59,195 bases of DNA from Candidatus Moranbacteria bacterium GW2011_GWE2_36_40 (lineage in GTDB: Bacteria > Patescibacteriota > Minisyncoccia > Moranbacterales > GWC2-37-73). Positions 1 through 59,195 of the stretch are shown one piece after another (position 1 is the stretch's first letter; the number at the start of each line of letters is the position of its first letter). The position numbers and the translations under genes are program-made. Location of the stretch: the NCBI GenBank assembly GCA_000991645.1, contig LBRX01000003.1, positions 1 through 59,195 on the forward strand. The letters are read 5' to 3'. The notes beneath the pieces were generated by a model. The model was given only the letters and a program-made list of their open reading frames with translations, was not told where the DNA came from and made no database searches.

Positions 1-110
1 TGGGGCTTAATTCTAAGTGCTGGTTGTGGCATAGTTTTGTTTTTGTTTTAGGGGGCTTACAAAACTATTATAGCACGAATTTATTTGATTTGGTATAATG
101 ACTAAATTTT

Positions 111-183
111 CAAATGTTTGAAAATTGATGCATTGAAAAATTGAAAATTGTTTGAAAATTGAAAATTGTGAATTGAAAATTGA
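111..183. repeat. short-period tandem array (GAAAATT/GAAAATTG units)
   Basis: Direct reading: tttgaaaattga..ttgaaaaattgaaaattgtttgaaaattgaaaattgtgaattgaaaattg. The same motif recurs at 713-790 and 29930-29975. Confidence 0.8.
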
Positions 184-185
184 GC

Positions 186-623
186 TTACAACTCTTTTAT
201 CATTCCCTTTGCCACCAAAGCATCATGCAATTCTTCGCCGAGCATGCGATCGTGAAAAGTGTCGAGAATGTAATTGTCTTGCATATGTTGCGCAACTTTC
301 ACAGCGTGCACAACACCTTTTTGCGTAGCAATATCAACCAAATGTTGAACTTGAGATTCTGCATCCATCTTTAAAGATCCGGCCTCAGCATCTGCCGCCA
401 CAACAGAATGATCAATATCATCATTTGCTTGAGTTTGAACTTTGGCTAAAATTTTTCCATATGCGCCATCTTTCTCAGCAGCACTAATTTCCCGAGGGAT
501 TTCATGTTCAATATTTCCAAATGGATTTATTTTCTCATTTGGAACATTCTGTTTTTCTATACCAATTTTACTCTCCAAATCCAAATCATTCTCTTCAATA
601 GGCTCCAGATTACTCTTTAACAT
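186..623 (-). CDS. hypothetical protein (145 aa)
   Basis: Long ORF in the track with no motif I recognise. Bounded on both sides by repeat modules. Confidence 0.45.
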   Translation of the reverse strand: MLKSNLEPIEENDLDLESKIGIEKQNVPNEKINPFGNIEHEIPREISAAEKDGAYGKILAKVQTQANDDIDHSVVAADAEAGSLKMDAESQVQHLVDIATQKGVVHAVKVAQHMQDNYILDTFHDRMLGEELHDALVAKGMIKEL

Positions 624-791
624 AAATTTCTAATTTCTAATTTCTAATTTCTAAACAATTTCCAACCCGCCTCGACTCGCAAAGACGATTGCTCGTCGAC
701 GCGAGGCGGGTGAATAAATTTCCAAATGTTTGAAAATTAATGAATTGAAAAATTGAAAATTAATTAAAAATTGAAAATTGTAAATTGAAAA
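624..791. repeat. composite intergenic module: (ATTTCTAA)x4, a GC-rich hairpin, then a GAAAATT array
   Basis: 625-655 is atttctaa x4. 666-710 is cccgcctcg...cgaggcggg with inner stem gacga/tcgtc. 713-790 holds GAAAATT-type repeats. The same architecture is seen at 27846-27992 and 57302-57437. Confidence 0.8.
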
Positions 792-1139
792 TTATTTATT
801 AGCATTCATCATTTCACCTCTAAATTCTTCAATAATTTCTTGCACCATTTCATCATAATTATTAATTTTTTCCTTGAAAAAAGCCTCGATTTGTTCAGGC
901 AAAACTTCCCCTTCTGACATTTTTTCATATTCTTCGCGTCCTTCCTCTCCAAGCTTATCCATTGTTTCCAAAAAAATTCTCTTCAGCAAAACTTCTGTCA
1001 TTTTGATGATGAGTTCATTTTGCTTGTCCTCCGAAAGAGTATCAATTCCCAAATCTTTGATAAGTTGCTGCAAGGCTTCTGCTTGTGCAGTGTTATGTTC
1101 TTCCATATTATTTACTCCGTGAAATTCCACAAGGACCAT
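792..1139 (-). CDS. hypothetical acidic helical protein (115 aa; true start may be the MEEHN Met at 1106)
   Basis: ORF in the track. Glu/Lys-rich helical composition, no catalytic motif. Confidence 0.45.
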   Translation of the reverse strand: MVLVEFHGVNNMEEHNTAQAEALQQLIKDLGIDTLSEDKQNELIIKMTEVLLKRIFLETMDKLGEEGREEYEKMSEGEVLPEQIEAFFKEKINNYDEMVQEIIEEFRGEMMNANK

Positions 1140-1187
1140 TTCACTGAGGTTACATTAAGACAAATTATTTTTTATTTTTTAGTTATC

Positions 1188-4034
1188 TTATCTTCTAATT
1201 GCACCATCTCTAGCTGCCTGCATAAAACGAACAACCCATTTGCCAACAAGTTCACCTTTTTTCGGAGGCACAAGTTCTCCGTAAGCTCTCATGGTAGCAC
1301 GAGCATTTTGTGACAAAGATCCCAATTCTGGACTCCCTTCTGGTATCAACATTCTGACAGCCTCTAATTTTTCAATCCTATTCCATTCTAGAATATCTTT
1401 ATCTGAAAATGCTTTCAGCACATTTCTAAGCATTCTGCCATAACTTCCATCTGGGTTGCTGCTTATTTCAGCCAAATTCTTTTTTGCTCCTTCCAGTGCA
1501 TTTCGTAAAACTTTTTCATCGACACCATTTGAATCCAAAACACCACTATCTCCAGTTGCATTCAAAACATCGCCATATTGTTTTTCGATCTGCTCAACTG
1601 TTGCATTTTGATTTTCCAAAACTTCGCCATTCCATGGCGCATTTTCCGCTGCCTCTGACGAAATTGTAGGTAGAACATTTGAAGTAATTTCTGGTCCAGC
1701 GTTTCCTATTTCTTGCCCAGCAGTTAAAATACTATTATGCGCACCAACAGAGTGATGCCCATCTAAATGTGAAATTTTCCCACTAATATCTTTCAATTCA
1801 AATTTCAATGGATTATGTTCATCAATAATCATAGTTGTCCCAGGTTTCACATTAACCATTCCATCCTTAAGCATTTTAGCATATTCATTATCACCAACTT
1901 TTGCTATAATTTGATCCTTATTATCATGCATATAATCCAACCACATACGATGTGCAGCAGCCCCAGGATTTTTCATTTCTGGATGGATCTTTCTAATATG
2001 ATCAATTAATGTTTTTTCAATACTTGAACCTTTTTCAATCGTCAAAGATTCAGCTGCTTTCTTTGAAACATTAGCAACCACTTCAGCTGAATTTGTTCCA
2101 GGTACAACATCCTGAGCTGAAACTGGAGGCTTCCCGCCAGCCGCATATTTCTCGTAATCAATAGGCTTTAATCCTGATGAAGTTGTGTCAGCATTGTTCC
2201 CAACTGAAAAATCATGTTTTTGAGAATTCGTTGCATGTTCTATTGCATCACTATAACCAAATATTCCTGCAACCTTATGGAATCCTGTTTTTATAAGATC
2301 ACCAGCTATACCAGAAGCAAGAAATGTTCCGACCATTACACCAGTAGCCAATTGACGCACATCTTGATTTTTTATTTTATCAATAGTATTTTCTTCATCT
2401 TTTATGGTAACATTTTTTATACTGTCAGATAAGAAAGCATACTTCTCCTCATTATTCATTCCTGCCAATTTTTCTATAAACAATACTCTATCATTTTCAA
2501 CATTGGCTTTATCTTTTTTCTTGCCAATTTTTTCAAGTCCAAGAGTAACACCAACCCCCGTAATCATCCCCATAATAACCCTTCTTGCTGTTGCTGCTGT
2601 TGCTACTGCAGCCACAGCGCCAGCACCAATTTGTCCAGCTGTCAAAGCTGCCCCGGCAAAAACAATACCTATTGCAATTTTTTTAGAAATTGGCAGAGAT
2701 TTATACTTATCAGAAATTTGCTGCATTTTTTGACCAACAAAAGCCCTGGTTTTTCCATCTTGTTGTTCAATTTTTGTTTGATCATGTTCTTCAGCTAATT
2801 TTATTTTCTGTTCAGTCCTAAATTCAGCATAAAGACTAACCAATTCATCATCAGATACGCCACGCTCCCTAGCATCCTCAATTAACAGATTTTGCAAATC
2901 GAAAAGTTTATTATCATAATGTGCTCTATACCAAGCAATGTCTTGATCATTTTCAAGATTTTTTTCACGTTCTGCTTTCCCAATGTTACCAAAAAACTTA
3001 CCGAGCCTATTCCAAGCTTTATTTTTTTTATAATCAGTTTCTAAATATTCTTTTCGAGAAACATCTAATTCTTGTCTAAGATTTTTTATAGCCTCTACTC
3101 TTTCCTTGATTATCTCATCTTTTGCACTGCCATGTTCTTCATTTTCTGCACCACGCCCCTCATTACGTTCACCCTCTTCTTGTTTTTTTTGATTATCGCT
3201 ATCTTGATCTTGATTTTTTTCATTATCACCATCATGACTATTATCATTCGCATTTTCATTTGTATTTTCCTGCTCACCTTGTTTTCCATCATTTTTCATC
3301 TTCTCTTCCTCAGTTTTTTCTGAAGCATCCGCTGTTTTCTCCTCTGTTTCTTCTTCGGCTTTTTTACTCGATTCATCTTCAGTATCCCCTTCAGCCTTTC
3401 CGCCTGGTTTTTTACTATTCCAAAATGCCTCTTCGGCAGCCCAGGCTGAAGTTATATCGCTCTTAATATTTGCACCCAATCTTATTTGCTCTTTTTCGCG
3501 ATTTCCCTGACTTTTAGAAAAATTTGGCTTGCTAATCCTGTCGACAGCCTCAGCATATAATAAATCCAAAATCAAACGCGCATTAGAAGCAATTTTATTA
3601 ATTTCAACAGGAAATGGATGACTAGTTAAATGCGAATTATATTTATCTGGATTATATTCCGATGAAAACCTGAGCCAGCTTCTTTTAAGCGCTTTAAGCT
3701 GAGTTTTAATATCCTTTGTCTTATCAGGAGCTCCAAATATCTCATTTGGATGATTTGCAACAATAATTCTATTATAAAAAGAGAATAATTTTTCTATATG
3801 TTCATGTCTTTTTATTTTTTCTTTTTCATTGCGATCCTTTTCTGCTTCATCTTCAGCATCAGCTTTCTCTTTTGCCTCCGATTCTTCCCTGGCTTTTCTT
3901 TCAGCATCTGATTCAGCGCTTTTTTTGGCACCACCTTTAGTGGCCTCTTCAAATTCATCATTATCAAAAGCAGCATCAGCAGATGCTTTCATATCCTCAT
4001 GTACATCATTCCAATTTGGATCCTGCTCGAACAT
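1188..4034 (-). CDS. large hypothetical membrane-associated protein (948 aa)
   Basis: Uninterrupted 2.8-kb ORF with an acidic low-complexity N-terminus. It has a J-domain-like stretch (..LKRSWLRFSSEYNPDKYNSH..) that lacks the His of HPD. Two Gly/Ala-rich hydrophobic segments are present (AIGIVFAGAALTAGQIGAGAVAAVA.., LATGVMVGTFLASGIAG). Confidence 0.6.
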   Translation of the reverse strand: MFEQDPNWNDVHEDMKASADAAFDNDEFEEATKGGAKKSAESDAERKAREESEAKEKADAEDEAEKDRNEKEKIKRHEHIEKLFSFYNRIIVANHPNEIFGAPDKTKDIKTQLKALKRSWLRFSSEYNPDKYNSHLTSHPFPVEINKIASNARLILDLLYAEAVDRISKPNFSKSQGNREKEQIRLGANIKSDITSAWAAEEAFWNSKKPGGKAEGDTEDESSKKAEEETEEKTADASEKTEEEKMKNDGKQGEQENTNENANDNSHDGDNEKNQDQDSDNQKKQEEGERNEGRGAENEEHGSAKDEIIKERVEAIKNLRQELDVSRKEYLETDYKKNKAWNRLGKFFGNIGKAEREKNLENDQDIAWYRAHYDNKLFDLQNLLIEDARERGVSDDELVSLYAEFRTEQKIKLAEEHDQTKIEQQDGKTRAFVGQKMQQISDKYKSLPISKKIAIGIVFAGAALTAGQIGAGAVAAVATAATARRVIMGMITGVGVTLGLEKIGKKKDKANVENDRVLFIEKLAGMNNEEKYAFLSDSIKNVTIKDEENTIDKIKNQDVRQLATGVMVGTFLASGIAGDLIKTGFHKVAGIFGYSDAIEHATNSQKHDFSVGNNADTTSSGLKPIDYEKYAAGGKPPVSAQDVVPGTNSAEVVANVSKKAAESLTIEKGSSIEKTLIDHIRKIHPEMKNPGAAAHRMWLDYMHDNKDQIIAKVGDNEYAKMLKDGMVNVKPGTTMIIDEHNPLKFELKDISGKISHLDGHHSVGAHNSILTAGQEIGNAGPEITSNVLPTISSEAAENAPWNGEVLENQNATVEQIEKQYGDVLNATGDSGVLDSNGVDEKVLRNALEGAKKNLAEISSNPDGSYGRMLRNVLKAFSDKDILEWNRIEKLEAVRMLIPEGSPELGSLSQNARATMRAYGELVPPKKGELVGKWVVRFMQAARDGAIRR

Positions 4035-4040
4035 ATATTT

Positions 4041-5798
4041 TTATTTTTTTATTGCTTCTAAAATATAATTCAGCAATTCCTTTTCATTGTCTTTGGAAAA
4101 TCCAAAAGAGTCATTCAAAGCTTCTTTTTTTGCCTCAATCAATTCCCGTATAACAGGCTTAACTAACAGCATCAAAAATTGTTGCCTGTCCTCGGGATCA
4201 TCATACTTATCCAAATATCCCTTCTCCCCATCCTTACCAGTCAGTCTTGCTTCGCAAGATTCGAGTGCTTTTTTTGCAGATCGTACAAAAATATTTGCAA
4301 TTTTTTCTGAAATATTTGCAACCATTTCAGTTTTTTCTTTCTCAACTTTTCTGATAACATAAGTTTTCTTTCCATCAACCACAATAACCTGCTTATCATT
4401 ATTTTCATCCAAAATTCCATCCACTGTCTGATTTATCTGTTCCCAAGCTGTTCTCTCTTCAAGTGAATGAGCATCGACAGCATCAAACAAAAATTTTGGA
4501 CTCAATGTTAAATATTCTTTTATCTTTTCGCGATAATCTCCTTCAAATTCCTTACCAGTTGTTAAGGTAGTATATTTTGTTTCAAAATCTGCATGAGAAA
4601 CATCTACTATTTTTTCAATCGCATCCGCAAAGCGCTCTTTTATTTTTTTCTCAAGCTCTTTTTTTCTTTCATTCTCTTTTGCTTCGACATCTTTTTTTGC
4701 TTTTTCATCTTGTTTATTAAAATACTCCTTTTTGTTTGATAATATTTTTGAAATCTCTTTCTTGGCGCCAGCAACAAGACCCTCGAATTCTTTCAGATCT
4801 TCTTCAGATAATTCATCTGTTTTTATTTGATCAAAATTTTCCCAATAATATTCCTCACCTTTTAAATTAACTGCAAATTGCGTTTTTTCAATATCATCCT
4901 TGGCAATATCAAAAATATTAACAATTAACTTTTTGCAATTTTCGAAATTTTGCTTATCCTTTTTTGTTTCAACTTTTTTAAATTGTTCCTTGTTTGTTTC
5001 ATATTCCTCTTGCAATTGCTTAAGTTTTTCAATATGGCTCTGGAAAAAACTTAGTACTTCGTCAGAATATTCTGAAATCGAACCATCTGATTTAACTCTG
5101 CCATTAATTTCATAAATTAGGGCATTTATTTTATCTGCCTCTTCCTTGAAGAAAGATACCGAGTCTTCAATATATTGACCACTCTCCCAGTCAATATTTG
5201 CTTGCTTATTGAGCCCATCAGCCAAATCACAAATCTTATTCCAAGTATTATTAATGTCTTTTTTTAATTCTTCATCAACCTTTTCCTCCTCCACGGCAGC
5301 ATCTTTATTGCACACAGCTTTAATGGCAGTTTTCATATCTTCAGACCCATTAAACTCATCCACATTATTCAAACAAAAATTTTTGACCAAATTATCAACA
5401 TTTTCATTATTAACATCCTCATTTTTACCATAAGCAGCAAAAAACTTTTCTTTTAATTTATAAATCAATCCTATTTCATTAAAACCATTCTTTAGGTATG
5501 CGCCTATAGTGGTTTCTTTGTCTTTTTTCTGACTAAATATTCTCACATCTCTATTATTTTCCACAGCAAAAACTCGAGTGAATGAATTTTCGATAATCTC
5601 TCTTATTTTTTCATTACCTGTTTCAATATCAGCAACTGGATTTTCAACAGTTGGCTGTTCAATTGCAGCCACTGGTTCATCTTCAATAAAAGTTATAGGA
5701 ACTGACCTCCCTATACTGATTGGTTTATTATCACCTTTATCAACAGCATATCTAATATTATTTTCACTACCAGGAAAAATTTTATTTAAAAAATTCAT
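4041..5798 (-). CDS. hypothetical coiled-coil-rich protein (585 aa)
   Basis: Uninterrupted ORF 6 nt upstream of the 948-aa ORF on the same strand. Lys/Glu-rich, no recognised motif. Confidence 0.55.
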   Translation of the reverse strand: MNFLNKIFPGSENNIRYAVDKGDNKPISIGRSVPITFIEDEPVAAIEQPTVENPVADIETGNEKIREIIENSFTRVFAVENNRDVRIFSQKKDKETTIGAYLKNGFNEIGLIYKLKEKFFAAYGKNEDVNNENVDNLVKNFCLNNVDEFNGSEDMKTAIKAVCNKDAAVEEEKVDEELKKDINNTWNKICDLADGLNKQANIDWESGQYIEDSVSFFKEEADKINALIYEINGRVKSDGSISEYSDEVLSFFQSHIEKLKQLQEEYETNKEQFKKVETKKDKQNFENCKKLIVNIFDIAKDDIEKTQFAVNLKGEEYYWENFDQIKTDELSEEDLKEFEGLVAGAKKEISKILSNKKEYFNKQDEKAKKDVEAKENERKKELEKKIKERFADAIEKIVDVSHADFETKYTTLTTGKEFEGDYREKIKEYLTLSPKFLFDAVDAHSLEERTAWEQINQTVDGILDENNDKQVIVVDGKKTYVIRKVEKEKTEMVANISEKIANIFVRSAKKALESCEARLTGKDGEKGYLDKYDDPEDRQQFLMLLVKPVIRELIEAKKEALNDSFGFSKDNEKELLNYILEAIKK

Positions 5799-5880
5799 AT
5801 TGCTAAAAGTTTTTTATTTACCTAAAAATTATATCACAAAATTCCTATTTCACCCATAGCAAATTTTTATGAAAAATTAA

Positions 5881-5915
5881 AAGGCGCAGTAATGGAAAAT
5901 TCCATACTGCGCCTT
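5881..5915 (-). terminator. intrinsic terminator hairpin after the 3-gene GC-richer cassette
   Basis: aaggcgcagt-a-atggaa-aa-ttccat-actgcgcctt forms a near-perfect palindrome. On the minus strand it is followed by ttaattttt. Confidence 0.6.
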
Positions 5916-5947
5916 TATTTCATCACCTCCTTTTGGGTGAAATTTTT

Positions 5948-6178
5948 TCAGGCTTTTTTCCAGTCAATTTTTCTTGATGGAACATAGCCTTCTAACCCTC
6001 CCACGAAATCGCCGTGTTGATTCGGAAGCATAACCTTGGTCATGCCTTCAAATCGCTCGGCTGCAGGCTCACCTTTAAGGTCGGCGATTTTTACTCGCGT
6101 ACCTTTCGGAATGTTATGCACAACAACCTGGGCGGTTTCATTATAGAGGACAACTTTTTCTTCATTCAATGTCCCCAA
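5948..6178 (-). CDS. small hypothetical protein (start uncertain; maximal ORF runs to TTG at 6262)
   Basis: The track ORF 5948-6262 starts at a TTG and overlaps the upstream gene by 100 nt. In-frame TTGs at 6178 and 6169 follow a gagaaggaa SD-like run and sit at the stop (6162) of the upstream gene. Confidence 0.4.
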   Translation of the reverse strand: MGTLNEEKVVLYNETAQVVVHNIPKGTRVKIADLKGEPAAERFEGMTKVMLPNQHGDFVGGLEGYVPSRKIDWKKA

Positions 6179-6650
6179 AATTCCTGATTCCTTCTCGGTT
6201 TGAGTGGCGCGTTTGTGGAAGAAAAATCCCTTTTGATTCTGGCGACCAAAGCCCGAAAGCAAGATGCACTAATGCCAGCAGGAGAATTGGAGAACAAATC
6301 ATTCTCGAAATTCTCACAAACGGACCAAGAAACCAGATTCTATTTGCAAATGGCGGCATAACAAATGCCACAAACCATATTGGAAACAGGAAACTTACAG
6401 CCAGGGCACTCACAATTGAATTTGCGTATGCGCCAATGCTAACCATAAAAATCAGCAGAGCGATCCATCCCACCATAGCAACGCCAATTGCAATAAGCAC
6501 TGTGGTTCTTATAGTTGGCCATATAGCCATGAGACCACCAATTGTATAATCCACAACCCCACCAACAAGATCTGCGATGGTGTTGCGAAACCAGATTGCC
6601 AAACCAACAACTACCAACACTATAATAAAGAAAGGTATGAATATCCACAT
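6162..6650 (-). CDS. hypothetical integral membrane protein (about 4 TM segments)
   Basis: Four long hydrophobic stretches (IFIPFFIIVLVVVGLAIW, LIAIGVAMVGWIALLIFMVSIGA, ALAVSFLFPIWFVAFVM, ICSPILLLALVHLAFGLW). Confidence 0.6.
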   Translation of the reverse strand: MWIFIPFFIIVLVVVGLAIWFRNTIADLVGGVVDYTIGGLMAIWPTIRTTVLIAIGVAMVGWIALLIFMVSIGAYANSIVSALAVSFLFPIWFVAFVMPPFANRIWFLGPFVRISRMICSPILLLALVHLAFGLWSPESKGIFLPQTRHSNREGIRNFGDIE

Positions 6651-6652
6651 AA

Positions 6653-7369
6653 CTATTTCCCTCCTTGGGATGCGCGGAATGCGCGAGCTTTTTCTCGAAA
6701 TGATTTGGCATCACTTGGAATACTGGTAATATTTTCTTTTACCTTATCAGCACCATTTTTGACACCTTCCTTAATAGCCTCGTAAGCTTTGCCTGCAAGC
6801 TCTTCCGCCTTTTTTTCAAAGACGCTTTCTACCCTCTTCGGTTTTATCAGGGAAAAAACATTCTTTCCTTGAAGAAAAGCGACTCGTGAATTAAATGTGA
6901 CATCAGCGTCGGCGCCAACATTCAGGAGGAGTGACTCAAGGAATTTTTTGGCGTGTTTAATGCCTTCCTCAAGATCCTTGTATGTTTGAGTTGTGCTCGG
7001 TCCAGATTCTCCCTTCTTAGGATTTTCTGTTTTTTTAACCTCACGCTCAAACTGTGAAACTATCTTAGCTACAAACAACACAAAGGCTTCAGCTTTTTCT
7101 TTGTCCTCACGACGAAGTCGTTCTTCAAAGGCATCTACATCTCTTGCACTAACATCATCAAGAGCATTAACTGCAACACTGTAAATGATCTCGTCCGTGA
7201 TGTCCTTTTTAGCCCCTTCAACATCCAGACCAAGAACCTTTTCCAGTCGCTTCATGATTTTTTCAGTGCCCTTTTCGGTTATCTTATCAAGAAGCATTTT
7301 GAGCATAACCCCGAAAACAGGTATTGCAGTTAACCCCGTTACCCAACGATCGATCTTTTCTCCAAACAT
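6653..7369 (-). CDS. hypothetical protein (238 aa), first gene of a GC-richer 3-gene cassette
   Basis: ORF preceded by a ggggagg SD and a canonical promoter. One N-terminal hydrophobic helix (LTAIPVFGVMLKMLL). Confidence 0.55.
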   Translation of the reverse strand: MFGEKIDRWVTGLTAIPVFGVMLKMLLDKITEKGTEKIMKRLEKVLGLDVEGAKKDITDEIIYSVAVNALDDVSARDVDAFEERLRREDKEKAEAFVLFVAKIVSQFEREVKKTENPKKGESGPSTTQTYKDLEEGIKHAKKFLESLLLNVGADADVTFNSRVAFLQGKNVFSLIKPKRVESVFEKKAEELAGKAYEAIKEGVKNGADKVKENITSIPSDAKSFREKARAFRASQGGK

Positions 7370-7473
7370 AGCAGCCTCCCCTTTTCCTTTATTTAGTGTG
7401 TGTATATTTTATTGTCAAAGAGCCTATTTAAGGCCCTTTTTGGCCTTGCTATAGGACTATCCTATAACCATCT

Positions 7474-7502
7474 ATCTTAGCACAAAAAAGACATTATGTC
7501 AA
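7474..7502 (-). promoter_or_regulatory. sigma70-type promoter (TTGACA-17-TAAGAT)
   Basis: Minus strand reads ttgaca taatgtcttttttgtgc taagat. -35 is at 7502-7497 and -10 at 7479-7474. About 100 nt upstream of the 6653-7369 gene. Confidence 0.6.
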
Positions 7503-7650
7503 GCTCGCCTATTAAATAATTTTAAATTTTTACTAAAATTTAAAATTAAGATTTGGGTACGATTGATTATTACGCGATTTAAAATAAATACTAAAATAAA
7601 GCAGTTTGGTTCTACAAAAAAGTAGGCCCAAATCTTATTTAACAGGGTAA

Positions 7651-9213
7651 ATGCAAAATAAAAAAATCGTTTGGGGACTCTTGTTGGCAATTTTGATTGC
7701 GGCTTTTGCACTACGTGTGACAAACATTAAGAATATCCCATCAGGAATTTATCCGGATGAAGCTCAAAACGGCGTTGATGCACAACTTGCCAATGCAACT
7801 GGGGAATACAAACTCTTTTATGAAGGAAACCAAGGTCGCGAAGGATTATTTATCAACCTGCAAGCACTTTCGATCAAGGCATTTGGTCCAACTGAATTTG
7901 CATTAAAGATTTGGTCCATAATTTTTGGTACGCTCACGGTTCTTGGAGTGTTTCTGCTTTCCAAAGAACTTCTTGGCAGTCAAACAGCTGGGCTTATTGG
8001 AGCATATCTAACTGCTTTTTCATATTGGGCAATCAATTTTTCAAGAATTGGATTCAGGGCCATCATGGTTCCATTTTTGCTCACATTTGCATTCTATTTC
8101 ATTTTCAAAGGACTTCGCACAAAAAAATTGCATGATTTCATTATTGCAGGACTTATTTATGGACTTGGAGTTCATACATATATCGCCTTCAGAGTTTCCC
8201 CAATTGTATTGGTAGTATTTCTTGTATCGTTAATGATTACACGCAAAAACTTTTTGCATGATTATTGGAAACATGTCCTTATTTTTGCTTTTGCCATGCT
8301 TGTGACAGCCTCACCAATGCTTTTGGATTTTTTCTATTATAACCCACAGCATTATGCTTCACGAACCAGTGTTATTTCTGTTTTTAATCCAGCAACAAAT
8401 GGCGGCAATCTCCCAGCAACAATTGCAAAAACTTTCAGTCTAAGTTTGCAAAAATATTTTGGAATGGGAGATTTAAACATGCGTCACAATTATCCACCTT
8501 ATCCATTGCTAAATCCAATTGTTGCCATAACTTTTTTACTTGGACTCATCCATGTTATCAGAAAATGTTTTTACTATGCATGGACAAGATTTACAAAAGG
8601 AGAACGCAATGAAAGAATGGATATTTATGTTTTTCTACTATCATGGTTTCTAATCTTGCTCATTCCTGAATTTTTGGCAAATGAAGGAAACCCGCATGCC
8701 CTCAGATCAATTGGAACAATACCAGTTGCAATGATAATCTCCACCATTCCATTTCTTTGGATAATAAAGAAATATTCCAATTTTGGACATGCCTACAAAA
8801 TTTTCACAATTTCAGCCTTAATTGGTGGTTTTCTTTTTATTGGCTTGGCAGATCCAATAAAATATTTTGTCTTTTTCGCCAACAGTCCAAAACAACATGC
8901 TGTTTTTGAAGCCAACACAAGAGCAATTTCTGATCACATAAGAATTCTTCCATTGGATGAAAAAAAATACATTGTCACAGGTTCAATGCCAAGACTGACA
9001 ATAAGCTATCTCAATCCAACACTGCCAAATACCTTCTACATATATCCCCATGAAATTGATACAATAAAAATAGGAGCGAATGAAAAGGCTGAGATTATTT
9101 TCACTAGCTGGGATTGGAATTCTATAAATTCAATTCGCACGCGAATCCCTGGTCTTACTTTTCAAGAACACAAAAACAAATTTGGAGATGTATTTTTAAC
9201 ACTAACAAATTAA
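7651..9213 (+). CDS. GT39/ArnT-like membrane glycosyltransferase (PMT_2-type)
   Basis: Multi-TM protein. The N-terminal loop motif ..IPSGIYPDEAQNG.. after TM1 is typical of lipid-carrier-dependent glycosyltransferases. Confidence 0.7.
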   Translation: MQNKKIVWGLLLAILIAAFALRVTNIKNIPSGIYPDEAQNGVDAQLANATGEYKLFYEGNQGREGLFINLQALSIKAFGPTEFALKIWSIIFGTLTVLGVFLLSKELLGSQTAGLIGAYLTAFSYWAINFSRIGFRAIMVPFLLTFAFYFIFKGLRTKKLHDFIIAGLIYGLGVHTYIAFRVSPIVLVVFLVSLMITRKNFLHDYWKHVLIFAFAMLVTASPMLLDFFYYNPQHYASRTSVISVFNPATNGGNLPATIAKTFSLSLQKYFGMGDLNMRHNYPPYPLLNPIVAITFLLGLIHVIRKCFYYAWTRFTKGERNERMDIYVFLLSWFLILLIPEFLANEGNPHALRSIGTIPVAMIISTIPFLWIIKKYSNFGHAYKIFTISALIGGFLFIGLADPIKYFVFFANSPKQHAVFEANTRAISDHIRILPLDEKKYIVTGSMPRLTISYLNPTLPNTFYIYPHEIDTIKIGANEKAEIIFTSWDWNSINSIRTRIPGLTFQEHKNKFGDVFLTLTN

Positions 9214-9235
9214 AAAACAAACCACAAAAAACTCT

Positions 9236-11086
9236 ATGGAAAAATTTCTCAAAAAACATTACCCGTGGGTCATCCTAGTCATTATGACTTTTTTCATAAC
9301 GGTTTCTGTATTGAATGCCAAAAATGACAGTGCTACTTTTGATGAAATTGCACATATTCCTGCTGGATACAGTTATGTAACCGAACAGGATATGCGACTC
9401 AACCCGGAACATCCACCACTACTAAAAGATATGATTGGTTTGCCACTTATTTTTCTTAACTTAAACTTTGATACAACAAAACAATTTTGGAGTGGCGACG
9501 GCCTCAACAGAATATGGGATGATGGTCAATGGATTGCTGGAAAACACCTTCTCTATGAAGCTGGCAACAATCCTAACCAGATTCTTTTTTGGGCACGTAT
9601 TCCAATTATTATAATTTCAGTTTTTCTTGGTCTCTTTATCTTTATGTGGGCCAAAGAATTTGCAGGAATTCTTGGAGGATTATTTGCTCTAACATTATAT
9701 GCCTTTGACCCCAACATTTTGGGACACAACCACTATGTGACAACTGACATTGGCATTGCAGCATTCCTCACTTTTGCTTTTTATTTCTTTCTTAAATTTA
9801 TCAAGCATCCGACATGGAAAAATGCCATGATTGGAGGATTTTTTTTGGGACTCGTTAATGTGGTAAAGTTTTCATCATTGATGGCCTATCCAATTCTTGG
9901 ACTTGTTTTGCTTGGCTATCCTCTAATAAAGAAAATTTCACATGATGAAGTTGAAAATCAAAACAAATCAGTGCGAACAAAAATATTCTTTTCTTATCTC
10001 GGAAAAGGTCTTGCAGCATTTGCCATTTCCATGCTTGTTGTTTGGATTGTATATTTCTTTAATACTTTCAACATGACAAGTTGGACAATTTCCAAACAAA
10101 TAAACTTTTCATTTCCACTAAGTGATCCCAACATTCTAAGCCAAACAACCAATAGCATGTTGACAAGCCTCAATTCATCTTCGGTATTGCGACCATTTGC
10201 TGAATACATGCTTGGAGTTACCATGGTTTTCAAACGAGTAGCTGGAGGCAATGGAGCATATTATCTTGAAAATGTGTCCAGCGATGCTTCCGCCTCATAT
10301 TTCCCATTGGTTTTTATGCTTAAGGAAACTTTACCATTCTTAATGCTTATTGTTTTTTCAATCACATTTGCTTGCATAAAAATAGTTCATAATTTCAAGA
10401 TAGCATTAGAAAATAAGCATGTTATCAAAAATATCAGACACTTTCTGCAAACAGGAGTTATGCAATACATGCTATTTGGTTTTATTATTCTTTATTCATA
10501 TCTCAGCATTACTGGTAATCTAAACATTGGACTCAGACATTTGTTTCCAATTATGCCACTCTTGTATTTATTGATAACAAAAAAAGTCTTTGATTTTCTC
10601 CGAGGCAAACACCACATAACAAAAAAACAAATACATATAATTCTTTTTGCATTACTTGCTTGGATCATTCTTATTCCAATTGTTAATTATCCAAATTATG
10701 TTTCATATTTCAATGAAACAATTGGTGGATCAAAAAATGGATACAAATATGTCACAGATTCAAACACTGACTGGGGTCAAGACTTGGGACGTCTAAAGAT
10801 TTTTCTAGATAAAAATCCTCAAATCGACAAAATTCATGTTGATTATTTTGGTGGTGGAAGACCGGAACAGGTGCTTAGAGAAAAATATATTCAATGGTGG
10901 GATTCAATGAGACCCATTGAAGCAGGATGGTATGCCATTTCAGTCAACTCATTGCAAACCAGCATTTACGACAAGACCAATAAAAATACAAGCAATAACT
11001 ATGCTTGGACGCAAAATTATAAACCAGTGACTATTATTGGAAATTCAATATTGATTTATTACATTCCAACTTCTCACTCAAACTAA
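9236..11086 (+). CDS. GT39/ArnT-like membrane glycosyltransferase, second paralog
   Basis: Multi-TM protein with ..DSATFDEIAHIPAGYSY.. after TM1. In tandem with the previous gene. Confidence 0.7.
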   Translation: MEKFLKKHYPWVILVIMTFFITVSVLNAKNDSATFDEIAHIPAGYSYVTEQDMRLNPEHPPLLKDMIGLPLIFLNLNFDTTKQFWSGDGLNRIWDDGQWIAGKHLLYEAGNNPNQILFWARIPIIIISVFLGLFIFMWAKEFAGILGGLFALTLYAFDPNILGHNHYVTTDIGIAAFLTFAFYFFLKFIKHPTWKNAMIGGFFLGLVNVVKFSSLMAYPILGLVLLGYPLIKKISHDEVENQNKSVRTKIFFSYLGKGLAAFAISMLVVWIVYFFNTFNMTSWTISKQINFSFPLSDPNILSQTTNSMLTSLNSSSVLRPFAEYMLGVTMVFKRVAGGNGAYYLENVSSDASASYFPLVFMLKETLPFLMLIVFSITFACIKIVHNFKIALENKHVIKNIRHFLQTGVMQYMLFGFIILYSYLSITGNLNIGLRHLFPIMPLLYLLITKKVFDFLRGKHHITKKQIHIILFALLAWIILIPIVNYPNYVSYFNETIGGSKNGYKYVTDSNTDWGQDLGRLKIFLDKNPQIDKIHVDYFGGGRPEQVLREKYIQWWDSMRPIEAGWYAISVNSLQTSIYDKTNKNTSNNYAWTQNYKPVTIIGNSILIYYIPTSHSN

Positions 11087-11087
11087 C

Positions 11088-11147
11088 AAATTTGCACAAT
11101 ATAAAAAAAGTATCAGTAATGATACTTTTTTTATATTGTGCAAATTT
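11088..11147. terminator. bidirectional terminator, 28-bp perfect inverted repeat
   Basis: aaatttgcacaatataaaaaaagtatca gtaa tgatactttttttatattgtgcaaattt, between convergent genes. Confidence 0.75.
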
Positions 11148-11164
11148 CTGTATTATGACAAGTT

Positions 11165-11701
11165 TTATTTTTTTTGATAAATACGATGACGATGTTCAAT
11201 ATATACAACTCTCCATCCCCACAGACCAAGCCAAACTCCAAATATTAATCCTGACAAAAATATGGCAACATATGCAGATGGCAATAAAAACAAGTGCATG
11301 CCAAGAAATTGATGAGTTGGCGGAAATAATCCTGTCTTAAGACTATTTTCAATATAAATTTTTTCCAAAATTCCAAGCAGGAATCCAGCAGACAAAATTC
11401 CAACCAGCAACGACAACAGCATGTATGCAATTCTTTTGATGTCAACTCGTATCTCCTTACGTCCAAGCTTTACCAAATAATCAATAACAGTCTTTTTATT
11501 GCCAGGCAATTTTGAAGCAGCAATAGTTTTTGCTTTTTTGATTGTTGTTTCTTTCTTTTTTTGAGTAGTTGCAAGCTTTGTTTTTTTCACAACCCTTTTA
11601 ACAGCTGATACTGTGTGGACACTTGATTTAATATTTTTTATTTTAACAGGCTTTGCTCTTACTTCTACTTGTTTTTTTAGACCTTCTTTTTTTGTTTTCA
11701 T
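11165..11701 (-). CDS. hypothetical Lys-rich membrane protein (178 aa from ATG 11701)
   Basis: Basic N-terminal half and three hydrophobic C-terminal segments. The track ORF extends to 11770, but the first 23 aa lie in low-complexity sequence. Confidence 0.5.
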   Translation of the reverse strand: MKTKKEGLKKQVEVRAKPVKIKNIKSSVHTVSAVKRVVKKTKLATTQKKKETTIKKAKTIAASKLPGNKKTVIDYLVKLGRKEIRVDIKRIAYMLLSLLVGILSAGFLLGILEKIYIENSLKTGLFPPTHQFLGMHLFLLPSAYVAIFLSGLIFGVWLGLWGWRVVYIEHRHRIYQKK

Positions 11702-11791
11702 ATTTATTATTTTTTTATACTCAAAGTATAACACATTTTTAAAAAAAAGAAACCTTTCGCTTAAAAACATGCGGCACGCACAAAAATAGAT

Positions 11792-12697
11792 TTATTCCAT
11801 ATTTTTTTTATCTTCAGTATTTTCATCTTCTGGCAACAATGATTCAATATCTTTAAATTTATAGAAAAGTTTACTCTCATTTCTAAGATCCATGTATGCA
11901 ATTTCGTTTCTTTTGTCTTTTGGAATTTCTTTTTCCAAGACAACAGTCAAATTCCGCAATGCTGATTCCAATGAAAACTGAGTAGAAAAAAGGAATTCTG
12001 GACCTTGCGCTGTTTTAACCCTTACCTCTTCAGCCATTCTAGATGGTGTGGAATATTCCTCTAAGGTGTCATATCCAAATTTTTTCAAAGATTCCTTGGT
12101 AGCCAAAACATACTGTTCATATGAGGATTCTATTATTTTCTCTCCCACATTTATCGATTGCCCGCCATTTTCAACAACTCGCAAAAGATTATTTTGCTGA
12201 AGTTCAAGAGAATTAAAATCAGCCTCACTATACGCTATACCATTTTCATCAAGCAAAAAACATTTTTCCTGACAACACCAAACCATTAAAGCCTTACGTT
12301 CATCGATACTAATAAATACATCCGAAGGAAAGTTTTTTTTCACCTCTAATTTTCTTATTTTTTTAAAATCATTTTTGAGCAATTTTTCAACACTATTTTG
12401 AGAAATAAACAAATAATTATTCCTCGGAATTATTCCTGCAAATTTTCCTTCAAAAGATTCCTTTATTTTCTGCTGCAATTCAGTCTCACTTAATTCCACA
12501 ACTCCAGCTATCTCAACTTTTTCAATACTAAGATATGCTGAAAATAACAAAACATATCCCAAAACTGCAAAAAATCCCACCACCAAAACATAGAAAATGA
12601 CTCTGGCTAATTTTCTGGAAATTAAAACCTTTTCTTGATCGCCATTATTGCCATCGCAATCTTTTCCAGTGCAATTTTGTATATATTTTCTCGTCAT
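11792..12697 (-). CDS. ftsQ: FtsQ-like cell-division protein (single TM plus POTRA-like region)
   Basis: One TM (VIFYVLVVGFFAVLGYVLLF) followed by ..IEKVEIAGVVELSETEL... Position is adjacent to division and cell-wall genes. Confidence 0.55.
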   Translation of the reverse strand: MTRKYIQNCTGKDCDGNNGDQEKVLISRKLARVIFYVLVVGFFAVLGYVLLFSAYLSIEKVEIAGVVELSETELQQKIKESFEGKFAGIIPRNNYLFISQNSVEKLLKNDFKKIRKLEVKKNFPSDVFISIDERKALMVWCCQEKCFLLDENGIAYSEADFNSLELQQNNLLRVVENGGQSINVGEKIIESSYEQYVLATKESLKKFGYDTLEEYSTPSRMAEEVRVKTAQGPEFLFSTQFSLESALRNLTVVLEKEIPKDKRNEIAYMDLRNESKLFYKFKDIESLLPEDENTEDKKNME

Positions 12698-12706
12698 TAC
12701 ATTTTT

Positions 12707-13606
12707 CTATAAATCCATAAATAAAGTTTCCAGCATGAGCCTTGCATTAGCATTACTTCGCTTAAGCATTGCCATGGTCTGTTGAATTTGTTCGATTCCA
12801 ACATATGCTTCACTTCTTTGTTGTTCTTCAAGCATTAATGCGTTCTTACGCAATTCCCACATCCAAATATTAAGTTTGTCCAAAGTTTTTGTCGAATTCT
12901 TTGACAGATCTTCTGCTAATTTAAACTTATCATTAAGAGATCCTTTCCGTATTTTTTTTAATTCATCCAAAGCCTCAATCCTAAAGGTCTTTTCCTCAGT
13001 ATTTTCATTTAAAAATTTTGCCAACCCCGGTCTCCCAATGGAAAGCTCAACGCAATCCGTTGAAAAAGAAAAATCACTCGAAAACCCATCAGTCATTTCA
13101 ATATTCTCAACCAATCCAAAATTGATAACTTGCAATCTCGAAAGTATTGTTGGTAAAATCCTATCAATTTCATGTGTAACTAAAATTATTATTGTTGTTG
13201 GATTTGGCTCTTCCAAGACTTTCAATAGAGCATTTTGACTTGCAATAGTCATGCGATGCGCATCATTAACAATAAGAATCTTATATTTTCCATGATATGG
13301 AAACAAACTCAAGCTCTGTTTGGAGTTTCTTATCAATTCAATAGGTATATCTCGTTGCTTTAATATTCCCTTCTTTTCCAAAATTTCAGGCTCTACAATA
13401 ACAAGATCCAACAGTGCATCCCTATTAATATTATCAATATCCAAATTCAGTTGTTCTCCTGCAATTGCACTCAAGGCAAACATCTTAGCCAAGGTGAATT
13501 TTCCAACCTTTTCAGGTCCAGAAAAAAGATAAGCATGATTAAGTGCGCCACGTTCGAGGGCTTTTTTAAGCAAGTTTACTGATTTTATATTACCAATGAA
13601 ATCCAT
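12707..13606 (-). CDS. holB: DNA polymerase III delta-prime subunit
   Basis: ..NHAYLFSGPEKVGKFTLA.. P-loop-like box, ..ILIVNDAHRM.., ..NALLKVLEEP.., ..PTILSRLQ.. clamp-loader motifs. Confidence 0.8.
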   Translation of the reverse strand: MDFIGNIKSVNLLKKALERGALNHAYLFSGPEKVGKFTLAKMFALSAIAGEQLNLDIDNINRDALLDLVIVEPEILEKKGILKQRDIPIELIRNSKQSLSLFPYHGKYKILIVNDAHRMTIASQNALLKVLEEPNPTTIIILVTHEIDRILPTILSRLQVINFGLVENIEMTDGFSSDFSFSTDCVELSIGRPGLAKFLNENTEEKTFRIEALDELKKIRKGSLNDKFKLAEDLSKNSTKTLDKLNIWMWELRKNALMLEEQQRSEAYVGIEQIQQTMAMLKRSNANARLMLETLFMDL

Positions 13607-13718
13607 TTTGAATAATTTTGAATTTTGAATGAATTTTTAATGATTAAATTTTTTAATGTTTGAAACATTACGTCATTCAGATTTGATTCGAAATTCGAAA
13701 TTCAGAATTCGAAATTTA
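13607..13718. repeat. AT-rich MITE-like intergenic element, copy A
   Basis: (ttttgaa)n-tgaatttttaatgattaaattttttaatgtttgaaacattacgtcattcagatttgattcgaaatt-(cgaaatt)n. Nearly identical to 57302-57437 and related to 15927-16031. Confidence 0.8.
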
Positions 13719-14909
13719 TTAACCTTTCTTGTCTAATAAAATTTTATCCACAAACTGACCAAATTCTTCTCGAAATCGTACACTATTAAATTCTTCTCCT
13801 CTTTTTTTAATTATTTCTTTGTCATATTTATTTTTATTGTCTAAAAACCTTCTCACTCCATCTGCCAACACTTCCGACGTTTGAGCATCAAAAAATTCCC
13901 CAGTAATCCCCTCTTGCACTGTTTCGCACGCACCACCCTTTCGATATGCAATCACAGGCACACCAGCAAGCATCGCTTCCACAGGTGCAATACCAAAATC
14001 ATCTTCTGCTGGGAAAATAAAGGCCTCAGCATTTTGGTAATATTGTGAAATAACTGAATCGTCTTGCCAACCCAAAATTTTGATATTTTCTTTTGCTATT
14101 TTTCTTAAATGTTTTTCTTGCTGACCTGTCCCAATTACAACCAATGGTAAACCAAGCTTATTAAAAGCTTCCACAACTAAATCAACTTTTTTATATGGAG
14201 ATAATCTAGAAACAACAAGGAAATAATTATCAACCAACAACTGACAACTAACAACTGGCAACTTGTTTTCCAATATTTCTTGTTGATTGTTGATTGTTGA
14301 TTGTTGATTGTTAGATATAGGGGGATATATCACAGTGCTTTCACGTCTATAATATTTGCTTATACGCTTTTGAGTATAAACAGAGTTTGCAATCAGAAAG
14401 TCCGGCCTGTCAGCTGCCAAGCGATCCCACACACGAAGATAATTAAAAATTATCCTTGTCAAAAAATTCATTTTCTTATGTTCAGTTTCTTTAACATATC
14501 TTTCATTATAATCCCAAACAAAACGCATCGGCGAATGAAGATACGCAACATGCACAGTATCCAATTTTGTGACAATACCTTTGCTCCAGGCGCCAGAAGA
14601 AGAAATTACCAAATCATATTCTCGCAGATCAAAAGTTTCCGGAATTACTGGAAAAAATGGCAAAAGCCAATGATAATTTTTTCTCAAAAACTTAGGAAAC
14701 TTTTGCAAATATGATGGTCTAATATCCCTCCCATCAAGTAATCCTTTCATTTTTTCTTTATCATGCAACAATGTAAAAATCGGCGCTTCAGGATACATAT
14801 CCGAAAGCTCCTTCAAAACTCGCTCTGCTCCGCCCCACTGCACCAAAAAATCATGCACCAAGGCAACTTTTATATTCTTTTTTACTTGACTATTTTCCAT
14901 AATTATCAT
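13719..14909 (-). CDS. GT4-family glycosyltransferase
   Basis: ..ALVHDFLVQWGGAERV.. N-terminal domain and ..FPAEDDFGIAPVEAMLAGVPVIA.. (E-x7-E region). Carries an in-frame repeat insertion at 14229-14312. Confidence 0.8.
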   Translation of the reverse strand: MIIMENSQVKKNIKVALVHDFLVQWGGAERVLKELSDMYPEAPIFTLLHDKEKMKGLLDGRDIRPSYLQKFPKFLRKNYHWLLPFFPVIPETFDLREYDLVISSSGAWSKGIVTKLDTVHVAYLHSPMRFVWDYNERYVKETEHKKMNFLTRIIFNYLRVWDRLAADRPDFLIANSVYTQKRISKYYRRESTVIYPPISNNQQSTINNQQEILENKLPVVSCQLLVDNYFLVVSRLSPYKKVDLVVEAFNKLGLPLVVIGTGQQEKHLRKIAKENIKILGWQDDSVISQYYQNAEAFIFPAEDDFGIAPVEAMLAGVPVIAYRKGGACETVQEGITGEFFDAQTSEVLADGVRRFLDNKNKYDKEIIKKRGEEFNSVRFREEFGQFVDKILLDKKG

Positions 14910-14967
14910 ATATTAATTTGAACCCTCGGGAGTTCAATATTTTAGTTCTTTTCATAAGGAGCCTATC

Positions 14968-15285
14968 ATGACCCCAAAATTACGTATTTTTGAAATGTAC
15001 CTAACGGTCACAATGCTTTCTTTCCAAATGCTTCGAGCATACGTTGACGAAAATGAAAGAGGCAAAAGGCTTGACGAAGAATTCATGATCAAGTTTGACT
15101 TCCAGGAAGCAAGACAAGACATATCCATTTTCGATCTCAAGGTGATGATTTATCCTCTTCCTGAAAAAAGTCTCACTACCTTCATAAACCAGTTAACAGA
15201 ACTTGATTACGTAATTACTTCAATCAATCAAATCGTTTCCGAAACCAAGGAAACCGCCATGACACAAGTGAAAACACTTTCATAA
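14968..15285 (+). CDS. hypothetical protein (105 aa)
   Basis: ORF with aaggag SD 6 nt upstream and a terminator downstream. No motif recognised. Confidence 0.4.
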   Translation: MTPKLRIFEMYLTVTMLSFQMLRAYVDENERGKRLDEEFMIKFDFQEARQDISIFDLKVMIYPLPEKSLTTFINQLTELDYVITSINQIVSETKETAMTQVKTLS

Positions 15286-15306
15286 AATGCACAAAAACGA
15301 TACCAT

Positions 15307-15334
15307 GCCGAGTCCCAGATGACTCGGCTTTTTT
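15307..15334 (+). terminator. intrinsic terminator
   Basis: gccgagtc ccagat gactcggc followed by tttttt. Confidence 0.7.
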
Positions 15335-16568
15335 ATTTCAAAAGTACTTCCGCAATTTCCCTTGCACATTTGTCCCAACTGAACCTTTTCACGTTCTCCA
15401 GACCTTTCTGTATTATAGCATTTTTTAAGCTTTCGTCCGAGATGAGCTTAAAAATGTTTTCGGCAATGTCTTGAGGGTCTTGGGGATTGACCAATAGGGC
15501 AGAATATTGCTCCCCACCCTCATCCGCCCCGATTGCTATCGGGGCACCTTCTCCCGGAGAGAGAAGGTGTTTTGAATGGACTATTTCAGGCACTGACGAG
15601 TTATCGGAAGCCACAACAGCACAACCAACACTTTGCGCTTCTAGAACAGGAATTCCAAAACCTTCATACAAGGTTGGGAAAACAAAAACATCAGCTTTTT
15701 TTAATAATTCCCACTTTTCTTCTTCGGATATAAAACCTAGTTCAGCAATATCTTCCTTGTATTTGGAATTTGTAATTTGTAGTTTGATATTTTCATATCC
15801 GTGCCCCGGTTTTCCAGCCAATACCAACTTATGTGAAATATTATATTTCTCCTTCAAAATTTCAAAAGCTTTAATAATATTGGAAATATTTTTCCGTTCT
15901 TCAATGCGACCAATGAATAAAAGAAATTTTGAATTTTGAATTTTGAATTTTGAATAAATTTCTAATGTTTTAATTTTCGAAATTTTTTCATTCTGATTTG
16001 ATTCGAAATTGGAAATTGGAAATTGGAAATTATCATATCCCTCATATATAACACGCACTTTATCTTCTTTTACATTGTACAATCTAACTAAGTCTAACTT
16101 TGTATTTTCAGATACAGATATGATAGTTTTTGCCCACTGACATGATTTCTTAATCGTTCCGCGCATATAAACACGATCCCACCAAGAATAAGATTTTTTA
16201 CAAAATTCATATTCTAACCCATGAATAACTACAACAGTATTTTTAGAGTGAACAACTGGCACAGTATGAGCAGGCACAAAAAGAACATCAACTGGGTGTA
16301 ATAACATTTCCAAGGATAAGCCAAGCTGCGTCCAAAATCTAGGAAATTTAATCACCTTTATTCGCCAACTTTTTGGCAATTCCAAATCATTAATTTTAAC
16401 AACTCCGTTGTAAGTTGTAAGTTGTAAGTTGTAAGTTTTTTTAACATACAAAACAACCTGATGATCCTTTAATTTATCACGCAGGTTTTTGATGACTTGA
16501 TATGAATATTCTTCAATTCCAGTTCTGTTTTCTATAAAAGCCCGAGAGCCATCAATACCAATTTTCAT
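15333..16568 (-). CDS. GT4-family glycosyltransferase with three in-frame repeat insertions
   Basis: ..LFIGRIEERKN.. and ..FPTLYEGFGIPVLEAQSVGCAVVAS.. are GT4 signatures. Insertions lie at 15510-15568 (GC palindromes), 15927-16031 (AT-rich element) and 16407-16437 (gttgtaa x4). Confidence 0.8.
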   Translation of the reverse strand: MKIGIDGSRAFIENRTGIEEYSYQVIKNLRDKLKDHQVVLYVKKTYNLQLTTYNGVVKINDLELPKSWRIKVIKFPRFWTQLGLSLEMLLHPVDVLFVPAHTVPVVHSKNTVVVIHGLEYEFCKKSYSWWDRVYMRGTIKKSCQWAKTIISVSENTKLDLVRLYNVKEDKVRVIYEGYDNFQFPISNFESNQNEKISKIKTLEIYSKFKIQNSKFLLFIGRIEERKNISNIIKAFEILKEKYNISHKLVLAGKPGHGYENIKLQITNSKYKEDIAELGFISEEEKWELLKKADVFVFPTLYEGFGIPVLEAQSVGCAVVASDNSSVPEIVHSKHLLSPGEGAPIAIGADEGGEQYSALLVNPQDPQDIAENIFKLISDESLKNAIIQKGLENVKRFSWDKCAREIAEVLLK

Positions 16569-16772
16569 TATACTATTTTCATAAAGATGTGAGTGAGAAT
16601 ACTTTTTATTTTTTCACTAGAAATAAGTCTCTTTGGTGTTATTTTCAAGCGAAGTCGAGTGAAATGAAAGTACTCTTTCAATTTCCGAGCGAGCGATGAA
16701 AAGCTCATGTCAAAAGTTGCAATTATTTCTCCGTGACAAAAATAAAAACGTATTCGAACGAAACACTAGCCA

Positions 16773-17780
16773 CTACTTAGACAAAGTAATCGTCCTTTTA
16801 TAAACCTCAAGATTATCAAGAGCAATTCCAATTCCCTTGATCACGCAAAACAATGGGTCATCAGCAACATAACACGGTACACCAATTGTTTTCGTGATTA
16901 GTTGATCAAGATTGCGAAGCAGCGCTCCACCTCCTGAAAGAATCATTCCTTTGTCCATAATATCAGCAGCCAATTCTGGAGGAGTTTCTTGAAAAACTTT
17001 TTTAATGGCATTAATAACCTCTCTCAACTCATCTTGCAAAGCCTCAGTCACTTCATTGGAAGAAATTTTAATTGTTTTTGGCAAGCCTCCCATAAGATCA
17101 CGTCCACGCACTTCCATATGATCTTCCTTAACTTGCGCAATCGCAGATCCAATTTCTTTTTTAATATCCTCAGCAGTTCTATCCCCAACTGCCAAGCCAT
17201 ATTTTCGTTTAATATAATCAGAAATTGCTTGATCAAATTTATTACCACCCACGCGTGCGCTGTGCGCTGCCACAACACCGCCCAACGAAATTACTGCGAT
17301 TTCAGATGTACCACCACCAATATTGATAATCATATTGCCAGAAGCATTATGAATCGGAATTCCAGCACCAATTGCAGCCAAAAGTGGTTCTTTCACAACG
17401 TACGCTGATTTTGCTCCAGCTTTCACAGCCGCATCAATCACAGCGCGACGCTCAGTCGAAGTCACTCCGGCCGGAATTGAAATCATAATCTCAGGTTTAA
17501 AAATGCGAACTTTTCCAGTCACTTTATTAATAAAATATTTCAACATCGCTTCTGTCACGCGATAATCCGCAATCACACCATCTTTCATTGGACGAGACGC
17601 CACAATATTGTCCGGTGTGCGCCCAAGCATTTCGCGCGCTTGATTCCCCACTGCCAAAACAATATTCTCCACCGGAGAAACTGCCACCACTGATGGTTCA
17701 TTCACGACAATACCCTTACCCGGTATAAAAACCAAAGTATTTGCTGTTCCTAAATCTATACCTATCCGTCTGATAAACAT
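16773..17780 (-). CDS. mreB: rod-shape-determining actin homolog MreB
   Basis: ..IGIDLGTANTLVF.., ..INIGGGTSEIAVISLGG.., ..ILSGGGALLRNLD... Confidence 0.95.
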   Translation of the reverse strand: MFIRRIGIDLGTANTLVFIPGKGIVVNEPSVVAVSPVENIVLAVGNQAREMLGRTPDNIVASRPMKDGVIADYRVTEAMLKYFINKVTGKVRIFKPEIMISIPAGVTSTERRAVIDAAVKAGAKSAYVVKEPLLAAIGAGIPIHNASGNMIINIGGGTSEIAVISLGGVVAAHSARVGGNKFDQAISDYIKRKYGLAVGDRTAEDIKKEIGSAIAQVKEDHMEVRGRDLMGGLPKTIKISSNEVTEALQDELREVINAIKKVFQETPPELAADIMDKGMILSGGGALLRNLDQLITKTIGVPCYVADDPLFCVIKGIGIALDNLEVYKRTITLSK

Positions 17781-17822
17781 AATCGTACAAGATAATTAAC
17801 AAATTATATATCAATTCAAGAT

Positions 17823-17852
17823 CTCAGCCAAAGGCTGATCAGCCTTTGGCTG
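17823..17852. repeat. perfect GC-rich palindrome
   Basis: tcagccaaaggctga|tcagcctttggctga, followed by AT-rich short-period repeats to about 17950. Confidence 0.8.
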
Positions 17853-17954
17853 AAATTCCAATTCTTCGTATAAACATTTATTTAAAAAGAATTTTGAATT
17901 TCGAATCAATTCCTAATTACAAATTTTTAATTACAAATTTCTAAAGTTGAGTAT

Positions 17955-18075
17955 TGTATCATTCCCGTGAAAACGGGAATCCAGACCCGACGCAAATTAA
18001 CACTACATTTCCTGAAATAATAAATTATATTGAGATAAAGACGGGCTGGATTCCGGGTCTTCGCCCGGAATGACA
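17955..18075. mobile_element. MITE-like element with hairpin-containing terminal inverted repeats, copy 1
   Basis: Left end is tcattcccgtgaaaacgggaatccagaccc. Right end is gggctggattccgggtcttcgcccggaatgaca. The ends are reverse complements of each other. Confidence 0.65.
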
Positions 18076-18081
18076 AACGGC

Positions 18082-18408
18082 TTAGCTCTTAAATTCTGAC
18101 ACTCTAAAATTTCCATTTTCTAATTTTCTTTTTTCTCTACTCATTATTTTTGCGTGCTTTTTCCAGAAGGCTTCTTCAAATTCTTCCACAGGAATCCCAG
18201 TGCTGATCAAATTTCCTAAAATCAAAACAATCAGGTCAACATTCTCTTCCAAAAATTCCTCACGTGATTTCCCTTTCATCACGGCCTGCGCCAACTCGCC
18301 CAGTTCCTCAGTCATCAAATTCAAACGAAATTGCATATCCTCATTATTCGTCCCTTTCATTTCATTCTTCTTATGAAATTCCGCAATCGCATTATAAAAT
18401 TTTTCCAT
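18082..18408 (-). CDS. MazG-like nucleotide pyrophosphohydrolase
   Basis: ..LMTEELGELAQAV.. (EExxE) and ..EENVDLIVLILG.. are typical of small all-alpha MazG/NTP-PPase proteins. Confidence 0.65.
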   Translation of the reverse strand: MEKFYNAIAEFHKKNEMKGTNNEDMQFRLNLMTEELGELAQAVMKGKSREEFLEENVDLIVLILGNLISTGIPVEEFEEAFWKKHAKIMSREKRKLENGNFRVSEFKS

Positions 18409-18413
18409 AACAA

Positions 18414-18860
18414 TTATAATTTTATATATTTCTTTTCCAAGTAGCTTTTAATGGTACCTTTTGTTGTTTGCGTAAGTTTGCTTGGAAGATTATCTAATGC
18501 AAACCAACCAATTTCATCGCATTTATTTGGCTCCATTATTTTTGGAACTCCTTTTTTAATTTTAGCCAAAAATGGAATTGCCATCCAATGTTGTTGTTCT
18601 TTCTTTAAAACGTGATCGATGTGTGGAACCTCAGCCCAAATATCTATATCAATCCCTAGCTCTTCTTTAATCTCTCTTTTGGTTGCAACAATTGCCTTTT
18701 CATTGAAATCAACTGCACCACCAGGTTGTGACCACCAAAGCGCCTGATTCTTGGAATTTTTACTTCGTTTCATCAGCAGGACTTCTTTTTTATCATTAAA
18801 AATAAGTGCGCCACATCCAACCCCAATACAATGTTTTCCAATTTTAAATTCTTCTGTCAT
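18414..18860 (-). CDS. NUDIX hydrolase
   Basis: Nudix box GGAVDFNEKAIVATKREIKEELGI (G-x5-E-x7-REUxEExGU). Confidence 0.85.
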   Translation of the reverse strand: MTEEFKIGKHCIGVGCGALIFNDKKEVLLMKRSKNSKNQALWWSQPGGAVDFNEKAIVATKREIKEELGIDIDIWAEVPHIDHVLKKEQQHWMAIPFLAKIKKGVPKIMEPNKCDEIGWFALDNLPSKLTQTTKGTIKSYLEKKYIKL

Positions 18861-18924
18861 ATTTTTATAAATTCTTTTTAGGAAGTGAGCATGCTTTTTC
18901 TTTTTTCACTTAAAACAAATTAAC

Positions 18925-19041
18925 TGTCATTCCCAGCTTGACTGGGAATCCAGCCCCATTCAATATCAACGATTTAATAAATAAACACGTAACCTGGATT
19001 CCCCCTCCAAAGGCGGGCAAGCTGTTTTCACGGGAATGACA
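18925..19041. mobile_element. MITE-like element, copy 2
   Basis: Left end is tgtcattcccagcttgactgggaatccagcccc. Right end is ctggattccc..cacgggaatgaca. Same TIR family as 17955-18075. Confidence 0.6.
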
Positions 19042-19052
19042 CGGGAAATAAT

Positions 19053-20318
19053 TTATTTTGTAACCCTTTTAATATCAGCACCAAGCGCAGCTAGGCGTTC
19101 TTCAATCCTTTCATATCCTCGGTCAACTTGATAAATTTCATCAATCGTCGTGGTTCCCTTGGCGCAAAGTGCTGCAATAATAAGCGATGCTCCAGCGCGA
19201 AGGTCAAAACTTTTGATTGAACCACCTTTCAATTGAACGGGTCCGGTGATGACAGCTTGATGAGGATTCAGAATTTTAGAATGCGCTCCCATTTTTTCAA
19301 GCTCGCTTAGATAATTAAATCGTCCTTCAAAAATCGTGTCAAAAATCATCGTCTCACCCTCAGCTTGCGTAGCCAAAACTCCAAGCGGTTGCTGCACATC
19401 AGAAGGAACACCGGGATAGGTGCGCGTATCAATCTTTTCGATTGCAAACAATTTTTCTTGCGGAATAACAGTGATCGAATTTTCTTTAATTTCAAAATCT
19501 GCGCCAAATTGCCTGAGTCTCTCTAAAACTATGTCCAAATTTTCTTCGCGCGCATTATTAACCGTGATTGGGCTTTTTGTTGCCACACCCATAATCAAAA
19601 ATGTTGCGGCCTCATTGGCATCAGGAATTATTTCATGCTTGGCACCGGAAAGTTTTTCATTTCCAATAATTTCCAAAGTATGCGTTCCAAGACCTGTTAT
19701 CTTTGCACCCATAGAAATCAAGAACTTTCCCAAATCTTCCACATGTGGTTCAGCCGCTGCAATTTTGATAGTTGTCTTACCTGGCAACGCCGCAGCCAGC
19801 ATCATTGCATTTTCAGTTGCTGTAACTGAAAATTCTCGCAGCACAACTTTACCAGCCTTTCTTTTTGTCGCATCAACAATATAACAATTTTCATCTTGAA
19901 TAATATTTACTCCCATTTTTTCCAAGGCATCAAAATGCGTTCCAACAGGACGCTTGCCAATTGTGCAACCACCAGGATGAGCAATCTTGAATTTGTCAGC
20001 GCGCGCACTTAAACTGCCCAACAATAAAATTGAGGAGCGCAATTTTTTCACGGTATGCAAATCTATCTTTTCTGGATCGAGATCCTTAGCACAAATTTTC
20101 ACTGTTCGCTCCCCCTCCCAAACAACGGTCACGCCCATGCTTTCCAAAATTTCAATCATGCGATACACATCCTCAATAAGCGGTATATTAGAAATAACAC
20201 ATTCCTCTTTGGTCAAAAGTGTGGCAGCCAAAATAGGTGTAGTCGCATTTTTTGACCCCCTAACATCGATTGACCCTGAAAGTTTTTTACCACCAATAAT
20301 TTCAAAATATTCAGCCAT
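19053..20318 (-). CDS. murA: UDP-N-acetylglucosamine 1-carboxyvinyltransferase
   Basis: ..GSKNATTPILAATLL.., ..HPGGCTIGKRPV.. (active-site Cys loop), ..DRGYERIEERL... Confidence 0.95.
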   Translation of the reverse strand: MAEYFEIIGGKKLSGSIDVRGSKNATTPILAATLLTKEECVISNIPLIEDVYRMIEILESMGVTVVWEGERTVKICAKDLDPEKIDLHTVKKLRSSILLLGSLSARADKFKIAHPGGCTIGKRPVGTHFDALEKMGVNIIQDENCYIVDATKRKAGKVVLREFSVTATENAMMLAAALPGKTTIKIAAAEPHVEDLGKFLISMGAKITGLGTHTLEIIGNEKLSGAKHEIIPDANEAATFLIMGVATKSPITVNNAREENLDIVLERLRQFGADFEIKENSITVIPQEKLFAIEKIDTRTYPGVPSDVQQPLGVLATQAEGETMIFDTIFEGRFNYLSELEKMGAHSKILNPHQAVITGPVQLKGGSIKSFDLRAGASLIIAALCAKGTTTIDEIYQVDRGYERIEERLAALGADIKRVTK

Positions 20319-20364
20319 ATTTATCTAATTTAAGCCTAAATTAATTTATTTCCATCTATAGGCT

Positions 20365-20392
20365 AATTATACAGACTTACGACTTTTTTTCA
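20365..20392 (-). promoter_or_regulatory. candidate promoter for murA (TTGAAA-16-TATAAT)
   Basis: Minus strand reads ttgaaa aaaagtcgtaagtctg tataat. Confidence 0.45.
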
Positions 20393-20461
20393 AGACTCCC
20401 ACTACTCTTTGCTTTTTTGTTTATATTCCAAATATTCTTATTTCATAAAAAAATACTACCC

Positions 20462-21542
20462 TTATTGACGGTCGCAAATATGTGTAGCATCATGGTGGAT
20501 TATCTTTTCGATATCTTTTTTAATATTGTATCCATTACAATGCCTTAATATTCCCAAATATGACTGCAGACTACCATTAAATGTTTTTTCTGAGATAATT
20601 TTCTTTTGAAAATTATCCCTATTTTCTTTGATTTTTCGCAAAACTCTTTTTCTGGTTTTTGCACGAAAAATTCGATGATGAGGAAACGCAACATACCCAA
20701 GAAAATCTACACCTTGTCGATACTTTCTAATTATTATTTTATTCGGATGTAAAATTAATTTCAATCTATCTTCAAGAAAATTATCAACCAGCGCAACAAT
20801 TTCCTCGAGATGTTTCCTATTTTCACTTAAAAAAATAAAATCATCGCAATATCGCAAATAATATTTTTCCCTCAAAATATGTTTTGCGAACTGATCAAGC
20901 TCATTGAGATAAATATTAGCAAAAAGTTGACTAGTGACATTCCCAAGTGGCAGACCTTTTGAAAAACTTTTAATTATTTTTTCCAAAAGCAAAAAAGCAT
21001 CTTTGTTTTTTATTTTTCTTTTTATCATTTCCAATAAAACATCCTGGTCAATTGAATCAAAAAAATTTTCTAACATCGCATTTGAGTGCAAAAATATTTT
21101 TATGATTATTACTGCTAGCTTTTTGCAAAAATTCCTCCAACCGATTCACTGCGCGATGAGTTCCCTTTTCCAGCCTGCAAGAATATGAATCGAAAACAAA
21201 AGATTTATCAAAAATGGGATACAGAATTCGAAAAATTGCATGATGCAAAACGCGATCTCTAACTGTTGCTTTATGAATTAGTCTTAATTTTGGATCACAA
21301 ACGTTAAATGCGGTATACTGATCATGTTGGTATGATTTGTTTTTTAGTTCTTCATGCAAGGCAAAAAGATTATCTTCTAGATTAAATTCAAATTCCTGGA
21401 CATCTTGTTTAGTTCCTTTACTACGGCAAAATTCACGCCAAGCAAAAAACAAATTTTCGAGACTAATTATTTTTTCAAATAAATCATCATGGAAAACCTC
21501 ACAATTAAGACCACCCCCCCCCAGCACAGTCAATGATTTCAA
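20462..21542 (-). CDS. DGR-type reverse transcriptase, split into two ORFs by a frameshift at a T7 run
   Basis: Motifs are ..PLGNVTSQLFANIYLNELD.. (DGR hallmark [I/L]GxxxSQ) and ..YLRYCDDFIFL.. (YxDD). The ORFs 21057-21542 and 20462-21091 join as ..RKFF|DSIDQD.. if one T of the run at 21059-21065 is removed. Only a TTG/GTG start is available in the current frame. Confidence 0.85.
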
Positions 21543-21552
21543 AAATGTTCCC

Positions 21553-21915
21553 TTGGTGCATAAGATTTGTGAATTTTATAAATCTATTTATTTGCTTTCC
21601 CCCAAACTTTCCAAGCGCGACCGATTTGGAATATATGTAAAAATTGAAAATTCTTGTTTGGAAATAATGGATCTTATTATCGAAGCTGCATTAGTATCAA
21701 AACCAAGCAAACTACAGCTAATCCTTGTGGCTCGTGTGAAAATAGAAAAATTGAAACGCTTTTTTCGTATGATGTATGAGCTTAATATCATTGAATACAA
21801 AAAATATATTTTGTTTCAAACTTCACTTCAAGAAATTTCAAAAGACACTAACAATTGGATTTCATATTTGAAAAATACAAGAGCTACAACAAGTGAAAAT
21901 CCTACCCAGGAGTGA
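21553..21915 (+). CDS. avd: Avd-like four-helix-bundle accessory protein (TTG/GTG start), divergent from the RT
   Basis: ..ICEFYKSIYLLSPKLSKRDRFGIYVKIENSCLEIMDLIIEA..KIEKLKRFFRMMYELNII.. resembles the four-helix-bundle / 23S-IVS protein family used as DGR Avd. Paralogous to 34708-35061. Confidence 0.7.
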   Translation: MVHKICEFYKSIYLLSPKLSKRDRFGIYVKIENSCLEIMDLIIEAALVSKPSKLQLILVARVKIEKLKRFFRMMYELNIIEYKKYILFQTSLQEISKDTNNWISYLKNTRATTSENPTQE

Positions 21916-21950
21916 GCAGGATTTTTCACTGTCTATCAATAGGCAGTTTT

Positions 21951-22079
21951 GAAACTTCTTCGCGGGAACGCAGGCCGTCGCTGGCGTCGTCGGAATGGTA
22001 CCAATTGACGTTCATCTTGTCGTCATTGAAATTCACGTTCGGAACGTTGCCATCGGAGTTGCGAGAGCCAGCATTTTGT
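21951..22079 (-). repeat. DGR1 template repeat (TR1)
   Basis: Aligns base for base with 22467-22595. The 123-nt core has 17 mismatches, all at plus-strand T (adenine on the coding/minus strand) in this copy. Extending by 6 nt adds 4 more of the same kind. TR codons at the variable sites are mostly AAC/AAT. Confidence 0.9.
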
Positions 22080-22284
22080 CTGATTCTTTCCGTATCACCG
22101 ACAATTTTTTACAAAATTATCTGAGTTTTTCTGACTCACAGTCAGATTTTTTTATGAAGCATTGTTTTTCAACAAATCTTCGTTAAAATCAGACAAGCAG
22201 TTTCAAAAAACTACTTGGCAAATCGCTACCCAATTTTATTTTATAAAAAATATAATCAGACCGATTGTATTAGCCAATTTGTAT

Positions 22285-22318
22285 TATACACTTTCCGTCG
22301 ACCGACAGAAAGTGTATA
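22285..22318. repeat. 34-bp palindrome shared by both DGR loci
   Basis: tatacactttccgtcgaccgacagaaagtgtata. Differs at 2 positions from the perfect copy at 33633-33666. Confidence 0.85.
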
Positions 22319-22399
22319 AGTTTTAATCAGCCATATAAAAAACAAAAAAATACCAGTAATCAAAACCACCAGCTAAAGCTGGTGGATTATTTATGTATA

Positions 22400-22435
22400 A
22401 AAAGAGCGTCGCTTCGGAGTACCGAAAGCGACGCA
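22400..22435 (-). terminator. GC-rich hairpin/terminator just downstream of VR1
   Basis: gcgtcgcttcgg agta ccgaaagcgacgc, followed on the minus strand by tcttttt. A second 8-bp stem with a 4-nt loop, ccaccagc taaa gctggtgg, lies at 22366-22385. Confidence 0.65.
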
Positions 22436-22462
22436 TAGGATAAAAGTAAAATAGGAAAAAGG

Positions 22463-23203
22463 TTAAGAAACTACTTCGCGGGAACGCAGGCCGCCGCTGG
22501 CGCCGTCGGAACGGTACCAATCGACGTCCATCCTGTCGCCATCGAAAACCACGCGCGGAACGAGGCCATCGGAGCGGCGAGAGCCAGCACAAAGTGTGAC
22601 ATTTTTGATGTCGAGATGATTGCCTGTTTCATTAAAAAACTTTAGTTCATGAATCAAGCGCTCAGCCAACGTCTCAGTCTTTACGCCTTTTTCTTGGATA
22701 TCATCAGCAGAAAGATTTTTCAAATTTTCATCTGCCTCCTGAACATCCTTGACCCAAATAGCACGCACGCCATCTTTTGCGTTGCGCTCATTCCAGGTAA
22801 CTTTCTTGTCTAGATCATCATTTGTCCAACGCCAGCATGGAAACAACTCTTTGCATTTTGCGTAAAGCTGCTCAAGTGAAAGATCTTCAATGATAAGCAG
22901 CCGCCACTCACCCTCAGGTTTTTCCGGGATTCTAACATTTGAATAGTCACAAAAACCACCAAATGTTTTCCGATAAAAATCCTGCCAGTCAATAATAATA
23001 TCTAACTGAACATCTGCGAATTGTGTCTTCGCAAATGGATTGCGATGTTCCACCAGTGCCTGCAAATGATCCAGCGTCAGACCTTTGCCAGGATTTTTCA
23101 TCCCCAATAAAAGCTGTCTCCAAATTTCTGCTGAAATCTTTGCAAACTTTTCAAACCAGCTCGGCATCAGATCCGAACTTCCAACCATTTTTACTTTTTT
23201 CAT
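22463..23203 (-). CDS. DGR1 variable target protein (246 aa, no signal peptide)
   Basis: The C-terminal 43 codons are VR1 (..LCAGSRRSDGLVPRVVFDGDRMDVDWYRSDGASGGLRSREVVS*). The N-terminal domain carries no motif I recognise. Confidence 0.85.
   Translation of the reverse strand: MKKVKMVGSSDLMPSWFEKFAKISAEIWRQLLLGMKNPGKGLTLDHLQALVEHRNPFAKTQFADVQLDIIIDWQDFYRKTFGGFCDYSNVRIPEKPEGEWRLLIIEDLSLEQLYAKCKELFPCWRWTNDDLDKKVTWNERNAKDGVRAIWVKDVQEADENLKNLSADDIQEKGVKTETLAERLIHELKFFNETGNHLDIKNVTLCAGSRRSDGLVPRVVFDGDRMDVDWYRSDGASGGLRSREVVS
22467..22595 (-). repeat. DGR1 variable repeat (VR1)
   Basis: 3' end of the target ORF, adjacent to the TAA stop at 22463-22465. See TR1 for the alignment. Confidence 0.9.
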
Positions 23204-23277
23204 GGCTAGTTCCTTTCCTTTTTTTGAATTTTTAAAGAGCCTATTCTCTTTAAATTACCATTAAATGGTAACAGTAC

Positions 23278-23306
23278 AGTCTAGCACAAAAAATAGCATG
23301 TGTCAA
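23278..23306 (-). promoter_or_regulatory. sigma70-type promoter of the DGR1 target (TTGACA-17-TAGACT)
   Basis: Minus strand reads ttgaca catgctattttttgtgc tagact. A perfect palindrome, ttaccatt t aatggtaa, lies just downstream in the 5' UTR. Confidence 0.6.
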
Positions 23307-23388
23307 ATACATGCACAATACATGGGCTGTTTTTTACTTTAAACAAGCCTTTTTACAAAAAATGCTTCCCTTAAAAAATCAAGGTTCA

Positions 23389-23433
23389 GCATTTTGTTCG
23401 TAGATTCAAACATGTTTCGTAGTTTCGTATCGG
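23389..23433. repeat. partial copy of the ~95-bp ACGAAA palindromic element
   Basis: gcattttgttcgtagattcaaacatgtttcgtagtttcgtatcgg matches the right half of 28511-28604. Confidence 0.7.
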
Positions 23434-23434
23434 A

Positions 23435-24838
23435 TTACTTCAATTTTTTCACAGCATCCCGAAATTTATCCCCTCTATCAAATTCATTTGCAAAAAGTCC
23501 AAAACTAGCAGCTCCTGGTGAAAGCAAAACGACATCACCTTGTTCAGCTTTTTTTTGAGCCAATGCAGTTGCCTCTTCCATTGAACCAACAGTTTCAATG
23601 TTGCGCAAAAATTCTTCACTAGCAATTTTTCCAAGTTTTGCAAGAAGCTTTTCTGTCGCATTACCTTTTAATAAAATAGTATTTTTTGTTTTTTCAAAAA
23701 TTTCTTTTGCAAAATCAGTAAAATCCAAATTTTTATCAGTCCCACCCGCAATCAAAATGATTGGCTTTTCAAAAGCATTGAGGCCGGAAATAGCTGCGTC
23801 AGGAATTGTGGCCGCTGTATCGTTATAATATTTCACACCTCCAAGCTCACGCACAAATTCCAAGCGATGTGAGACACCCTTCAATTGCGGCAAAGCCTTC
23901 TTAATTTCTGCTGCACTAACACCAAAGGCATACACTGCTCCAATTGCAGCCATTACATTGGAAAGATTGTGTCTTCCAGGAATAAGAATGTCCTTGATTG
24001 AAACTATTTTTTTTACATCAATTCCATTATTAAGATATATAGCGTCATCCTCGATAAAAACAGCTCTACTACGTTTAAGTGGCTCATATGAAAAGCGCAC
24101 AACTTGAGCAGGAACTTCCTTGGTTGCCTCCTTAAGAAGTTCGTCATCATTATTCATAATCAACCAATCTTTGGGTTTTTGATTTGTGAAAATATATTTT
24201 TTATCCTGAAAATATTTTTCCATCGTGCCATAATAATTCAAATGGTCAGGCATAATATTTTTAAACACGGCTATGTGCGGACTAAGCTTTGCTCGTCCCA
24301 AAGCAGAAAGCCGCCAAGAAGAAAGCTCGAACACCACAATTGAATCTTTTTTTAACAGCAATAACTTATCCAACACAGAAACTTGCCCAATACCTATCTT
24401 TATTGGATTTTTTCCAACTGTTTTTAAAATTTCATAAATAAGAGTAGCTGTAGTAGTTTTTCCTTTAGTTCCAGTTACTCCAATTATTTTATTTTTACAA
24501 AGCTTAAAAAAAAGACTTGAATCCATTTCCACCGGAACTTTGCTTTCAAGAGCAAATTTAATATGTTTATCAGACCAAGAGGCTGCTGGATTTTTAATGA
24601 CCATATCAACCTTTGAAAAATCTTCCATTCGATGATGACCAAGCACATATTCAACATTCTTAAGCCCTTTTAATTTTTCCAGCGCTACGCTTAATTGCTC
24701 CTTTGTTCGCAGGTCAGTTGCAATAACCTTAGCTCCTTGCGCCACCAAAAACTTCACAGTGCCAACTCCGCCACCATGAAGACCAATACCCATGACTGTT
24801 ATTTTTTTGTTCTTGAAATAACTATCAACTATCAACAT
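23435..24838 (-). CDS. murD: UDP-N-acetylmuramoylalanine--D-glutamate ligase
   Basis: ..VMGIGLHGGGVG.. N-terminal Rossmann domain, ..GVTGTKGKTTT.. Mur ligase P-loop, ..LLSPGAASFGLF... Confidence 0.93.
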   Translation of the reverse strand: MLIVDSYFKNKKITVMGIGLHGGGVGTVKFLVAQGAKVIATDLRTKEQLSVALEKLKGLKNVEYVLGHHRMEDFSKVDMVIKNPAASWSDKHIKFALESKVPVEMDSSLFFKLCKNKIIGVTGTKGKTTTATLIYEILKTVGKNPIKIGIGQVSVLDKLLLLKKDSIVVFELSSWRLSALGRAKLSPHIAVFKNIMPDHLNYYGTMEKYFQDKKYIFTNQKPKDWLIMNNDDELLKEATKEVPAQVVRFSYEPLKRSRAVFIEDDAIYLNNGIDVKKIVSIKDILIPGRHNLSNVMAAIGAVYAFGVSAAEIKKALPQLKGVSHRLEFVRELGGVKYYNDTAATIPDAAISGLNAFEKPIILIAGGTDKNLDFTDFAKEIFEKTKNTILLKGNATEKLLAKLGKIASEEFLRNIETVGSMEEATALAQKKAEQGDVVLLSPGAASFGLFANEFDRGDKFRDAVKKLK

Positions 24839-24860
24839 ATAACTATCAACATTAAATCAA

Positions 24861-25220
24861 TTATTTTTTCAATTTCTTTTTAAATCCTCCGAGTTGTTTA
24901 GATATAACTTCACATAATGAATAAATTTCTTGATATTTCTCACTACTTAAAAGCCCTGTGATTCTTAACGTATCTACGCCCGCTAATACCTCATACAGAG
25001 AACCAAGTGAGATATCAAGAAAACGATTAAAATCCTTGTCAGATTCTTTTCCTCCACCTTCTGCGATATTCAATATAACTGAAAGCGCAGCTCTCATCAA
25101 TTGCGCACCTATTTCGAACCTATATTCTCTAGGGAGTATATGCACTATTTCAAAAATTATCAAGTATAATTTTTGTGAATCCTTATATACAGTCCACTCT
25201 AAAAATCTAAACTTATTCAC
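24861..25220 (-). CDS. orphan four-helix-bundle (Avd/23S-IVS-like) protein
   Basis: ..LPREYRFEIGAQLMRAALSVILNIAEGGGKESDKDFNRFLDISLGSLYEV.. is the classic four-helix-bundle family signature (..NIAEG..). Flanked by ACTATCA-type (24815-24850) and GTTGTTA-type (25225-25275) arrays. Confidence 0.8.
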   Translation of the reverse strand: MNKFRFLEWTVYKDSQKLYLIIFEIVHILPREYRFEIGAQLMRAALSVILNIAEGGGKESDKDFNRFLDISLGSLYEVLAGVDTLRITGLLSSEKYQEIYSLCEVISKQLGGFKKKLKK

Positions 25221-25279
25221 ATTTATTATTGTTTGTTTGTTGTTAGTTGTTAGTTGTTAATTGTTAGTTGTTGGTTAAT

Positions 25280-26872
25280 CTAGAATTCAAAAAGTGATGA
25301 TTTACGACGAATAACCTCGCCGGCACGTGCCTGAGTTATCAATCCCTTTTTTACAGCCAATTGACCATTAACAATAACCCATTCCACTCCATGTGCATAT
25401 TGATAAGGATTTTCAACTGTAGCTTCATCGCGAACATTTAACGGATCCAACACAAGCACATCTGCATAATTACCTTTTTCAATGATACCACGATTAGGTA
25501 TTTTAAATTTTTTAGCTGGCAAACCACTCATCTTATAAATCGCCTCTTCCCATCCAACGACACCACGCTCTTTCACATATGTTGAAAGAACCCTAGGAAA
25601 AGATCCGAAATTTCTTGGATGGACAACTTCTCCAGTCTCTCGATGTTGCGTGTTGTAACCCGAACCATTTGAAGATATTATTGAAAATGGATTAATAACA
25701 CCCTTATCTACATTTTTTTCACTAAGCACTTCCATCATCGTAACTACGCGTCCATCACTAGCAATAAGAACATCAATAATGGCATCTTCAACGCTTTTAT
25801 TTTGCAATTGAGCAATTTCTGTAATTTTTTTATGATTTAATGTTTTGTCCAAGGAAGAAATTGATATTGTTATTTTTGAATAATCATGCTCACTTGTCTT
25901 CATTTCTTTAATTATTTTTTTTCTAGTTTCTTGATCCTTCAATCTTGAAAGCATCATGTTGCGACCTCCCTCAGTAACCCAATCTGGAAGCAAGATATAC
26001 AAAACACTTCCGGTTGATGTATACGGATAAATATCAAAATGTACATCCACTCCACTCGTGCGGGCAGTTTCAATCAAATTCAATGCCTCTTCCATAAAAG
26101 GCCAATTCTTTTTGCCCATAGCTTTCAAGTGAGAAATCTGCAATCTAACACCAGTTATTTGAGCAATTCTTATTGCTTCTTCAACTGCTCGTATTAAATC
26201 ATGAGACTCCCCTCTGATATGTGTTGTATACACCCCATCATATTTTTTTACAATCTCAGCCAATTCTGCAATTTCACGTGATGACGCTAATTTGGCATGA
26301 GTATAAACCAAGCCAGTTGAGAAACCCAGAGCACCTTCTTTCATTGCCTTGGCTAGCATTTTTTTCATTACCTTCATTTCATCTGGACTAATATCACGAA
26401 CCTCATCACCAACCAATCCTCGACGCAATGTTCCGTGACCTATTAGCGTGGCAAAATTTAGGGCAATTTTTTTCTTTTCAACCTCAGCCAAAAATTCTTT
26501 CATACTCAACCAATTAAAGCTGACACTTCTCATGTCAGTCCATTTTTGAATAGATTTCATCACTTCATGATTTGTTAATGGCGCAAGCGATGTTCCACAA
26601 TTTCCACCAATAATGGTTGTCACTCCTTGATACACAAGACTCTCCAAAGCAGGATCCAAAAAAAGACGCCAATAAGTATCAGAATGATTATTTACATCTA
26701 TAAATCCCGGTGTGACATATTTTCCAGTAGCATCAATTTCCATTTCAGCACTCTCGTTATGCAAGTTTCCAATCTGAATAATTTTTCCATCACTTATCCC
26801 AACATCACCTCTAAACATTGGTTGACCACTTCCATCAATAATTGTTCCATTTTTTATGAGAATTTCAAACAT
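25280..26872 (-). CDS. D-aminoacylase-like amidohydrolase
   Basis: ..IKNGTIIDGSGQP..GDVGISDGKI..IDATGKYVTPGFIDVNNHSD.. metal-dependent amidohydrolase N-terminus. Confidence 0.75.
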   Translation of the reverse strand: MFEILIKNGTIIDGSGQPMFRGDVGISDGKIIQIGNLHNESAEMEIDATGKYVTPGFIDVNNHSDTYWRLFLDPALESLVYQGVTTIIGGNCGTSLAPLTNHEVMKSIQKWTDMRSVSFNWLSMKEFLAEVEKKKIALNFATLIGHGTLRRGLVGDEVRDISPDEMKVMKKMLAKAMKEGALGFSTGLVYTHAKLASSREIAELAEIVKKYDGVYTTHIRGESHDLIRAVEEAIRIAQITGVRLQISHLKAMGKKNWPFMEEALNLIETARTSGVDVHFDIYPYTSTGSVLYILLPDWVTEGGRNMMLSRLKDQETRKKIIKEMKTSEHDYSKITISISSLDKTLNHKKITEIAQLQNKSVEDAIIDVLIASDGRVVTMMEVLSEKNVDKGVINPFSIISSNGSGYNTQHRETGEVVHPRNFGSFPRVLSTYVKERGVVGWEEAIYKMSGLPAKKFKIPNRGIIEKGNYADVLVLDPLNVRDEATVENPYQYAHGVEWVIVNGQLAVKKGLITQARAGEVIRRKSSLFEF

Positions 26873-26873
26873 A

Positions 26874-27001
26874 CCCGGTAGTAGAAATTCAAATGGGCTT
26901 TGCCCAAAAAATCTCGTCTTTTTAATTTTTATTTTATATGTTATTTAAAATTTCTATAATTTCATAAGTTAAATTAATCTTTTTGAATTTTCACTACCGG
27001 G
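26874..27001. repeat. ~128-bp element bounded by 20-bp inverted repeats
   Basis: Left end cccggtagtagaaattcaaa matches the reverse complement of the right end, cccggtagtgaaaattcaaa, at 18 of 20 positions. It abuts the aminoacylase start codon. Confidence 0.65.
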
Positions 27002-27039
27002 CATACATTTTTATTTTAAAAAGTTTATTTTATAGGTAT

Positions 27040-27068
27040 ATTATACTATTTTTGCCTATAATTGACAA
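27040..27068 (-). promoter_or_regulatory. candidate promoter (TTGTCA-17-TATAAT) for the aminoacylase gene
   Basis: Minus strand reads ttgtca attataggcaaaaatag tataat. Confidence 0.5.
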
Positions 27069-27161
27069 CCAAATGTGAATTAAAAAATTAAAAGCCTGCG
27101 TTTAAACAACAGACTTTCAAATAAAAACTATAGGAAATAATTGGTAATAAAAATATATTTT

Positions 27162-27845
27162 TTAGATCCACTTCTTCGCCTCCAGCCCAAGACGTGCAGC
27201 TTCTCGTTGAGCCTCTTGCTTTGAGTTACCTTCTCCTTCAGCCACCAATTCATCTCCCAGATAAACTCCAACCACAAAATGCTTATCGTGATCAGGCCCC
27301 CATTCTTTAATAACTTTATATGAAGGAGTAACCTTGCTATTCTCTTGAGCCTTTTCCTGAAAAAAACTCTTTGGATCAAGGTATAATTTCTTTTCCAAAA
27401 TCTCAGCCAATCTTGTTGCCACATTTGCCAAAACAAATTTTTTCGCAGAGTCATATCCCTGATCAAGATGAATTGACCCAATAATAGCCTCCAGCGCATT
27501 AGCCAACAAATATTGCCTAGCACGACCCTTATCCTTTGCTTCTCCGCGACTCATCAATAGATATTTTTCCACCCCAATTTCCTGAGCCACGTGTGCAAGC
27601 ATTTCTCCGTTAACAAGTGCACTCCTCCAACTTGTAAGTTCACCTTCTGGATTCTTATAATTATTATACAAATATTCTGTAATTATAAGTTCCAAGACAG
27701 CATCCCCCAAAAATTCCAGACGCTCATTGTGATCAAGTGCATAATCACGATTTTCATTCAAATAACTACGATGAGTTACCGCCTGCCTTAGCAATTCAAT
27801 ATCATTAAATTTAACACCAATTTTTTTAGCCAAAGACTCAACCAT
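27162..27845 (-). CDS. rnc: ribonuclease III
   Basis: ..HNERLEFLGDAVLE.. RNase III signature plus a C-terminal dsRBD (..GPDHDKHFVVGVYL..GEGNSKQEAQREAA..). The track start at 27902 lies in an aatttcg repeat; ATG 27845 (MVESLAKK) is preferred. Confidence 0.9.
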   Translation of the reverse strand: MVESLAKKIGVKFNDIELLRQAVTHRSYLNENRDYALDHNERLEFLGDAVLELIITEYLYNNYKNPEGELTSWRSALVNGEMLAHVAQEIGVEKYLLMSRGEAKDKGRARQYLLANALEAIIGSIHLDQGYDSAKKFVLANVATRLAEILEKKLYLDPKSFFQEKAQENSKVTPSYKVIKEWGPDHDKHFVVGVYLGDELVAEGEGNSKQEAQREAARLGLEAKKWI

Positions 27846-27992
27846 AAAATAAAAAATTTCGAATTTCGAATTTCGAATTTCGAAACAAATCCTAATGACC
27901 AAATTCTTAGTCCGCCAGCTGGCGGAAAAAATTAGAACATTAAAAATTCATTTCAAATTAAAAATTTTAAATTAAAAATTTTAAAAAACTAA

Positions 27993-28502
27993 TTATTGCG
28001 CTTCATTTTTTTCCTCCTCCACTTTTTCTATCTTTTCTTCAGATATTTCCTTGTGTTTCTTAGTGCTATCATCTTTCATCGGTTCGCCCATTTCACGATA
28101 AATAGTGCCAAGAACACCGTTAACAAAACGTGCACTACTCTCTCCGCCAAAAGTTTTGGCAAGCTCAATTGATTCATTGATAGCAACTTTTGGGGGAACC
28201 TCTCCATAATTTCCATGCATAAGTTCAAAAATACCCAAACGCAAGATATTTCTATCTATAATCGTAACTTGATCAAGTGGCCATTCAGGAGCACATTTCT
28301 CAATCAAAGCATCAATCAATGATCTTTTTTTCAATGTTCCATTAACCAATGCATCAACGAAACCAGATTCTTCAATTCCAGGTGCAAATTCTTTTACATT
28401 ACGAGAAATAATCTCATCAATTTGATTATCATGTCTACCTTGAAAATCCCACTCAAAAAGAGCCTGCATTGCTACCGAACGTTGAAGGTGCCTGTTCGCC
28501 AT
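27993..28502 (-). CDS. nusB: transcription antitermination factor NusB with an acidic C-terminal tail
   Basis: ..[13 protein letters not shown].., ..[12 protein letters not shown].., ..[23 protein letters not shown]... Confidence 0.88.
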
Positions 28503-28510
28503 GTTTGTTT

Positions 28511-28604
28511 ACCGATACGAAACTACGAAACGTACACAAATCTACGAAAACATTTTTTGCATTTTGTTCGCAGATTCGAATGTCATTCGTTGTTTCGAAT
28601 CGCG
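28511..28604. repeat. ~95-bp ACGAAA palindromic element, copy A
   Basis: accgatacgaaactacgaaacgtacacaaatctacgaaaa..ttttgttcgcagattcgaatgtcattcgttgtttcgaatcgcg. The arms are imperfect reverse complements. Confidence 0.85.
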
Positions 28605-28607
28605 TTT

Positions 28608-28802
28608 TTATTTTTTTGCTACTTTTTTAACTGTATTCACAACCTCATTTCCCTTATAGAAGCCACAATGCGGACAAACTCTGTGTGCAAGTTTGTCTTT
28701 GCCGCATTTTGAACAAGTCTGAGTTTTTACTTGCTCAATTGCAAAACGATCACGTTTTGCATCCCTTCTTTGTTTTGTGTGTCGTTGTTTTGGTACTGAC
28801 AT
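28608..28802 (-). CDS. rpmF: 50S ribosomal protein L32
   Basis: MSVPKQRHTKQRRD.. N-terminus and CSKCG..CPHCG zinc ribbon. Confidence 0.9.
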   Translation of the reverse strand: MSVPKQRHTKQRRDAKRDRFAIEQVKTQTCSKCGKDKLAHRVCPHCGFYKGNEVVNTVKKVAKK

Positions 28803-28972
28803 AAAATTAGTTCTTAAAGTTCGTAAAGTTTATAAAGTTCATAAAGTTTAACAAAATACCTTTATTACAGCCTTAATAAATCCCAGAACATTTTTAATTA
28901 ACAGCTATTTAACTAATAACTAATTTACCATTAAATATTTATTTTGGCAAGATTTAGCAATATTTTGCAACA

Positions 28973-29695
28973 TTATCTCAGGGATGGGTCAAATCCCACA
29001 GCCAGAAGCTCATTAATCGCTTTTTTGACTGGAGCAAATGATTTTCGATGAATTTCACAAGGCCCATATTTAGACAAGGCAGCCATATGCATCTTTGTTC
29101 CATATCCCTTGTGCTTATCCAGGCCATATTGAGGATATTTAAGATGAAACTCTTGCATCATTCTGTCGCGTGTAACTTTTGCAACAATCGAAGCTGCTGA
29201 AATTGATTTTACCAATTTATCCCCTCCCACCACAGCATATTGCTCCATTGAAAGATTCGGGATCTGTTTATTGCCATCCACAAGAACTACGTATCTTGGT
29301 TCTACATTACCCCAAATTTCCTTTCCCATGTTCCGCTTAAGTTCCTGAATTGCTTTTTTCATCGACAAAAAACTTGCTTCCAAAATATTTATACGATCAA
29401 TTGTTTCATGATCACAAAGTCCAATTCCAATATAAAAATTCTCACAAATAAAATCAAAAACTTCTTCGCGCTGCTTTTCGGAAACTTTTTTAGAATCCCT
29501 AATAAGATCGAATTGCTTCTGTTTATCAGCAGAAATTTCAAAGTTAATGTCCTTAAACATAGCAGCACATGCCAAAACCGGACCACAAAGCGGTCCACGT
29601 CCGACCTCATCAGTCCCAATAATGTGAGTAAATCCCTTAGCAGCAAAGTCTTTTTCTAAAATAAAAGTGGAATTTTGCATATAAGGATAGTACAT
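28973..29695 (-). CDS. rnhB: ribonuclease HII
   Basis: ..IIGTDEVGRGPLCGPV.., ..DSKKVSEKQRE.., ..ASIVAKVTRD... Confidence 0.9.
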   Translation of the reverse strand: MYYPYMQNSTFILEKDFAAKGFTHIIGTDEVGRGPLCGPVLACAAMFKDINFEISADKQKQFDLIRDSKKVSEKQREEVFDFICENFYIGIGLCDHETIDRINILEASFLSMKKAIQELKRNMGKEIWGNVEPRYVVLVDGNKQIPNLSMEQYAVVGGDKLVKSISAASIVAKVTRDRMMQEFHLKYPQYGLDKHKGYGTKMHMAALSKYGPCEIHRKSFAPVKKAINELLAVGFDPSLR

Positions 29696-29979
29696 CTTAT
29701 TTTGTATTTTGTATATAATGTGATATTATTAAATCATTAAAATATCTTGCAAAACCCAATGGCCTTGTCCCTGGGGGATGGAGATAAAATAAGCATATGA
29801 ACAAGATTTATTTTTCAATATATTAATATCTGCATTTTATAGCCCACTATTTATAGTGAGGTTTTTTAATTTCTAATTTCCAATTCCTAATTTCTAAACA
29901 ATTTTCAATGACACAATTTCAAAATTTAAAAATTGATTCATTGTTTGAAAATTGAAAATTGAAAATTGAAAATTTTCCC

Positions 29980-32900
29980 ATGAAGTATACTCATCTCCAC
30001 GTCCATTCTCACTATAGTCTTCTTGATGGTCTCGGCAAAGTCGACGATCTGATTGATCGCGCCTTGGAATTAGGGATGGATTCGATTGCACTTACTGATC
30101 ACGGCGTTATGTATGGTGCGGTGGAACTTTTTATCAAAGCAAAGGAGAAAGGAATCAAGGCAATCATTGGTTGTGAAATGTATGTGACAGCTGGCGATTA
30201 TACCTCAAAAGACGCGACCGCTGAAAATCGCAAGAGGTATCACCTAATTTTGCTAGTAAAAAATGAAGAAGGATATCACAACCTCATGAAACTTGTTTCC
30301 CTGGCGCATTTGGATGGGTTTTATTATAAGCCAAGAATTAATAGAAAACTTCTGAGAAAATATGCCAAAGGTTTAATTGGTTTATCTGCCTGCACAGAAG
30401 GAGAAATTCCCGCTCAAATTATCATGGGAAATTATGACAAAGCTAAAGAATTAGCTTTGGAATACAAAGATATTTTTGATGAAGGAGGTTTTTTTCTGGA
30501 AGTTCAAGATCATAAAAAATATCCCAGCCAAGCAATCGCCAATGAGGGAATTTTCAAGTTAGCCAAAGAAATTGACCTGCCGGTGGTTGCCACTTGCGAC
30601 GTTCATTACGTTAACAAGGAAGATGCCAGTGCTCAAGATATTTTACTTTGCGTACAAACTAACCGTAAAGTATATGAGTCTGATCGTATGAATCTGATGG
30701 ATTTTGATTTATCTTTGCGTAGTCCTGAAGAAGTTTTGGCAGGCTTTCCTGACAATCCAGAAGTGCTTTCCAACACACAACTTGTCGTTGACCAATGCGA
30801 TTTCAAAATAAAAATGGGAGAAACACAACTTCCCCATTTTGATGTGCCAGAGGGAAAAACAGACATGTCATATCTGATTGAACTTTGCGAAAAAGGTCTC
30901 AAGAAAAAATATGGCGAAAATATCACAGAAATTCATCGCACACGTATGGACTACGAACTTTCTGTTATTGAAAAATGCGGATATGGATCATATTTCTTAA
31001 TTGTACAGGATTTCGTTAACTGGGCACGTGCCAATGGAATCGTGGTGGGTCCGGGACGCGGAAGCGCGGCTGGCAGTTTTGTTTCATATTTAACTGGAAT
31101 TACCAATGTTGATCCAATTGAATATAACTTACTTTTTGAACGATTTCTTAATCCAGAACGTGTCTCAATGCCCGATGTTGATATGGATTTTGCCGACGAC
31201 AGAAGAGAAGATGTTTTAAATTATGTTCGTCAAAAATATGGCAACGATCATGTTTCACAAATAATTACTTTTGGAACTATGGCAGCCCGCGCCGCAATTC
31301 GAGACACCGGCAGAGCGTTAGGAATTCCCTATGATTTTTGCAACAAAACTTCTCAAATGATTCCGATGTTTACTTCGATTAAAAAAGCATTAGAAGAAGT
31401 TCCAGAATTTAAAGACCATTACAATTCCTCTGAAGATGCTCGGAAGCTCATCGACAGCGCAATGCGATTAGAAGGCGTCATTAGACATGCTGGAATGCAT
31501 GCTTGTGGAGTTGTGATTACCAAAGAACCCGTGACGTATTATTCCCCTATTCAAAACATTACTGGATCGCGAGAAGGCACCGTAACGCAATATTCTTCTT
31601 CAACCAAATCTTCTTACGTAGAAAAAATTGGATTATTAAAGATGGACTTTTTGGGATTAAAAAATCTTACCATTATTCAAAATACTCTGCGAATTGTTAA
31701 AAAAACCAAGGGTATCGATATCGATATCGACACCATTCCGATTGATGATTTAAAGACCTACGAACTTTTGCAAGAAGCACGAACTACCGGAGTTTTTCAA
31801 TTAGAAAGTTCTGGCATGAAACGTTACCTCAAGATGCTAAAACCAACGGTTATCGAAGATATCATCGCGATGGTAGCACTCTATCGTCCTGGGCCAATGG
31901 ATTGGATTCCTGATTTTATTTCCGGCAAACATGGACGAAAAATAAAATATGTTCATCCAAAACTTGAACCAATTTTGAAAAATACTTATGGCGTAGCTGT
32001 CTATCAAGAACAGGTTATGCAAATTGCTCGCGACTTGGCAGGATTTACCATGGGTGAAGCTGATGTGCTGAGAAAAGCAATGGGAAAGAAAATTTTTGAA
32101 TTAATTAAGGAGCAAAAAATAAAATTCGTTGAGGGCTGCGTGGCTAATGGCAGCACAAAAGAAATAGCAGAAAAAGTTTTTTCTTTTATTGAACCTTTTG
32201 CTGGATACGGTTTTAACAGAAGTCATGCTGCTTGTTATGCAATCATTGGATATCAAACAGCTTATCTTAAAGCTCATTATCCAGCGGCTTTCATGGCAGC
32301 ACTGCAAACATCTGATCAAGATAACATTGATCGCATCGCCATTGAAGCTGCTGAATGCCACGACATGGGCATTCAAGTTCTTGCGCCAAATGTTAATGAA
32401 AGTTTTGAAGATTTCGCAGTAATCACAGATACTGGCGGAACAGAAAAAATTCGATTTGGATTTAATGCAATTAAAAATGTTGGTCATGTCATAGCACATG
32501 AAATTGTGGCAGAAAGAAAACGTGGAGGAAAATTCAAATCATTGGGAGATTTTTTGGAACGCGTAGAAACAAAAGATCTCAACAAAAAATCTATCGATGC
32601 GTTGGCAAAAGTTGGTGCACTCGATGAACTTGGAGAACGAAATCAAATCGTGGAAAGCATGGAGCAAATTTTAATGTTCACAAAAAGTGTACAAAAATCA
32701 AAAAATTCAAACCAAGTAAGTTTATTTGGAGAAGCCATCCTGGAAACACCACAAGTCCCACTGCTTGAAGTTGAGCCAGCCTCAAAAAGACAACAACTAA
32801 AATGGGAAAAAGAGTTGCTTGGTCTTTATGTAAGTGGACATCCCGTTAAAGAATACCAATCCTATATTGATAAGGTGGCCGTTTCACTGGACAAATTAAC

Positions 32901-33522
32901 TCCAGAATTGGTTGGACAAAAAATTGCTGTCGGTGGAGTAATTCAAAAAATTCAAAAAATTCTAACCAAGCGCCAGGAAACCATGCTTTTTGTGATGCTT
33001 GAAGACACCAAAGGAAAAATAGAAGTCTTGGTTTTTCCAAAAGTGTTGGAACGAATTGGAAGTGTTTGGGAAGAAGAAAGAATGATTATTGCAGAAGGCA
33101 GACTTTCTGATAAAGATGGTGTTTACAAATTAATTGTCGACGAAGCCAAGGAACTCAATCGCGGTGAGATTGAAAATTATTTGCGAGTGGAAGCTACAAA
33201 AAAAACTTACGGAGTTAGAGATGATAACGACAAAAATAAACCGCCTTCTCAAGCTGGAGACAGCGGAAATCAACAAACAATTAACAACGATTCACCAGAA
33301 CAATCAACCAGAAAATTAGTAATTACCTTACCCAAAAATGCCACGCCGGAAATAATCCACAATTTATCAAAATTTTTCAACACTTGTGCTATTGGACCCT
33401 GCAAAGTATTTTTGCATCATCAAGAAAACAAGCTTGAAACACCTTTTTCCATTAAGCATAGTCCGACACTTTTAGATGAAATCAAAACAATCGTAAACGG
33501 CGGAAACGCAGAGCTGGCTTAA
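29980..33522 (+). CDS. dnaE: DNA polymerase III alpha subunit
   Basis: PHP motif MKYTHLHVHSHYSLLDG, ..PGRGSAAGSFVSY.., ..MPDVDMDF... The first 7 codons of the track ORF (from 29959) lie inside the gaaaatt array, so ATG 29980 is preferred. Confidence 0.95.
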   Translation: MKYTHLHVHSHYSLLDGLGKVDDLIDRALELGMDSIALTDHGVMYGAVELFIKAKEKGIKAIIGCEMYVTAGDYTSKDATAENRKRYHLILLVKNEEGYHNLMKLVSLAHLDGFYYKPRINRKLLRKYAKGLIGLSACTEGEIPAQIIMGNYDKAKELALEYKDIFDEGGFFLEVQDHKKYPSQAIANEGIFKLAKEIDLPVVATCDVHYVNKEDASAQDILLCVQTNRKVYESDRMNLMDFDLSLRSPEEVLAGFPDNPEVLSNTQLVVDQCDFKIKMGETQLPHFDVPEGKTDMSYLIELCEKGLKKKYGENITEIHRTRMDYELSVIEKCGYGSYFLIVQDFVNWARANGIVVGPGRGSAAGSFVSYLTGITNVDPIEYNLLFERFLNPERVSMPDVDMDFADDRREDVLNYVRQKYGNDHVSQIITFGTMAARAAIRDTGRALGIPYDFCNKTSQMIPMFTSIKKALEEVPEFKDHYNSSEDARKLIDSAMRLEGVIRHAGMHACGVVITKEPVTYYSPIQNITGSREGTVTQYSSSTKSSYVEKIGLLKMDFLGLKNLTIIQNTLRIVKKTKGIDIDIDTIPIDDLKTYELLQEARTTGVFQLESSGMKRYLKMLKPTVIEDIIAMVALYRPGPMDWIPDFISGKHGRKIKYVHPKLEPILKNTYGVAVYQEQVMQIARDLAGFTMGEADVLRKAMGKKIFELIKEQKIKFVEGCVANGSTKEIAEKVFSFIEPFAGYGFNRSHAACYAIIGYQTAYLKAHYPAAFMAALQTSDQDNIDRIAIEAAECHDMGIQVLAPNVNESFEDFAVITDTGGTEKIRFGFNAIKNVGHVIAHEIVAERKRGGKFKSLGDFLERVETKDLNKKSIDALAKVGALDELGERNQIVESMEQILMFTKSVQKSKNSNQVSLFGEAILETPQVPLLEVEPASKRQQLKWEKELLGLYVSGHPVKEYQSYIDKVAVSLDKLTPELVGQKIAVGGVIQKIQKILTKRQETMLFVMLEDTKGKIEVLVFPKVLERIGSVWEEERMIIAEGRLSDKDGVYKLIVDEAKELNRGEIENYLRVEATKKTYGVRDDNDKNKPPSQAGDSGNQQTINNDSPEQSTRKLVITLPKNATPEIIHNLSKFFNTCAIGPCKVFLHHQENKLETPFSIKHSPTLLDEIKTIVNGGNAELA

Positions 33523-33631
33523 TCCTAAAACAAAAAAACCAAGTAACATACGACCGCTGATTTTTGGTTTTTTTGTTAAAATAAAAAATGCTGCATTCAT
33601 AAATAAACAGACATACAAATTTAAGATATTT

Positions 33632-34701
33632 TTATACACTTTCCGTCGGCCGACGGAAAGTGTATATTTTTTCAATTTGTTTTTGAATATTGTGACCCTT
33701 GCAATGCTTTAGAATTCCCAAATAAGATTGCAGACTTTGATTAAGCTTTTTCTCTGAAATTAAACCCTCTTGGAAATCAGCATATTTCTTACCTAGCTTT
33801 TTAAACATCCTTCTTTTTGTGTTTGTCCGCAAAACTGAGTGATGCGGTCTCAAAACATATCCTAAGAAATCTATGCCTTGATGAAATTTATCAATTGAAA
33901 CCTTGCTTGGATGTAGCTGCAATTTCAATTCTTTTTCCAAAAATTCATCTATCAAATTTAAAATATCATTAAGATATGCCTCATCTTGGTGTATAATAAT
34001 AAAATCATCTGCATAACGAAAATAATTTTTCGCTTTAATTTTTCTTTTTATGAACCAGTCCAATTCATTGAGATATATATTAGCAAATATCTGCGACGTT
34101 ATATTACCAATTGGCACACCTCGTTTTTCTTCAAAAAATTCATCCCGTAAGACCCCCCCACCACGGAAACATCCTCGGAGGAAAAGCTAAGGATAATTTC
34201 TTCGACTAGTCGCATAAATTTCTCATCTGCAATCTTACACGCAATCAATTGCAAAAGTTTTCTTTGATTTATGCTGGCAAAGAATTTTTTGATGTCACAT
34301 TTTAGTGCAAAAACCGGTCGAGTAAAATTTCTACTTTCCCTGCGCAAACATTTTAAAAGATTTTTGACTGCAAGATGTGTTCCCTTGTTTTTTCTTGATG
34401 AATAAGCATGAAAAATGAAATGTGGATCAAAAATATCATTCAGCTTCTCAAACACCAAATGTTGCACGATACGATCTCTTACTGTCGCCTTACTTATAAT
34501 TCTGTGCCTCGGATCATGAATATGAAAAATTTCATATTCTCCATGTTGATATGATTGATTCTCAAGCTCTTCTTGCAAAAGAAAAAGATTATCCTCCAAA
34601 AATCTTTCAAAAATTTGCACGTCTCGCCTGCCGTGTTTTCCATTTCTAAATTCTTTCCAAGATTGAAAAATGTTTTCAAGACTAATCAATTCATCATACA
34701 T
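33632..34701 (-). CDS. DGR-type reverse transcriptase, split into two ORFs by a frameshift at a G7 run
   Basis: ..VPIGNITSQIFANIYLNELD.. and ..YFRYADDFIIIH... The ORFs 34099-34701 and 33632-34117 join as ..DVSVVGGGVLRDEFFEEKRGVPIGN.. if the C7 run at 34153-34159 (plus strand) were C8. Confidence 0.85.
33633..33666. repeat. perfect 34-bp palindrome overlapping the RT2 stop codon
   Basis: tatacactttccgtcgg|ccgacggaaagtgtata. It encodes the last 11 codons of RT2 (..IYTFRRPTESV*). Second copy at 22285-22318. Confidence 0.9.
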
Positions 34702-34707
34702 ATACTT

Positions 34708-35061
34708 ATGAACACTTATGCTAATAATGAGATTCCTGTAATCAAAAAAGTTTATACGCTTTACAAAACATTTTATGAATTTTCCAAATTATTTCCCAAA
34801 AAAGATAAGTATGTGTTAGGAAGCAAGTGCGAAGAATACATTATTGCAACTTTGGAATTGTTGCTTGCTGCCTCAAGCGCTCCCAAAAATGAGAAACAAA
34901 TTTTCATCAAACAAGCTAATATAAAATTCGATGCGCTCAAAATATTTATTCGCATTGCAAATGACATAAGGATGCTTGATACAAAAAAATATATTGCGAT
35001 TCAAAAACAGCTTCAAGAAATCGGACGCATGCTGGGCGGTTGGCAAAAATCATTGAATTAA
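34708..35061 (+). CDS. avd: Avd-like four-helix-bundle accessory protein, divergent from RT2 (6-nt gap)
   Basis: MNTYANNEIPVIKKVYTLYKTFYEFSKLFPKKDKYVLGSKCEEYIIATLELLLAA..IFIRIANDIRMLD..IGRMLGGW... Paralog of 21553-21915. Confidence 0.78.
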   Translation: MNTYANNEIPVIKKVYTLYKTFYEFSKLFPKKDKYVLGSKCEEYIIATLELLLAASSAPKNEKQIFIKQANIKFDALKIFIRIANDIRMLDTKKYIAIQKQLQEIGRMLGGWQKSLN

Positions 35062-35068
35062 AAAAGCT

Positions 35069-35096
35069 AAAGGAGCTCGCATTGAGCTCCTTTTTT
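35069..35096. terminator. hairpin plus T-run between avd2 and TR2
   Basis: aaaggagctc gcatt gagctccttt ttt. It is a strong terminator for plus-strand avd2. On the minus strand it follows TR2 with a weaker U tract. Confidence 0.7.
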
Positions 35097-35108
35097 ACAA
35101 TAGACACA

Positions 35109-35244
35109 ACCCGATGAAGAGCAAGCCAGACGAGTAGTTGTCGTTCGCATTCGCAAGGTTGTCGGTGTTGTTGAAGTTGAAGTTGTCATCGTTAGCCTTA
35201 GCGTAGAGAGAATACTCGGCGGACTGCCATGAATTTGCTTTTCT
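35109..35244 (-). repeat. DGR2 template repeat (TR2)
   Basis: The 130-nt core aligns with 35602-35731 with 7 mismatches. Six are at coding-strand adenines of this copy and one is a coding-strand C in TR versus T in VR. A 6-nt extension adds 5 more adenine-site changes. Confidence 0.88.
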
Positions 35245-35490
35245 CCTTCCATTTCACCAGAAATGAAAAATATCATCTCTTGAATTTTATTTCGCCCATT
35301 GTGAGCGCAAGAGAAAAACAAGTAGTGTCTAAGTTCTTCGCATGCTCTCTTGCAGTCTGAATTAATTCAATCTCAACGTGACAACAAGATTCTGATGCTC
35401 TATGAAGAATCATAGGATTTCGGCGACCTTGATCCATAAATCAAGATTCATTAACCTATTCTCATTTATCAATATATCAAAAATTTTTAG

Positions 35491-35527
35491 AAAAGAAAAG
35501 CGCGCAATACTTTTCAGTATCACGCGC
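35491..35527 (-). terminator. terminator of the DGR2 target gene
   Basis: gcgcgcaatac ttttca gtatcacgcgc, followed on the minus strand by ttttctttt. Confidence 0.6.
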
Positions 35528-35599
35528 ATAAAAAATTTTCTAAAGACCAAAGACCAAAATTCCGATCCAAGATCCAAAGAAAAAAAGTCCAAGAGCAGC

Positions 35600-36508
35600 C
35601 TACCCGATGAAGAGCAAGCCAGACGAGTAGCTGTCGTTCGCATCCGCAAGGTTGTCGGTGCAGTTAAAGTTGAAGTAGCCATCGTTAGCCTTAGCGTAGA
35701 GAGAATACTCGGCGGACTGCCATGAATTTGCAGCGCAGAGATATCCGGGAGTGTTGTAATTCTTTCCCAACACATCAGGATACATTGCCACAGCAGTCAT
35801 GATATCAATTGCGCCAGAAAGCAACAATGATTCCGGGAGCACGGCCATCTGCTGTCTGCCTGCATTAATAGAAAATCCTTGCGTTGGAAAAAATAATATT
35901 CCCACCACCGGACCTTCTGCCATTTTTGCAAGAAGTTTCTCGTGCCCACTACCTTCAATGATTCCTACCTTGCCAGTCAATTCTCCTTTGCGGTAGTTGT
36001 TGAAACTACGATTGGGAAATTGCTGCCTGTAAGATTTTTCCGCCACGACAAGAAAAATTTCTTCCAGACTTTTTCCGTAGTCAGTGACTTCAAGCTTCGG
36101 AAGGCAGATCGGCAACCACACGCCATTGAGCAAATTCAAAAGAAGTGAATCATTTCTCAATTGCTCAAACAACTCTTCGCTTCTTTTCGCAAATTCTTCA
36201 GTAGAAATCAACTGCATACTCTCAGCGTAAAGACTGGTCAAACTATTAATCCGCTCTGCATAGTCAATCTTCGGCTGGACAAGCTTGAAATTCTTGTTCG
36301 GATCGCAAACATTGCCAGTCAGTTCCTTCGGAATACAACGACCATTTTTATCGATGAGTTTTCTGATGACATCTTCAAAAGCCATCTTTTTTTCACCACG
36401 TAAAACTGCATCGAGATTTTCCCTACCACCAAACGCATCAACGATAGCAAGTATTGTTGGACCATCCAAACCCCTCAATTTTTCAAGAACTTCCGCTGTT
36501 GTACTCAT
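35600..36508 (-). CDS. DGR2 variable target protein (302 aa, no signal peptide)
   Basis: The C-terminus ..CAANSWQSAEYSLYAKANDGYFNFNCTDNLADANDSYSSGLLFIG* is VR2. TR2 encodes ..DDNFNFNNTDNLANANDNY.. at the same positions. Confidence 0.85.
   Translation of the reverse strand: MSTTAEVLEKLRGLDGPTILAIVDAFGGRENLDAVLRGEKKMAFEDVIRKLIDKNGRCIPKELTGNVCDPNKNFKLVQPKIDYAERINSLTSLYAESMQLISTEEFAKRSEELFEQLRNDSLLLNLLNGVWLPICLPKLEVTDYGKSLEEIFLVVAEKSYRQQFPNRSFNNYRKGELTGKVGIIEGSGHEKLLAKMAEGPVVGILFFPTQGFSINAGRQQMAVLPESLLLSGAIDIMTAVAMYPDVLGKNYNTPGYLCAANSWQSAEYSLYAKANDGYFNFNCTDNLADANDSYSSGLLFIG
35602..35737 (-). repeat. DGR2 variable repeat (VR2)
   Basis: 3' end of the target ORF, starting at the last base of the TAG stop (35600-35602). 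See TR2. Confidence 0.88.
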
Positions 36509-36599
36509 TTTGTCGCTCCTTTCAGGCTCATTTTGCCCGATTTTAATATACCCTTCGCCCCAGGGTTGAGGATCTTTTTTTAATCAAAAAGAATATATA

Positions 36600-36628
36600 A
36601 TTATACTCCTAAATTGCAAAAATGTCAA
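36600..36628 (-). promoter_or_regulatory. sigma70-type promoter of the DGR2 target (TTGACA-17-TATAAT)
   Basis: Minus strand reads ttgaca tttttgcaatttaggag tataat. Confidence 0.6.
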
Positions 36629-36642
36629 TATTGCGGTAAAAT
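36614..36642 (+). promoter_or_regulatory. candidate plus-strand promoter (TTGCAA-17-TAAAAT) for the thrS leader
   Basis: ttgcaa aaatgtcaatattgcgg taaaat, back to back with the target-2 promoter. Confidence 0.45.
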
Positions 36643-36675
36643 GCAAATAGACCTATAGTAAAAGGACAATTTAAT

Positions 36676-36834
36676 GAGATTGCGAACTACCAACTCGCTC
36701 TAAAAATCTCCGATTAAGCTGCTTACGAACAAGCGCACAAAGTGCCCAAATAATACGGGAAATCGAGTGGAACCACCCTATCGCCAGATAGAGTCTCGAT
36801 ACGAAAACATTAACTTGTTTTCACTGTATTGTTT
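36676..36834 (+). promoter_or_regulatory. T-box-like leader: ACC (Thr) specifier hairpin, T-box antiterminator, competing terminator
   Basis: Hairpin 36676-36710 has loop ACUACCAAC (ACC then A). aaatcgagtggaaccaccc resembles the T-box consensus AANNNGGGUGGUACCGCG. It folds as A1 atcgag/ctcgat, a 7-nt bulge UGGAACC, A2 accctatc/gatagagt and loop gcca (36762-36800). The alternative hairpin cgatacgaaaaca/tgttttc-(act)-gtattg (36797-36831) followed by ttt overlaps the A1 3' strand. Confidence 0.45.
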
Positions 36835-36896
36835 AGGGTTTTTATTTTATTAAAAAGTAACAAAAGTCATTAGCAGTAAGTTTAGTCATTGGCCAT

Positions 36897-37289
36897 ATGT
36901 CATTAGAAAAAACAAAAATAAAAAGTTACACAGATTTAGATGTTTATCAAAGATCATATAAATTATCTATTATTGTATGCACTAAGGTCATTGTAAAACT
37001 TCCATCAGCAGAAAAATTTGGTTTAACTGATCAACTCGGAAGATCATCCAAGGCAATTCCAAGATTAATCGCAGAAGGCTTTGGCAAAAAACATCAGAAG
37101 AGAGGTTTTCACAAATATTTGGATGATGCGATGGCGGAAAATAATGAGTCTATTGTAAGTCTTTGCCAGATACGAGATATTTATGCTAATAATATTAATG
37201 CCAAATCGGTTCAGTTACTAATTGATGAATACGAAATAGTAGGAAAACAAATGTTTAGACTTAAACAAAGCTGGAGTAAATTTTCTTAA
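36897..37289 (+). CDS. orphan four-helix-bundle (Avd/23S-IVS-like) protein
   Basis: ..YTDLDVYQRSYKLSIIV..LTDQLGRSSKAIPRLIAEGFGKK..YLDDAMAENNES.. family signature. Flanked by the inverted repeats gtcattagcagta (36867-36879) and tactgccaatgac (37341-37353). Confidence 0.8.
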   Translation: MSLEKTKIKSYTDLDVYQRSYKLSIIVCTKVIVKLPSAEKFGLTDQLGRSSKAIPRLIAEGFGKKHQKRGFHKYLDDAMAENNESIVSLCQIRDIYANNINAKSVQLLIDEYEIVGKQMFRLKQSWSKFS

Positions 37290-37348
37290 TAAATATAATT
37301 TATTTTGGCAGACCAGTGACTAGAGACTAAAGACTCGTCCTACTGCCA

Positions 37349-39163
37349 ATGACTAATGTAACCAGAAAAAATATGAAATCAGAAATCAACAAACTCGAAC
37401 TAATCCGTCATTCAACTGCACATATCCTAGCAGCCGCTGTTTTAGAAATGTTTCCAGAGGCAAAATTCGGAATTGGACCTGCCGTGGAAAATGGATTTTA
37501 CTATGACTTTGAACTTCCACGCACACTTATCCCTGAAGATTTGCCACTCTTGGAAGAAAAGATGAAAGAAATCATCAAAGCAAACCATGCTTTTGAAAAA
37601 GCTGAGGTTTCAATTGATGATGCCATGGAAAAATTCAAGCAGCTTGATCAGACTTTAAAATTGGAACTCATTGATGATCTTCATAAGGCTGGAAATGAAA
37701 CTGTAACGATTTATAAATCTGGACATTTTGTTGATCTCTGCACCGGACCACACATCGAATCAACTGGCAAAATTCAACACAATGCTTTTGCGCTAACAAA
37801 AATTTCTGGAGCATATTGGAAAGCAGACGCCACCAAGCAACAACTGCAAAGAATTTACGGAGTGGTGTTTGAAAATAAAGAAGGACTCAAAAACTATTTT
37901 CATCTCGTTGATGAGGCTGCCAAAAGAGATCATCGCAAGCTTGGGAAAGAATTGGATCTGTTTTGCTTTTCAGATTTGGTTGGACCGGGACTTCCCCTCT
38001 TCACACCAAACGGAACAATCATCAAGGATGAGTTGCAAAAACATATTGAAAAAGTTTGCCGAGGATATGGTTTTCAAAAAGTTTCAACTCCTCATCTTGC
38101 TAAAATTGATTTATATGAAAAATCAGGACATGCTCAAAAATTTGGAGATGAACTTTTCCAAGTAGCATCACATTACAAACAAAATTATGTGATGAAGCCA
38201 GTGCAATGTCCTCATCAAACTCAAATTTTTGCTTCCAAAGCTCGCTCCTATCGAGACCTTCCTATTCGCTATATGGAAAGTGAAAAACAATATCGCGATG
38301 AAAAACCAGGAGAAATTGGAGGTCTTCAACGCGTAATTGCAATCACGGTTGAAGACGGTCACAGTTTTTGCACCATTGATCAAGTGAAGCAAGAAGTGAA
38401 AAACATGATAGAAATTATCCAAAATTTTTATACATCACTTGGCATGTGGGAAAACCACAGTGTTTCACTTTCAGTACGAGATTACGCACATCCAGAAAAA
38501 TACATTGGCGAAACTACTGATTGGGATGTCTGCGAGAAAATGCTGCAAGATATTTCAGATGAGATGGGATTAAATGCGATCAAACACGAGGGAGAAGCTG
38601 CACTTTATGGACCAAAACTTGATTTCATGTTTCGCGATTCTCTTGGCAAAGAAATTCAAATTCCAACAGTGCAATTGGATTTTGCTACTCCAAAGAGATT
38701 TGAGTTGGAATATACCAATAACGAAGGAGGAAAATCCTCTCCTGTTATGGTGCATCGAGCAATTTTAGGATCATATGAAAGATTTATGATGCTCCTTATT
38801 GAACACTTTGCCGGAGCCTTTCCTCTTTGGCTCTCCCCTGTTCAAGTTGCCATTTTACCAATTTCTGAAAAATTTGCAGACTACGCTGAAGAAGTTAAAA
38901 ACAAATTATCAGAAAATGATATCCGCGTAGAACTTAGCGACAAAGCTGAATCACTTGGAAAAAGAATTTCTGAAGCAGAAAAAATGAAAACTCCATACAT
39001 CATTGTGGTTGGAGAAAAAGAAGTTAATGATAAAACAGTAGCCATCAGAACTCGCGGAATAAAGGAGCCCGCCTCCACAGAGCTTCGTCGAGGCGAGCAA
39101 CAAACAATGCCAATTGACGAATTTGTTAATAAGATTTCTTTCGAAATAAAAAACAAAATCTAA
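37349..39163 (+). CDS. thrS: threonine--tRNA ligase (no TGS domain; start could be Met-9 at 37373)
   Basis: ..RHSTAHILAAAV.. editing-domain-type motif, class II core (..FRDE.., ..GLQRV..), and a C-terminal anticodon-binding domain. In-frame GC hairpin insertion at 39067-39098. Confidence 0.93.
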   Translation: MTNVTRKNMKSEINKLELIRHSTAHILAAAVLEMFPEAKFGIGPAVENGFYYDFELPRTLIPEDLPLLEEKMKEIIKANHAFEKAEVSIDDAMEKFKQLDQTLKLELIDDLHKAGNETVTIYKSGHFVDLCTGPHIESTGKIQHNAFALTKISGAYWKADATKQQLQRIYGVVFENKEGLKNYFHLVDEAAKRDHRKLGKELDLFCFSDLVGPGLPLFTPNGTIIKDELQKHIEKVCRGYGFQKVSTPHLAKIDLYEKSGHAQKFGDELFQVASHYKQNYVMKPVQCPHQTQIFASKARSYRDLPIRYMESEKQYRDEKPGEIGGLQRVIAITVEDGHSFCTIDQVKQEVKNMIEIIQNFYTSLGMWENHSVSLSVRDYAHPEKYIGETTDWDVCEKMLQDISDEMGLNAIKHEGEAALYGPKLDFMFRDSLGKEIQIPTVQLDFATPKRFELEYTNNEGGKSSPVMVHRAILGSYERFMMLLIEHFAGAFPLWLSPVQVAILPISEKFADYAEEVKNKLSENDIRVELSDKAESLGKRISEAEKMKTPYIIVVGEKEVNDKTVAIRTRGIKEPASTELRRGEQQTMPIDEFVNKISFEIKNKI

Positions 39164-39221
39164 AAAATTTTATTTTTGCATACCTTATATATTTCGCATG
39201 TTTCATGTTGCGTTATTTTCT

Positions 39222-40586
39222 ATGAATTATTTTATCAAAACTTTTGGTTGCCAGATGAATGTTAGCGACAGTGAACGAATTGCTGCTTTTTTAGAGGAGC
39301 ACAATTTTTCCAGTAGTGACAATATTAAAGAAGCTGACTTGGTTATTTTTAATACATGTGGCATCAAACAAACCGCTGAAAATAGAGCGTACAGCATGAT
39401 CAACAATTTACGTAAAGAGAAGAAACGAAATGTACAAATAATAATGACTGGTTGCCTTGCCAATCGCGCCGATGTTCAAAAAAGAATGAAATCAAAAGTT
39501 GATTTATTTTTCCCTGTTAAAGATATTAAAGAATTTGAAAATTGGATCATTGAAAATTATTTGGAAATTGGAAATTGGAAATTGGAAATTGCGGCACCAA
39601 ATAAAATTACCAACAAAGAAAATATCGCATATCTTTCTATTAATCCAAAATATAGTAGCAATTATGCCGCTTACGTTCCCATCATGACTGGCTGCAATAA
39701 TTTCTGCGCATACTGCGTTGTTCCAAATGCGCGAGGACGTGAAGTTTCTCGGCCTGCCGAGGAAATAATCAGTGAGATTAAAGACCTTATTGCAAAAGGA
39801 TACAAAAGCATTACGCTGCTGGGGCAGAATGTGAATAGCTATAAATCACCCACGACTATCAACTATCAACTATCAACAAAAAATGCTCAGAAGGAAATTA
39901 ATTTCGCTACGCTTCTCAAAAAAATTAATTCCATTCCAGGGAAATTCTGGATCAACTTTGTTTCCTCACATCCCAAGAATATGGATGATAAGTTGATTGA
40001 AACAGTGGTAAAAAGTAAAAAAGTTTGCGAATGGATTCATTTGCCTGTGCAAGCTGGCGATGATGATATTCTGCGCAAAATGAATCGGCGCTACACACAA
40101 AAACATTATTTAGAGCAAATCAAAAAAATACGAGCTGCGTTTAAGAAATACAAACCCCAACATCAATTTTCGATTTCATCTGACATTATCGTTGGCTTTC
40201 CAGGCGAAACAAAAAAACAGTTTCTTGAGTCAGCTGCGGTAATGAAAAAATCCAAATTTGACATGGTCTTTTTTGGACAATACTCTCCCCGCCCAGAAAC
40301 AGTGGCATGGAAAATGAAAGATAACGTTTCACAAAAGGAAAAGGTATGGCGCGAAAATTTTCTCAATGAAATTCTTAAGAAAACTGCTTTTACGAATAAT
40401 AAAAAGTATCTTAATAAAACTCTTGAAGTACTAATTGAAAAAGAAAAAGGCGGTTTTTACTTTGGAAAAACCAGAACACAAAAGAATGTAAAATTACAAG
40501 CAAAGAAAAAAGGACTTGTCGGAAAATTCACGAAAGTCCTTATAAAAAAAGCACATGCCTGGAATCTTGAAGGAGAAATCGACTAA
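39222..40586 (+). CDS. miaB: tRNA-i6A37 methylthiotransferase
   Basis: MNYFIKTFGCQMNVSDSE.., radical-SAM CNNFCAYCVVP, C-terminal TRAM-like region. In-frame repeat insertions at 39563-39590 and 39855-39877. Confidence 0.9.
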   Translation: MNYFIKTFGCQMNVSDSERIAAFLEEHNFSSSDNIKEADLVIFNTCGIKQTAENRAYSMINNLRKEKKRNVQIIMTGCLANRADVQKRMKSKVDLFFPVKDIKEFENWIIENYLEIGNWKLEIAAPNKITNKENIAYLSINPKYSSNYAAYVPIMTGCNNFCAYCVVPNARGREVSRPAEEIISEIKDLIAKGYKSITLLGQNVNSYKSPTTINYQLSTKNAQKEINFATLLKKINSIPGKFWINFVSSHPKNMDDKLIETVVKSKKVCEWIHLPVQAGDDDILRKMNRRYTQKHYLEQIKKIRAAFKKYKPQHQFSISSDIIVGFPGETKKQFLESAAVMKKSKFDMVFFGQYSPRPETVAWKMKDNVSQKEKVWRENFLNEILKKTAFTNNKKYLNKTLEVLIEKEKGGFYFGKTRTQKNVKLQAKKKGLVGKFTKVLIKKAHAWNLEGEID

Positions 40587-40969
40587 GTTTGATTTGCAAA
40601 TTTGCCAACTATTTCAGGGATAACCAAAATACTACTGAGAGGTTTTTTGGCAAAATAATCAAAACCAGCATCTGGATGCAAACACTTAACACCATCCAGA
40701 TCCTCAAATGAACTGCTAAGCAAAACCACTGGCTTAGCTGGTGTTATCTTCTTTATAACTTTGCAAAAAATAACACCGTCAGCAAATTGTGGGATTCTGT
40801 ATTCCGTGATTACGACAAAGATGTTTCTGCTATTTTTAATAAAAGCTTGAAATCCATCCGCTATTCCATTTGCCACAATTGTTTCATAATCATATTGCCT
40901 CAGGACTGTTGATAAAAGATGACCAGTTTGTTCATAGCCAACAACGATCAAAACTTTTTCTTTGCACAT
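40583..40969 (-). CDS. stand-alone receiver-like (CheY-fold) domain lacking the canonical Asp pocket
   Basis: ..KVLIVVGYEQ.. replaces the DD pair and ..FVVITEYRIP.. replaces the phospho-Asp strand. ..VVLLSS.. and ..FAKKP.. are retained. Confidence 0.5.
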   Translation of the reverse strand: MCKEKVLIVVGYEQTGHLLSTVLRQYDYETIVANGIADGFQAFIKNSRNIFVVITEYRIPQFADGVIFCKVIKKITPAKPVVLLSSSFEDLDGVKCLHPDAGFDYFAKKPLSSILVIPEIVGKFANQT

Positions 40970-41076
40970 AATCGCACCCCCTAATCCTTTATTAATTTTA
41001 GTGATTAGAAAATATTTAACCCACTTTTCTTAAGGAACATTTACACTTCAGAATAAATCTAGTATACTCCAAAATA

Positions 41077-41988
41077 ATGCAAAAGCAAGTATCAAAAATA
41101 ATTGTAATTATGGGGCCCACAGCCTCGGGAAAATCCGGGATTGCTATTAAACTTGCTCAAAAATTTAATGGCGAAATAATTTCAGCCGACTCAAGACAAG
41201 TTTATAGGGGGCTCAATATTGGTGCAGGCAAAATTCCAAGACAACTTACAACTATCAACTCACAACTATCAACAAAAAATACCTACTTTTCGGAAAACAT
41301 CCCGCATCATTTGATTGACGTGGCGGAGCCGATGGAAGATTATAATATTTCACATTTCAAAAAAGATGCTGAAAAAATAATTAAAGAAATTATTGGGCGA
41401 GAAAAAACCCCAATCATTTGCGGTGGCACAAATTTTTGGATTGATTCAATCACAAAAAACACAATCATACCAGAAGTCGCACCCGACGAACTGTTACGTA
41501 GCATGTTACGTAGCAAAACAACTGAGGAACTTTTTGAAGAATTAAAAAAAATTGATCCTGAGCGTGCGAAAAACATTGATGCAAAAAACCCCGTGCGCCT
41601 CATTCGCGCAATTGAAATATGCAAAGCACTTGGCACAGTTCCAAAGTTGTTTTTGCAAATTGGGATAAAGACTGAGCGAGAAGAATTGAACGCAAAAATA
41701 CAAAAACGTCTTGATGAGCGTTTTAATGAGGGCATGATTAATGAAGTGGAAAACCTGCATAAAAATGGAGTCTCATGGGAGTGGATGGAACGCATCGGCT
41801 TGGAATATCGTTGGATATCAAGATTTTTGCAAAACAAAGTTGAATTAGAAGAAATGAAAAAACTTTTATATTTTGACATCATCCACTTTGCCAAACGCCA
41901 AATGACATGGCTCAAGCGAAACAAAAACATTATCTGGCTTGAAAAATATGATGACATTGAAAAAGAAGTTGCGAGCTTCTTAGAATAA
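41077..41988 (+). CDS. miaA: tRNA dimethylallyltransferase
   Basis: ..IMGPTASGKSGIA.., ..SADSRQVYRGLNIGAGK.., ..IPHHLIDV... In-frame ACTATCA-type insertion at 41241-41280. Confidence 0.9.
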   Translation: MQKQVSKIIVIMGPTASGKSGIAIKLAQKFNGEIISADSRQVYRGLNIGAGKIPRQLTTINSQLSTKNTYFSENIPHHLIDVAEPMEDYNISHFKKDAEKIIKEIIGREKTPIICGGTNFWIDSITKNTIIPEVAPDELLRSMLRSKTTEELFEELKKIDPERAKNIDAKNPVRLIRAIEICKALGTVPKLFLQIGIKTEREELNAKIQKRLDERFNEGMINEVENLHKNGVSWEWMERIGLEYRWISRFLQNKVELEEMKKLLYFDIIHFAKRQMTWLKRNKNIIWLEKYDDIEKEVASFLE

Positions 41989-42036
41989 TCAAGGGTCAAC
42001 GTATTTACGTTAACCCTTTTTATTTCACAACATGAA

Positions 42037-42228
42037 TCAACTATGTGGCCAAAGATTTGCACGCACATCATAAGCAGCACAAGGGGTTCCATAACCTTCC
42101 TGTACATGTTTACGAACAGAACAAACAATAAACCACTGCTCTGTTTTTCTACAATCCTTAAACCCGAACTCCGGACAACATCCTGCCATAGGACAAGGTC
42201 TTTCATTTTTTTCCAATATTGTTGCCAT
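42037..42228 (-). CDS. possible small Cys-rich protein (63 aa from ATG 42228)
   Basis: aaagggg SD 7 nt upstream of the ATG, six Cys residues, visibly GC-richer than the flanks. A competing plus-strand ORF (42043-42288) has no SD. Confidence 0.3.
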   Translation of the reverse strand: MATILEKNERPCPMAGCCPEFGFKDCRKTEQWFIVCSVRKHVQEGYGTPCAAYDVRANLWPHS

Positions 42229-42531
42229 GATCAACCCCTTTCTCAGGCATCCCTGTACCCAAGTTGTTTATTTAACTCCCTTTTGTAAAGAACCGGCTAG
42301 CTCCACCCCGTCATCCGACGGGGTTGTTGACTGGATAAAATTAAAAATTTTAAAAATCAACAAAAAAAATCACCATCACTGGCGATTTTAAATCACATTA
42401 TTTGTTTCGTTTATTGAGTTTTTTTCCTGTATTATTTTATTCATTAAAACTATTATACACCCACCCTATTTTCAATACAAATTGACTTATCCACAGGCTC
42501 AAAGTTCATCTCAATATTAGCTACTAGCTGT

Positions 42532-42930
42532 TTAGATTTCTTTATTTGTAAGATATTTATAAATAGAATTTAATTTGTTAAGCACTGGCAAGACTTCTGT
42601 CATATTGCCATACGCGGAAAGATTTTTAATGTCATCACTTATCTGATTAGCCATATCTTCTCGATCTTTAATTGGGGCAAATTCTGCAATCTTCACAAAT
42701 CCCATATATTTTTTCATATCAATACCACCAATGACCTCTTGCGCAACATTTCCTTCAATATTAACATCTGGGTTTGCAACATTAGTTCTAATTCTTTCAG
42801 TAGCTTGCATCATTACAACTTCAGGCTTAAGACCTTTTTTTGCTAGCGCTTCTTTTTCTGCTGGAGTAAGAGAAACTTGCCCCTTTTTATATTCATGCAA
42901 ACCTTTTCCTTCTGATAATTTTTCGAACAT
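42532..42930 (-). CDS. hypothetical protein (132 aa)
   Basis: ORF immediately downstream of gatB on the same strand. A terminator-like hairpin plus T8 follows at about 42371-42400. Confidence 0.5.
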   Translation of the reverse strand: MFEKLSEGKGLHEYKKGQVSLTPAEKEALAKKGLKPEVVMMQATERIRTNVANPDVNIEGNVAQEVIGGIDMKKYMGFVKIAEFAPIKDREDMANQISDDIKNLSAYGNMTEVLPVLNKLNSIYKYLTNKEI

Positions 42931-42948
42931 ATTTTTTTAATTTAATAA

Positions 42949-44463
42949 TTACTGTAATTTTTTTTGTAATAAATCCATTATAATTTGAGGATTAGCCTTA
43001 CCTTTTGTTTCTTTCATGACTTGCCCCATCAAAAATTTCAAAGCATTTTCCTTTCCTGCCTTGTAATCTAACACAGATTTTTCATTAGCGCCAAGCACAC
43101 TTTCCACAGCCTCTTCCAATTGAGAACTATCATTCATTTGTCCAAGATTTTTTTCGGAAATTATTTGCGATGGATCGCCACCAGTATGATACATTTCCTT
43201 CAAAACAATTTGTGCAGCAGAAGAATTTATTTTTCCATCCGCCACTATTCCAACAAACTCAGCATAATTTTCAGCTGAAATTTTAAGGTCGCGAACATCA
43301 TGATTATTTTCTGCCAAATGCTTGCGAACTTCTGAAATAATATAATTCACCGCCAATTTAATCACTTTTTCTTCAGTTGCCTCAATTTCATGTGAAGAAA
43401 TTTTTTCTTTAATTTCACTAATAACATTTTCAAAATACTCAGCCAAATCAGCCTGAGCAGTCAAAACCAAAATATCATCAATTTTTAATCCATATTCTTC
43501 GGCAAATCTTTTTTCCTTGGCAGCTGGAAGTTCCGGCAATTTGCAGCGCAAGTTTTCAACATACTCAGCAGTGAATTCCATTGGTGGAATATCCGGTTCT
43601 GGAAAATATCTGTAATCATGTGCTGATTCTTTTTTTCTTTGTGAAACTGTCACATTTTTCACACTATCCCAACCTCGAGTTTCTTGAATGATTTCTTCGC
43701 CATTTTCCAAAGCTTCAGTTTGACGCTCAATTTCATAGTTAATAGCCTTTTCCACAAACCTGAAAGAGTTGATATTTTTAACTTCTACTTTAGTACCACT
43801 TAATTTTGGCTCACCCTCCTTATGTAACGAAAGATTAACTTCGCAGCGCATATTACCTTTTTCCATATCCGCATCAGAAATTCCCAAATAGCGGCAAATT
43901 TGTTGAAGTCTGGTGCAAAATATCCGAGCTTGCTCCCCATTTTCGATGTCAGGTTCCGTCACAAGCTCCATTAATGGCACTCCAGCGCGATTATAGTCCA
44001 CCAGAGTATAATCAGCACCCTCAGGATGAATCAGCTTTCCCGTGTCCTCCTCGAGATGAATTCGCGTCACTCCAATGTGCTTTTCCTCCCCATCAGAGGT
44101 TTGAATATCCATATGCCCCAGCCCGCAAAGTGGTTGGTCATATTGTGAAATTTGATAGCCTTTTGGAAGATCTGGATAAAAATAGTTTTTGCGGTCAAAC
44201 TTAGACTTCAAATTAAGCTCGCAATTCAAAGCCAAGCCTGCCAACTGTACAAACTCAATCGCCTGCTGGTTTGGCACTGGCAAAGTTCCCGGCTGCGCTG
44301 TGCAAACTGGGCAAATATGAATATTTGGCTGCTTCTCATGTCCAAGTCCATTTTTGGAGTTACAAAACATCTTAGAGTGAGTTTTGAGCTCCACGTGGAC
44401 TTCCATACCGATAACTGGGATATATTTTGTCATATGATTTTTTATTAAACTATTTTTTTCCAA
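42949..44463 (-). CDS. gatB: Asp/Glu-tRNA amidotransferase subunit B
   Basis: ..YIPVIGMEVHVELKT.., ..DYNRAGVPLMELVTEPD.., C-terminal YqeY-like tail ..FLMGQVMKETKGKANP... Confidence 0.95.
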   Translation of the reverse strand: MEKNSLIKNHMTKYIPVIGMEVHVELKTHSKMFCNSKNGLGHEKQPNIHICPVCTAQPGTLPVPNQQAIEFVQLAGLALNCELNLKSKFDRKNYFYPDLPKGYQISQYDQPLCGLGHMDIQTSDGEEKHIGVTRIHLEEDTGKLIHPEGADYTLVDYNRAGVPLMELVTEPDIENGEQARIFCTRLQQICRYLGISDADMEKGNMRCEVNLSLHKEGEPKLSGTKVEVKNINSFRFVEKAINYEIERQTEALENGEEIIQETRGWDSVKNVTVSQRKKESAHDYRYFPEPDIPPMEFTAEYVENLRCKLPELPAAKEKRFAEEYGLKIDDILVLTAQADLAEYFENVISEIKEKISSHEIEATEEKVIKLAVNYIISEVRKHLAENNHDVRDLKISAENYAEFVGIVADGKINSSAAQIVLKEMYHTGGDPSQIISEKNLGQMNDSSQLEEAVESVLGANEKSVLDYKAGKENALKFLMGQVMKETKGKANPQIIMDLLQKKLQ

Positions 44464-44981
44464 TTCTTTTTATAATATTCAAATTTTTTCTCAAATTCAT
44501 CTTTTTTCGTTTCTTCTATTTTTAAGAATTCCATTTTAGCTCTAAGCATATTGATGGTTTTTTCTTTCTCCATTTCTTTGCACATCTTTTCTAATTCTAT
44601 TATGCGACCATATCCCTTTGTGTCATCCAGCATCACACTTATTCCTTTCCATAAAAAAGTATTTCTCTTGCGAAACCATTTTATCTTAACTTCATAACCC
44701 AAAGATTCAAACAATTTCTCCGCATTTTCAAATTCTTTCAAATCAAATTTAACCTCGATCTCCTCCCGACAATCAGCATGCATCTTTCCCTTTTTGAGCC
44801 ATATTTTTGCAGATTTATCACTTTTTTGAATTCTCAAATCCTGCTCTCCAGAAAAATAATATGAGATTTGATTTTCCTTACCCAAGAATTTTCCTTCTTT
44901 TTTGAAAAATTTCAACAGGGTTTTATATTGTTCTTCTGTAATCAGACTCCTTATTTCAGTTTCTATATTTTTTTGCTCCAT
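44445..44981 (-). CDS. CYTH-domain protein (CyaB/triphosphatase-like)
   Basis: N-terminal ..IETEIR.. (ExExK/R-type) and ..GRIIELE.. strands are typical of the CYTH tunnel fold. Confidence 0.65.
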   Translation of the reverse strand: MEQKNIETEIRSLITEEQYKTLLKFFKKEGKFLGKENQISYYFSGEQDLRIQKSDKSAKIWLKKGKMHADCREEIEVKFDLKEFENAEKLFESLGYEVKIKWFRKRNTFLWKGISVMLDDTKGYGRIIELEKMCKEMEKEKTINMLRAKMEFLKIEETKKDEFEKKFEYYKKNWKKIV

Positions 44982-44999
44982 ATGCTTTTGTTAATTTTT

Positions 45000-45425
45000 T
45001 TAGCGTAATCCCGTACTTCCAAACCCTCCATCTCCCCTGTTTGTTTCTTCCAATTCTTCCACTTGCTCAATTTCTGGAGTTTCAACTTTCTGAAAAATAA
45101 CTTGTGCAATTTTTTGACCTTTTTCTATTTTAAAATCTTCTTTTCCTAAGTTTACCAGCCCAACCAAATATTCGCCAGTGTAATTACTATCAATAACCCC
45201 GCCCAATGTTTTTATTCCAAACTTATGTGATGGACCGCTTTTATCCCAAATGAGTGCTGCATATCCATCTGGAATTTTTATTGCAATCCCAGTAGGACAA
45301 GAAATTCTCTCTCCTGATTTCAATATTAATTCAATAACAGAATATAAATCCATCCCAACATCTCCAGCTAGCGCAAACTGCGGAATTTTAGCATCTGGAT
45401 TAAGTTTTTTTATCTGAATTTTCAT
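45000..45425 (-). CDS. dut: dUTP diphosphatase
   Basis: ..AGDVGMDLYS.., ..GVIDSNYTGE.., C-terminal ..RGDGGFGSTG... Confidence 0.9.
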   Translation of the reverse strand: MKIQIKKLNPDAKIPQFALAGDVGMDLYSVIELILKSGERISCPTGIAIKIPDGYAALIWDKSGPSHKFGIKTLGGVIDSNYTGEYLVGLVNLGKEDFKIEKGQKIAQVIFQKVETPEIEQVEELEETNRGDGGFGSTGLR

Positions 45426-45910
45426 TATTTCTCTAATTCTAAAAATTTATATTTAAAATCTCCCTCACTACCTTCGCGCTTAGAAATTATTTTTTTAAAT
45501 TCATCATATTCAGGAAAAAATACATCAGCTTCAAAATTCCCCTCAATAACCGTCAAATACAATTTGTCAGCCATGCCTATTGTTTGTGCATACACGCTCC
45601 CGCCACCGCAAATAAAAATTTCTTCCTTTTCAATCTCGCGCGCTTTTGCAAAAACTTCATCAAAAGTTCTAGCCATGATAACACCCTCGATATTACATTC
45701 TGGGTCATTAGACAAAACAATAGTCGTGCGATTTGGAAGTGGTTTTCCGATTGATTCAAAAGTTTTCTGCCCCATCACAATCACATGACCAGAAGTTTTT
45801 TCCTTGAAAAATTTAAAGTCTTCTTTGATATGCCAAAGCAGCTGATTGTTTTTTCCAATCGCCCGATTCTCCGCTATGGCGCAAATGATGCTGATTTTTG
45901 GATTATACAT
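45425..45910 (-). CDS. folA: dihydrofolate reductase
   Basis: ..ISIICAIAENRAIGKNNQLLWHIKEDFKFFKEKT..VIVMGQKTFESIG..PNRTTIVLS... Confidence 0.9.
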   Translation of the reverse strand: MYNPKISIICAIAENRAIGKNNQLLWHIKEDFKFFKEKTSGHVIVMGQKTFESIGKPLPNRTTIVLSNDPECNIEGVIMARTFDEVFAKAREIEKEEIFICGGGSVYAQTIGMADKLYLTVIEGNFEADVFFPEYDEFKKIISKREGSEGDFKYKFLELEK

Positions 45911-46053
45911 TGCTCCAAGATTTATTACTTTTTAGTATATATATGATAACACACAAGAATAATGGTGGCAAAAATATTTTCACAACCCTATTGGCGCATT
46001 TTTAAATAGTTTTGTATAATAAAATAACTTAAATAATTGGCTTAAATCACACG

Positions 46054-46980
46054 ATGCTTATGTTTCAAGACACAGCAAAAATGAAGCCTGTCAGTGAGCG
46101 AACTCCTGACAATCAATATAAAGACCTCTTAAAAAGAATCAAGGCAGAGGGTGTTGGCATGGAAACTCAACAAGAAACAGATGCAATTTCAGTGACTGGT
46201 GCCACCATGCGTTTCAAATTGGAAAATGGCTTCCCAATGCTTATGGAGCGAAACATGGCTCCAAACATTCAACCAGAGACTATTTGGAAACAAGCTATTG
46301 GAGAAATTATCGGCTTTGCCAATGGAGCACGAACTCTTGAGCAACTAGCAAGTTATGGATGTTATTGGTGGACTCCCTGGGGCACAGAAGAAAAATGTAA
46401 GAAACGAGGTCTTGAAACTGGAGACCTTGGACCAGGATCTTATGGTGCAGCTTTTCATGACTTCCCTACAGCTGACGGCGGAACATATAATCAATTTCAA
46501 AATATCATCGAACAAATTAAGGAGTTTCCACATCTGCGCACACATTTTATCACACCCTGGATTCCACAATATACGATTCGTGGAACTGGCAAAACGCAAA
46601 AGGTTGTCGTGTGTCCATGTCATGGCTGGATTCATCTGCGAGTGCTTGATGGCAAGTTAACCCTGCACATGTTTCAACGCTCTGGCGATGTGCCAATCGG
46701 TGTGCCTTCAAACATGGTGCAATATGCGGCGCTGACTATGATGATTGCACAAGCGACAGGACTAACACCATATGAATATGTTCATACCATCTCTGATGCG
46801 CACATCTACGTTGACCAAATGGATGCAGTTGATAAAATGTTGGAGCGCGAATCAAGGCCATATCCAACCATGAAACTTAATACTGACAAAACTGATTTTT
46901 TTACCTTCACTAAAGACGACTTTGAACTTTCTGATTATGATCCCCATCCAGGAATCAAAGGGATTGCAGTGGCTGTTTAA
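46054..46980 (+). CDS. thyA: thymidylate synthase (ThyA fold, divergent phosphate-binding residues)
   Basis: ..CPCHGW.. (catalytic Cys), ..FQRSGDVPIGVPSNMVQYAAL.., ..SDAHIYVDQ.., ..YDPHPGIKGIAVAV* are colinear with E. coli ThyA. Confidence 0.8.
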   Translation: MLMFQDTAKMKPVSERTPDNQYKDLLKRIKAEGVGMETQQETDAISVTGATMRFKLENGFPMLMERNMAPNIQPETIWKQAIGEIIGFANGARTLEQLASYGCYWWTPWGTEEKCKKRGLETGDLGPGSYGAAFHDFPTADGGTYNQFQNIIEQIKEFPHLRTHFITPWIPQYTIRGTGKTQKVVVCPCHGWIHLRVLDGKLTLHMFQRSGDVPIGVPSNMVQYAALTMMIAQATGLTPYEYVHTISDAHIYVDQMDAVDKMLERESRPYPTMKLNTDKTDFFTFTKDDFELSDYDPHPGIKGIAVAV

Positions 46981-46991
46981 TTTTAAAAAAT

Positions 46992-47453
46992 ATGACCGAA
47001 GAAAAAAAAACATTCGTAAATCTCAAACATGCTCGCACGCAAGAGCAAATTGATGTCATGACTCAAATTGAAAAAGATGGAGTCTGTCCTTTTTGCATGG
47101 AAAATTTTCTCAAATATCACCCCAAGCCAATTCTGGATGAAAATGAAAATTGGGTTGTCACTGAAAATATGAGTCCCTATGAAGGCACCGTGCATCATTT
47201 TCTTTTCGTCTGCAAAAGACATTTCACTATGCCAAATGGAATGAAAGATGAAGAAAAGAAGAGTCTTTTTGATTTAATCAATGTGATGATTTCAAAAAAT
47301 GAAATCATTGGGGGATCAATTCTAATTCGCTTTGGAGACATGGACTACAATGGAGCCAGTGTGGATCATTTCCACGCCCATTTGATTGTCGGCGAAACCA
47401 ATGATGGACAACGTGAAAAAATCAAGGTTAAAGTCGGATTTCAAAAAGCCTAG
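46992..47453 (+). CDS. HIT-superfamily protein (CPFC plus HxHxH-type motif)
   Basis: ..DGVCPFCMENF.. and ..SVDHFHAHLIVG... Confidence 0.7.
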   Translation: MTEEKKTFVNLKHARTQEQIDVMTQIEKDGVCPFCMENFLKYHPKPILDENENWVVTENMSPYEGTVHHFLFVCKRHFTMPNGMKDEEKKSLFDLINVMISKNEIIGGSILIRFGDMDYNGASVDHFHAHLIVGETNDGQREKIKVKVGFQKA

Positions 47454-47514
47454 CCATGACTATAATATTTAAAACTTCAAAAAAGCGCATCCAACGCTTT
47501 TTTCTTTGCGAGGG

Positions 47515-47542
47515 TTGACTTTTTGCAAATTTTTGCTACAAT
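47515..47542 (+). promoter_or_regulatory. candidate promoter (TTGACT-16-TACAAT, with TGc extended -10)
   Basis: ttgact ttttgcaaatttttgc tacaat, preceded by the terminator aaaaaagcgcatccaacgctttttt of the upstream HIT gene. Confidence 0.5.
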
Positions 47543-47630
47543 AACGCTTCCAGCAACTTACCAAACAAATGCCACAAAAAGAGCATTTCATACCACTAAC
47601 AGCGCTTAAATGCGCAAAAAGGAGAAGGAG

Positions 47631-48059
47631 ATGAACAGATTCTTTGCGATATTTAAAAATGTTGACGAATCATCACTAAAGGCATGCGAAATAACCTCTT
47701 TGGTAGACTGCATTTTGGCAATGGTTCACACTATCATTCCTGCGGTGGTCGAAGCAACTATCTATAACAATGAGACGACCATTGCACATTTTGACGCCAT
47801 TACAGGAATTCTAGCGCTTAACAAAGATTATGATTTAAAGATCCACTATATAAATCCAAACACACAAGAGCCAGTAGTGGAGCTCTGGTTTAATTCGAAA
47901 GATAAATCAGTTGGTACGATTTATTGTTCCAATGATGTTGTAAGTGAAATGTGTAGTGACGCCCTTCCAATGGTTTATTTTGAAAAAATCAAGATTGGCC
48001 GAAATTATTTCGAGAATGCCAGGGAAAATATTTTCATGCTTCCTCCATCCTCATCATAA
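47631..48059 (+). CDS. hypothetical protein (142 aa)
   Basis: ATG 47631 lies behind aaaaaggagaaggag. The leader gcgcttaaatgcgca is repeated before the next gene (gcgcttgaatgcgca). Confidence 0.5.
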   Translation: MNRFFAIFKNVDESSLKACEITSLVDCILAMVHTIIPAVVEATIYNNETTIAHFDAITGILALNKDYDLKIHYINPNTQEPVVELWFNSKDKSVGTIYCSNDVVSEMCSDALPMVYFEKIKIGRNYFENARENIFMLPPSSS

Positions 48060-48122
48060 ACAGGAGGAATTTACTTCACAAAATAACAATGCGCTTGAAT
48101 GCGCATAAAAAAGGAGAGGAAA

Positions 48123-49190
48123 ATGGCAGACAATAATTTATATCGACCAGACAGAGGCAGAAGCGCAGCGCAAACAAAAGAGATGGTAGACGCAGAAAAA
48201 GCTGGCAGATGTGTTTTTTGTCAGATTGACTTCAAGAAGAATAAGCCTCTCAATAAAAAAGGAGAGGTTGACTTAACCGGATCAGACTGGAAACGTTGGT
48301 GGGTTTGGGAAAATCCTTATCCACAAGAACACCAGAAGCACATTATGTTTGTACTGAAAAGGCACGTGCCTGGAATAAAGTTTTATGAGCTTTACATGAC
48401 GGAATGGATGGAGCTTATCCGCATCATATTGTGGACAGTTTTATTCTTCGGTTTCAAGGGCTTCGGATTTGTATTCAGAGGTGGCGATACAGAATTTAAC
48501 GCTGGTTCAATTCCTGGACATTTCCATGCACAAATTCAAGCACCTGATGGAACTGGTCCAGTCAAGGCAACTTTTTTCAAGGACATGAGCCCAGAAGAAC
48601 AAGCTCGCCGAGCCAATCGTTCAATTTACAGCAAAAAAAATCTTGAATGCGTTGAAGGATATATCGTCTACAATGAATTTAACCAGGTTTTGCGAGAAAA
48701 CTTCCGATGGGGCAATCCCAGTATTGAAGATCATGTATTTGTTCACACAAAGGAAGCTCTTGGCTGGATTTATGCGGCACTAAAAGAATGGGGCGAGTTA
48801 TCCAATCTTGCTTGCTTCGTGAAGCAAGCAACATGGACCGCTAGTGGAGCAATAACACTTAGCAGTCAAACACAATTTTTCCACACACTATTCATGGAAA
48901 AAGCTATTCAAATCACAGAAGAATCCCTTTTAAAATACAAAACCCTGGAGGGAGTATCTTTTCAGGATGAAAATGGATATTTTCTGAACTCTGATTTTAA
49001 TTGGAGCGAAAATGATCCATACTATTTTCACTGGCACGCAGAAAGATACGTAGAAGAAGCATTATATTTACTCGGCAAACATCAGATAAAAACCGAATGC
49101 TGGTATGTGCGCAAAAACATGCCTCCCTCAGAAACAAAATGTGACTCCCTCAACTGGATCGATGACCGTGAGGAATTTGAAATCGGCTGA
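48123..49190 (+). CDS. HIT-like domain fused to an unknown ~190-aa C-terminal domain
   Basis: ..GRCVFCQIDF.. and ..IPGHFHAQIQAP.. parallel the 46992 paralog. ATG 48123 follows aaaaaaggagagg. Confidence 0.6.
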   Translation: MADNNLYRPDRGRSAAQTKEMVDAEKAGRCVFCQIDFKKNKPLNKKGEVDLTGSDWKRWWVWENPYPQEHQKHIMFVLKRHVPGIKFYELYMTEWMELIRIILWTVLFFGFKGFGFVFRGGDTEFNAGSIPGHFHAQIQAPDGTGPVKATFFKDMSPEEQARRANRSIYSKKNLECVEGYIVYNEFNQVLRENFRWGNPSIEDHVFVHTKEALGWIYAALKEWGELSNLACFVKQATWTASGAITLSSQTQFFHTLFMEKAIQITEESLLKYKTLEGVSFQDENGYFLNSDFNWSENDPYYFHWHAERYVEEALYLLGKHQIKTECWYVRKNMPPSETKCDSLNWIDDREEFEIG

Positions 49191-49203
49191 TTCATAGCCA
49201 AAC

Positions 49204-49245
49204 AGAGACCCGACGAACTTAAAAAGTTTGCCGGGTCTGTTTTTA
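49204..49245. terminator. bidirectional terminator between convergent genes
   Basis: agacccg ..19 nt.. cgggtct followed by ttttt. Confidence 0.6.
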
Positions 49246-49255
49246 TTCAAAAATT

Positions 49256-49678
49256 TTATTTCTTATTTATTTTATCAATAATTTTGGCAAATTCTTTTTT
49301 CGACAAGCTTTTAAACAACTCTGTTTCGTGAACTTGCGACTTTTTGTAGAGATTGTCTTTGAATTTTCTTGGTTGCAAATGAACATGCAAGTGATGTACC
49401 TTCAAATTGCTTTGTTTTTGAAATGGACGATAGTTTTGACGAATATCACATCCCTTGGATACGTATTTTAAAATTTTTTCCTCAAATTCAATCACAAAAT
49501 TCCAGAGGTCAACTTTTTCAATTTCCTTAAGCTCTGATAATTTTTCAATATGTCTCTTGGGAACAACCAAGAGGTGGCCAGGCATCAATCGCGGATTGCT
49601 GAATATAACAAAAGAATATTTACTTTCTTTAAGGACTTGATTCCTATCATGATCAATTTCGCAAAATGGACAATTCAT
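49256..49678 (-). CDS. HIT-family protein
   Basis: MNCPFCEI.., ..PGHLLVVPKRH.., ..KVHHLHVHLQP... Confidence 0.8.
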   Translation of the reverse strand: MNCPFCEIDHDRNQVLKESKYSFVIFSNPRLMPGHLLVVPKRHIEKLSELKEIEKVDLWNFVIEFEEKILKYVSKGCDIRQNYRPFQKQSNLKVHHLHVHLQPRKFKDNLYKKSQVHETELFKSLSKKEFAKIIDKINKK

Positions 49679-49701
49679 ATAATAACCATTTTAAAATCTT
49701 T

Positions 49702-50538
49702 TTACTCTTCAACTCTGACAATTTCAACACCGCTTTCTTTTAAAATACTTTCAGCATCCAAAACCCCATAACCAACACGATAATACACCCTCGTGATGCC
49801 ACTGCAAGCAATTAATTTGGCACAAGGTGGACACGGAAAGGTGGAAACATACATTTCAGCACCCTCCAAAGAGATGCCTTTCTTGGCTGCCTGAGCAATC
49901 GCAGAGGCCTCTCCGTGAATCGAGGTTCCAAGCTCCAAATGCACTCCTTTGTGAAAATTGTTTCGAGGATCACCATTTGCATATGGTGAATGTTCGCTTG
50001 GCAAATGCTGATTGTGTGCAGCTATGATTATTCCTCCATCTTTAATAATCACACTTCCAACTCTTCTCCACCAATCCGAACTCTTTTCAGCTTCCTCGTC
50101 AGCCAGTGCAATCATTTTTTTATCAAAATCTGCAGATGAAATTTTCACGTCAGGGTTGATTTCATTTTCAGCCACAGTATTGTGCTTGTCCCAACGCAAA
50201 AAAATTGAATCTAGGCACACTTCATGTTTTGGAAAATATTGCTCCCAAAGTTTCAACATCACATCTTCTTTGGGCATCACAATTGTCGGTTTTTTTTCAA
50301 CAATTTCATCCAAAAGTTTTTGATCCAAAATATAAACATTTTCAAAAATGTTCCAAGCTTCAATCCCCTTTTTTACTAACTCAGGATCAAGTTGACGAAT
50401 TTCTTTGGCAAGATGAGAAAACTGCGAAATAATTTCATTTCCCAAGATATACAAATCACCATCTTCGCGATGTTTTTCAAAAAATTGTCGATAACCTTCA
50501 TGCAAAACTGGCACATAGACTATAACTGCTTTTTTCAT
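49702..50538 (-). CDS. dCMP/cytidine deaminase domain protein with a ~130-aa N-terminal extension
   Basis: Zinc motifs ..HGEASAI.. and ..PCPPCAKLI... Confidence 0.8.
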   Translation of the reverse strand: MKKAVIVYVPVLHEGYRQFFEKHREDGDLYILGNEIISQFSHLAKEIRQLDPELVKKGIEAWNIFENVYILDQKLLDEIVEKKPTIVMPKEDVMLKLWEQYFPKHEVCLDSIFLRWDKHNTVAENEINPDVKISSADFDKKMIALADEEAEKSSDWWRRVGSVIIKDGGIIIAAHNQHLPSEHSPYANGDPRNNFHKGVHLELGTSIHGEASAIAQAAKKGISLEGAEMYVSTFPCPPCAKLIACSGITRVYYRVGYGVLDAESILKESGVEIVRVEE

Positions 50539-50563
50539 AATTTTGTTTTTGAATTTTTACAAA

Positions 50564-51187
50564 CTACTTCACGCCTGCCATAGCCTCTTCAATTGCCTTG
50601 AGAAGTTTCGGAGTAAGTGAACGTTCAAGTTTCTTGGCAGTATTAATCTGCATTGAACGAATTTTGGCAGAAGTTGAAGTTGTCGCTTGAGATTCAAGCA
50701 TAACAATTTTTCCACAATATTTTTTCAATTCTTTCAGCTCATCTTTGCTATAACCTTGTCTTTTTGTGGCAATCAAAACATCCGGACAAACCAATTTGAT
50801 CATGTGCCATTTAGGATCATGCAATTCTTTCAATGCCACCAAATCAACATGCCTGAGATGCGTGATCATTTCCATCCTTTCATTTTGTGGAACAATTGGA
50901 CGTTCAGGTCCCTTTCTTGAACGTATTTTTTCATCACTATCAACACCCACAACCAAGAGATCTCCATATTTTTTAGCTTCTTGCATATATCGAGCATGCC
51001 CAATATGAATCAAATCCCAACTACCTTGAGTAAGAACTATTTTCAAACCAAGACCTTTGCAATGTCCTACAATTTCCTTGAGCCTTTTGTTATTCAAAAT
51101 TGATTTTCCGCCTAGCATCAATTCTGATTCAATAAATGCTCCCATTCTTTCCTGTATTTTCTTCTTCATATATATAGAATTAATCAA
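50564..51187 (-). CDS. cytidylyltransferase-family nucleotidyltransferase
   Basis: ..TQGSWDLIHIGHARYMQEAKKYGDLLVVGVDSDE.. ((H/T)xGH motif of the CTP-transferase-like fold). Confidence 0.65.
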   Translation of the reverse strand: MINSIYMKKKIQERMGAFIESELMLGGKSILNNKRLKEIVGHCKGLGLKIVLTQGSWDLIHIGHARYMQEAKKYGDLLVVGVDSDEKIRSRKGPERPIVPQNERMEMITHLRHVDLVALKELHDPKWHMIKLVCPDVLIATKRQGYSKDELKELKKYCGKIVMLESQATTSTSAKIRSMQINTAKKLERSLTPKLLKAIEEAMAGVK

Positions 51188-51199
51188 TTACTAATACTA

Positions 51200-51751
51200 T
51201 TAGATATTTTGTTTTATAATATCATCAACCTGCTTATAAAGATCTGAGAATGTTGAATTATTTTCAACAACATATTGCGCATAATTTTTCATATCAACGA
51301 TTCGTGCATCAGCATCAGCCAAGTGATCACGTTTGAACTCATCAAACGTTTTCATTGAATCGCCAGCATTTTCTCCTCGCTTTATTAATCTTTCGTAACA
51401 CGTTTCCATATCAGCATCAATATATATCAACTTAAAATTAGGAAGCTCTCTTAGATACGCAATGTCCTCCAAACGACGCACACCATCAATTGCCACAATG
51501 TCATGCGCGTCATTATACACGTCATGATACATGCTTTTTGCTAAAACATCCTCGCCAAAATTCTTTCTCAAGATAAGAGACAGTGTCGTGATGCTTTCTC
51601 TGCTTTGTTCAATATAAATACGGTCCAAAATATCTCGAAGAATCTGTGAAAACTTGTGCGTGCCGGCATTATAATTTTGTTCAACATGTTTTACTATAGA
51701 ACCCTTGCCACTTCCCATTTCTCCAACAATACCCAAAATCAATTTAGCCAT
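51200..51751 (-). CDS. P-loop nucleotide/nucleoside kinase-like protein
   Basis: MAKLILGIVGEMGSGKGS.. Walker A at the N-terminus and ..AIDGVRR... ATG 51751 is preferred over the track start at 51796. Confidence 0.6.
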   Translation of the reverse strand: MAKLILGIVGEMGSGKGSIVKHVEQNYNAGTHKFSQILRDILDRIYIEQSRESITTLSLILRKNFGEDVLAKSMYHDVYNDAHDIVAIDGVRRLEDIAYLRELPNFKLIYIDADMETCYERLIKRGENAGDSMKTFDEFKRDHLADADARIVDMKNYAQYVVENNSTFSDLYKQVDDIIKQNI

Positions 51752-51898
51752 AAATTTATATAAAGATGATTGCTTATGTCCCTTTATTATATACACTTAA
51801 TCTGATCCAGTAAACCCCCACATTTACAGTAAATGTGGGGGTAAATACCTCCCTATTAAATACCGCCAAGCAATTTAACAGGGTAAATATTACAACAC

Positions 51899-51935
51899 AA
51901 AAAAAACCACCGCTGACAATTACTGTCTGCGGTGG
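51899..51935 (-). terminator. intrinsic terminator of the lipoprotein gene
   Basis: Minus strand reads ccaccgc agacagtaattgtca gcggtgg followed by tttttttt. Confidence 0.7.
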
Positions 51936-51959
51936 CAAAATACACTTCAAGAAGAAGGA

Positions 51960-52943
51960 TTACCCTCCAACTGGGTAATATTTCAATGTTATCACATTAC
52001 TTTCCCACTCATCGGCCGACAAGCTGCCAGCCATCGTGGGATTGTATGTTTCCAAATACCAAAGATACTGATCCTGTTCAGTTTCTGGTGTATTATACCT
52101 CATCTTGAAGGAAACTTTCGTTCCATCCAGTTTGAGAATGTAGATATCCTTGATGACCGTGGGGTCATAAGCTGGATAATCTACATTAAACACATATCCA
52201 GGGTACGTGTACGGGCCAGTGGCGACAGGAAATGCTGGCAATTCGTAGGAGAGATTTCCATCTGCTCCTTGAATAATGTTCCCGGCATAAGTGCTGCCGT
52301 CGCCAAGTTCAGCCACAACTTTGAGACCTGGCTCGAAAGTGACCGACGACAATGTGCCGAAAATCAAATCGCAGCCGAATTGCCCTTTCAATGTGGCTTT
52401 CATGGTTGCAGTGTCAAGACTGAGTCTCATTTCATCCTGAGCAGAATCAGCCTCGATATCGCCGTATTCCATGCCTGATTCACTGGGGTTTATCCAATAA
52501 TACAAACCCGGCAGTTCCACCACGTCGAAACTGGCAAGTTCCATCTGGAACTTCTTACCAGATTTCAATACAACATAATACTCTCCCCACTGGTCATTAT
52601 TGGGCAAGCCCGTGAATTTGACTTTGTAGGGTGCTTCCATAGGCATGGATACCTTAAATAGGGATGTTGCCCAATCGCCAAAGCGATATGAGCTATAAAC
52701 AACATAGTCCACATCGCCAGGCTTTATTTCAACGCCTCCATCACGAAGATCTTTCAAATTCCCCTTGTTATCAATGGTAAATTGAAATTCCCTCGTCTTT
52801 ACATCCACTATTGTCATGGTGCTTTTTTGCGCCATTGACACTTGAGATTCTTGTGCGACGGTTACATTGTCGCCACAGCCACTCAACATACCAAGAGCCA
52901 AAAACATCGCCATAGTTAGCAACAAACAAATCATCTTTCTCAT
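51960..52943 (-). CDS. hypothetical lipoprotein (327 aa), visibly GC-richer than the flanks
   Basis: Signal peptide with lipobox MRKMICLLLTMAMFLALGMLSG|C. Own promoter and terminator. Confidence 0.7.
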   Translation of the reverse strand: MRKMICLLLTMAMFLALGMLSGCGDNVTVAQESQVSMAQKSTMTIVDVKTREFQFTIDNKGNLKDLRDGGVEIKPGDVDYVVYSSYRFGDWATSLFKVSMPMEAPYKVKFTGLPNNDQWGEYYVVLKSGKKFQMELASFDVVELPGLYYWINPSESGMEYGDIEADSAQDEMRLSLDTATMKATLKGQFGCDLIFGTLSSVTFEPGLKVVAELGDGSTYAGNIIQGADGNLSYELPAFPVATGPYTYPGYVFNVDYPAYDPTVIKDIYILKLDGTKVSFKMRYNTPETEQDQYLWYLETYNPTMAGSLSADEWESNVITLKYYPVGG

Positions 52944-53013
52944 CTTCTTTCTCCTATTCCATTTTTAAAGATTCCGGCCTGGGCCGTTTCGTGAGGCTTA
53001 CCCACGATTTGTT

Positions 53014-53042
53014 ATTATACTCCTTTTTAATGAAAATGTCAA
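53014..53042 (-). promoter_or_regulatory. sigma70-type promoter (TTGACA-17-TATAAT) of the lipoprotein gene
   Basis: Minus strand reads ttgaca ttttcattaaaaaggag tataat. Confidence 0.6.
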
Positions 53043-53046
53043 GCAC

Positions 53047-53076
53047 AAAAAAAGACACCGCGTGAGTGTCTTTTTT
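53047..53076 (-). terminator. terminator after rplA
   Basis: aaaaaaagacac cgcgtga gtgtctttttt. Two further hairpins lie at about 53121-53170. Confidence 0.7.
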
Positions 53077-53182
53077 GTTGTATGCAAATTTTCCTAACAA
53101 GCCGAGCTCTGACCTCACTGTCCCGATTCCGTATCGGGACATCTCTCCTTATCAAAGGAGAGAACGATATTGAAGAAATTTA

Positions 53183-53860
53183 TTATAAGCTAATCTTGAT
53201 TCCAGGTCCCATGGTTGAACAAATTGAAACAGCGGTCACATATTTTCCTTTTATGCCTGATGGACGAGCCTTTTGAATAGCATCCATAAATGAAACATAA
53301 TTTTCTTCCAATTTTTTAGCATCGAAAGAAACTTTTCCAATCACTTGGTGAACATTTCCAGAATTATCATTTTTGAAGCTGAGTTTTCCTTTTTTTAGCA
53401 TCTCCACAGCTTCTTTAATCTTGTCAGTCACAGTATCAGTTTTTGGAGAAGGCATAAGTCCACGGGGTCCAAGTATTTTTGCAACAGCAGCAAGTTTTGG
53501 CATCATTTCAGGACTTGCAACAATCACATCAACTTCATCCATCTTTCCCAACTTAATTTTTTCAATCAAATCTTCAGCTCCAACAAAATCAGCTCCAGCC
53601 TCTTTGGCTTCCGTTGCTTTGGTTGAAGTAATAACAGCAACCTTGGCAGTCTTGCCAATTCCATGCGGCAAAACCACAGCAGCTCTAACTTGCTGATCAC
53701 CCTTTTTTGGATCAATAGACATCTTGATGTGCACCTCAACAGATTCATCAAATTTTGCAACCTTTGTCTGTTTAACAATCGCCATAGCCTCTTCCGCTGA
53801 ATACAACTTGTTTTTCTCAACTTTTTCAGCCACAGCTTTGTACTTTTTTCCTCTTTTCAT
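53183..53860 (-). CDS. rplA: 50S ribosomal protein L1
   Basis: MKRGKKYKAVAEKV.., ..VLPHGIGK.., ..LGPRGLMPSPK... ATG 53860 is preferred over the track start at 53911. Confidence 0.95.
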   Translation of the reverse strand: MKRGKKYKAVAEKVEKNKLYSAEEAMAIVKQTKVAKFDESVEVHIKMSIDPKKGDQQVRAAVVLPHGIGKTAKVAVITSTKATEAKEAGADFVGAEDLIEKIKLGKMDEVDVIVASPEMMPKLAAVAKILGPRGLMPSPKTDTVTDKIKEAVEMLKKGKLSFKNDNSGNVHQVIGKVSFDAKKLEENYVSFMDAIQKARPSGIKGKYVTAVSICSTMGPGIKISL

Positions 53861-53925
53861 CTTTTTATTGTGGTGCGAACAAAGTCTGCGATAATCGCCT
53901 ACTTCTCCCACGAATTATAATTTAA

Positions 53926-54021
53926 ACCGATACGAAACTACGAAAATGGTACGAATCTACGAAAAAATATTTTTGCGTTTCGTTCGTAGATTCGAATTTT
54001 CATTCGTTGTTTCGAATCGGG
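53926..54021. repeat. ~95-bp ACGAAA palindromic element, copy B
   Basis: accgatacgaaactacgaaaatggtacgaatctacgaaaaa..cgttcgtagattcgaattttcattcgttgtttcgaatcggg. Confidence 0.85.
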
Positions 54022-54022
54022 T

Positions 54023-54451
54023 CTAGTTTTCGATCTTAATCCCCATGCTTCTTGCTGTTCCAGCAACGATATTCATCGCACCTTCAACATCATTCGCATT
54101 CAAATCAATCATTTTTGTCTTCGCAATTTCCTCCAATTGAGCCTTGGTCACAACTTTACCAACCTTATCTTTCAATGGATTTGCAGCTCCCTTTTCAGCA
54201 CCTGCAGCTTTTTTCAAAAGTTCAGCAGCTGGCGCAGTCTTCATAATGAAATCAAAAGATCTGTCTTCATACACTGTAATTTCAACTGGCACAACCTCGC
54301 CCATCTTGTCGCGAGTTTGATCATTGAAGCGTACGCAGAATTCTTGAATAGCCACACCATGTTGACCCAAAACTGGACCAACTGGAGGAGCTGGATTTGC
54401 TTTTCCACCAACTATTTGCAACTTAATAACTGTTTTAATTTTCTTCGCCAT
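54023..54451 (-). CDS. rplK: 50S ribosomal protein L11
   Basis: ..[25 protein letters not shown]... Confidence 0.95.
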
Positions 54452-54461
54452 ATTATTTTAT

Positions 54462-54555
54462 ACCGATACGAAACTACTAAACGTACACGAATCTACGAAA
54501 AATATTTTTGCATTTTGTTCGTAGATTCGAATGTCATTCGTTGTTTCGAATCGCG
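54462..54555. repeat. ~95-bp ACGAAA palindromic element, copy C
   Basis: Nearly identical to 28511-28604. Confidence 0.85.
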
Positions 54556-54559
54556 TTTA

Positions 54560-55105
54560 TTATATCTTAGTGATCTGTAAGAAATCCAATTCAACTGGAG
54601 TTTCACGTCCGAAAATTGTAACCAACACTTTGACCTTTCCTTTTTCCTCATCAAATTCTTGAACCTTTCCATCAAAATCTTTAAATGGTCCTTCGTTAAT
54701 CTTAACCGCATCACCATTTTTAAGATCAATTTTGTATTTTGGCTCAGAAACTCCCATGCGTTTTTTAAGCATCTCGATTTCTTTTGGATCAACCGGTGTT
54801 GGTGTTGTTCCGAGTCCAATAAATCCAGTCACATTCGGTGTGTTTCGAACAACATACCAAGATGCATCAGTCACAACCATATTTACCAATACGTATCCAG
54901 GATAAATTCGTTCTTCAATAACAGCTCTTTTTCCATTTTTAATCTTAATCTTGTTTTCCTTTGGAACCATTACATCAAAAATCAAATCTTGCATATCCAT
55001 TGATTCAATACGCTGTTTCAAATTTCGAGTAACATTATCTTCATAACCGGAATATGTGTGAATCACATACCAAGCTCGCCCATGATGTTGTGTCTGTTTC
55101 GCCAT
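54560..55105 (-). CDS. nusG: transcription termination/antitermination factor NusG
   Basis: ..WYVIHTYSGYEDNV.., ..PGYVLVNM.., C-terminal KOW ..GDAVKINEGPFKDFDGKV... Confidence 0.95.
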   Translation of the reverse strand: MAKQTQHHGRAWYVIHTYSGYEDNVTRNLKQRIESMDMQDLIFDVMVPKENKIKIKNGKRAVIEERIYPGYVLVNMVVTDASWYVVRNTPNVTGFIGLGTTPTPVDPKEIEMLKKRMGVSEPKYKIDLKNGDAVKINEGPFKDFDGKVQEFDEEKGKVKVLVTIFGRETPVELDFLQITKI

Positions 55106-55213
55106 TTTTGTCTGCGAGGTACGAGCAGCTACAAAAATGAGCGTCCCGTGAACATAACTACAAATTTCAGAAAACTATCTTTGGAATCGTGACTGGGAGG
55201 CCACTCAATATTG

Positions 55214-55399
55214 TTATTTGATAATAAATGTCTTCAAAATATAACTAAAAACCCAATCCAATCCCCCCAAAAAACCAGCAACCACAAGACTAACCGCCAT
55301 AACCAATAAGGTATAATTAACTGTCTGTTTTTTTGTTGGCCAGTTTACCTTAAGCATTTCCGCTTTAGCTTCGAGAAAAAATTGTATAACCTTATTCAT
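55214..55399 (-). CDS. secE: preprotein translocase subunit SecE
   Basis: 61 aa with ..EMLKVNWPTKKQ.. followed by a single TM. Conserved position upstream of nusG. Confidence 0.8.
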   Translation of the reverse strand: MNKVIQFFLEAKAEMLKVNWPTKKQTVNYTLLVMAVSLVVAGFLGGLDWVFSYILKTFIIK

Positions 55400-55490
55400 A
55401 ATTTTGAGTTTTTTAAAAAGCCCTTGGGGCTTTCTTTATTTAAAGTGTACATTATCAATGCTTTTTTGTCAATAAAGGAATGTTGGGGTA

Positions 55491-55518
55491 TGGACAAATT
55501 TTTTTATGCTGTTATAAT
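55491..55518 (+). promoter_or_regulatory. candidate promoter for the tRNA genes (TGGACA-16-TATAAT)
   Basis: tggaca aatttttttatgctgt tataat, 20 nt upstream of tRNA-Ala. Confidence 0.45.
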
Positions 55519-55538
55519 TATTTTTGTAACTCATTTAT

Positions 55539-55611
55539 GGGCCGGTAGCTCACCTGGTAGAGCGCCTCATTTGCACTGAGGAGGTAGCGGGTTCAAGTCC
55601 TGTCCGGTCCA
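55539..55611 (+). tRNA. tRNA-Ala (anticodon UGC), no encoded CCA
   Basis: Hand-folded cloverleaf. Acceptor gggccgg/ccggtcc has the G3:U70 Ala identity pair. Anticodon loop is ttTGCac and T-loop is gttcaag. Confidence 0.9.
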
Positions 55612-55707
55612 CAAAAATCCTTTTCCTCATGACTTGAACGGGAAAGGGTCGGAAAACGGGAGTTTTCCGTTGGAGGAAAGTTTGAAAACCGTGGGTTTTC
55701 AAGGAGC

Positions 55708-55742
55708 GGTAGCGATGTGAAATGTCCTGTCCGGTCCACAAA
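55708..55742 (+). repeat. degenerate duplicate of the tRNA-Ala 3' half
   Basis: ggtagcgatgtgaaatgtcctgtccggtccacaaa versus the tRNA sequence ggtagcgggttcaagtcctgtccggtccacaaa. The last 19 nt (55724-55742) are identical to 55597-55615. Confidence 0.85.
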
Positions 55743-55827
55743 TTAACCCTCAACAGACAACAAACAACAAACAACAAACAACAGTATTTCTGTTGTAAGT
55801 TGTGAGTTATGAGTTGCAAGTTAATGA

Positions 55828-55901
55828 GGGCTTATAGCTCAGCTGGTTAGAGCGCGTCACTGATAATGACGAGGTCTCAAGTTCGAATCTTGATAAGCCC
55901 A
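55828..55901 (+). tRNA. tRNA-Ile (anticodon GAU), no encoded CCA
   Basis: Hand-folded cloverleaf. Acceptor gggctta/taagccc, anticodon loop ctGATaa, T-arm tcaag ttcgaat cttga. Confidence 0.9.
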
Positions 55902-56082
55902 CATTGAAAATCTCTTATTTAAAGGGATTTTTTTGTTTTATAAAATATCATTGACATTATTTCTCAAAGTATTACGCTGTAGATAGAAACATCTTATTGT
56001 TATTTAAAAAAAGGAGGCGCGTTATTTTTGGAAAAAGCTAACAAGTTAGCAGGCAAAAAAACTTCACTACAGGAGCCTTATC

Positions 56083-56310
56083 ATGAAAAAAAGGAAGCAA
56101 ATGCCACCATCCGTAGCAACTCGAATGATTTTGAGAGAAGAAGAAGAAAGCAGCAAAAAACCAACTCCTGGATTCAGTGATTTTGTAAGAAACAAGCATG
56201 ATGACTCTCCCAATCTTTCCAATTTACCGAAAGATCCCGCTAAAGCTCGAGCTTACGCCTGTTCTGAACTAAAGCCAAAACCAAATCCTCCGCCAGAATA
56301 TAATTTTTAG
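56083..56310 (+). CDS. hypothetical small protein (75 aa)
   Basis: ORF with a caggag SD and a terminator downstream. Low-complexity, Pro/Lys-rich. Confidence 0.35.
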   Translation: MKKRKQMPPSVATRMILREEEESSKKPTPGFSDFVRNKHDDSPNLSNLPKDPAKARAYACSELKPKPNPPPEYNF

Positions 56311-56324
56311 AAAAAGTTGCTTTT

Positions 56325-56358
56325 AAAAAAAATCCCGCCGAAATCGACGGGATTTTTA
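56325..56358. terminator. bidirectional terminator
   Basis: aaaaaaaatcccg ccgaaatcga cgggattttt, between convergent genes. Confidence 0.7.
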
Positions 56359-56380
56359 ATATTAAAAATATACAGCAACT

Positions 56381-57301
56381 TTATTTCTTCAAAAACTCCT
56401 GGATACTGTGGGCGGCGATGGCGCCTTCAGCAGCAGCAGTAATGATTTGTTTGAATTTATCAGAGCCGGTTGTGATGTCGCCAGCTGCCCAAATTCCCTT
56501 TTTACTGGTTCGACCGGATGGATCAATTTTAACATAGCCCTGTTCATCGAGTTCTATTCCCATTTTTTTAACCAAATCAACATTGGGGTCAGAGCCAATT
56601 TCCGCAAAAACTCCATCGACTTTCAAAATTTCACTATTTTTATAGGGATTATCCAAGATTAATTCTTCCACTTTTTGCCCACCTCTAATTTCTTTGATGT
56701 TTGTCATAAAAACACTTTCTATTTTTGAGTTTTTTGAAATCGATTCTGCCCAAAAAGTTTCGCATCTGAGTTTTTCACCTCGATAAATCAAATATACCTT
56801 TTCAGCAATATCGCCCAGATACACAGCAGCTCCAGCAGCGCTGTCATTTCCTCCAACCACTGCCACAGTTTTCCCGCGATAAAAAAATCCATCACAAGTT
56901 GCGCAATATGAAACACCTTTGCCTACAAATTCTTTTTCGCCAGGAACGCCAAGATGACGATGTTTTGTTCCCATGGCAAATAAGATTGTTTTGGCCTGTA
57001 TTTTTTGACCATTACTCAAAAACAAAACATATCCATCCTCTTTTTGCTCAATATCATCAACCAATGTAGTCATGATTTCAGCTTTTTCATAGGCCGCAGC
57101 ATGAGATTCAGCCCTTTGTGCAAATTCATAACCAGAAATTTTCTCGGTTCCAAGCCAATTGCCAATCTCGTGAGTTTGAGTTGTAAGTCCACCTGAAATT
57201 CCACCAATCACAACATTAGAAATTCCATAACGCGAAGCATACACTGAAGCAGAAAGCCCAGCAGGACCAGCACCAACAATAGCAAGATCGTATACCACCA
57301 T
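56381..57301 (-). CDS. trxB: thioredoxin-disulfide reductase
   Basis: ..IVGAGPAGLSA.., redox-active ..CATCDG.., ..GGNDSAAGAA... Confidence 0.92.
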   Translation of the reverse strand: MVVYDLAIVGAGPAGLSASVYASRYGISNVVIGGISGGLTTQTHEIGNWLGTEKISGYEFAQRAESHAAAYEKAEIMTTLVDDIEQKEDGYVLFLSNGQKIQAKTILFAMGTKHRHLGVPGEKEFVGKGVSYCATCDGFFYRGKTVAVVGGNDSAAGAAVYLGDIAEKVYLIYRGEKLRCETFWAESISKNSKIESVFMTNIKEIRGGQKVEELILDNPYKNSEILKVDGVFAEIGSDPNVDLVKKMGIELDEQGYVKIDPSGRTSKKGIWAAGDITTGSDKFKQIITAAAEGAIAAHSIQEFLKK

Positions 57302-57437
57302 AATTTTTAATTTCCAATTTTGAATTTTGAATGAATTCCTGCCTGCCAGAGGCAGGTTTAATGATTCAATTTTTTAATGTTTGAAACATTATGTCATTCA
57401 GATTTGATTCGAAATTCGAAATTCAGAATTCAAAATT
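57302..57437. repeat. AT-rich MITE-like intergenic element, copy C, carrying a nested 19-nt GC hairpin
   Basis: Colinear with 13607-13718, except that cctgcctgccagaggcagg is inserted inside the tgaatt|ttt run. Confidence 0.85.
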
Positions 57438-57767
57438 TTATAATAACACCTCAATTTCTCCTTTTAACTTTTCTTTTGGATTAAAACCAATAATTTCACG
57501 AATTATTTTGCCATCCTTAAATATTTTCATATTAGGAATACTTTGTATTTGGTATTGCATGGCTAATGCCTGATGATCAACACTTTCAACGTCAAGCTTA
57601 GTAATCTTCACTTTGTCTCCAAATTCTTCAGCCAATTCATCCAAGATTGGTGCCATCATTTTGCATGGCCCACACCAAGGCGCCCAAAAATCAACCAACA
57701 CAATTTGTTTTGATTCTAAAACTTCCTCTTTAAAATTTTTATCTGTCAATTCAATTACTTTACTCAT
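57438..57767 (-). CDS. trxA: thioredoxin
   Basis: ..VDFWAPWCGPCKMMAP... Confidence 0.93.
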   Translation of the reverse strand: MSKVIELTDKNFKEEVLESKQIVLVDFWAPWCGPCKMMAPILDELAEEFGDKVKITKLDVESVDHQALAMQYQIQSIPNMKIFKDGKIIREIIGFNPKEKLKGEIEVLL

Positions 57768-57806
57768 AAGTTTTATTTTTTAATTTATTACTATTGAAAA
57801 ATAATA

Positions 57807-58070
57807 TCAACTCTTGGCTGACATTTTGAATAATGATTTCAAATATTTTTCATCAATTTTTTTCTTTCCTTCAAACTTGCAGACAAAATCATTTTTAAGC
57901 ATCTCAATTCCAAGCATTGAAACAGCTTCCCTGATTGCTGTGATCTGAGTGATAACATCGATGCAATCCTTTTTTTCCTCAACCATCTTGCGCACACCTC
58001 TAAGCTGACCTTCGATACGTGAAATTCTATTTACAATTTTTTCGGCAGCTTCTTTTTCTTGTTTTGCCAT
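57807..58070 (-). CDS. CsoR/RcnR-family metal-sensing repressor
   Basis: ..NRISRIEGQLRGVRKMVEE..DCIDVITQITAIREA.. (DUF156 pattern). Confidence 0.78.
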   Translation of the reverse strand: MAKQEKEAAEKIVNRISRIEGQLRGVRKMVEEKKDCIDVITQITAIREAVSMLGIEMLKNDFVCKFEGKKKIDEKYLKSLFKMSAKS

Positions 58071-58093
58071 ATTAAAAATGTTTTTGATTAAAA

Positions 58094-58291
58094 TTATTTT
58101 TTATTATTTGTGCTTATATCAAAAAATTTATACAAAAAACAAAAACTGGTTACCACAGAAATGGACAGGGCCAATGCAAGCACATACAAAGCAAGCCTCA
58201 AAAAACCATCTGCATACAAACTTCCAATTACCAAGAAAACAAGGACAAAAATAACACGAACAGATTTATCCAGAATGCCTACATTTTTCAT
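58094..58291 (-). CDS. small two-TM membrane protein (YgaP/DUF2892-like)
   Basis: MKNVGILDKSVRVIFVLVFLVIG.. matches the N-terminal pattern of DUF2892 proteins. Confidence 0.55.
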   Translation of the reverse strand: MKNVGILDKSVRVIFVLVFLVIGSLYADGFLRLALYVLALALSISVVTSFCFLYKFFDISTNNKK

Positions 58292-58342
58292 ATATTTTTA
58301 TATAAGAATTATAAATACATACCCTCCAGGGGTATGTTATCA

Positions 58343-59158
58343 TCACTCCTGCAATGCGTCAAGTGGTTTGAAAAAGGCGCACTTTTTTCCAACAAACAAA
58401 ATATTTCTACCATCAATAACTTCACATTTTTCCATTCTAAACCCCGCATTTTCAAAAAGTTTTTTTAGTTCTCTTTTTGTGAAAGCTCGGTGAAATCGCT
58501 GAATTTTTTCACCCTCATTATTTGTAAAAGATATATAACAATCATTCCAATCCAACACACTTTTCCCTTTCAATTTGCTAAGCCAATTATGCAAAATATT
58601 TTTAAAATATTTTTTTTGCTTGCCTCGTCGAATCCACCAGCTGGCGGAGAAGGCGGGCCATAGATACCAAACTGTCACCACAATGTACCCACCATCTTTC
58701 ATGGTTCGATAAAGCTCTTTGGCCACATCTTGGCGATATTTTTTTGAGGGAAAATGATGAAAAACAGCAATACTATAGATGGTATTGAAAAATCCGTCTT
58801 CAGATGGTAGACTTGTTTGACTAGGATTTATTTTGGCAAAGCATGGCCCGACGGAGTCCGACTCCGAATCGGAGTCGGACTCCGTAACTTCTACGACTTG
58901 ATACTTATTTTTGGCAATTTCAACCAATTTTTCCGAAACATCCAAGCCCCAATAATTAATATTTTTAGAATTAAGCAATTCCAAAAGGCGACCATTACCA
59001 CAACCATAATCCAAAACATTATCATTTTCGTGCGTATAATCTCTTATAAACTCCAAGCCACGCCAAAAATGTTTCCTGGTCTCAGAAAATTTCTTGGAAA
59101 TCAGATCATAACCTGCCTCCGTCTCAGTCAATATTTTATTTGCAGTTTCATTGTTCAT
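58343..59158 (-). CDS. class I SAM-dependent methyltransferase with two in-frame GC palindromes
   Basis: ..VLDYGCGNGRLLE.. motif I. A perfect 35-nt palindrome at 58851-58885 encodes ..TESDSDSESDSV... ccaccagctggcgg at 58634-58647 encodes ..SASWW... Confidence 0.8.
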   Translation of the reverse strand: MNNETANKILTETEAGYDLISKKFSETRKHFWRGLEFIRDYTHENDNVLDYGCGNGRLLELLNSKNINYWGLDVSEKLVEIAKNKYQVVEVTESDSDSESDSVGPCFAKINPSQTSLPSEDGFFNTIYSIAVFHHFPSKKYRQDVAKELYRTMKDGGYIVVTVWYLWPAFSASWWIRRGKQKKYFKNILHNWLSKLKGKSVLDWNDCYISFTNNEGEKIQRFHRAFTKRELKKLFENAGFRMEKCEVIDGRNILFVGKKCAFFKPLDALQE

Positions 59159-59195
59159 ATTATAAATAAATTTCCAATTTTTTATTTTGAATTTT

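Follow-up and report, generated by a model that had tools for sequence, protein, structure and literature searches.

A chromosomal DGR in a Patescibacteria genome, recently written and probably silenced by a frameshift in its reverse transcriptase

The minus strand of positions 20462-23306 of the window, the 59,195-nt stretch of Candidatus Moranbacteria DNA that was analysed, holds a diversity-generating retroelement (DGR) that is chromosomal and belongs to the "TR-(avd)-RT" type of the Patescibacteria. We consider it probable that this DGR followed the five-step mechanism described below, was recently written, and is now silenced. DGRs are common in ultra-small CPR bacteria and, as a DGR, the locus is an ordinary further member of this large CPR group. 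Its elements are ordered target (VR) - TR - (avd, inverted) - RT and are flanked by murD and murA; EPSP_synthase (MurA-type) and MurD-like/Mur-ligase domains in the neighbouring genes agree with the flanks named in a first-pass annotation of the sequence. At 34 related loci the elements follow the identical order, avd is inverted and the TR/VR pairs are A-specific. By its coordinates the locus has the B3 order, TR-(avd on the reverse strand)-RT, in a Patescibacteria genome, and B3 is the published architecture of CPR DGRs (Wu et al. 2018, PMC5758913).

The plus-strand segments 21951-22073 and 22467-22589 (offset 516) align without gaps over 123 nt and differ at 17 positions, at each of which the 21951 copy has a T, that is, an A on the minus strand; a 6 nt extension (22074-22079) adds four further mismatches, also at TR adenines. 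These counts reproduced those of the first-pass annotation, and a 5 nt extension at the opposite end added two more mismatches, again at TR adenines. The alignment thus delimits a non-coding TR of 134 nt with 39 A (21946-22079, minus strand) and a VR at 22462-22595 (minus strand, core 22467-22589), which align without gaps over 134 nt with 23 of 23 mismatches at minus-strand TR adenines. When the mismatches were tabulated by TR base, as had been proposed, none fell outside TR adenines, a restriction with a hypergeometric P of 4e-13 over the 123-nt core and 9e-16 over the full 134 nt. The substitution spectrum from TR to VR was A>G 12, A>T 8 and A>C 3, and 21 of the 23 changed adenines were at codon positions 1 or 2. 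Since no TR/VR difference lies off the TR adenines, the last homing event was recent. In the first step of the proposed mechanism, which is read directly from the sequence, adenine-mutagenic retrohoming rewrote VR from TR.

VR lies at the 3' end of the target gene (22463-23203, minus strand, 246 aa) and makes up its last 44 codons plus the stop, one codon more than first estimated (~43). The TR, non-coding as had been noted, reads RQNAGSRNSDGNVPNVNFNDDKMNVNWYHSDDASDGLRSREEVSK in the VR frame, with eight AAC/AAT codons. Upstream of the target gene, a consensus scan alone picked out a putative promoter-like site, TTGACA-17-TAGACT with a TG (23278-23306, minus strand). The target protein combines a helical N-terminal part with an alpha/beta domain at the C-terminus that ends in VR. 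It is 100% identical to US25_C0006G0002, a hypothetical protein from Candidatus Moranbacteria GW2011_GWE1_36_7, and has 278 homologues, mostly in CPR, with no match in Pfam, NCBIfam or PDB sequences. AlphaFold models of the target had a pLDDT of 91 and 94, the latter for the C-terminal domain, and the model of that domain had no significant Foldseek match (best E 1.4, TM at most 0.41). The Foldseek matches that covered nearly the full length were C-type lectin domains only, and these were weak (TM 0.27-0.41, E of 1.4 or more); TaqVP, a DGR variable protein, matched the target model less well than they did. The DGRs of Legionella pneumophila (LdtA) and Treponema denticola (TvpA) are likewise cellular and chromosomal and diversify the C-terminus of a host protein, but LdtA and TvpA, unlike the window target, have established C-type lectin folds and export signals, and their DGRs have other accessory genes (MSL, HRDC) and architectures (PMC5758913).

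The RT carries the motifs PLGNVTSQ and YCDDF listed in the first-pass annotation. Compared with known RT clades, as that annotation had suggested, its best PDB sequence match was 8ub7_A, the Bordetella DGR RT or bRT (E 1.4e-45, 159 bits), while the best group II intron RTs reached E 1e-21 and 80 bits; by sequence the RT falls in the DGR clade, closest to bRT, and it has the motif-4 signature [I/L]GxxxSQ, with LGNVTSQLFANIY aligned to IGSLTSQLFANVY. More than 7000 RT homologues were found, the closest being single-ORF Patescibacteria RTs of 316-379 aa that are at most 72% identical. The top NCBIfam model for the RT was group_II_RT_mat (TIGR04416) at 149 bits, which would suit an ordinary duplication lying beside a retron or group II intron-type RT, with no DGR present at all; that score is far under the 300-bit cut-off of the model, the retron St85 model reached 64 bits against a cut-off of 235, bRT matches the RT much better, and no intron or retron RNA family matched in the locus. 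With 23 of 23 mismatches at TR adenines (P~1e-15) and an Avd within a cassette conserved in 34 relatives, the chance that this explanation is correct is negligible, and we regard a non-DGR origin as effectively refuted by the RT scores, the RNA search, the TR/VR statistics and the conserved cassette together.

The avd gene (21553-21915, 120 aa, TTG/GTG start) is on the plus strand, opposite to the rest of the DGR and divergent from RT, an orientation that the first-pass annotation did not mention. The Avd-like identity that it gave to the gene was supported by full-length matches to NCBIfam DivGenRetAVD (E 4e-12, 46 bits, cut-off 80) and Pfam bAvd (E 1.3e-7, 32.5 bits, cut-off 40 bits), both under the curated cut-offs. 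Orthologues of up to 63% identity occupy the same inverted position in the relatives, and the protein has 20 K/R against 13 D/E residues.

Near the 3' end of VR, the GC-rich block described earlier was recovered as a 19-nt sequence, GGCCTGCGTTCCCGCGAAG, identical in both copies. The VR copy, at 22474-22492 (minus strand), is an IMH-like block with a putative homing role, and the TR copy, at 21958-21976 (minus strand), an IMH*-like block; the tails that follow them diverge, GTAGTTTCTTAAC in VR and GAAGTTTCAAAAC in TR. Two GC hairpins with 4-nt loops lie downstream of VR, at 22406-22434 and 22366-22385 (z = -7.3), as had been reported. On the minus strand the first has a stem of 12-13 bp and a UACU loop, and the second has an 8 bp stem, a UUUA loop and a T-run and looks like an intrinsic terminator. 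In most relatives a comparably strong hairpin lies 30-70 nt past VR; its loop has 3-4 nt and it is accompanied by a T-run.

Just beyond these hairpins a palindrome of 16-17 bp (22283-22319, minus strand) carries in its 3' arm a conserved extended -10 box, TGTATAAT (22283-22290 on the plus strand), and is likely, to judge from its sequence, to drive transcription of the TR RNA. When the relatives were aligned, the TATAAT column block proved to be conserved, and a second copy of the palindrome, 90% identical, is present at 33632-33672. Between the palindrome and the TR, RNAalifold applied to 24 loci predicted a structured leader RNA of ~200 nt that abuts the TR (22073-22275, minus strand). Its predicted helices are P1 (22258-22266 with 22221-22231), a long-range helix P2 (22185-22196 with 22076-22087) and P3 (22113-22121 with 22100-22108), all on the minus strand; a conserved motif, GAAACUGC, preceded by a U-run, is at 22197-22204, and an unpaired motif, CGGUGAUACGGA, is likewise conserved. 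In the covariation analysis 92.5% of cells were paired, compared to 37-49% with the partners slid, and compensatory double changes were seen in 27 of 32 pairs, with none of 500 shuffles as good. A covariance model (R1) gave the window leader 130 bits and loci held out of its training 91-143 bits. No Rfam family matched the leader RNA or any other part of the locus.

In the second step of the mechanism, on the evidence of homology and comparative structure, the template would be a discrete RNA transcribed from the extended -10 promoter just past the terminators of the target gene and consisting, in order, of the ~200-nt structured leader, the TR and a 3' stem-loop. The stem-loop (21888-21933, minus strand; core stem 21896-21925, 13 bp, CUCC loop) overlaps the 3' end of avd. 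A stem-loop after the TR was found at 31 of 36 loci (the 34 relatives and the two DGRs of the window), starting no more than 20 nt from the TR end at 27 of them. An 'Avd-binding stem-loop just downstream of TR' has been reported for 207 of 278 DGRs (bioRxiv 10.1101/2023.10.23.563531), and the stem-loop at 21888-21933 matches it.

In the third step the leader motif (U)UUUGAAACU, directly 5' of P2, would pair with the TR 3' end, AGUUUCAAAA, while the second strand of P2 would abut the TR 5' end. The pairing of leader and TR 3' end was predicted at -10.0 kcal/mol, a value reached by 3 of 500 shuffles. Across all loci the cognate pairings were only slightly stronger than the non-cognate ones (-8.4 vs -7.9 kcal/mol) because the leader motif is nearly invariant, and in two loci, L029 and L036, the motif covaries with the TR end. 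This arrangement would reproduce the local topology of the primer:template and 'cPRT stop' duplexes of Bordetella with the elements located 5' rather than 3' of the TR, so that in its layout the leader resembles a circularly permuted form of the DGR RNA of Bordetella.

The likeness to the BPP-1 DGR (mtd-avd-TR-brt) that was drawn in the first-pass annotation stands for the IMH-like block and the hairpin but not for the layout, in which avd is inverted between TR and RT and the RNA elements flanking the TR are rearranged. The two systems share adenine-specific transfer from TR to VR, an RT of the same clade with I/LGxxxSQ, an Avd, a GC-rich IMH-like block, a 4-nt-loop hairpin past VR, a stem-loop just past the TR, and a duplex abutting the TR 5' end beside a strand complementary to the TR 3' end. 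Unlike the phage-borne BPP-1 DGR, the window DGR is chromosomal, has avd on the other strand and between TR and RT, and has a target with no demonstrable likeness to the Mtd fold. The primer, stop duplex, thumb-ring and RT-binding elements of BPP-1 occupy a 140-nt spacer 3' of the TR, whereas the window DGR has its conserved structured RNA 5' of the TR and antisense avd sequence 3' of it.

The DGR had been called complete, and in this respect the first-pass annotation has to be amended, since a +1 T insertion splits the RT into two ORFs in different frames (21542-21057 and 21091-20462), a point that it did not raise. The N-terminal ORF (21057-21542, minus strand, 161 aa) ends in ALKCDVRKFF followed by TGA, and the C-terminal ORF in the +1 frame (20462-21091, minus strand) reads DSIDQ...PLGNVTSQ...YCDDF. 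The insertion is in a T7 run (A7 on the plus strand) at 21059-21065 of the minus strand, and the change from T6 to T7 produces a stop five codons past the motif-A aspartate. All 42 of 42 relatives are in frame at this site, where they read KFF(D/A/Y), and 20 of them carry T6. When repaired, the RT aligns continuously with 8ub7_A across the frameshift. No intact RT allele more than 72% identical was found among 5.8 billion proteins. Both halves of the RT are intact apart from the frameshift, and the TR, the leader RNA (130 bits, equal to the relatives) and the IMH-like block are undamaged, which suggests that the lesion is young, or else tolerated or bypassed. Slippage back to T6 could in principle reverse the knock-out.

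Ten assemblies are 100% identical over 3.1 kb, T7 and VR included; among them are NCBI GCA_000991815.1, JGI 3300025011 and 3300025000, ENA ERZ27254734, ERZ27254731 and ERZ909597, and, from Logan, SRR29904086, SRR1658471 and SRR3309327. As the lesion is a single base within a T-run, it could be taken for a homopolymer error of assembly or sequencing in a DGR that is fully intact. The T7 was, however, recovered in ten assemblies that differ in sample, year, assembler and archive, and this identity across samples and pipelines argues that the lesion is real; in addition, the long genes of the window are intact (e.g. the 1187-aa DnaE), and the window has only two G/C runs of at least 7 nt and one A/T run of at least 9 nt. 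We thus consider such an error highly improbable. The comparison of VR and T7 was made at the level of assembly consensus, with minority T6 or low-frequency VR variants below its reach, and several of the ten stem from a single aquifer project and may therefore sample one clonal population.

At this consensus level no ongoing diversification of VR was seen, VR being the same in all ten assemblies. Of the two signs that the first-pass annotation had jointly set against its own reading, the absence of VR microheterogeneity was found among these assemblies, but a decayed TR was not. Strains used as controls gave a different picture. The strain pair L012 and L013, 99.6% identical over 6.7 kb, has 27 differing sites, 14 of which are in VR and all of these opposite TR adenines. 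In a related strain with an intact RT (L098-L106) the differences between assemblies are confined to VR, with 2 and 16 substitutions, and to the length of the poly-G run. The fifth step of the mechanism, seen at consensus level, is the knock-out of the RT gene in the window's organism by the change from T6 to T7, with the allele fixed in every available assembly and VR frozen; DGR1 was thus active recently and is probably silenced now.

The frame change falls exactly at TTT TGA, where a P-site tRNA-Phe can re-pair one base on with TTT, and the DGR might thus still be active at a low level, either through transcriptional slippage on U7 or because ribosomes shift +1 at UUU-UGA as they do in prfB, making the lesion a throttle and not a knock-out. 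The intact state of both ORF halves and of every RNA element, and the complete lack of non-adenine TR/VR differences, would fit such activity. We nevertheless think it unlikely: a frameshift at this site is not used by any of the 42 relatives, so that nothing points to selection for recoding, the upstream sequence has no Shine-Dalgarno-like stimulator, VR is constant in ten assemblies yet varies in relatives with an intact RT, and a variant with an avd deletion exists, one of the ten assemblies having a 29-nt frame-breaking deletion in avd (21757-21785).

A second DGR, with the same architecture, is present 11 kb away, at 33632-34701. Its RT2, or another RT, might serve TR1/VR1 in trans, in which case the broken RT1 would not matter; that DGR components can act in trans has been documented (Wu et al. 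2018, PMC5758913). In 8 of 8 assemblies RT2, too, is out of frame, at a G7 run (G8 would restore a 356-aa ORF), and the two leader RNAs are far apart, that of DGR2 scoring 39 bits compared to 130 for that of DGR1. Each primer-like motif also fits its own TR only: the DGR2 motif, AGACACUAC, differs from that of DGR1 and pairs with its own TR 3' flank, GUUGUGUCU, and the cognate leader:TR pairs reach -10.0 and -9.9, whereas the cross pairs reach -2.3 and -5.8. Together with the invariant VR1, these data make service in trans very unlikely, and silencing of DGR1 by the T7 allele is the reading that we prefer.

In the fourth step RT and Avd would be expressed from divergent genes with a hypermutable poly-G tract between them. 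This tract, a G9 run (C9 on the plus strand) at 21514-21522 of the minus strand, lies where avd and RT meet, inside the opening codons of the RT frame, and is one of only two G/C homopolymers of at least 7 nt in the 59-kb window. A G6-G11 run was found at the avd/RT junction in 37 of 41 CPR relatives and at 2-3 of 38 distant DGR loci. The related strain L098-L106 has G8, G9, G10 and G11 in contigs that are otherwise identical outside VR, and only G8 and G11 place its upstream ATG in frame; the window's strain has G9 in all ten assemblies. The phase-variable homopolymeric-tract contingency loci of Neisseria, Campylobacter and Haemophilus similarly have, between divergent genes, an 8-11 nt G/C run with which an ORF begins at its 5' end; the length of this run varies in otherwise identical genomes and, as in the related strain, shifts the frame of an upstream ATG. 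They differ in that the putatively gated gene here is a mutagenic RT rather than a surface or restriction-modification gene. In the part of the CPR DGR literature that was searched, there was no mention of the poly-G tract or of the leader RNA.

The window DGR resembles the known CPR DGRs (B3, Wu et al. 2018, PMC5758913; DGR clade 2, Roux et al. 2021, PMC8144416) in host group, gene order, inverted avd, a target without recognisable domain, AAY codons in TR/VR, and RT homologues 50-72% identical, and it differs from them (PMC5758913, PMC8144416) in the frameshifted RT and the invariant VR of the window copy. With its fresh, fixed RT frameshift and frozen VR it offers a natural "off" control, and the same aquifer data sets hold related strains whose intact DGRs rewrite VR between samples, which gives a handle on the rate of DGR loss or silencing. 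Through the leader RNA, the only DGR RNA model so far defined by experiment would come to cover the branch of life richest in DGRs, and the leader yields clear predictions for reconstitution. We tentatively propose, while leaning somewhat against the proposal in its full form, that throughout this Patescibacteria/DPANN lineage a poly-G tract, at the avd/RT junction or inside RT as in DGR2, switches RT translation stochastically, and also that the RNA is circularly permuted, with the primer strand, stop duplex and protein-binding elements 5' of the TR. If the poly-G switch is true, only a subpopulation would diversify at any time, and both window DGRs would have been caught in the off state, DGR1 by G9 and T7 and DGR2 by G7. 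The changes in poly-G length, which by sequence would shift the frame of the RT start codon, suggest that targeted hypermutation may itself be phase-variable, and this would answer how symbionts with tiny genomes limit the cost of a mutagenic RT.

The first-pass annotation had described two plus-strand segments, 21951-22073 and 22467-22589, as the template region (TR) and variable region (VR) of a diversity-generating retroelement between murA and murD (DGR1; 20462-23306, minus strand). Pairwise alignment showed these segments to be collinear at an offset of 516, with 17 of 123 positions differing, and at all 17 sites the 21951 copy carries T, corresponding to A on the coding (minus) strand. 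An independent repeat search recovered the same pair (128 nt, 85% identity), and extension of the comparison to 21946-22079 and 22462-22595 gave 23 differences in 134 nt, every one among the 39 template adenines (hypergeometric chance 9e-16), with a TR to VR spectrum of 12 A>G, 8 A>T and 3 A>C. The variable copy ends the target ORF (22463-23203), the VR supplying its final 44 codons and stop. The invariant copy is non-coding; translated in the frame of the VR it contains eight AAC/AAT codons, and codon positions 1 or 2 hold 21 of the 23 adenines that changed. A GC-rich 19-mer is the same in the TR and VR copies, with diverging tails beyond it, and two GC hairpins with 4-nt loops lie 3' of the VR. 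The original observation holds, and this is indeed a DGR. An exact-pattern scan of metagenome contigs with the 31-nt TR 3' end produced no match, and an Rfam search of the window at gathering and E-value thresholds gave only chance-level matches at the DGR1 locus; the sole gathering-threshold matches in the window were two plus-strand tRNA genes (55539-55611 and 55828-55901).

GTDB representative genomes were scanned for relatives, yielding 80 loci. An order consisting of target plus VR, a 220-450-nt spacer, a TR with A-specific mismatches, avd (accessory variability determinant) on the opposite strand, and the reverse transcriptase (RT) gene is shared by 34 Patescibacteria loci. Architecture B3, "TR-(avd)-RT", makes up 90% of CPR DGRs (Wu et al., PMC5758913), and a Patescibacteria-restricted DGR clade has been defined by Roux et al. 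(PMC8144416). Since B3 is already published, the inverted avd is known and DGR1 falls into an established CPR group, of which it is, as a DGR, a new member.

The four-helix Avd-like gene reported earlier lies on the plus strand at 21553-21915, divergent from the RT gene, and its product has matches below the curated cut-offs to DivGenRetAVD (E 4e-12) and to bAvd (E 1.3e-7). Two free-standing four-helix-bundle genes, members of the 23S rRNA-intervening-sequence protein family PF05635 and paralogues of Avd, are also present: 24861-25220 (minus strand; E 8e-26 in a profile scan), just past murD beside DGR1, and 36897-37289 (plus strand; a precomputed match), just upstream of the target of a second cassette, DGR2. 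The DGR1 target protein shares 100% identity with a Candidatus Moranbacteria GW2011_GWE1_36_7 hypothetical protein and had no match in Pfam, NCBIfam or PDB sequences. AlphaFold modeled it with a pLDDT of 91 for the whole protein and 94 for the C-terminal domain, and Foldseek searches with the full-length and C-terminal domain models found nothing significant. The near-full-length weak matches were to C-type lectin domains only (TM 0.27-0.41), and the DGR variable protein TaqVP was a weak match. As no Foldseek match was significant, a C-type lectin fold is a possibility for the target rather than an assignment.

Both RT motifs that had been noted, PLGNVTSQ and YCDDF, are present. The RT region is not a single ORF; ORF and frame analysis revealed two frames. 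The N-terminal frame of RT1 (21542-21057, minus strand) ends in TGA directly after ...ALKCDVRKFF, and the rest, DSIDQ...PLGNVTSQ...YCDDF..., is read in the +1 frame of the minus strand as far as 20462. Deletion of one T from the run AGAAAATTTTTTTGATTC (T7, read as A7 on the plus strand at 21059-21065) gives a 359-aa RT1 protein. The solved structure nearest to this repaired protein is the Bordetella DGR RT, 8ub7_A (E 1.4e-45), with an alignment that is unbroken across the frameshift junction, and group II intron RTs come next (1e-21), in agreement with the placement of RT1 as a DGR enzyme. RT1 matches Pfam RVT_1, and no NCBIfam model scored above its cut-off.

All 42 related RT genes (42/42) read KFF(D/A/Y) in a single frame at the frameshift site, and 20 of them have TTTTTT there compared to TTTTTTT in the window. 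In a set of 5.8 billion proteins, the closest intact RT1 homologue reaches just 72% identity, and extra copies of the locus were found by exact-protein look-ups in ten assemblies from NCBI, JGI, ENA and Logan, representing different runs and assemblers. Over the part that they cover (up to 3.1 kb), nine of the ten match the window at 100% identity, including T7, the G9 run (C9 on the plus strand at 21514-21522) and the VR. In the tenth, L087 (JGI 3300025000), the sole difference is a 29-nt frame-breaking deletion inside avd, at window 21757-21785. The concordance of ten assemblies led us to reject a sequencing error as the source of T7. The UUU-UGA at the junction is a prfB-like context that could be read as a programmed +1 frameshift, but no relative is frameshifted at this site, and we rejected this as the main reading.

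Two related loci with intact RTs, L012 and L013, are 99.6% identical over 6.7 kb, and 14 of their 27 differing sites are in the VR, each opposite a TR adenine. Contigs of one strain with an intact RT (L098-L106) differ in the VR (2 and 16 substitutions) and in the poly-G run only. L012 and L013 also have four G/A differences inside the TR itself, at positions 3555, 3558, 3564 and 3569. In another comparison of near-identical CPR DGR strains, L101 versus L102/L105, differences are almost confined to the VR, opposite TR adenines. Because the DGR1 TR and VR carry no non-adenine differences, we conclude that the element wrote its VR recently. The first-pass annotation called it a complete DGR; with its RT frameshifted, its VR frozen and one population variant missing part of avd, DGR1 is not a complete, working element. 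We conclude that it is now silenced by RT knock-out, and the variant with the avd deletion points to the onset of decay. The assemblies were compared at the consensus level, and some intact RT may still arise through bypass at UUU-UGA at a low level or through a return to T6.

The window also contains DGR2, a cassette of DGR1-like layout at 33632-36508 (minus strand). It comprises a target (35600-36508, minus strand) with VR2 (35602-35731, minus strand), TR2 (35109-35238, minus strand), RT2 (33632-34701, minus strand) and avd2 (about 34708-35061, plus strand), and TR2 and VR2 differ at seven sites, six of which are adenines. The RT2 frame is broken within a G7 run (34153-34159), and the addition of one G gives a 356-aa ORF; G7 and an identical VR2 were present in 8/8 assemblies. 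Read on the plus strand, C9 at 21514-21522 and C7 at 34153-34159 are the only G/C homopolymers of at least 7 nt in the window (59 kb, 36% GC). Other repeats were also observed. A 41-nt palindromic element occurs in two copies that are 90% identical: 22284-22324, which overlaps the -10 box of the DGR1 TR-RNA, and 33632-33672, which overlaps the RT2 stop codon and is convergent with dnaE. An AT-rich intergenic family made of GAAAATT/GGAAATT/CGAAATT heptamer runs is spread across the window (99-181, 711-793, 13634-13716, 15951-16037, 29892-29974, 39508-39590 and 57355-57437). Intergenic blocks of ACCGATACGAAACTACGAAA... and GCATTTTGTTCGTAGATTC... lie at 23389-23447, 28503-28617, 53918-53973 and 54454-54568, one copy separating the promoter of the DGR1 target from the end of murD.

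In 37 of 41 CPR loci the 160 nt preceding the conserved N-terminus of the RT contain a run of G6-G11, mostly G9 or G10; among 38 DGR loci that are more distant, only 2-3 have a comparable run, and G/C runs of at least 7 nt are almost absent elsewhere in the CPR DGR loci. In the RT frame the run reads Gly-Gly-Gly. About half of the loci lack a canonical in-frame start upstream of it, and a conserved upstream ATG is usually one base out of frame. N-terminal length classes exist within 90%-identity protein clusters; one RT begins MNQGNIEAVGGGIK..., MNQGNIEAVGGGGIK... or MKLSGGGIK..., or is truncated, and the contigs behind these classes (one strain, L098-L106) carry G8, G11, G9 and G10 and are otherwise alike outside the VR. 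Among these related-strain contigs the upstream ATG is in the RT frame only at G8 or G11, and on the opposite strand a long avd call opened by ATG-CCCCCCCCC appears only at C9. By the same arithmetic, G8/G11 would bring the ATG of the window (39 nt upstream) into frame; G9 was seen in 10/10 assemblies. The conserved ATG might be a mere antisense of an avd His codon, a reading we rejected because gene callers start the RT there at G8/G11, giving 357- and 358-aa products. A Shine-Dalgarno role for the poly-G suits a few loci (e.g., L023, with an ATG 4 nt past the run) and fails where the run sits 1-4 nt from the conserved RT N-terminus. Because the run is conserved, specific to this position and naturally length-polymorphic, we hypothesize that it gates RT expression in a phase-variable or slippage-dependent manner. 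A literature search found no paper tying DGRs to homopolymer tracts or slippage. A Woesearchaeota (DPANN) RT has an internal G11 run (L049:4594-4626), followed by a scaffold gap (N run), at the position of the G7 in RT2, about aa 180 and just before the GxPxGN motif.

Alignment of the VR-TR spacer from 24 loci revealed a conserved TATAAT box directly 3' of the terminator T-run of the target gene and, after it, a conserved domain ending at the TR. The box in the window, TGTATAAT, lies inside the palindrome (22284-22319, minus strand), where a predicted extended -10 promoter precedes the leader RNA (22073-22275, minus strand). RNAalifold predicted a 5' hairpin (P1), an internal hairpin (P3) and a long-range helix (P2), the 3' strand of which lies against and partly covers the first bases of the TR, with compensatory changes in 28 of 33 pairs. 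In an independent count of 32 pairs, 92.5% of cells were paired versus 37-49% when partners were slid, 27 pairs had double compensatory changes versus 15-18, and 0/500 shuffles matched the observed pairing values. A covariance model (R1) built from a trimmed alignment of 22 loci scored 130 bits at 22073-22275 (minus strand). Loci outside the training set (L007, L008, L009, L011, L016, L041 and others) scored 91-143 bits, always just upstream of the TR, and DGR2 scored 39 bits at 35232-35358, a diverged copy upstream of TR2. In non-CPR DGR loci R1 gave no match at E <0.1, the only two hits, near 12 bits, being at chance level, and no Rfam 15 family matched the leader RNA.

In the Bordetella DGR, as described in a preprint by Handa et al. 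(10.1101/2023.10.23.563531), Avd binds a stem-loop just 3' of the TR. The 3' end of the TR is paired with one strand of the spacer, which supplies the priming adenosine; the strand after it forms the 'cPRT stop' with the sequence just 5' of the TR, and other parts of the spacer bind the RT. A stem-loop is found 3' of the TR in the window (21888-21933) and in most relatives; we rejected the view that it is a bidirectional terminator only, because it also fits the Avd-binding stem-loop of that preprint. The 5' strand of P2 is immediately preceded by a conserved motif, UUUUGAAACU (22197-22206), with complementarity to the 3' end of the TR, AGUUUCAAAA (-10.0 kcal/mol; 3/500 shuffles did as well), and the 3' strand of P2 lies against the 5' end of the TR. 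DGR2 has AGACACUAC at the equivalent place, complementary to its own TR 3' flank, GUUGUGUCU; the DGR1 and DGR2 cognate pairs give -10.0 and -9.9, versus -2.3 and -5.8 for the cross pairs. In L029 and L036, GAAAC has become GAAAU together with a change of GUUUC to AUUUC. The local topology of the DGR1 RNA would be the same as in Bordetella, whereas the primer/stop/scaffold module would be permuted to the 5' side of the TR, an arrangement that makes sense because antisense avd occupies the 3' side. The motif is nearly invariant, so the cognate advantage across all loci is small and the RNA scheme remains a model, in which the leader RNA probably works as a primer/stop module. The model predicts a discrete transcript of about 390 nt that would run from around 22278, some 7 nt past the -10 box, to around 21888 beyond the stem-loop, with priming at or beside the U/G after GAAAC. 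In most loci the motif pairs better with the VR end than with the TR end, which might point to RNA-guided target recognition; we rejected this, since the two positions concerned form a GNN codon restricted to Ala/Val, explaining the bias.

DGR1 has led to two clade-level features, a putatively permuted leader RNA and a length-variable poly-G at the RT gene, neither of which we found described in a literature search. Both are directly testable, and DGR1 itself is a natural silenced control.

Follow-up and report, generated by a model that had tools for sequence, protein, structure and literature searches.

Two cassettes in the genome of Candidatus Moranbacteria bacterium GW2011_GWE2_36_40 combine a TR/VR pair, a reverse transcriptase (RT) gene and an avd gene that lies between TR and RT on the opposite strand, and the question arises how, and with which 3' end, a TR RNA could be made from such an arrangement. 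A first-pass annotation of the window (the whole stretch of DNA analysed, 59,195 nt) had called the architecture unusual and had deemed possible a single transcript in which the TR RNA crosses a hairpin and antisense avd into the RT gene, with the priming spacer residing either in the 30-45 nt between TR and the avd stop or in antisense avd. In our view the locus is better, and more likely than not, explained as two chromosomal, standard B3 DGRs of the CPR type that would produce a short TR RNA, express avd and RT divergently and have this expression gated by a repeat, being off at present.

Identity and layout of the cassettes

Both cassettes are genuine DGRs. TR1 and VR1 differ at 19 positions, every one of them a TR adenine (19/19), without a non-adenine mismatch in 128 nt; of the 7 differences between TR2 and VR2, 6 fall at TR adenines, the remaining one being C-to-T. 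Since the TR-to-VR differences are adenine-specific, past mutagenic retrohoming is proven. The 3' segments of TR and VR are identical (GGCCTGCGTTCCCGCGAAG in cassette 1), GC-rich and IMH-like by sequence. A profile built from RT1 and RT2 gave bRT as its best PDB match (8UB7_A, E 1.3e-48), ahead of retron and group II RTs, and the two RTs match Pfam RVT_1 and retain the LGN(V/I)TSQ and Y(C/A)DD motifs; by this comparison, they are closest to the bRT of the Bordetella phage.

The four-helix genes, for which a function as Avd had been suggested, are Avd homologues: avd2 matches PF22296 (bAvd) with 69.4 bits, over the cut-off of 40, and avd1 scores 33 bits (E 8.8e-8), under that cut-off, together with 123 bits against the core HMM of the family. 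As a single-sequence PDB query avd2 found no match and the family profile was needed; the top PDB matches of this 19-sequence profile were Bordetella phage Avd, namely 4DWL (E 4.8e-4) and 8UB7 chain B (E 3.1e-3). An Rfam scan of the window returned two tRNAs only, none in the cassettes, and target gene 1 had no Pfam family match.

On the minus strand both cassettes read target/VR, TR, avd (itself on the plus strand) and RT (Table 1), an order that is shared by a third DGR of the same genome (contig C50). The first-pass description of avd as inverted and head to head with RT holds for both, and so does the spacing given for cassette 2, where the ATG codons of avd2 (34708, +) and RT2 (34701, -) are 6 nt apart. 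For cassette 1, the inverted layout stands as well, but the proposed spacing of 10 nt relies on guessed TTG starts at 21553 and 21542. Homology with relatives places the ATG starts at 21489 (+) for avd1 and 21561 (-) for RT1, which yields a head-to-head overlap of 73 nt spanning the C9/G9 tract at 21514-21522.

Table 1. Features of the two cassettes, in window coordinates.
Feature	Position	Strand	Basis or remark
Target gene 1 (246 aa)	22463-23203	-	ORF; VR1 at 3' end, covering the last codons
VR1	22462-22589	-	Repeat of TR1 in direct orientation, 128 nt
GC-rich hairpin about 25 nt downstream of VR1	22406-22434	-	Read from sequence: GCGTCGCTTTCGG-TACT-CCGAAGCGACGC
Second stem downstream of VR1, terminator-like	22366-22385		Terminator scan
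TR1	21946-22073	-	Repeat comparison with VR1
Hairpin between TR1 and avd1, extending over the avd1 stop codon	21896-21925	.	Candidate bidirectional terminator, possible Avd-binding stem-loop
avd1	21489-21915	+	Conserved core from P-L-V-H-K (CCC 21550; TTG 21553)
C9/G9 homopolymer in the avd1/RT1 head-to-head overlap	21514-21522	.	Window copy of the conserved slippery repeat
RT1	20462-21561	-	ATG 21561 out of frame at G9; in-frame TTG 21542
Target gene 2 (302 aa)	35600-36508	-	ORF; VR2 at 3' end, covering the last codons
VR2	35602-35731	-	130-nt repeat pair with TR2
Hairpin/terminator downstream of VR2	35500-35527	-	Terminator scan
TR2	35109-35238	-	130-nt repeat of VR2
Hairpin between TR2 and avd2	35069-35093	.	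A6-GGAGCTC-AATGC-GAGCTCC-T tract; candidate bidirectional terminator
avd2 (117 aa)	34708-35061	+	Start codon confirmed; Pfam bAvd match
RT2	33632-34701	-	ATG 34701; frame broken at G7 run 34153-34159

The architecture is not unusual, as had been supposed. With TR upstream of RT on one strand and avd between them on the other, both cassettes have the B3 layout, 'TR-(avd)-RT', which accounts for 90% of a CPR DGR set that derives mainly from groundwater metagenomes (Wu et al., 2018, Nucleic Acids Res 46:11, PMC5758913). The survey of related genomes that the first-pass annotation had recommended leads to the same result: avd was found directly upstream of RT, on the opposite strand and head to head, in all of the 74 related loci with upstream DNA, and the order VR-TR-(avd)-RT in 58 of the 59 loci with a detectable TR/VR pair. 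This occurrence is far beyond chance, and the layout is universal in the RT clade of the window cassettes. The relatives are almost all MAGs of Patescibacteria, Parcubacteria, Moranbacteria or Saccharibacteria; the host genome itself is small (1.0 Mb, 36% GC), and its contigs recur in groundwater metagenomes. The inverted-avd layout is hence already known and, as the standard, catalogued DGR layout of CPR/Patescibacteria, ordinary for this lineage. Because it is the published norm for CPR DGRs, the layout finding as such adds little.

Reading frames and the avd/RT junction

As assembled, both RT genes are out of frame, a property absent from the first-pass account of the layout. The latter had counted an RT that is not expressed as evidence against its interpretation, and the frame breaks bear on that point. 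At the G9 tract of cassette 1, RT1 (from ATG 21561) and avd1 (from ATG 21489) are both out of frame, the homologous avd1 start being out of frame with the avd core at C9, and both would be in frame at a tract length of 8 or 11. In cassette 2, the G7 run lies in a variable loop of RT2 between '..SFS' and 'GVPIGN', and G8 restores the frame. The RT1 split is identical in 9 independent assemblies, the RT2 sequence is identical in 10, and no assembly of the window organism differs in VR1, in VR2 or in the length of the G9 tract. With both RTs out of frame and the VRs fixed in every assembly, the cassettes appear from their sequences to be off at present at the population level. RT1 is broken once more, at a T7 run (21059-21065), where RKFF is followed by a stop instead of continuing as RKFFDSID.

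Poly-G, (GT)n or (TCTGT)n repeats were found at 57 of 76 avd/RT junctions, with (GA)n in family relatives. Of these 57 junctions with a repeat, only 12 have the assembled sequence in frame, which is no more than chance. Tract length varies among assemblies of relatives with identical flanks (G8, n=7, versus G9, n=3; (GT)12 versus (GT)11). In the L009 family, which has G8, the called genes are an RT of 353 aa and an avd of 123 aa that overlap head to head. All relatives share the ATG that lies antisense to the avd His codon. In-frame TTG or GTG codons upstream of the G tract were considered as the real RT starts and discarded, as many relatives (L005, L007, L009, L012, L014, L017 and L032) lack them. 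A metagenome pattern scan that allowed the tract at the cassette 1 junction to vary gave no match, in records that may omit the genome of the window, and no published description of a repeat switch at the avd/RT junction was found in the literature searched.

We suggest that expression would be gated by these slippery repeats, that is, by G9 in the avd1/RT1 overlap and by G7 in the RT2 loop. RT and Avd could in this way be switched jointly, the repeat being placed where the two genes overlap head to head or, in cassette 2, within a loop of the RT. The frame breaks in the window organism could equally be decay. The cassettes as a whole might then be relics whose inactivating mutations have gone to fixation in a clonal population, with a layout that is currently non-functional here, an explanation that we regard as possible but doubtful. 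It would account for RT1 having two frame problems (G9 versus the ATG, and T7 within the conserved RKFF/DSID motif) and RT2 one (G7), for all 80 related RTs that were fetched being single-frame while only the two of the window are split, for the identity of G9, G7, T7 and both VRs in at least 10 assemblies of the window organism (at the consensus level, which hides minor variants) and for the low score of avd1 against the Pfam model. However, if the homopolymer breaks are disregarded, each RT frame stays open for about 360 codons and retains the catalytic YxDD and the LGN-TSQ motifs, and the lack of any non-adenine mismatch between TR1 and VR1 also speaks against decay. Further, G9 belongs to the repeat that is conserved among the relatives. 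G7, in turn, lies in a variable loop, and in this loop an RT2 orthologue from another genus (L131), likewise split, carries G9; the retention of a switch would explain this pattern more readily than random decay.

The TR RNA and its 3' end

According to the explanation that we prefer, TR would have a short transcript of its own, which would start in the VR-TR spacer and end at the hairpin between TR and the avd stop, and the same hairpin would terminate the convergent avd transcript. Putative Avd-binding stem-loops just downstream of TR were described for 207 of 278 DGRs, among them CPR elements (Handa et al., bioRxiv 10.1101/2023.10.23.563531), and by analogy the hairpin in the TR-avd gap likely corresponds to this element. 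If so, the priming spacer would be about 20-60 nt long, versus 140 nt in BPP-1. avd and RT would be expressed divergently; with a start distance of 6 nt in cassette 2 and overlapping start regions in cassette 1, the promoter of either gene would have to lie inside the other, as the first-pass annotation had reasonably deduced.

The hairpin that had been noted near 35069 exists, at 35069-35093, and on the plus strand its stem is followed by a clean T6. On the minus strand, which is that of TR, both this hairpin and that at 21896-21925 (13 pairs, fold -23.6 kcal/mol) were found to be terminator-like in the terminator scan. The weak U tract that had been pointed out on the TR strand is likewise real: in both cassettes of the window it has interruptions (CACTTGTTGT; AGCTTTTTT), and termination on the TR side may thus be partial. 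Among the relatives, the distance from the TR end to the avd stop ranges from -33 to 62 nt (median 21), and in at least 32 of 58 the gap holds a hairpin with an A tract, a stem and a T tract, built from unrelated sequences, which makes this form a candidate bidirectional terminator. In favor of a TR RNA of its own, promoter-like sites upstream of TR scored slightly higher than a control region (8.1 versus 7.3), and in one subgroup of relatives TTGTCC..TAAAAT recurs 54-66 nt upstream of TR. About a quarter of the relatives have a gap of at most 10 nt or an overlap, without a hairpin.

The continuous transcript from TR into RT that the first-pass annotation had considered is in our opinion unlikely, somewhat more so than the decay of the cassettes. 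It can draw on the interrupted U tracts and on BPP-1, where TR and brt are on one strand and the 140 nt 3' of TR are required, including an RT-binding stem-loop. In relatives with a gap of at most 10 nt or an overlap (e.g., L058, L059 and L062), moreover, the RNA 3' of TR can only be antisense avd. The promoter-like scan of the cassettes also leaves room for it, as no strong separate RT promoter stood out and the promoter-like matches were near shuffle expectation (13 versus 9.0 and 10 versus 8.8 expected). Nevertheless, positive support for read-through did not emerge. In the terminator scan of the TR strand both hairpins were accepted, hairpins of the same bidirectional type recur in the gaps of relatives, and a TR-RT transcript would collide with the avd mRNA, to which it would be fully complementary. 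In addition, RNAalifold, applied to an avd alignment anchored by codons, found a consensus structure on neither strand, be it for all 70 sequences or for the poly-G and (GT)n subgroups, and a conserved spacer structure inside antisense avd was consequently dropped.

Least probable by far are sequencing or assembly errors with both RTs really intact: although every break lies in a homopolymer, where indel errors concentrate, the same tract lengths come from the ENA MEGAHIT and scaffold assemblies, JGI, NCBI GCA_000991815.1 and Logan, and despite 23 A/T runs of at least 8 nt in the window the genes for RNase III, NusB, L11, NusG, MurA, MurD, DnaE and ThrS are intact, so that general assembly error was rejected.

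Extended to B3 CPR DGRs in general, the preferred explanation would mean that a short TR RNA ends at an Avd-binding terminator hairpin, with a spacer of roughly 60 nt or less, and that RT and Avd are switched jointly by a repeat; for this broader statement our confidence is tentative and stays somewhat short of even. If the short-TR-RNA reading is true, it would describe a minimal natural DGR RNA. A defined B3 TR transcript would indicate to what size a functional DGR RNA can be reduced, which matters for engineered targeted-mutagenesis tools.

Comparison with known systems

The DGR of the Bordetella phage BPP-1 (mtd-avd-TR-brt; B1) has an RT and an Avd that are homologous to those of the window cassettes, and shares with them the adenine-specific transfer from TR to VR, the position of VR at the 3' end of the target and an identical GC-rich 3' segment followed by a hairpin after VR; the hairpin at 22406-22434 occupies the position of the post-IMH hairpin in other DGRs. 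In BPP-1, however, avd is on the same strand and upstream of TR, and its 3' end forms the DGR RNA together with the 140-nt spacer. In both window cassettes, avd is instead inverted and downstream of TR, in disagreement with the same-strand arrangement of B1, and only 30-47 nt, holding a terminator-like hairpin, separate TR from the avd stop. A further difference is that the elements of the window are chromosomal whereas BPP-1 is phage-borne. To our knowledge, BPP-1 is the source of everything that biochemistry and structures have revealed about DGR priming. A spacer RNA of the BPP-1 type is impossible in the B3 layout, which lends the TR transcript its mechanistic interest, and a spacer of at most 60 nt would be a real mechanistic departure from BPP-1.

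With the CPR B3 DGRs (Wu et al., 2018, PMC5758913), the window cassettes share identical order and orientation, a single adjacent target, a groundwater host with a small genome and a chromosomal location among housekeeping genes. There is no difference in layout; what sets the window cassettes apart is that homopolymers put both RT genes out of frame and that the G tract of cassette 2 is inside RT and not at the avd/RT junction.

The repeats themselves recall contingency loci. Intragenic poly-G tracts act in this way in Campylobacter, Neisseria and Helicobacter, as does the TA repeat in the divergent hifA/hifB promoter region of Haemophilus influenzae. As in these loci, a slippery repeat at the 5' end of a frame, inside it or between divergent genes sets the reading frame, and repeat length differs between near-identical genomes, here those of the relatives. 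In contrast to them, a single tract is placed within two overlapping, opposed reading frames, and the switching, deduced from the sequences of relatives, would gate a mutagenesis machine (RT and Avd) rather than a surface structure. Should the junction repeat be a true switch, hypermutation itself would be stochastically gated in these bacteria.

Inverted avd genes in the two cassettes and their relatives

The two diversity-generating retroelements (DGRs) of the window, which has a GC content of 36% and is part of contig C3 of a 1.0-Mb genome (63 contigs, 95% complete), sit amid housekeeping genes, namely murA/murD and dnaE/thrS. The cassette anatomy proposed in the first-pass annotation is correct and its four-helix genes are Avd homologues, since Pfam bAvd (PF22296) matches avd2 with 69 and avd1 with 33 bits, Bordetella phage Avd (4DWL, 8UB7_B) heads the PDB matches of an Avd-family profile built from 19 members, and the top match of the RT profile is bRT, the reverse transcriptase (RT) of the Bordetella phage BPP-1 DGR (8UB7_A, E 1.3e-48). 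All 19 differences between template repeat TR1 and variable repeat VR1, and six of the seven between TR2 and VR2, fall at TR adenines. The target proteins match no Pfam family at a meaningful score, and their variable C-terminal regions are mutually unrelated.

Features of the two DGR cassettes
Feature	Position	Strand or direction
Target ORF, cassette 1	23203-22463	-
VR1	22589-22462	-
VR1-TR1 spacer, cassette 1	~390 nt, contains hairpins	-
TR1	22073-21946	-
Hairpin between TR1 and avd1 stop region	21925-21896	read on -
avd1	end at 21915	+
RT1	~21561 down to 20462	-
Target ORF, cassette 2	36508-35600	-
VR2	35731-35602	-
TR2	35238-35109	-
Hairpin between TR2 and avd2	35093-35069	read on -
avd2	34708-35061	+
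RT2	34701-33632	-

Two more four-helix-bundle genes (24861-25220, minus strand; 36897-37289, plus strand) are located a few kb away from each cassette; they match Pfam 23S_rRNA_IVP with 91 and 63 bits and bAvd weakly or not at all, and do not belong to the cassettes. The 3' end of RT2 overlaps a 34-bp palindrome (TATACACTTTCCGTCGGCCGACGGAAAGTGTATA; 33633-33666), of which a near-copy lies between VR1 and TR1 (22285-22318); five copies occur in the genome, including a pair separated by 700 bp on contig C57.

The observation that avd is inverted and head to head with RT was confirmed in both cassettes (avd on the plus, RT on the minus strand). Its description as unusual fails, because the layout is the catalogued class B3 of CPR DGRs, 'TR-(avd)-RT' with parentheses denoting the reverse strand, in the cassette classification of Wu et al. 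(2018; PMC5758913), and it recurred in our independent survey of 80 related-RT loci, obtained by scanning species-representative genomes and nearly all from Patescibacteria MAGs. An avd homologue lies directly upstream of RT on the opposite strand at all 74 loci with DNA upstream of RT, and of the 59 loci in which an adenine-biased repeat pair could be detected, 58 have the order VR-TR-(avd)-RT, with -33 to 62 nt (median 21) separating the end of TR from the avd stop. The inverted-avd layout itself is ordinary and already known.

The genome encodes four DGR RTs. The third DGR (L093, contig C50) has the B3 layout of the window cassettes and an intact RT of 391 aa, and lacks the junction repeat described below; the fourth (L095, contig C5) is ordered VR-RT-TR-avd, all on one strand, with an intact RT of 380 aa. 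Among the relatives, the L071 family (L117-L126) has a serine recombinase gene (Resolvase/Recombinase Pfam domains) that overlaps the RT 3' end on the opposite strand.

A slippery repeat at the avd/RT junction and frame breaks in RT

In cassette 2, the 6 nt annotated between the ATGs of avd (34708) and RT (34701) were borne out. The starts proposed for cassette 1 (21553 and 21542) turned out to be TTG codons, picked for want of an ATG, and the homologous starts in relatives are ATGs. By this comparison, the avd1 ATG (21489) is the conserved His codon of RT read in reverse complement, and the RT1 ATG (21561) corresponds in the same way to the His codon of the avd P-L-V-H-K motif, from which a 73-nt head-to-head overlap follows. 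The overlap spans a C9/G9 run (21514-21522), one of only two G/C runs of at least 7 nt in the 59-kb window, one per RT gene; at nine bases both ATG frames meet a stop, at eight or eleven both are open.

This run represents, in the window, a slippery repeat that 57 of the 76 related DGRs examined keep at the avd/RT junction, as poly-G of 7-13 nt (39 loci), (GT)n (17) or (TCTGT)n (one); a (GA)n junction repeat also occurs in family-level relatives. In most of the 19 loci with no repeat, the avd and RT ATGs are separated by no more than a few nt or overlap by 2-18 nt, and three overlap by 51-66 nt. No canonical RT start was found downstream of the tract in the poly-G group. One tract length governs both ATG frames, a coupling that follows automatically from the position of each ATG, antisense to a His codon read in frame in the opposing gene. 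As assembled, only 12 of the 57 repeat-bearing junctions are in frame, and most often the tract is one unit too long. With identical flanks, the L009 family has G8 in seven assemblies and G9 in three, and the L071 family (GT)12 versus (GT)11; in the window's own organism the tract is fixed at nine across assemblies, with both ATG frames out of frame. No paper on the junction repeat turned up in a library search that combined DGRs with phase variation or with homopolymers.

Beyond the G9 tract, RT1 carries a second lesion, a T7 run (21059-21065, coding strand) after which it stops at RKFF* within a conserved motif; T6 would give RKFFDSID. The UUU UGA at this break might also serve as a +1 slip site. 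RT2 shifts frame at a G7 run (34153-34159) inside a 19-aa insertion in a variable loop, where G8 would restore the frame (VVGGVLRDEFFEEKRGVPIGN). A tract at this position is absent from all 80 surveyed loci; the orthologous RT of another genus (L131) has G9 there and is likewise split. Unlike RT1 and RT2, all 80 related RTs are single-frame.

Assembly noise as the cause of the breaks is ruled out by at least ten assemblies (ENA, JGI, NCBI GCA_000991815.1, Logan) that are identical over both cassettes, the two VRs and the G9, G7 and T7 runs included (the T7 run in nine assemblies), and by the intact housekeeping genes of the window. The homopolymer breaks of the RT genes could represent either a switch or decay.

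Extent of the TR RNA

Our reading of the sequence is that TR would be a short independent transcript ending at the TR-avd hairpin. The first-pass annotation had instead proposed that the TR transcript runs through antisense avd into RT. The interrupted U tracts after the TR-side hairpins of both cassettes would fit such read-through, as would about a quarter of the relatives, which have almost no TR-avd gap and no hairpin, so that antisense avd is the only RNA available 3' of TR. The proposal is nevertheless not supported, and it is the less likely of the two readings. A terminator scan of the TR strand picks out the hairpins after both TR1 and TR2, and at least 32 of 58 relatives have a strong stem in the TR-avd gap, unrelated in sequence and typically with an A run at its start and a T run at its end, the form of an intrinsic terminator acting in both directions between convergent transcripts. 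Furthermore, RNAalifold returned no consensus structure in antisense avd, nor on the other strand, from a codon-anchored alignment of 70 avd genes, overall or in subgroups. Sites resembling promoters score somewhat higher upstream of TR than in a control region, and in one subgroup they cluster 54-66 nt upstream of TR.

A further point against read-through comes from Handa et al. (bioRxiv 10.1101/2023.10.23.563531), who describe a BPP-1 DGR RNA in which TR is preceded by 20 nt of avd and followed by a 140-nt spacer, an Avd-binding stem-loop adjoining the 3' end of TR; they report similar stem-loops in 207 of 278 DGRs, those of CPR among them. The TR-avd hairpin is the likely Avd-binding element of the window cassettes. 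In B3 elements, cDNA would have to be primed with very little RNA 3' of TR.

What the first reader, a model, noticed from the sequence alone, without database searches (positions are those of the whole stretch)
36614..37353. T-box-like Thr leader separated from thrS by an inverted-repeat-flanked four-helix-bundle cassette
Downstream of a plus-strand TTGCAA-17-TAAAAT promoter there are three elements:
1. A hairpin, gagat-t-gcga[ACUACCAAC]tcgc-tctaaaa-atctc (36676-36710), presents ACC followed by A.
2. The sequence aaatcgagtggaaccaccc resembles the T-box consensus AANNNGGGUGGUACCGCG. It folds into the canonical antiterminator: 6-bp A1, 7-nt bulge UGGAACC, 8-bp A2 and a tetraloop (36762-36800).
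3. A mutually exclusive hairpin (36797-36831) uses 4 nt of the A1 3' strand and is followed by UUU..UUUUUAUUUU.

The first ORF downstream is not thrS. It is a four-helix-bundle gene (36897-37289) bracketed by gtcattagcagta (36867-36879) and tactgccaatgac (37341-37353), which match as reverse complements at 12 of 13 positions. The right arm overlaps the annotated thrS ATG.

This looks like an IVS-type cassette inserted into a tRNA-sensing leader, which would put the cassette gene under Thr-tRNA control. The specifier sits in a terminal loop rather than an internal loop, so this is atypical.
Basis: partly seen in the sequence, partly recalled or inferred. Interest (0 to 1): 0.62.

Follow-up and report, generated by a model that had tools for sequence, protein, structure and literature searches.

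The report
Compact threonine T-box with inserted hairpin cassette
The leader of the threonyl-tRNA synthetase gene in this ultra-small groundwater bacterium is a real, stripped-down tRNA-sensing "T-box" switch that standard RNA models miss, and a small hairpin-flanked gene of unknown function has been inserted between the switch and the gene it controls.

Summary

**The leader.** Window 36668-36849 belongs to a compact T-box family.
- It lies upstream of thrS in Moranbacteria and matches in 36 of 401 Patescibacteria genomes sampled.
- All helices covary.
- The 9-nt terminal loop always shows a Thr codon plus a purine.
- The bulge is UGGAACC in 58 of 58 leaders, and all three tRNA-Thr genes have U73.
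- Rfam RF00230 finds nothing here because Stem I is ultrashort.

**Corrections.**
- The conserved, most stable terminator is a long-range helix (36744-36758 with 36824-36839, followed by a U-tract). It leaves A1/A2 folded and destroys Stem III instead.

**The cassette.** The four-helix-bundle gene (PF05635/TIGR02436) sits in the loop of a 33-bp stem.
- It is absent from this site in all relatives' thrS loci examined.
- ORF-less copies of the same hairpin lie inside other operons of this genome.
- Four of the seven close homologues of the gene directly abut thrS.

Control of the cassette by tRNA-Thr is inferred, not shown.

The parts
36632..36660 (+). Probable leader promoter, TTGCGG-17-TATAGT. 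The transcript would start about 36667.
Evidence: The -35 TTGnnn and -10 TAnAnT boxes keep the same spacing and the same distance from Stem I in about 20 relatives.
36676..36710 (+). Ultrashort Stem I. It consists of a basal helix (36676-80 with 36706-10) and a specifier hairpin (36682-85 with 36695-98). The 9-nt loop ACUACCAAC carries the specifier ACC (36689-91) and the following purine A36692.
   Evidence: In A1 (23 sequences) the basal helix is 99% paired and the hairpin stem 98% paired. In A1, 4 of 5 basal-helix pairs and all 4 specifier-stem pairs change on both sides; in A3 (58 sequences) all pairs of both helices do. Across the 58 leaders that matched model R1 (selected by the model; 47 have a cleanly aligned hairpin), nearly all (about 45) cleanly aligned loops carry ACC, ACU, ACA or ACG followed by a purine.
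36718..36736 (+). P2 hairpin (GC-U-GCUU / AAGC-GC) with an ACGAAC loop. It occupies the position of the Stem II / IIA-B region.
   Evidence: 95% paired, with changes on both sides at 4 of 6 pairs in A1 and at all 6 pairs in A3. Its role is not known.
36740..36761 (+). Discriminator 5' half: purine string AAGUG, Stem III (CCC 36745-47 with GGG 36757-59, 9-nt loop), then AA.
   Evidence: [quoted passage not shown] Stem III covaries across the phylum, for example CG 33, UA 10, AU 5, GC 3 at one pair.
36762..36800 (+). T-box hairpin: A1 (36762-67 with 36795-800), bulge UGGAACC (36768-74), A2 (36775-94).
   Evidence: A1 is 97% paired and A2 90% paired, both with many compensatory changes. The bulge is invariant in all 58 leaders matched by model R1, a set selected with that model. 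A36771 is complementary to U73 of all three tRNA-Thr genes.
36803..36822 (+). Optional small hairpin P5 (GAAAACA / UGUUUUC).
   Evidence: It covaries where present and is absent in L025, L026, L028 and L048.
36824..36849 (+). 3' strand of the long-range terminator helix (36824-36839, pairing with 36744-36758) and the U-tract UUUUUAUUUUA.
   Evidence: The helix is present in the minimum-free-energy fold of the window and of all 22 leaders of its Moranbacteria clade, always followed by a U-rich tract. In the window the OFF state is -33.6 and the ON state -21.0 kcal/mol. L021 has compensatory AGCA/UGCU in place of AAAU/GUUU.
36857..36895 (+). Left arm of the cassette stem.
   Evidence: 33 pairs with 37306-37362, at -35.8 kcal/mol. 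30 of them are kept in the minimum-free-energy fold of the whole 523-nt cassette RNA. The same termini occur in ORF-less copies and in the cassettes of relatives.
36897..37289 (+). Four-helix-bundle protein gene, 130 aa (the '23S rRNA intervening-sequence protein' family).
   Evidence: PF05635 at 62.6 bits (cut-off 33.8). TIGR02436 at 54.8 bits (cut-off 24). Weak match to PDB 2GSC.
37306..37362 (+). Right arm of the cassette stem. It contains the in-frame ATG at 37349.
   Evidence: GCCAATGAC is part of the repeat consensus in the C7 copies.
37373..39163 (+). thrS (threonyl-tRNA synthetase), with the probable true start at 37373.
   Evidence: Pfam tRNA_SAD, tRNA-synt_2b and HGTP_anticodon. Relatives align from residues 6-9 and begin MK..E.NKLE.

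Best explanation
Window 36668-36849 is a functional, compact, Thr-specific T-box riboswitch that controls transcription read-through into thrS.

**How it reads tRNA (inferred).** Uncharged tRNA-Thr(GGU) pairs its anticodon with ACC, which is displayed in the terminal loop of an ultrashort Stem I. Its 3'-UCCA end pairs with UGGA in the T-box bulge. This stabilises the discriminator fold, which is made of the purine string AAGUG, the 3-bp Stem III, A1 and A2.

**How it switches off (inferred).** Without that stabilisation, the strand 36824-36839 invades Stem III. It forms a 15-pair long-range helix with 36744-36758, followed directly by UUUUUAUUUU. This is an intrinsic terminator that keeps the A1/A2 hairpin folded in its loop. 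So in this clade the off-switch competes with Stem III rather than with the 3' strands of A1 and A2.

**The cassette.** In this lineage only, a palindromic cassette of about 505 bp (36857-37362) was inserted between the terminator and the thrS start. It is a 33-bp stem with a four-helix-bundle gene in its loop. Read-through transcripts should therefore carry the cassette gene followed by thrS, which would put both under tRNA-Thr control. The long stem is a plausible RNase III substrate.

**Shown:** homology, covariation, codon and discriminator matching, the insertion itself, and the repeat family.
**Inferred:** tRNA binding, the switching mechanism, co-transcription and RNA processing.
For: - **Conservation.** The leader is conserved by blastn directly upstream of thrS in about 25 relatives.
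- **Own model.** Covariance model R1, built on the core, finds exactly one site in this genome at 150.6 bits. It finds one site per genome in 36 of 401 genomes sampled across the phylum. 28 of the 30 best loci lie upstream of thrS on the same strand.
- **Covariation.** 91.4% of cells are paired against 36-47% in slid controls, and 31 of 32 pairs change on both sides.
- **Specifier.** Nearly all cleanly aligned loops (about 45 of 47, among 58 model-selected leaders) carry one of the four Thr codons followed by a purine. UGGAACC is invariant in the model-selected set.
- **tRNA match.** All three tRNA-Thr genes have U73.
- **Rfam.** The T-box model hits the homologous leaders of L024, L023 and L031 at E 1e-6 to 5e-3.
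- **Discriminator motif.** The RRRxG-Stem III-AA motif is present. Stem III is required for binding of the tRNA 3' end, according to PMC7583486.
- **Long-range terminator.** It is in the minimum-free-energy fold of the window and of all 22 leaders of its clade, and in 31 of 58 leaders phylum-wide. It is 12.6 kcal/mol more stable than the ON fold.
- **Cassette.** It is absent between leader and thrS in all relatives' thrS loci examined, and some relatives have only about 35-45 nt between terminator and start codon. Cassette-less relatives co-occur in the source samples. The same T-box-cassette-thrS layout occurs at about 93% and 88% identity in landfill and permafrost assemblies.
- **RNase III.** The enzyme is encoded in this genome.
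- **Signals inside the cassette.** The consensus scan found no terminator-like site in the region and only a weak 9-of-12 promoter-like match inside the ORF.
Against: - There is no experimental or RNA-seq evidence. Only DNA runs hold this sequence.
- Rfam RF00230 does not match the window at all.
- The long-range helix is built largely from conserved A-U pairs. In the plain MAFFT alignment it has few changes on both sides and 77.7% of cells paired.
- Because the terminator leaves A1/A2 intact, the coupling to tRNA binding rests on the published role of Stem III, not on a direct strand competition shown here.
- The 3-bp Stem III is weak (-3.0 kcal/mol).
- A promoter inside the cassette cannot be excluded with a sigma-70 consensus scan alone.
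Confidence: 0.8

Rival explanations
1. The T-box is wired canonically: the terminator is the hairpin 36797-36831 together with P5, which takes 4 nt of the A1 3' strand.
For: - The hairpin can be drawn.
- Its six outer pairs are 75.9% paired in the clade alignment, and one pair shows CG/UA exchange.
- Several other members of the family (21 of 58) do use terminators that invade A1 and A2.
Against: - That state scores -18.6 kcal/mol. It is less stable than the antiterminator state (-21.0) and far less stable than the long-range state (-33.6).
- It is followed by UUUAGGG before the U-run.
- Four clade members lack P5 and cannot form it, yet they keep the long-range helix.
- It never appears in the minimum-free-energy fold of the clade.
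Confidence: 0.12
2. The insertion has uncoupled thrS from the T-box. The cassette would carry its own promoter or a processing-protected 5' end. The T-box would then gate only the four-helix-bundle gene, or be a relic.
For: - ORF-less copies of the same hairpin sit just upstream of atpF, atpC, dnaB and a PFOR subunit. They could therefore carry expression signals.
- A TTGGCA box lies at 37305-10.
Against: - No promoter-like site was found in 37290-37372.
- The ORF-less copies lie inside operons between co-directional genes. That fits a transcribed hairpin, not a promoter.
- The window's T-box keeps every conserved feature and scores highest against the family model, although it is itself one of the sequences the model was built from.
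- The layout, together with the 3' half of the T-box (from Stem III on), is kept at 88% identity in the permafrost contig; the landfill contig (about 93%) begins only in the terminator 3' strand.
Confidence: 0.12
3. The leader is not a tRNA sensor. It would be a ThrRS-binding operator of the E. coli thrS type, or a leader-peptide attenuator. A mini-ORF at 36675-36704 reads MRLRTTNSL and contains two Thr codons.
For: - The mini-ORF exists and contains ACU ACC.
- E. coli thrS is autoregulated through anticodon-arm mimics (my own knowledge).
Against: - The loop shows the codon, not the anticodon.
- The AUG is not conserved: it is AUA in L008, AUU in L029 and GUG in L026 and L024.
- The stop and the ORF length are not conserved.
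- The invariant UGGAACC bulge, the purine string and helix covariation are specific T-box features.
Confidence: 0.03

Closest known systems
Class I transcriptional T-box leaders (Rfam RF00230; for example Bacillus subtilis thrS, tyrS, glyQS)
   Same: - A specifier codon followed by a purine.
- The UGGN bulge matched to the tRNA discriminator base.
- A1 and A2 helices.
- The RRRxG-Stem III-AA discriminator motif.
- An intrinsic terminator with a U-tract.
- Control of an aminoacyl-tRNA synthetase gene.
   Different: - There is no long Stem I, AG bulge, distal loop or elbow platform.
- The specifier sits in a terminal 7-9-nt loop, not an internal loop.
- No K-turn is evident.
- A single small hairpin replaces Stem II and the IIA/B pseudoknot.
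- In this clade the terminator pairs with the Stem III region and leaves A1/A2 folded.
- The Rfam score is zero here and 30.7-45 bits in three relatives, against a 93-bit cut-off.
Actinobacterial ileS T-boxes with intermediate or 'ultrashort' Stem I (Sherwood, Grundy and Henkin 2015, as summarised in PMC7583486 and PMC12990946)
   Same: Stem I is truncated and the tRNA-elbow contact is lost. tRNA recognition relies on the anticodon and NCCA contacts.
   Different: - Those act on translation by sequestering the Shine-Dalgarno sequence. They depend on a Stem II S-turn and the IIA/B pseudoknot.
- This one ends in an intrinsic terminator, is Thr-specific and is found in Patescibacteria.
[quoted passage not shown]
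- I could not read the 2015 paper, so I do not know whether its ultrashort class also shows the codon in a terminal loop.
23S rRNA intervening sequences carrying a four-helix-bundle ORF (PF05635 / TIGR02436 family)
   Same: The same protein family. The ORF sits in the loop of a long imperfect stem, which is the classic RNase III substrate layout. ORF-less versions of the same hairpin also exist.
   Different: It is not in rRNA. It lies in an mRNA 5' leader, or in relatives directly after a stop codon. Excision was not tested.
REP / BIME / MITE-like intercistronic palindromic elements
   Same: Dispersed imperfect palindromes of about 115 nt with shared termini. They lie between co-directional genes of operons (atpE/atpF, atpD/atpC, PFOR subunits).
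   Different: One copy carries a protein gene in its loop. No transposase, target-site duplication or mobility mechanism was identified.

Membership tests
T-box riboswitch | A specifier codon that matches the amino acid of the regulated gene, followed by a purine | tested here: met
   ACC-A lies at 36689-92 upstream of thrS. Homologues show ACC, ACU, ACA or ACG followed by a purine.
T-box riboswitch | A 7-nt bulge UGGNACC, with N complementary to the tRNA discriminator base | tested here: met
   UGGAACC lies at 36768-74. tRNA-Thr GGU, UGU and CGU all have U73. The bulge is invariant in all 58 leaders matched by model R1.
T-box riboswitch | Antiterminator helices A1 and A2 flanking the bulge | tested here: met
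   A1 is 96.8% paired and A2 89.7% paired. 13 of 14 pairs change on both sides.
T-box riboswitch | Discriminator motif 5'-RRRxG-Stem III-AA-3' | tested here: met
   AAGUG-CCC(9 nt)GGG-AA lies at 36740-61. Stem III covaries. The motif is taken from PMC7583486.
T-box riboswitch | A long Stem I with AG bulge and distal loop that docks the tRNA elbow | tested here: not met
   Stem I is 35 nt and ends in the specifier loop. In the Rfam alignment of L024, 76 model positions are replaced by 9 nt.
T-box riboswitch | A K-turn (GA motif) at the base of Stem I | tested here: not met
   G36676 and A36677 form conserved Watson-Crick pairs with C36710 and U36709. No GA follows on the 3' strand. This was checked by inspection only.
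T-box riboswitch | Stem II S-turn and Stem IIA/B pseudoknot with F-box | tested here: inconclusive
T-box riboswitch | A terminator whose 5' strand is the 3' half of A1/A2 | tested here: not met
   The terminator's 5' strand is 36744-58, which is the Stem III region. A1 stays fully paired (6 of 6) in the OFF fold of the window and of 21 of the 22 clade leaders (5 of 6 in L048).
T-box riboswitch | A score above the Rfam RF00230 gathering threshold (93 bits) | tested here: not met
   No hit at E<=10 in the window. Relatives score 30.7-45 bits.
T-box riboswitch | tRNA-dependent read-through | not testable with these tools
   This needs in vitro transcription or reporter assays.
Four-helix-bundle / 23S rRNA IVS protein (PF05635, TIGR02436) | An HMM score above the curated cut-offs | tested here: met
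   62.6 bits against a cut-off of 33.8. 54.8 bits against a cut-off of 24.
23S rRNA intervening sequence | Location inside a 23S rRNA helix and excision by RNase III | tested here: not met
   It lies in the thrS leader. Rfam finds no rRNA in the window. Excision is not testable here. RNase III is encoded.

The most novel reading that the evidence does not exclude
The hairpin cassette that carries the four-helix-bundle gene may be a mobile, IVS-like element that homes to the flanks of thrS. It would thereby ride the starvation-induced T-box read-through. Its protein might have a function tied to ThrRS, tRNA-Thr or processing of that mRNA.

Separately, the leaders of this clade may define a T-box class whose off-switch unzips Stem III, the discriminator latch, while the T-box hairpin itself stays folded in both states.
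Probability: 0.12. Interest if true: 0.8.

Novelty: new variant of a known kind. Interest (0 to 1): 0.66.

Why it matters
**T-box biology.** The reviews I read say that transcriptional T-boxes generally require a long Stem I with a tRNA-elbow platform, and that the terminator competes with the A1/A2 3' strands. This family does three things differently:
- It decodes tRNA-Thr with a roughly 35-nt Stem I and a hairpin-loop codon.
- It still ends in an intrinsic terminator.
- In this clade the terminator is set against Stem III.

It would give a naturally minimal T-box for structural and kinetic work. It would also show that Rfam-based surveys under-count T-boxes in Patescibacteria, a phylum usually regarded as poor in riboswitches.

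**The cassette.** It gives a rare handle on the four-helix-bundle "IVS protein" family, whose function is unknown. This is a copy outside rRNA, in a defined operon, with ORF-less sister hairpins and a non-random link to thrS.

Tried and rejected
- **Rfam.** At gathering threshold and at E<=10 there is no T-box hit in the window. That alone would have wrongly refuted the finding.
- **Other copies in this genome.** R1 finds only the thrS leader. The one Rfam-type T-box elsewhere (C39, 31.9 bits) is a different, longer form.
- **K-turn.** I looked for a K-turn at the base of Stem I and rejected it, because the GA is Watson-Crick paired.
- **Leader-peptide attenuation.** The mini-ORF MRLRTTNSL is rejected because its start codon and length are not conserved.
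- **RNA-seq.** Only DNA runs hold the sequence, so transcript ends and processing could not be examined.
- **Literature.**
  - No paper in the held library mentions T-box together with Candidate Phyla Radiation or Patescibacteria.
  - Sherwood et al. 2015 and 2018 are not held. The comparison with the actinobacterial ultrashort class therefore rests on reviews.
- **Target-site duplication.** None is evident at the cassette ends.
- **Wider search for the cassette gene.** A search over 400 genomes of the class found only three more homologues, at 51-55% identity. None is next to thrS.
Full report
**Context.** The window is contig C3 of a 1.0-Mb, 36% G+C genome that is 94.6% complete. Its closest relatives are Candidatus Moranbacteria (Moraniibacteriota) in the Parcubacteria/CPR group.

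The region contains, in order:
- a divergent minus-strand gene at 35600-36508;
- a 390-nt intergenic leader;
- a 130-aa ORF at 36897-37289;
- thrS, called from 37349 to 39163.

**Observation.**
- RNAfold of 36645-36860 recovers the A1 / 7-nt bulge / A2 hairpin unprompted (z = -3.2).
- The ORF is a PF05635 / TIGR02436 four-helix-bundle protein.
- The inverted repeat is much longer than reported. There are 33 pairs between 36857-36895 and 37306-37362, at -35.8 kcal/mol. 30 of them survive in the minimum-free-energy fold of the full cassette RNA.

**Is it a T-box?** Rfam RF00230 gives nothing in the window, even at E<=10. Comparative evidence nevertheless says yes.

1. *Conservation.* The leader is conserved by blastn immediately upstream of thrS in about 25 relatives. 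GAGUGGAACC is invariant there and recurs before thrS in Saccharibacteria.
2. *Rfam in relatives.* Three relatives whose T-box sequence is closer to consensus (GGGUGGAACCGCG) are hit at 45, 38 and 30.7 bits (E 1e-6 to 5e-3). In the alignment shown for L024, 76 Stem I model positions are replaced by 9 nt.
3. *Own covariance model.* Model R1 was built on 36668-36804 and 23 homologues.
   - It finds one site in this genome, at 150.6 bits.
   - It finds one site per genome in 36 of 401 genomes drawn evenly from the phylum.
   - 28 of the 30 best loci lie upstream of thrS on the same strand. One lies before a GlyRS gene.
4. *Covariation.* On the 58-sequence model alignment, 91.4% of cells are standard pairs, against 36-47% when partners are slid. 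31 of 32 pairs change on both sides. The alignment is fitted to the model. However, the independent MAFFT alignment gives 95-99% pairing with GC/AU exchanges for Stem I, the specifier stem and P2.
5. *Specifier.* Nearly all cleanly aligned 9-nt loops (about 45 of 47 among the 58 model-selected leaders) carry ACC, ACU, ACA or ACG followed by a purine. The variation is synonymous for threonine. The bulge is UGGAACC in 58 of 58, a set selected with the model.
6. *tRNA match.* The three tRNA-Thr genes all end ...GGC-U, so the discriminator is U73, which is complementary to A36771.
7. *Discriminator motif.* The sequence AAGUG-CCC...GGG-AA (36740-61) matches the 5'-RRRxG-Stem III-AA-3' purine-string motif. 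PMC7583486 describes that motif as integral to the discriminator.

I conclude that this is a genuine Thr T-box.

**How it differs from textbook T-boxes.**
- Stem I is only 35 nt: a 5-bp basal helix, a 4-bp hairpin with the codon in its terminal loop, and a variable 3' linker. The linker is 7 nt here and up to about 45 nt in L025, L028 and L021.
- There is no distal platform.
- G36676 and A36677 are Watson-Crick paired, so no K-turn is evident.
- A single covarying hairpin (36718-36, ACGAAC loop) stands where Stem II and IIA/B would be.

**Promoter.** The boxes that keep position and spacing in relatives are TTGCGG (36632-37)-17-TATAGT (36655-60). They place the start about 8 nt before Stem I. 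A perfect TTGACA-17-TATAAT on the minus strand (36628-36600) serves the divergent gene.

**Terminator.** In the window and in all 22 leaders of its clade, the minimum-free-energy fold of the expression platform is a long-range helix between the Stem III region and the strand just before the U-tract. In the window that is 36744-58 pairing with 36824-39, followed by UUUUUAUUUU. The helix encloses an intact A1/A2 hairpin and, where present, the small hairpin P5.

Energies in the window:

| State | kcal/mol |
|---|---|
| ON fold (Stem III + A1/A2 + P5) | -21.0 |
| Long-range OFF fold | -33.6 |

- L021 carries compensatory AGCA/UGCU where the window has AAAU/GUUU.
- In the MAFFT alignment the long-range helix is 77.7% paired, mostly through conserved A-U pairs. 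The preference for the long-range helix therefore rests mainly on energy, generality and adjacency to the U-tract.
- Across the 58 leaders, 31 are of this type and 21 use a canonical terminator that invades A1/A2. These calls are based on minimum-free-energy folds.

*Mechanistic inference.* Stem III and its purine string are indispensable for binding the tRNA 3' end (PMC7583486). The tRNA-bound discriminator and the long-range helix are therefore mutually exclusive, even though A1/A2 is not unzipped.

**The cassette.**
- *Insertion.* None of the relatives' thrS loci examined has the four-helix-bundle gene between leader and thrS. In the relatives with the shortest spacing (L008, L011, L020, L025, L026, L048, L021), about 35-45 nt separate the terminator from the ATG. 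Joining the window's flanks gives a comparable spacer.
- *Other assemblies.* A related, cassette-less form co-occurs in the source groundwater assemblies. The same cassette-thrS layout occurs at about 93% identity in landfill contigs (laid from 36824, in the terminator's 3' strand) and the T-box-cassette-thrS layout at 88% in permafrost contigs (laid from 36745, the start of Stem III). So the layout is inherited and is not an assembly artefact.
- *thrS start.* The ATG at 37349 lies within the repeat consensus GCCAATGAC. Homologues begin at the ATG at 37373.
- *ORF-less copies.* Four hairpins of about 115 nt with the same termini (GTAACA...TGTTAC) lie in this genome: between atpE and atpF, between atpD and atpC, before dnaB, and between PFOR subunits. 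These positions are inside operons.
- *Link to thrS.*
  - Close homologues of the gene (72-78% identity) occur in only 6 of the other 60 related genomes searched.
  - Counting the window and the more distant G023 copy (54-56% identity), 4 of the 7 cassettes directly abut thrS. The window's copy is upstream. In G032, G027 and G035 the cassette begins 0-1 nt after the thrS stop codon.
  - A fifth copy precedes gatB.
- *Sign of mobility.* Identity of the cassette protein stays at about 72-78% while ThrS identity ranges from 47% to 85%. That argues for mobility rather than simple vertical descent.
- *Expression signals.* I found no terminator-like site in the region and only a weak 9-of-12 promoter-like match inside the ORF. 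RNase III is encoded. Co-transcription under T-box control and stem processing are reasonable but untested.

**Earlier notes of this scan.** These describe similar compact thrS T-boxes in other CPR genomes, and in one Moranbacteria genome a non-textbook off-switch. I treated them as leads.

**Verdict.**
- The finding is real.
- The T-box interpretation is correct, but the locus belongs to a widespread, apparently undescribed compact variant rather than being a local oddity.
- The promoter and terminator assignments need correcting.
- The IVS-type cassette insertion is confirmed and extended.

Noticed in passing
G000 contig C39:3077-3319 (-), = L002: This is the only Rfam-type T-box hit in the genome (31.9 bits, bulge UGGC, longer Stem I). 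It ends in a terminator-like hairpin. A strong Shine-Dalgarno sequence and a roughly 40-aa CxxC...CxxC zinc-ribbon ORF follow, not an aminoacyl-tRNA synthetase gene.
   Followed up: partly
G000 C7:305-430, C7:6330-6455, C33:2262-2385, C62:2868-2990: ORF-less hairpin elements of about 115 nt with the same termini as the cassette arms. They sit between co-directional genes: atpE/atpF, atpD/atpC, before dnaB, and between PFOR subunits.
   Followed up: partly
L094 (G032), L095 (G027), L098 (G035): In three genomes from two families, the homologous four-helix-bundle cassette starts 0-1 nt after the thrS stop codon. In G037 (L097) it directly precedes gatB.
   Followed up: partly
thrS leaders of relatives (L004, L005, L007, L009, L014, L016, L019, L022, L028 and others): The spacer between the T-box terminator and the thrS start is a hot spot for unrelated AT-rich palindromic inserts of 100-200 nt. 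In more distant genomes whole genes sit there, for example metK in L084 and hypothetical genes in L068, L074 and L083.
   Followed up: partly
L078 (G332:C4): The same compact T-box model matches upstream of a glycyl-tRNA synthetase gene, so the family is not limited to thrS.
   Followed up: no
window 36600-36628 (-): A perfect TTGACA-17-TATAAT promoter points at the divergent gene 35600-36508. It partly overlaps the leader's promoter region and is conserved in several relatives.
   Followed up: no
window 36675-36704: The mini-ORF AUG AGA UUG CGA ACU ACC AAC UCG CUC UAA (MRLRTTNSL) overlaps Stem I and reads the specifier ACC in frame. Its start codon and length are not conserved.
   Followed up: yes
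window 34099-35061: A reverse-transcriptase fragment (PF00078) and a bAvd-like four-helix-bundle gene (PF22296) lie 2 kb upstream. bAvd is distantly related to the cassette protein family.
   Followed up: no

Follow-up and report, generated by a model that had tools for sequence, protein, structure and literature searches.

Short palindromic hairpin repeats occur in frame in conserved enzymes of a Candidatus Moranbacteria genome

The DNA analysed here is a stretch of 59,195 nucleotides from a Candidatus Moranbacteria genome, which is termed the window in the following. It contains genes for a methyltransferase, a ThrRS and a GT4 glycosyltransferase. For each of the three, the closest homologues carry the name Candidatus Moranbacteria or Parcubacteria. 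In relatives, the methyltransferase gene and an Elp3-like radical SAM gene are arranged divergently. According to the original prediction, short GC-rich palindromes interrupt these conserved coding regions without breaking the frame, and related hairpins lie between genes. All sequences that it had named were found at the window positions it had given for them. The features are as follows; palindromes between genes and the palindrome F1 are given without a strand.

58343 to 59158, minus strand: host gene, Trm9/ALKBH8-like class I SAM methyltransferase, with two palindromic inserts
58851 to 58885: F1 palindrome, ACGGAGTCCGACTCCGA-A-TCGGAGTCGGACTCCGT, perfect 17-bp arms and a 1-nt centre
58619 to 58657, minus strand: second methyltransferase insert, 39 nt in frame, adds PAFSASWWIRRGK between LW and QKKY
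39068 to 39097, plus strand: ThrRS insert CCCGCCTCCACAGAGCTTCGTCGAGGCGAG, 30 nt in frame, short form of family F2
15510 to 15578, minus strand: GT4 glycosyltransferase insert, 69 nt (23 aa) in frame, two adjacent hairpins
666 to 710: full-length intergenic copy of F2, 45 nt, CCCGCCTCG...CGAGGCGGG
17824 to 17853: intergenic palindrome F3, 30 nt, perfect, doublet of TCAGCC-AAA-GGCTGA
17955 to 18080: F4 hairpins, two inverted ATTCCsG..CsGGAAT, with a third at 18929-18949
27911 to 27926: intergenic hairpin F5, TCCGCCAGCTGGCGGA
57337 to 57355: intergenic hairpin F6, CCTGCCTGCC..GGCAGG

The perfect 35-nt palindrome predicted for the methyltransferase gene is correct in sequence, coordinates and arm length. 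It comprises the 33-nt core of family F1 (58852-58884) plus one extra A:T pair, and is built as a doublet of the small hairpin GGAGTC-C-GACTCC in inverted orientation. Translation of the minus strand within the ORF 58343..59158(-) yields TESDSDSESDSV. When the window was shuffled 60 times with its dinucleotides preserved, perfect stems with a loop of at most 12 nt reached a maximum of 9-14 bp, as compared to the 17 bp of the palindrome arms. Stems of at least 10 bp were observed 17 times in the window; the mean of the 60 shuffles was 2.0. The palindrome is the only F1 copy in the window.

Further copies were found by means of a pattern scan of metagenome contigs, where the core CGGAGTYSRACTCCGA-W-TCGGAGTYSRACTCCG occurs at about 40 unrelated places. 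The doublet consists of two inverted copies of GGAGTyNrACTCC with CGA-W-TCG between them. The pattern GAGTYNRACTCCGANTCGGAGTYNRACTC matched 43 metagenome stretches, several of which contain two copies. With flanks included, 39 copies are unique; L126, a high-GC coding tract rich in Ser, Asp and Glu, was set aside, which left 38. Several of the F1-bearing contigs derive from one assembly, and because many matches come from few sites or assemblies, only a modest number of independent genomes is represented. Among related loci selected by their methyltransferase (1.37 Mb in total), the only F1 copies were that of the window and one in the methyltransferase gene of L007; the family is visible only by the metagenome scan. 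Viral contigs gave no matches to the palindrome. A search of the window with Rfam yielded two tRNAs only and no family for the palindrome.

The 33-nt sequence is present in more than 10 unrelated genes. According to Pfam, the in-frame hosts are ArgRS and RNase HII, with two sites each, and further Obg, the editing domain of LeuRS, an RsmI-like TP_methylase, Wzy_C, an AMP-binding enzyme and the IS200-like Y1_Tnp; ThrRS and the methyltransferase are further hosts. More than half of the copies lie within ORFs of at least 130 codons, and some of the others are probably intergenic. The length of intragenic copies is always a multiple of three (33 nt), and F1 contains no stop codon in any of the three reading frames. 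In ORFs of at least 200 aa it is always read in the Ser/Asp/Glu frame, E-[SF]-D-S-[ED]-S-E-S-[DN]-S. The two remaining frames (RSSTPNRSRTP and GVRLRIGVELR) are found only in ORFs of at most 150 codons.

Perfect arms of at least 15 bp are present in 37 of the 38 copies. Where copies vary, the changes are always found on both arms. Positions 8, 9, 10 and 16 from the centre are occupied by at least two types of Watson-Crick pairs with essentially no unpaired cells, and the covariation score was reached by none of 500 shuffles. Beyond position 17, arm pairing drops to chance level. In two to three copies the arms extend to 22-24 bp. No target-site duplication, direct repeats or conserved target motif was detected in the flanks of the F1 copies, nor was any transposition event.

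The intergenic hairpins predicted at 666-710, 27911-27926, 22366-22385 and 57337-57355 are all present. At other loci, the same F2 element (42-45 nt) lies within ORFs of 220-633 aa without breaking the frame, and is read there as PASTRGDDRSSTRGG and also in other frames. Its termini are common to 666-710, the ThrRS insert and the second methyltransferase site. F3 has the same doublet architecture as F1, and further copies were identified in L005, L083 and L084. Loci L082-L084 derive from groundwater metagenome samples of PRJNA268031. For F4, which is read in frame as CHSGLDPES or LDSRFHGND, 23 matches were found in 15 loci, 11 of them within ORFs of at least 150 aa. The 14-mer of F5 occurs in frame in L001, L003 and L011, and forms the inner part of the second methyltransferase site. 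F6 yielded 21 matches in 11 loci, seven of them within long ORFs and read as LPAGRQ. The proposed kinship of the palindromes thus holds for F2 and F5, each of which recurs within the window, whereas the 35-nt palindrome constitutes a separate family. A census of 1.39 Mb yielded 289 perfect GC-rich hairpins, 145 of which lie inside ORFs. About half of these hairpins are non-coding, as compared to about 14% of the DNA. The census that had been proposed as a check gave dispersed families, located both between genes and in frame within unrelated conserved proteins.

In the methyltransferase, the segment at site 1, which corresponds to the F1 palindrome, is absent from most of 120 homologues (230-234 aa). 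The Ser/Asp/Glu insert is present in five scattered lineages, each of which has sisters without it, and further lineages carry palindromes of two other families at this site. The second hairpin that had been noticed in this gene is likewise real, and relative to orthologues it is part of an in-frame insert of 39 nt. This site (58619-58657) includes ccaccagctggcgg; the outer termini, CCCGCCT...CGACGAGGCAAG, resemble F2 and the inner TCCGCCAGCTGGTGGA is F5. In orthologues, the position between LW and QKKY is either empty or filled with PSFASLWRGK or PAAASLWRGK, and P0012 contains two tandem inserts. Mapping the inserts on a structure had also been suggested. In an AlphaFold model of the methyltransferase, the one host modelled, the mean pLDDT is 87, and both inserts fall in coil loops of low confidence (residues 91-100 with a pLDDT of 51, residues 171-180 with 57). 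If translated, an insert junction would read, for example, ...VEVTESDSDSESDSVGPC....

The ThrRS insert is lineage-specific and in frame as predicted, but it measures 30 nt and adds 10 rather than 12 residues, PASTELRRGE or equivalently EPASTELRRG. Its position is in the anticodon-binding domain, with GAG on one side and CAA on the other. Of 120 orthologues, about 110 lack it, including that of L128, which is 93% identical at the amino acid level and has the empty site AGA GAG CAA CAG. Filled and empty alleles coexist in one cluster of 90% identity. In L129 and L131, 28-29 of the 30 nt are identical to the window. The identity of the insert DNA is about 93-97%, as compared to about 64% for the flanking codons.

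Similarly, the GT4 enzyme does contain an insert relative to its orthologues; it extends over 15510-15578 and comprises 69 nt or 23 residues. With the hairpins CACCTTCTC..GAGAAGGTG and GCCCCGAT..ATCGGGGC, it encodes HSKHLLSPGEGAPIAIGADEGGE. The site is empty in about half of 120 orthologues. The insert is common to the window and L132; L133 and L134 carry different palindromes at the same site, that of L134 belonging to a GTAGAGACGC...GCGTCTCTAC family which contains GTAG. One GT4 orthologue has the insert PPKADQPLAG, which is related to F3. No copies of the GT4 hairpins were found in the related loci analysed, the one loosely similar hairpin being CCCGAT..ATCGGG at 53119-53141; the assignment of this insert to a family therefore rests on the peptide resemblance (PLP.GE.) among orthologues. 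The metagenome-assembled genome GCA_028715745.1 has the GT4 insert and lacks the ThrRS insert.

Alignment with orthologues thus revealed lineage-specific, patchy insertions at all four sites. Segments at the same site do occur in distant lineages, namely in the methyltransferases P0049, P0066, P0083 and P0092 and in the ThrRS P0179, an outcome that the original prediction had taken as a sign of ancestral loops. An ancestral loop is nevertheless not indicated, because the carriers are scattered among sisters without insert, because the insert DNA is far more similar than the flanking codons, and because the same 33-nt sequence is found in unrelated genes. The insertion of GC-rich palindromes in frame is confirmed as an observation, and its interpretation as mobile-type palindromes in conserved enzymes is supported. 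The label "selfish" rests on their distribution only.

Most probably, the 35-nt palindrome derives from a short repeat that forms hairpins, is non-autonomous and multiplies within and between genomes of candidate phyla radiation (CPR) bacteria of the Moranbacteria/Parcubacteria type. The 33-nt core of this repeat consists of two mirror-image copies of a 13-15-nt hairpin. Its copies are spread genome-wide, and those in long ORFs are read as a hydrophilic Ser/Asp/Glu peptide. The inserts in ThrRS, GT4 and the second methyltransferase site exemplify this phenomenon for other repeat families, of which some have intergenic copies in the window. The host protein may gain a disordered loop of 9-13 residues and keep working. 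Selection at few permissive loops would explain why the same sites are refilled in different lineages. The perfect complementarity of the arms may result from recent copying of intact masters or from hairpin-templated correction.

As a rather unlikely alternative, each site may have received a single old insertion, with filled and empty alleles since spread by homologous recombination or lost by precise deletion of the hairpin. A function of the hairpin as DNA or RNA, or arm-to-arm correction, would then maintain the nucleotide conservation and the perfect arms. At the DNA level, examined for four methyltransferases, the insert indeed has an identical register, four codons past a conserved Q, and between orthologous sites the variants are distinguished by paired changes. 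The closest relative, P0002, has ACG GAG GTA where the window has ACG GAG, 27 nt and GTC, which resembles a deletion scar; palindromes are prone to deletion. Recurrence at the same site could reflect allele exchange and not independent insertion. However, a single old insertion leaves unexplained that the 33-nt core is also found in unrelated genes and in intergenic DNA. It is further contradicted by the three palindrome families at the same methyltransferase site and the three at the same GT4 site, and by inserts that have stayed nearly identical next to flanks whose synonymous sites are saturated.

It is unlikely that the palindromes are signals of the host, such as a terminator or attenuator, an RNase or mRNA-stability element, or a site of the kind suggested for REP/BIME, bound by a nucleoid or topoisomerase protein, with the coding copies being tolerated by-products or regulators of translation. 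The enrichment of hairpins in non-coding DNA, the location of several intergenic hairpins directly 3' of genes, the strongly kept arm complementarity and the high predicted stability of the RNA hairpin (-35 kcal/mol) would fit such a role. A site-specific function is opposed by the fact that presence and absence differ among orthologues of more than 90% identity, and that many interchangeable families occupy one site. Moreover, F1 lacks the T-run expected of an intrinsic terminator, and the palindrome has no Rfam family.

It is very unlikely that the palindromy is a by-product of a low-complexity (S-[DE])n linker grown by codon slippage. Tracts of (TCN GAN)n are inherently quasi-palindromic because they are self-complementary at four of six positions, and the coding tract L126 matches the pattern in this way. 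Nonetheless, 37 of 38 copies show perfect complementarity at the free third-codon positions as well, which change on both arms, identical DNA is present in the two other frames within probably non-coding DNA, and the length is fixed at 33 nt without polymorphism. The linker was rejected on these grounds. Equally improbable is a cluster of GANTC sites for a HinfI/CcrM-type methyltransferase or restriction system. The window copy, GAGTC-C-GACTC-C-GAATC-G-GAGTC-G-GACTC, does contain five in 35 nt, and the window as a whole has slightly fewer GANTC sites than its shuffles (179 versus 207 +/- 14). This idea was rejected as well, since there are three sites in the commonest variant and one in the L115 variant, so that site number is not what is conserved; moreover, GAN-TCN is dictated by the D/E-S codons. 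MDA chimeras can generate palindromes, but an assembly or amplification artefact (inverted chimeras) has a negligible probability, as the element recurs in frame at the same gene positions in independent NCBI, ENA, JGI and Logan assemblies.

The hairpin repeats proposed here can be compared with known elements by their described features. The parallel to the Rickettsia palindromic elements (RPE) that the original prediction had drawn holds as a functional analogy. RPE (Ogata et al. 2000 via PMC2229807, PMC3733652) are likewise dispersed palindromic repeats of a small AT-rich genome, with intergenic copies and in-frame copies in conserved, presumably functional proteins including housekeeping enzymes, and with no demonstrated transposase. 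Membership in the family is not given, because size, terminal tags and taxon differ, and a sequence relationship is not expected. RPE are Rickettsia-specific and comprise 105-146 bp with terminal inverted repeats of about 12 bp, and CGTC is the end tag of the short forms RPE-4 and RPE-6 (PMC2229807, PMC3733652). In contrast, the elements described here have 30-45 nt and belong to Patescibacteria, and F1 is a perfect palindrome and hairpin doublet. The ends of F1 are neither GTAG nor CGTC, and F2 (30-45 nt) contains CGTC internally only.

REP/REPIN elements are also G+C-rich stem-loops of 20-40 nt, often form inverted doublets, comprise several families per genome and occasionally occur in frame in replication and repair genes (PMC3733652; PMC3116915; PMC3337134). 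For recB of Xanthomonas, orthologous genes are reported to have different REPs at nearly the same position (PMC3733652; PMC3116915; PMC3337134). REP/RAYT systems further share with the families described here the presence of IS200-like Y1 transposase genes in the same genomes. REPs cut by RAYTs have GTAG/CGTC end tags (PMC3733652), whereas F1 has neither loop mismatches nor the GTAG tag, which is the cleavage target of the E. coli RAYT. REPs are predominantly extragenic, in contrast to the 145 of 289 hairpins found in ORFs here, and the Y1_Tnp genes observed in related loci hold the repeat in frame and appear not to be flanked by repeats. The elements are thus members neither of RPE nor of the classical REP/RAYT families. 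With bacterial MITEs (ERIC/IRU, the 107-bp form of Correia, YPAL) they share the non-autonomous nature and stop-free frames fused to host genes (Delihas, PMC2229807). MITEs, however, have 70-300 bp, terminal inverted repeats and usually TA target duplications (PMC2229807), whereas the F1 unit has 33 nt and lacks terminal repeats of this kind and a target-site duplication. In Nematomorpha mitochondria, perfect inverted repeats lie in genes and both arms are translated (PMC6649704); these palindromes differ in reaching up to 284 bp and in being animal mitochondrial, and they are not known to form a dispersed short-repeat family.

In the literature searched, which comprised few subscription journals, no description of such elements was found for CPR/Patescibacteria. 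The genomes of these bacteria have about 1 Mb and are regarded as highly streamlined. Here, several families of hairpin repeats occupy essential genes, among them aminoacyl-tRNA synthetases, Obg, RNase HII and tRNA/rRNA methyltransferases. Should this apply generally, it would account for much puzzling length variation in CPR proteins and would be the source of peptides of the type CHSGLDPES / LDSRFHGND / GGSTS..EVEPP; annotation, alignment and phylogenomics of CPR would then call for masking of the inserts. After Rickettsia, it would provide a second independent natural system for studying the tolerance of proteins to random loop insertions, and would bear on the question whether such insertions seed new function. 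Likewise, the co-varying perfect arms and the link to a Y1 transposase would offer a testable handle on the movement of REP-like elements.

As to this link, it is possible, and proposed here tentatively, that the elements move as single-stranded DNA hairpins by means of a trans-acting HUH tyrosine (IS200/RAYT-like Y1) transposase. It is more doubtful whether the palindrome families are substrates of a homologue of the IS200-like Y1 (HUH) transposase whose gene itself holds the cognate palindrome. If so, enzyme and palindrome would form a self-contained, co-evolving unit, and single-strand hairpin chemistry would keep the arms complementary. New loops of 10-15 residues would continually be written into essential CPR proteins, a general source of proteome variation in a phylum known for genome streamlining. 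By tblastn, no Y1_Tnp gene was found in the 59-kb window. Y1_Tnp genes (Pfam PF01797) do occur in the related loci, and six of seven contain a long perfect in-frame palindrome at one site. The palindromes inside these genes belong to F1 or to F9, which is a doublet like F1 and F3, and the family or variant differs among the orthologues examined. In L044, an additional palindrome lies just downstream of the gene.

The window has a G+C content of 36%, and the nearest homologues of its proteins belong to Candidatus Moranbacteria and Parcubacteria, i.e. to Patescibacteria/CPR. Plus-strand positions 58851-58885 read ACGGAGTCCGACTCCGA-A-TCGGAGTCGGACTCCGT, a perfect palindrome with 17-bp arms that is translated as TESDSDSESDSV within its host gene. 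Each arm forms a small hairpin by itself (GGAGTC-C-GACTCC), and the palindrome is therefore an inverted doublet. Across 60 dinucleotide-preserving shuffles of the window, perfect stems reached a maximum of 9-14 bp; stems of at least 10 bp numbered 17 in the window compared to a shuffle mean of 2.0. All remaining sequences listed in the original prediction were found at their positions. The host gene and the further in-frame inserts are:

58343..59158, minus strand: class I SAM methyltransferase (271 aa, Pfam Methyltransf_23/11), host of the 35-nt palindrome
58619-58657: second methyltransferase insert, adding PAFSASWWIRRGK with LW on one side and QKKY on the other
39068-39097: ThrRS insert of 30 nt (10 aa), CCCGCCTCCRCAGAGCTTCGKCGAGGCGAG, with GAG before and CAA after
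15510-15578: GT4 glycosyltransferase insert of 69 nt

At the palindrome site of the methyltransferase (site 1), the window contains 20 residues versus 5-7 in most of 120 homologues, whose chains comprise 230-234 aa. The inserts of other orthologues in this loop are CHSGLDPES...LDSRFHGND, HPVKS...FNR, or a Ser/Asp/Glu segment resembling that of the window. Four methyltransferases were read as DNA. The palindrome is perfect and in the same register in three of them (the window and loci L007 and L081) and has a single mismatch in the fourth (L082); the differences among the four are paired changes in both arms. The five insert carriers are scattered over the neighbour-joining tree calculated for these 120 methyltransferases, each beside insert-less sisters. 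The second site is empty in orthologues or holds related PA..SLWRGK or PAST..SSTRGG segments, in one case as a tandem pair. The window's insert at this site encloses TCCGCCAGCTGGTGGA, the intergenic motif of 27911-27926, and has the termini of a 42-45-nt long form of the ThrRS-insert family. An AlphaFold model of the methyltransferase (mean pLDDT 87, pTM 0.86) places insert 1 (block pLDDT 51) in the coil that links helix 76-91 to strand 106-109, and insert 2 (block pLDDT 57) after strand 153-164 and before helix 178-196. Because of these positions and block pLDDT values, both inserts look like loops tolerated on the Rossmann-fold core; mapping onto structural models was among the checks originally proposed.

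The ThrRS insert is missing from about 110 of 120 orthologues, among them P0121 (93% identity), and is present in P0122 (89%) and P0179 (72%). Alleles of both kinds occur in one 90%-identity cluster, the empty ones with 584, 586 or 590 aa and the filled with 596 or 604 aa, and further lineages carry other palindrome-like inserts at the same site (EPADAKAMAGK, EPASTRKDASSTRGG). The insert DNA is identical in 28-29 of 30 nt across the window, L129 and L131; the adjoining codons are about 64% identical between the window and L131. The unfilled site of L128 reads AGA GAG CAA CAG. The predicted in-frame insertion was thus confirmed; its length had been put at about 12 aa and is 10 aa. The GT4 site is empty in about half of 120 orthologues and filled with very diverse segments in the remainder; three relatives at 76-77% identity carry three different palindromes. 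The length of the GT4 orthologues varies between 356 and 435 aa, and they have more than 10 variable sites of this kind. Since its hairpins had no match elsewhere in the loci fetched, the family status of the GT4 insert is weaker. Comparison with orthologues, as originally suggested, hence revealed lineage-variable inserts at both methyltransferase sites, in ThrRS and in GT4. In the GT4 orthologue P0244 (L134:2503-2530), this hot spot holds the perfect palindrome GTAGAGACGCAAAATTTTGCGTCTCTAC, which begins with GTAG, a tag typical of RAYT-associated REPs; L041 carries a related GTAGAGACGCGATT|AATCGCGTCTCTAC in frame.

The 35-nt palindrome is one member of a dispersed family (F1) with in-frame copies in many essential genes. 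Scanning metagenome contigs with the pattern GAGTYNRACTCCGANTCGGAGTYNRACTC matched 43 stretches, several with two copies and several on contigs from single assemblies. Unique copies, flanks included, numbered 39; L126, a high-GC Ser/Asp/Glu-rich coding tract and not a family member, was removed, leaving 38. The arms are perfect over at least 15 bp in 37 of the 38, the centre is A or T in every copy, and the 33-nt consensus is CGGAGTYSRACTCCGA-W-TCGGAGTYSRACTCCG. Position 17 is paired in half of the copies, pairing further out is at chance level, and no target duplication is visible around the 38 copies. At positions unconstrained by the search pattern, at least two types of Watson-Crick pair occur and unpaired cells are virtually absent; the covariation score was reached by none of 500 shuffles, and pairing was lost when the partner column was slid. 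In L112:821, L124:2339 and L116:3962 the arms reach 22-24 bp, with mutually complementary flanks that differ per copy (CTTCAT..ATGAAG, GGAAAAAT..ATTTTTCC); these could be longer subfamilies or palindromes grown by fold-back synthesis. The unit hairpins GGAGTTCGACTCC and GGAGGTTCGACCTCC of F1 and of the doublet family F9 (e.g. window 58853-58865) resemble the tRNA T-arm consensus GGTTCGAATCC; a tRNA-derived origin is possible.

Many F1 copies fall in short ORFs, probably between genes. In-frame host proteins confirmed by Pfam are:

Obg GTPase
arginyl-tRNA synthetase, at two different sites
leucyl-tRNA synthetase, in the editing domain
RNase HII, at two sites
RsmI-like methylase
Wzy_C protein
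AMP-binding enzyme
IS200-like Y1 transposase

Another copy was located in the N-terminal region of a ThrRS; the ThrRS of the window has no insert at this position. F1 has no stop codon in any of the three frames. Nevertheless, every copy in an ORF of at least 200 aa uses the frame E-[SF]-D-S-[ED]-S-E-S-[DN]-S, and the other two occur only in ORFs of at most 150 codons. This bias is interpreted as selective filtering of the encoded peptide.

Many loci carry the long form of the ThrRS-insert family, CCCGCCTCGACTCGCGGAGACG..CGTCGACGCGAGGCGGG, which sits in frame within ORFs of 220-633 aa and, in the window, forms the intergenic element 666-710. The window hairpins 17824-53, 17961-18071, 18929-49 and 57337-55 likewise have family members in other genomes, some in frame. 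A census of 1.39 Mb (the window plus loci picked via the methyltransferase, independently of palindromes) yielded 289 G+C-rich hairpins whose perfect stems measure at least 8 bp, 145 of them inside ORFs. Over these loci and the metagenome contigs, a census of the kind that had been proposed shows dispersed families, partly intergenic and partly in frame.

The analysis shows presence/absence contrasts among close relatives, frame bias and both-arm changes, besides the dispersal, the in-frame copies and the loop location in the methyltransferase model. The elements are inferred to be selfish, non-autonomous mobile DNA, the surviving genic copies of which would be those compatible with protein function. 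Recurrence of inserts at the same site could reflect deletion scars, allele transfer, or the existence of few permissive loops. A scar would fit P0002, the closest methyltransferase relative (L083:5247-5390 versus window 58840-58900), which reads ...GAC ACG GAG GTA TGT TTT where the window has ACG GAG, 27 nt, and GTC GGG CCA TGC TTT; the difference comes either from deletion of the palindrome, leaving a scar, or from insertion at CGGAG/G microhomology. Slightly upstream, P0002 carries an 84-nt ATTCCGGA/ATTCCCGT doublet in place of the window's palindrome.

For the putative mobilising activity of these elements, an HUH tyrosine transposase is the best lead. Enzymes of this class, as established for IS200/IS605 and RAYT, work on hairpins in single-stranded DNA without producing a target duplication (PMC3733652). 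Y1_Tnp (PF01797) genes were found in related loci, and at one site, six of seven orthologues contain a long in-frame palindrome with perfect arms, either F1 or a related GGAGGYTCRACCTCC doublet. Against this lead, the 59-kb window contains no Y1_Tnp gene and F1 lacks GTAG/CGTC tags. The palindrome-bearing genes lie in L091, L112, L124, L011, L039 and L044 (L044:2988-3038). Their palindromes have stems of up to 25 bp and predicted stabilities of -35 to -54 kcal/mol; the family varies, some genes having F1 and the rest GGAGGYTCRACCTCC (read as GGSTSIMEVEPP). The Y1_Tnp genes of L011, L039 and L044 are located directly upstream of the Trm9-like methyltransferase.

The parallel drawn originally with Rickettsia palindromic elements holds functionally, as does one with the intragenic REPs of Di Nocera et al. 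(PMC2229807, PMC3733652), and the doublet form recalls REPINs (PMC3116915). However, size, end tags, taxon and extragenic bias speak against membership of the elements in those families. The literature searched, which covers only a minority of subscription journals, yielded no description of comparable elements from CPR/Patescibacteria. Ultra-small "streamlined" genomes thus harbour several palindromic repeat families inside essential enzymes. The inserts bear on CPR protein annotation and alignment, and the palindromes offer a tractable lead on the movement of REP-like elements.

Further features of the window were noted. A perfect A+T-rich hairpin (28-bp stem, 4-nt loop) occupies 11088-11147, where ORFs 9236..11086(+) and 11165..11770(-) converge; its stem far exceeds every shuffle stem, and it probably terminates transcription in both directions. 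The palindrome TATACACTTTCCGTCG(G/A)CCGAC(G/A)GAAAGTGTATA, which had no match in 1.4 Mb of related loci, occurs twice, 11 kb apart (22284-22319 and 33633-33666); the latter copy has perfect 17-bp arms without a loop and is located between a dnaE-like ORF, 29959..33522(+), and ORF 33632..34117(-). The unusually G+C-rich stretch 22471-22594 in ORF 22463..23203(-) has a fragment repeated in the same orientation about 516 nt away (21955-22002), possibly because the gene was duplicated in part or as a fragment of a pseudogene. The methyltransferase gene is divergent from a radical SAM plus Radical_SAM_C (Elp3-like) gene (L081-L084; window 56381-59158), and some databases call its homologues "alkB homolog 8". 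Arrangement and naming point to a pair of the Trm9/Elp3 type that modifies tRNA wobble uridines in CPR bacteria.
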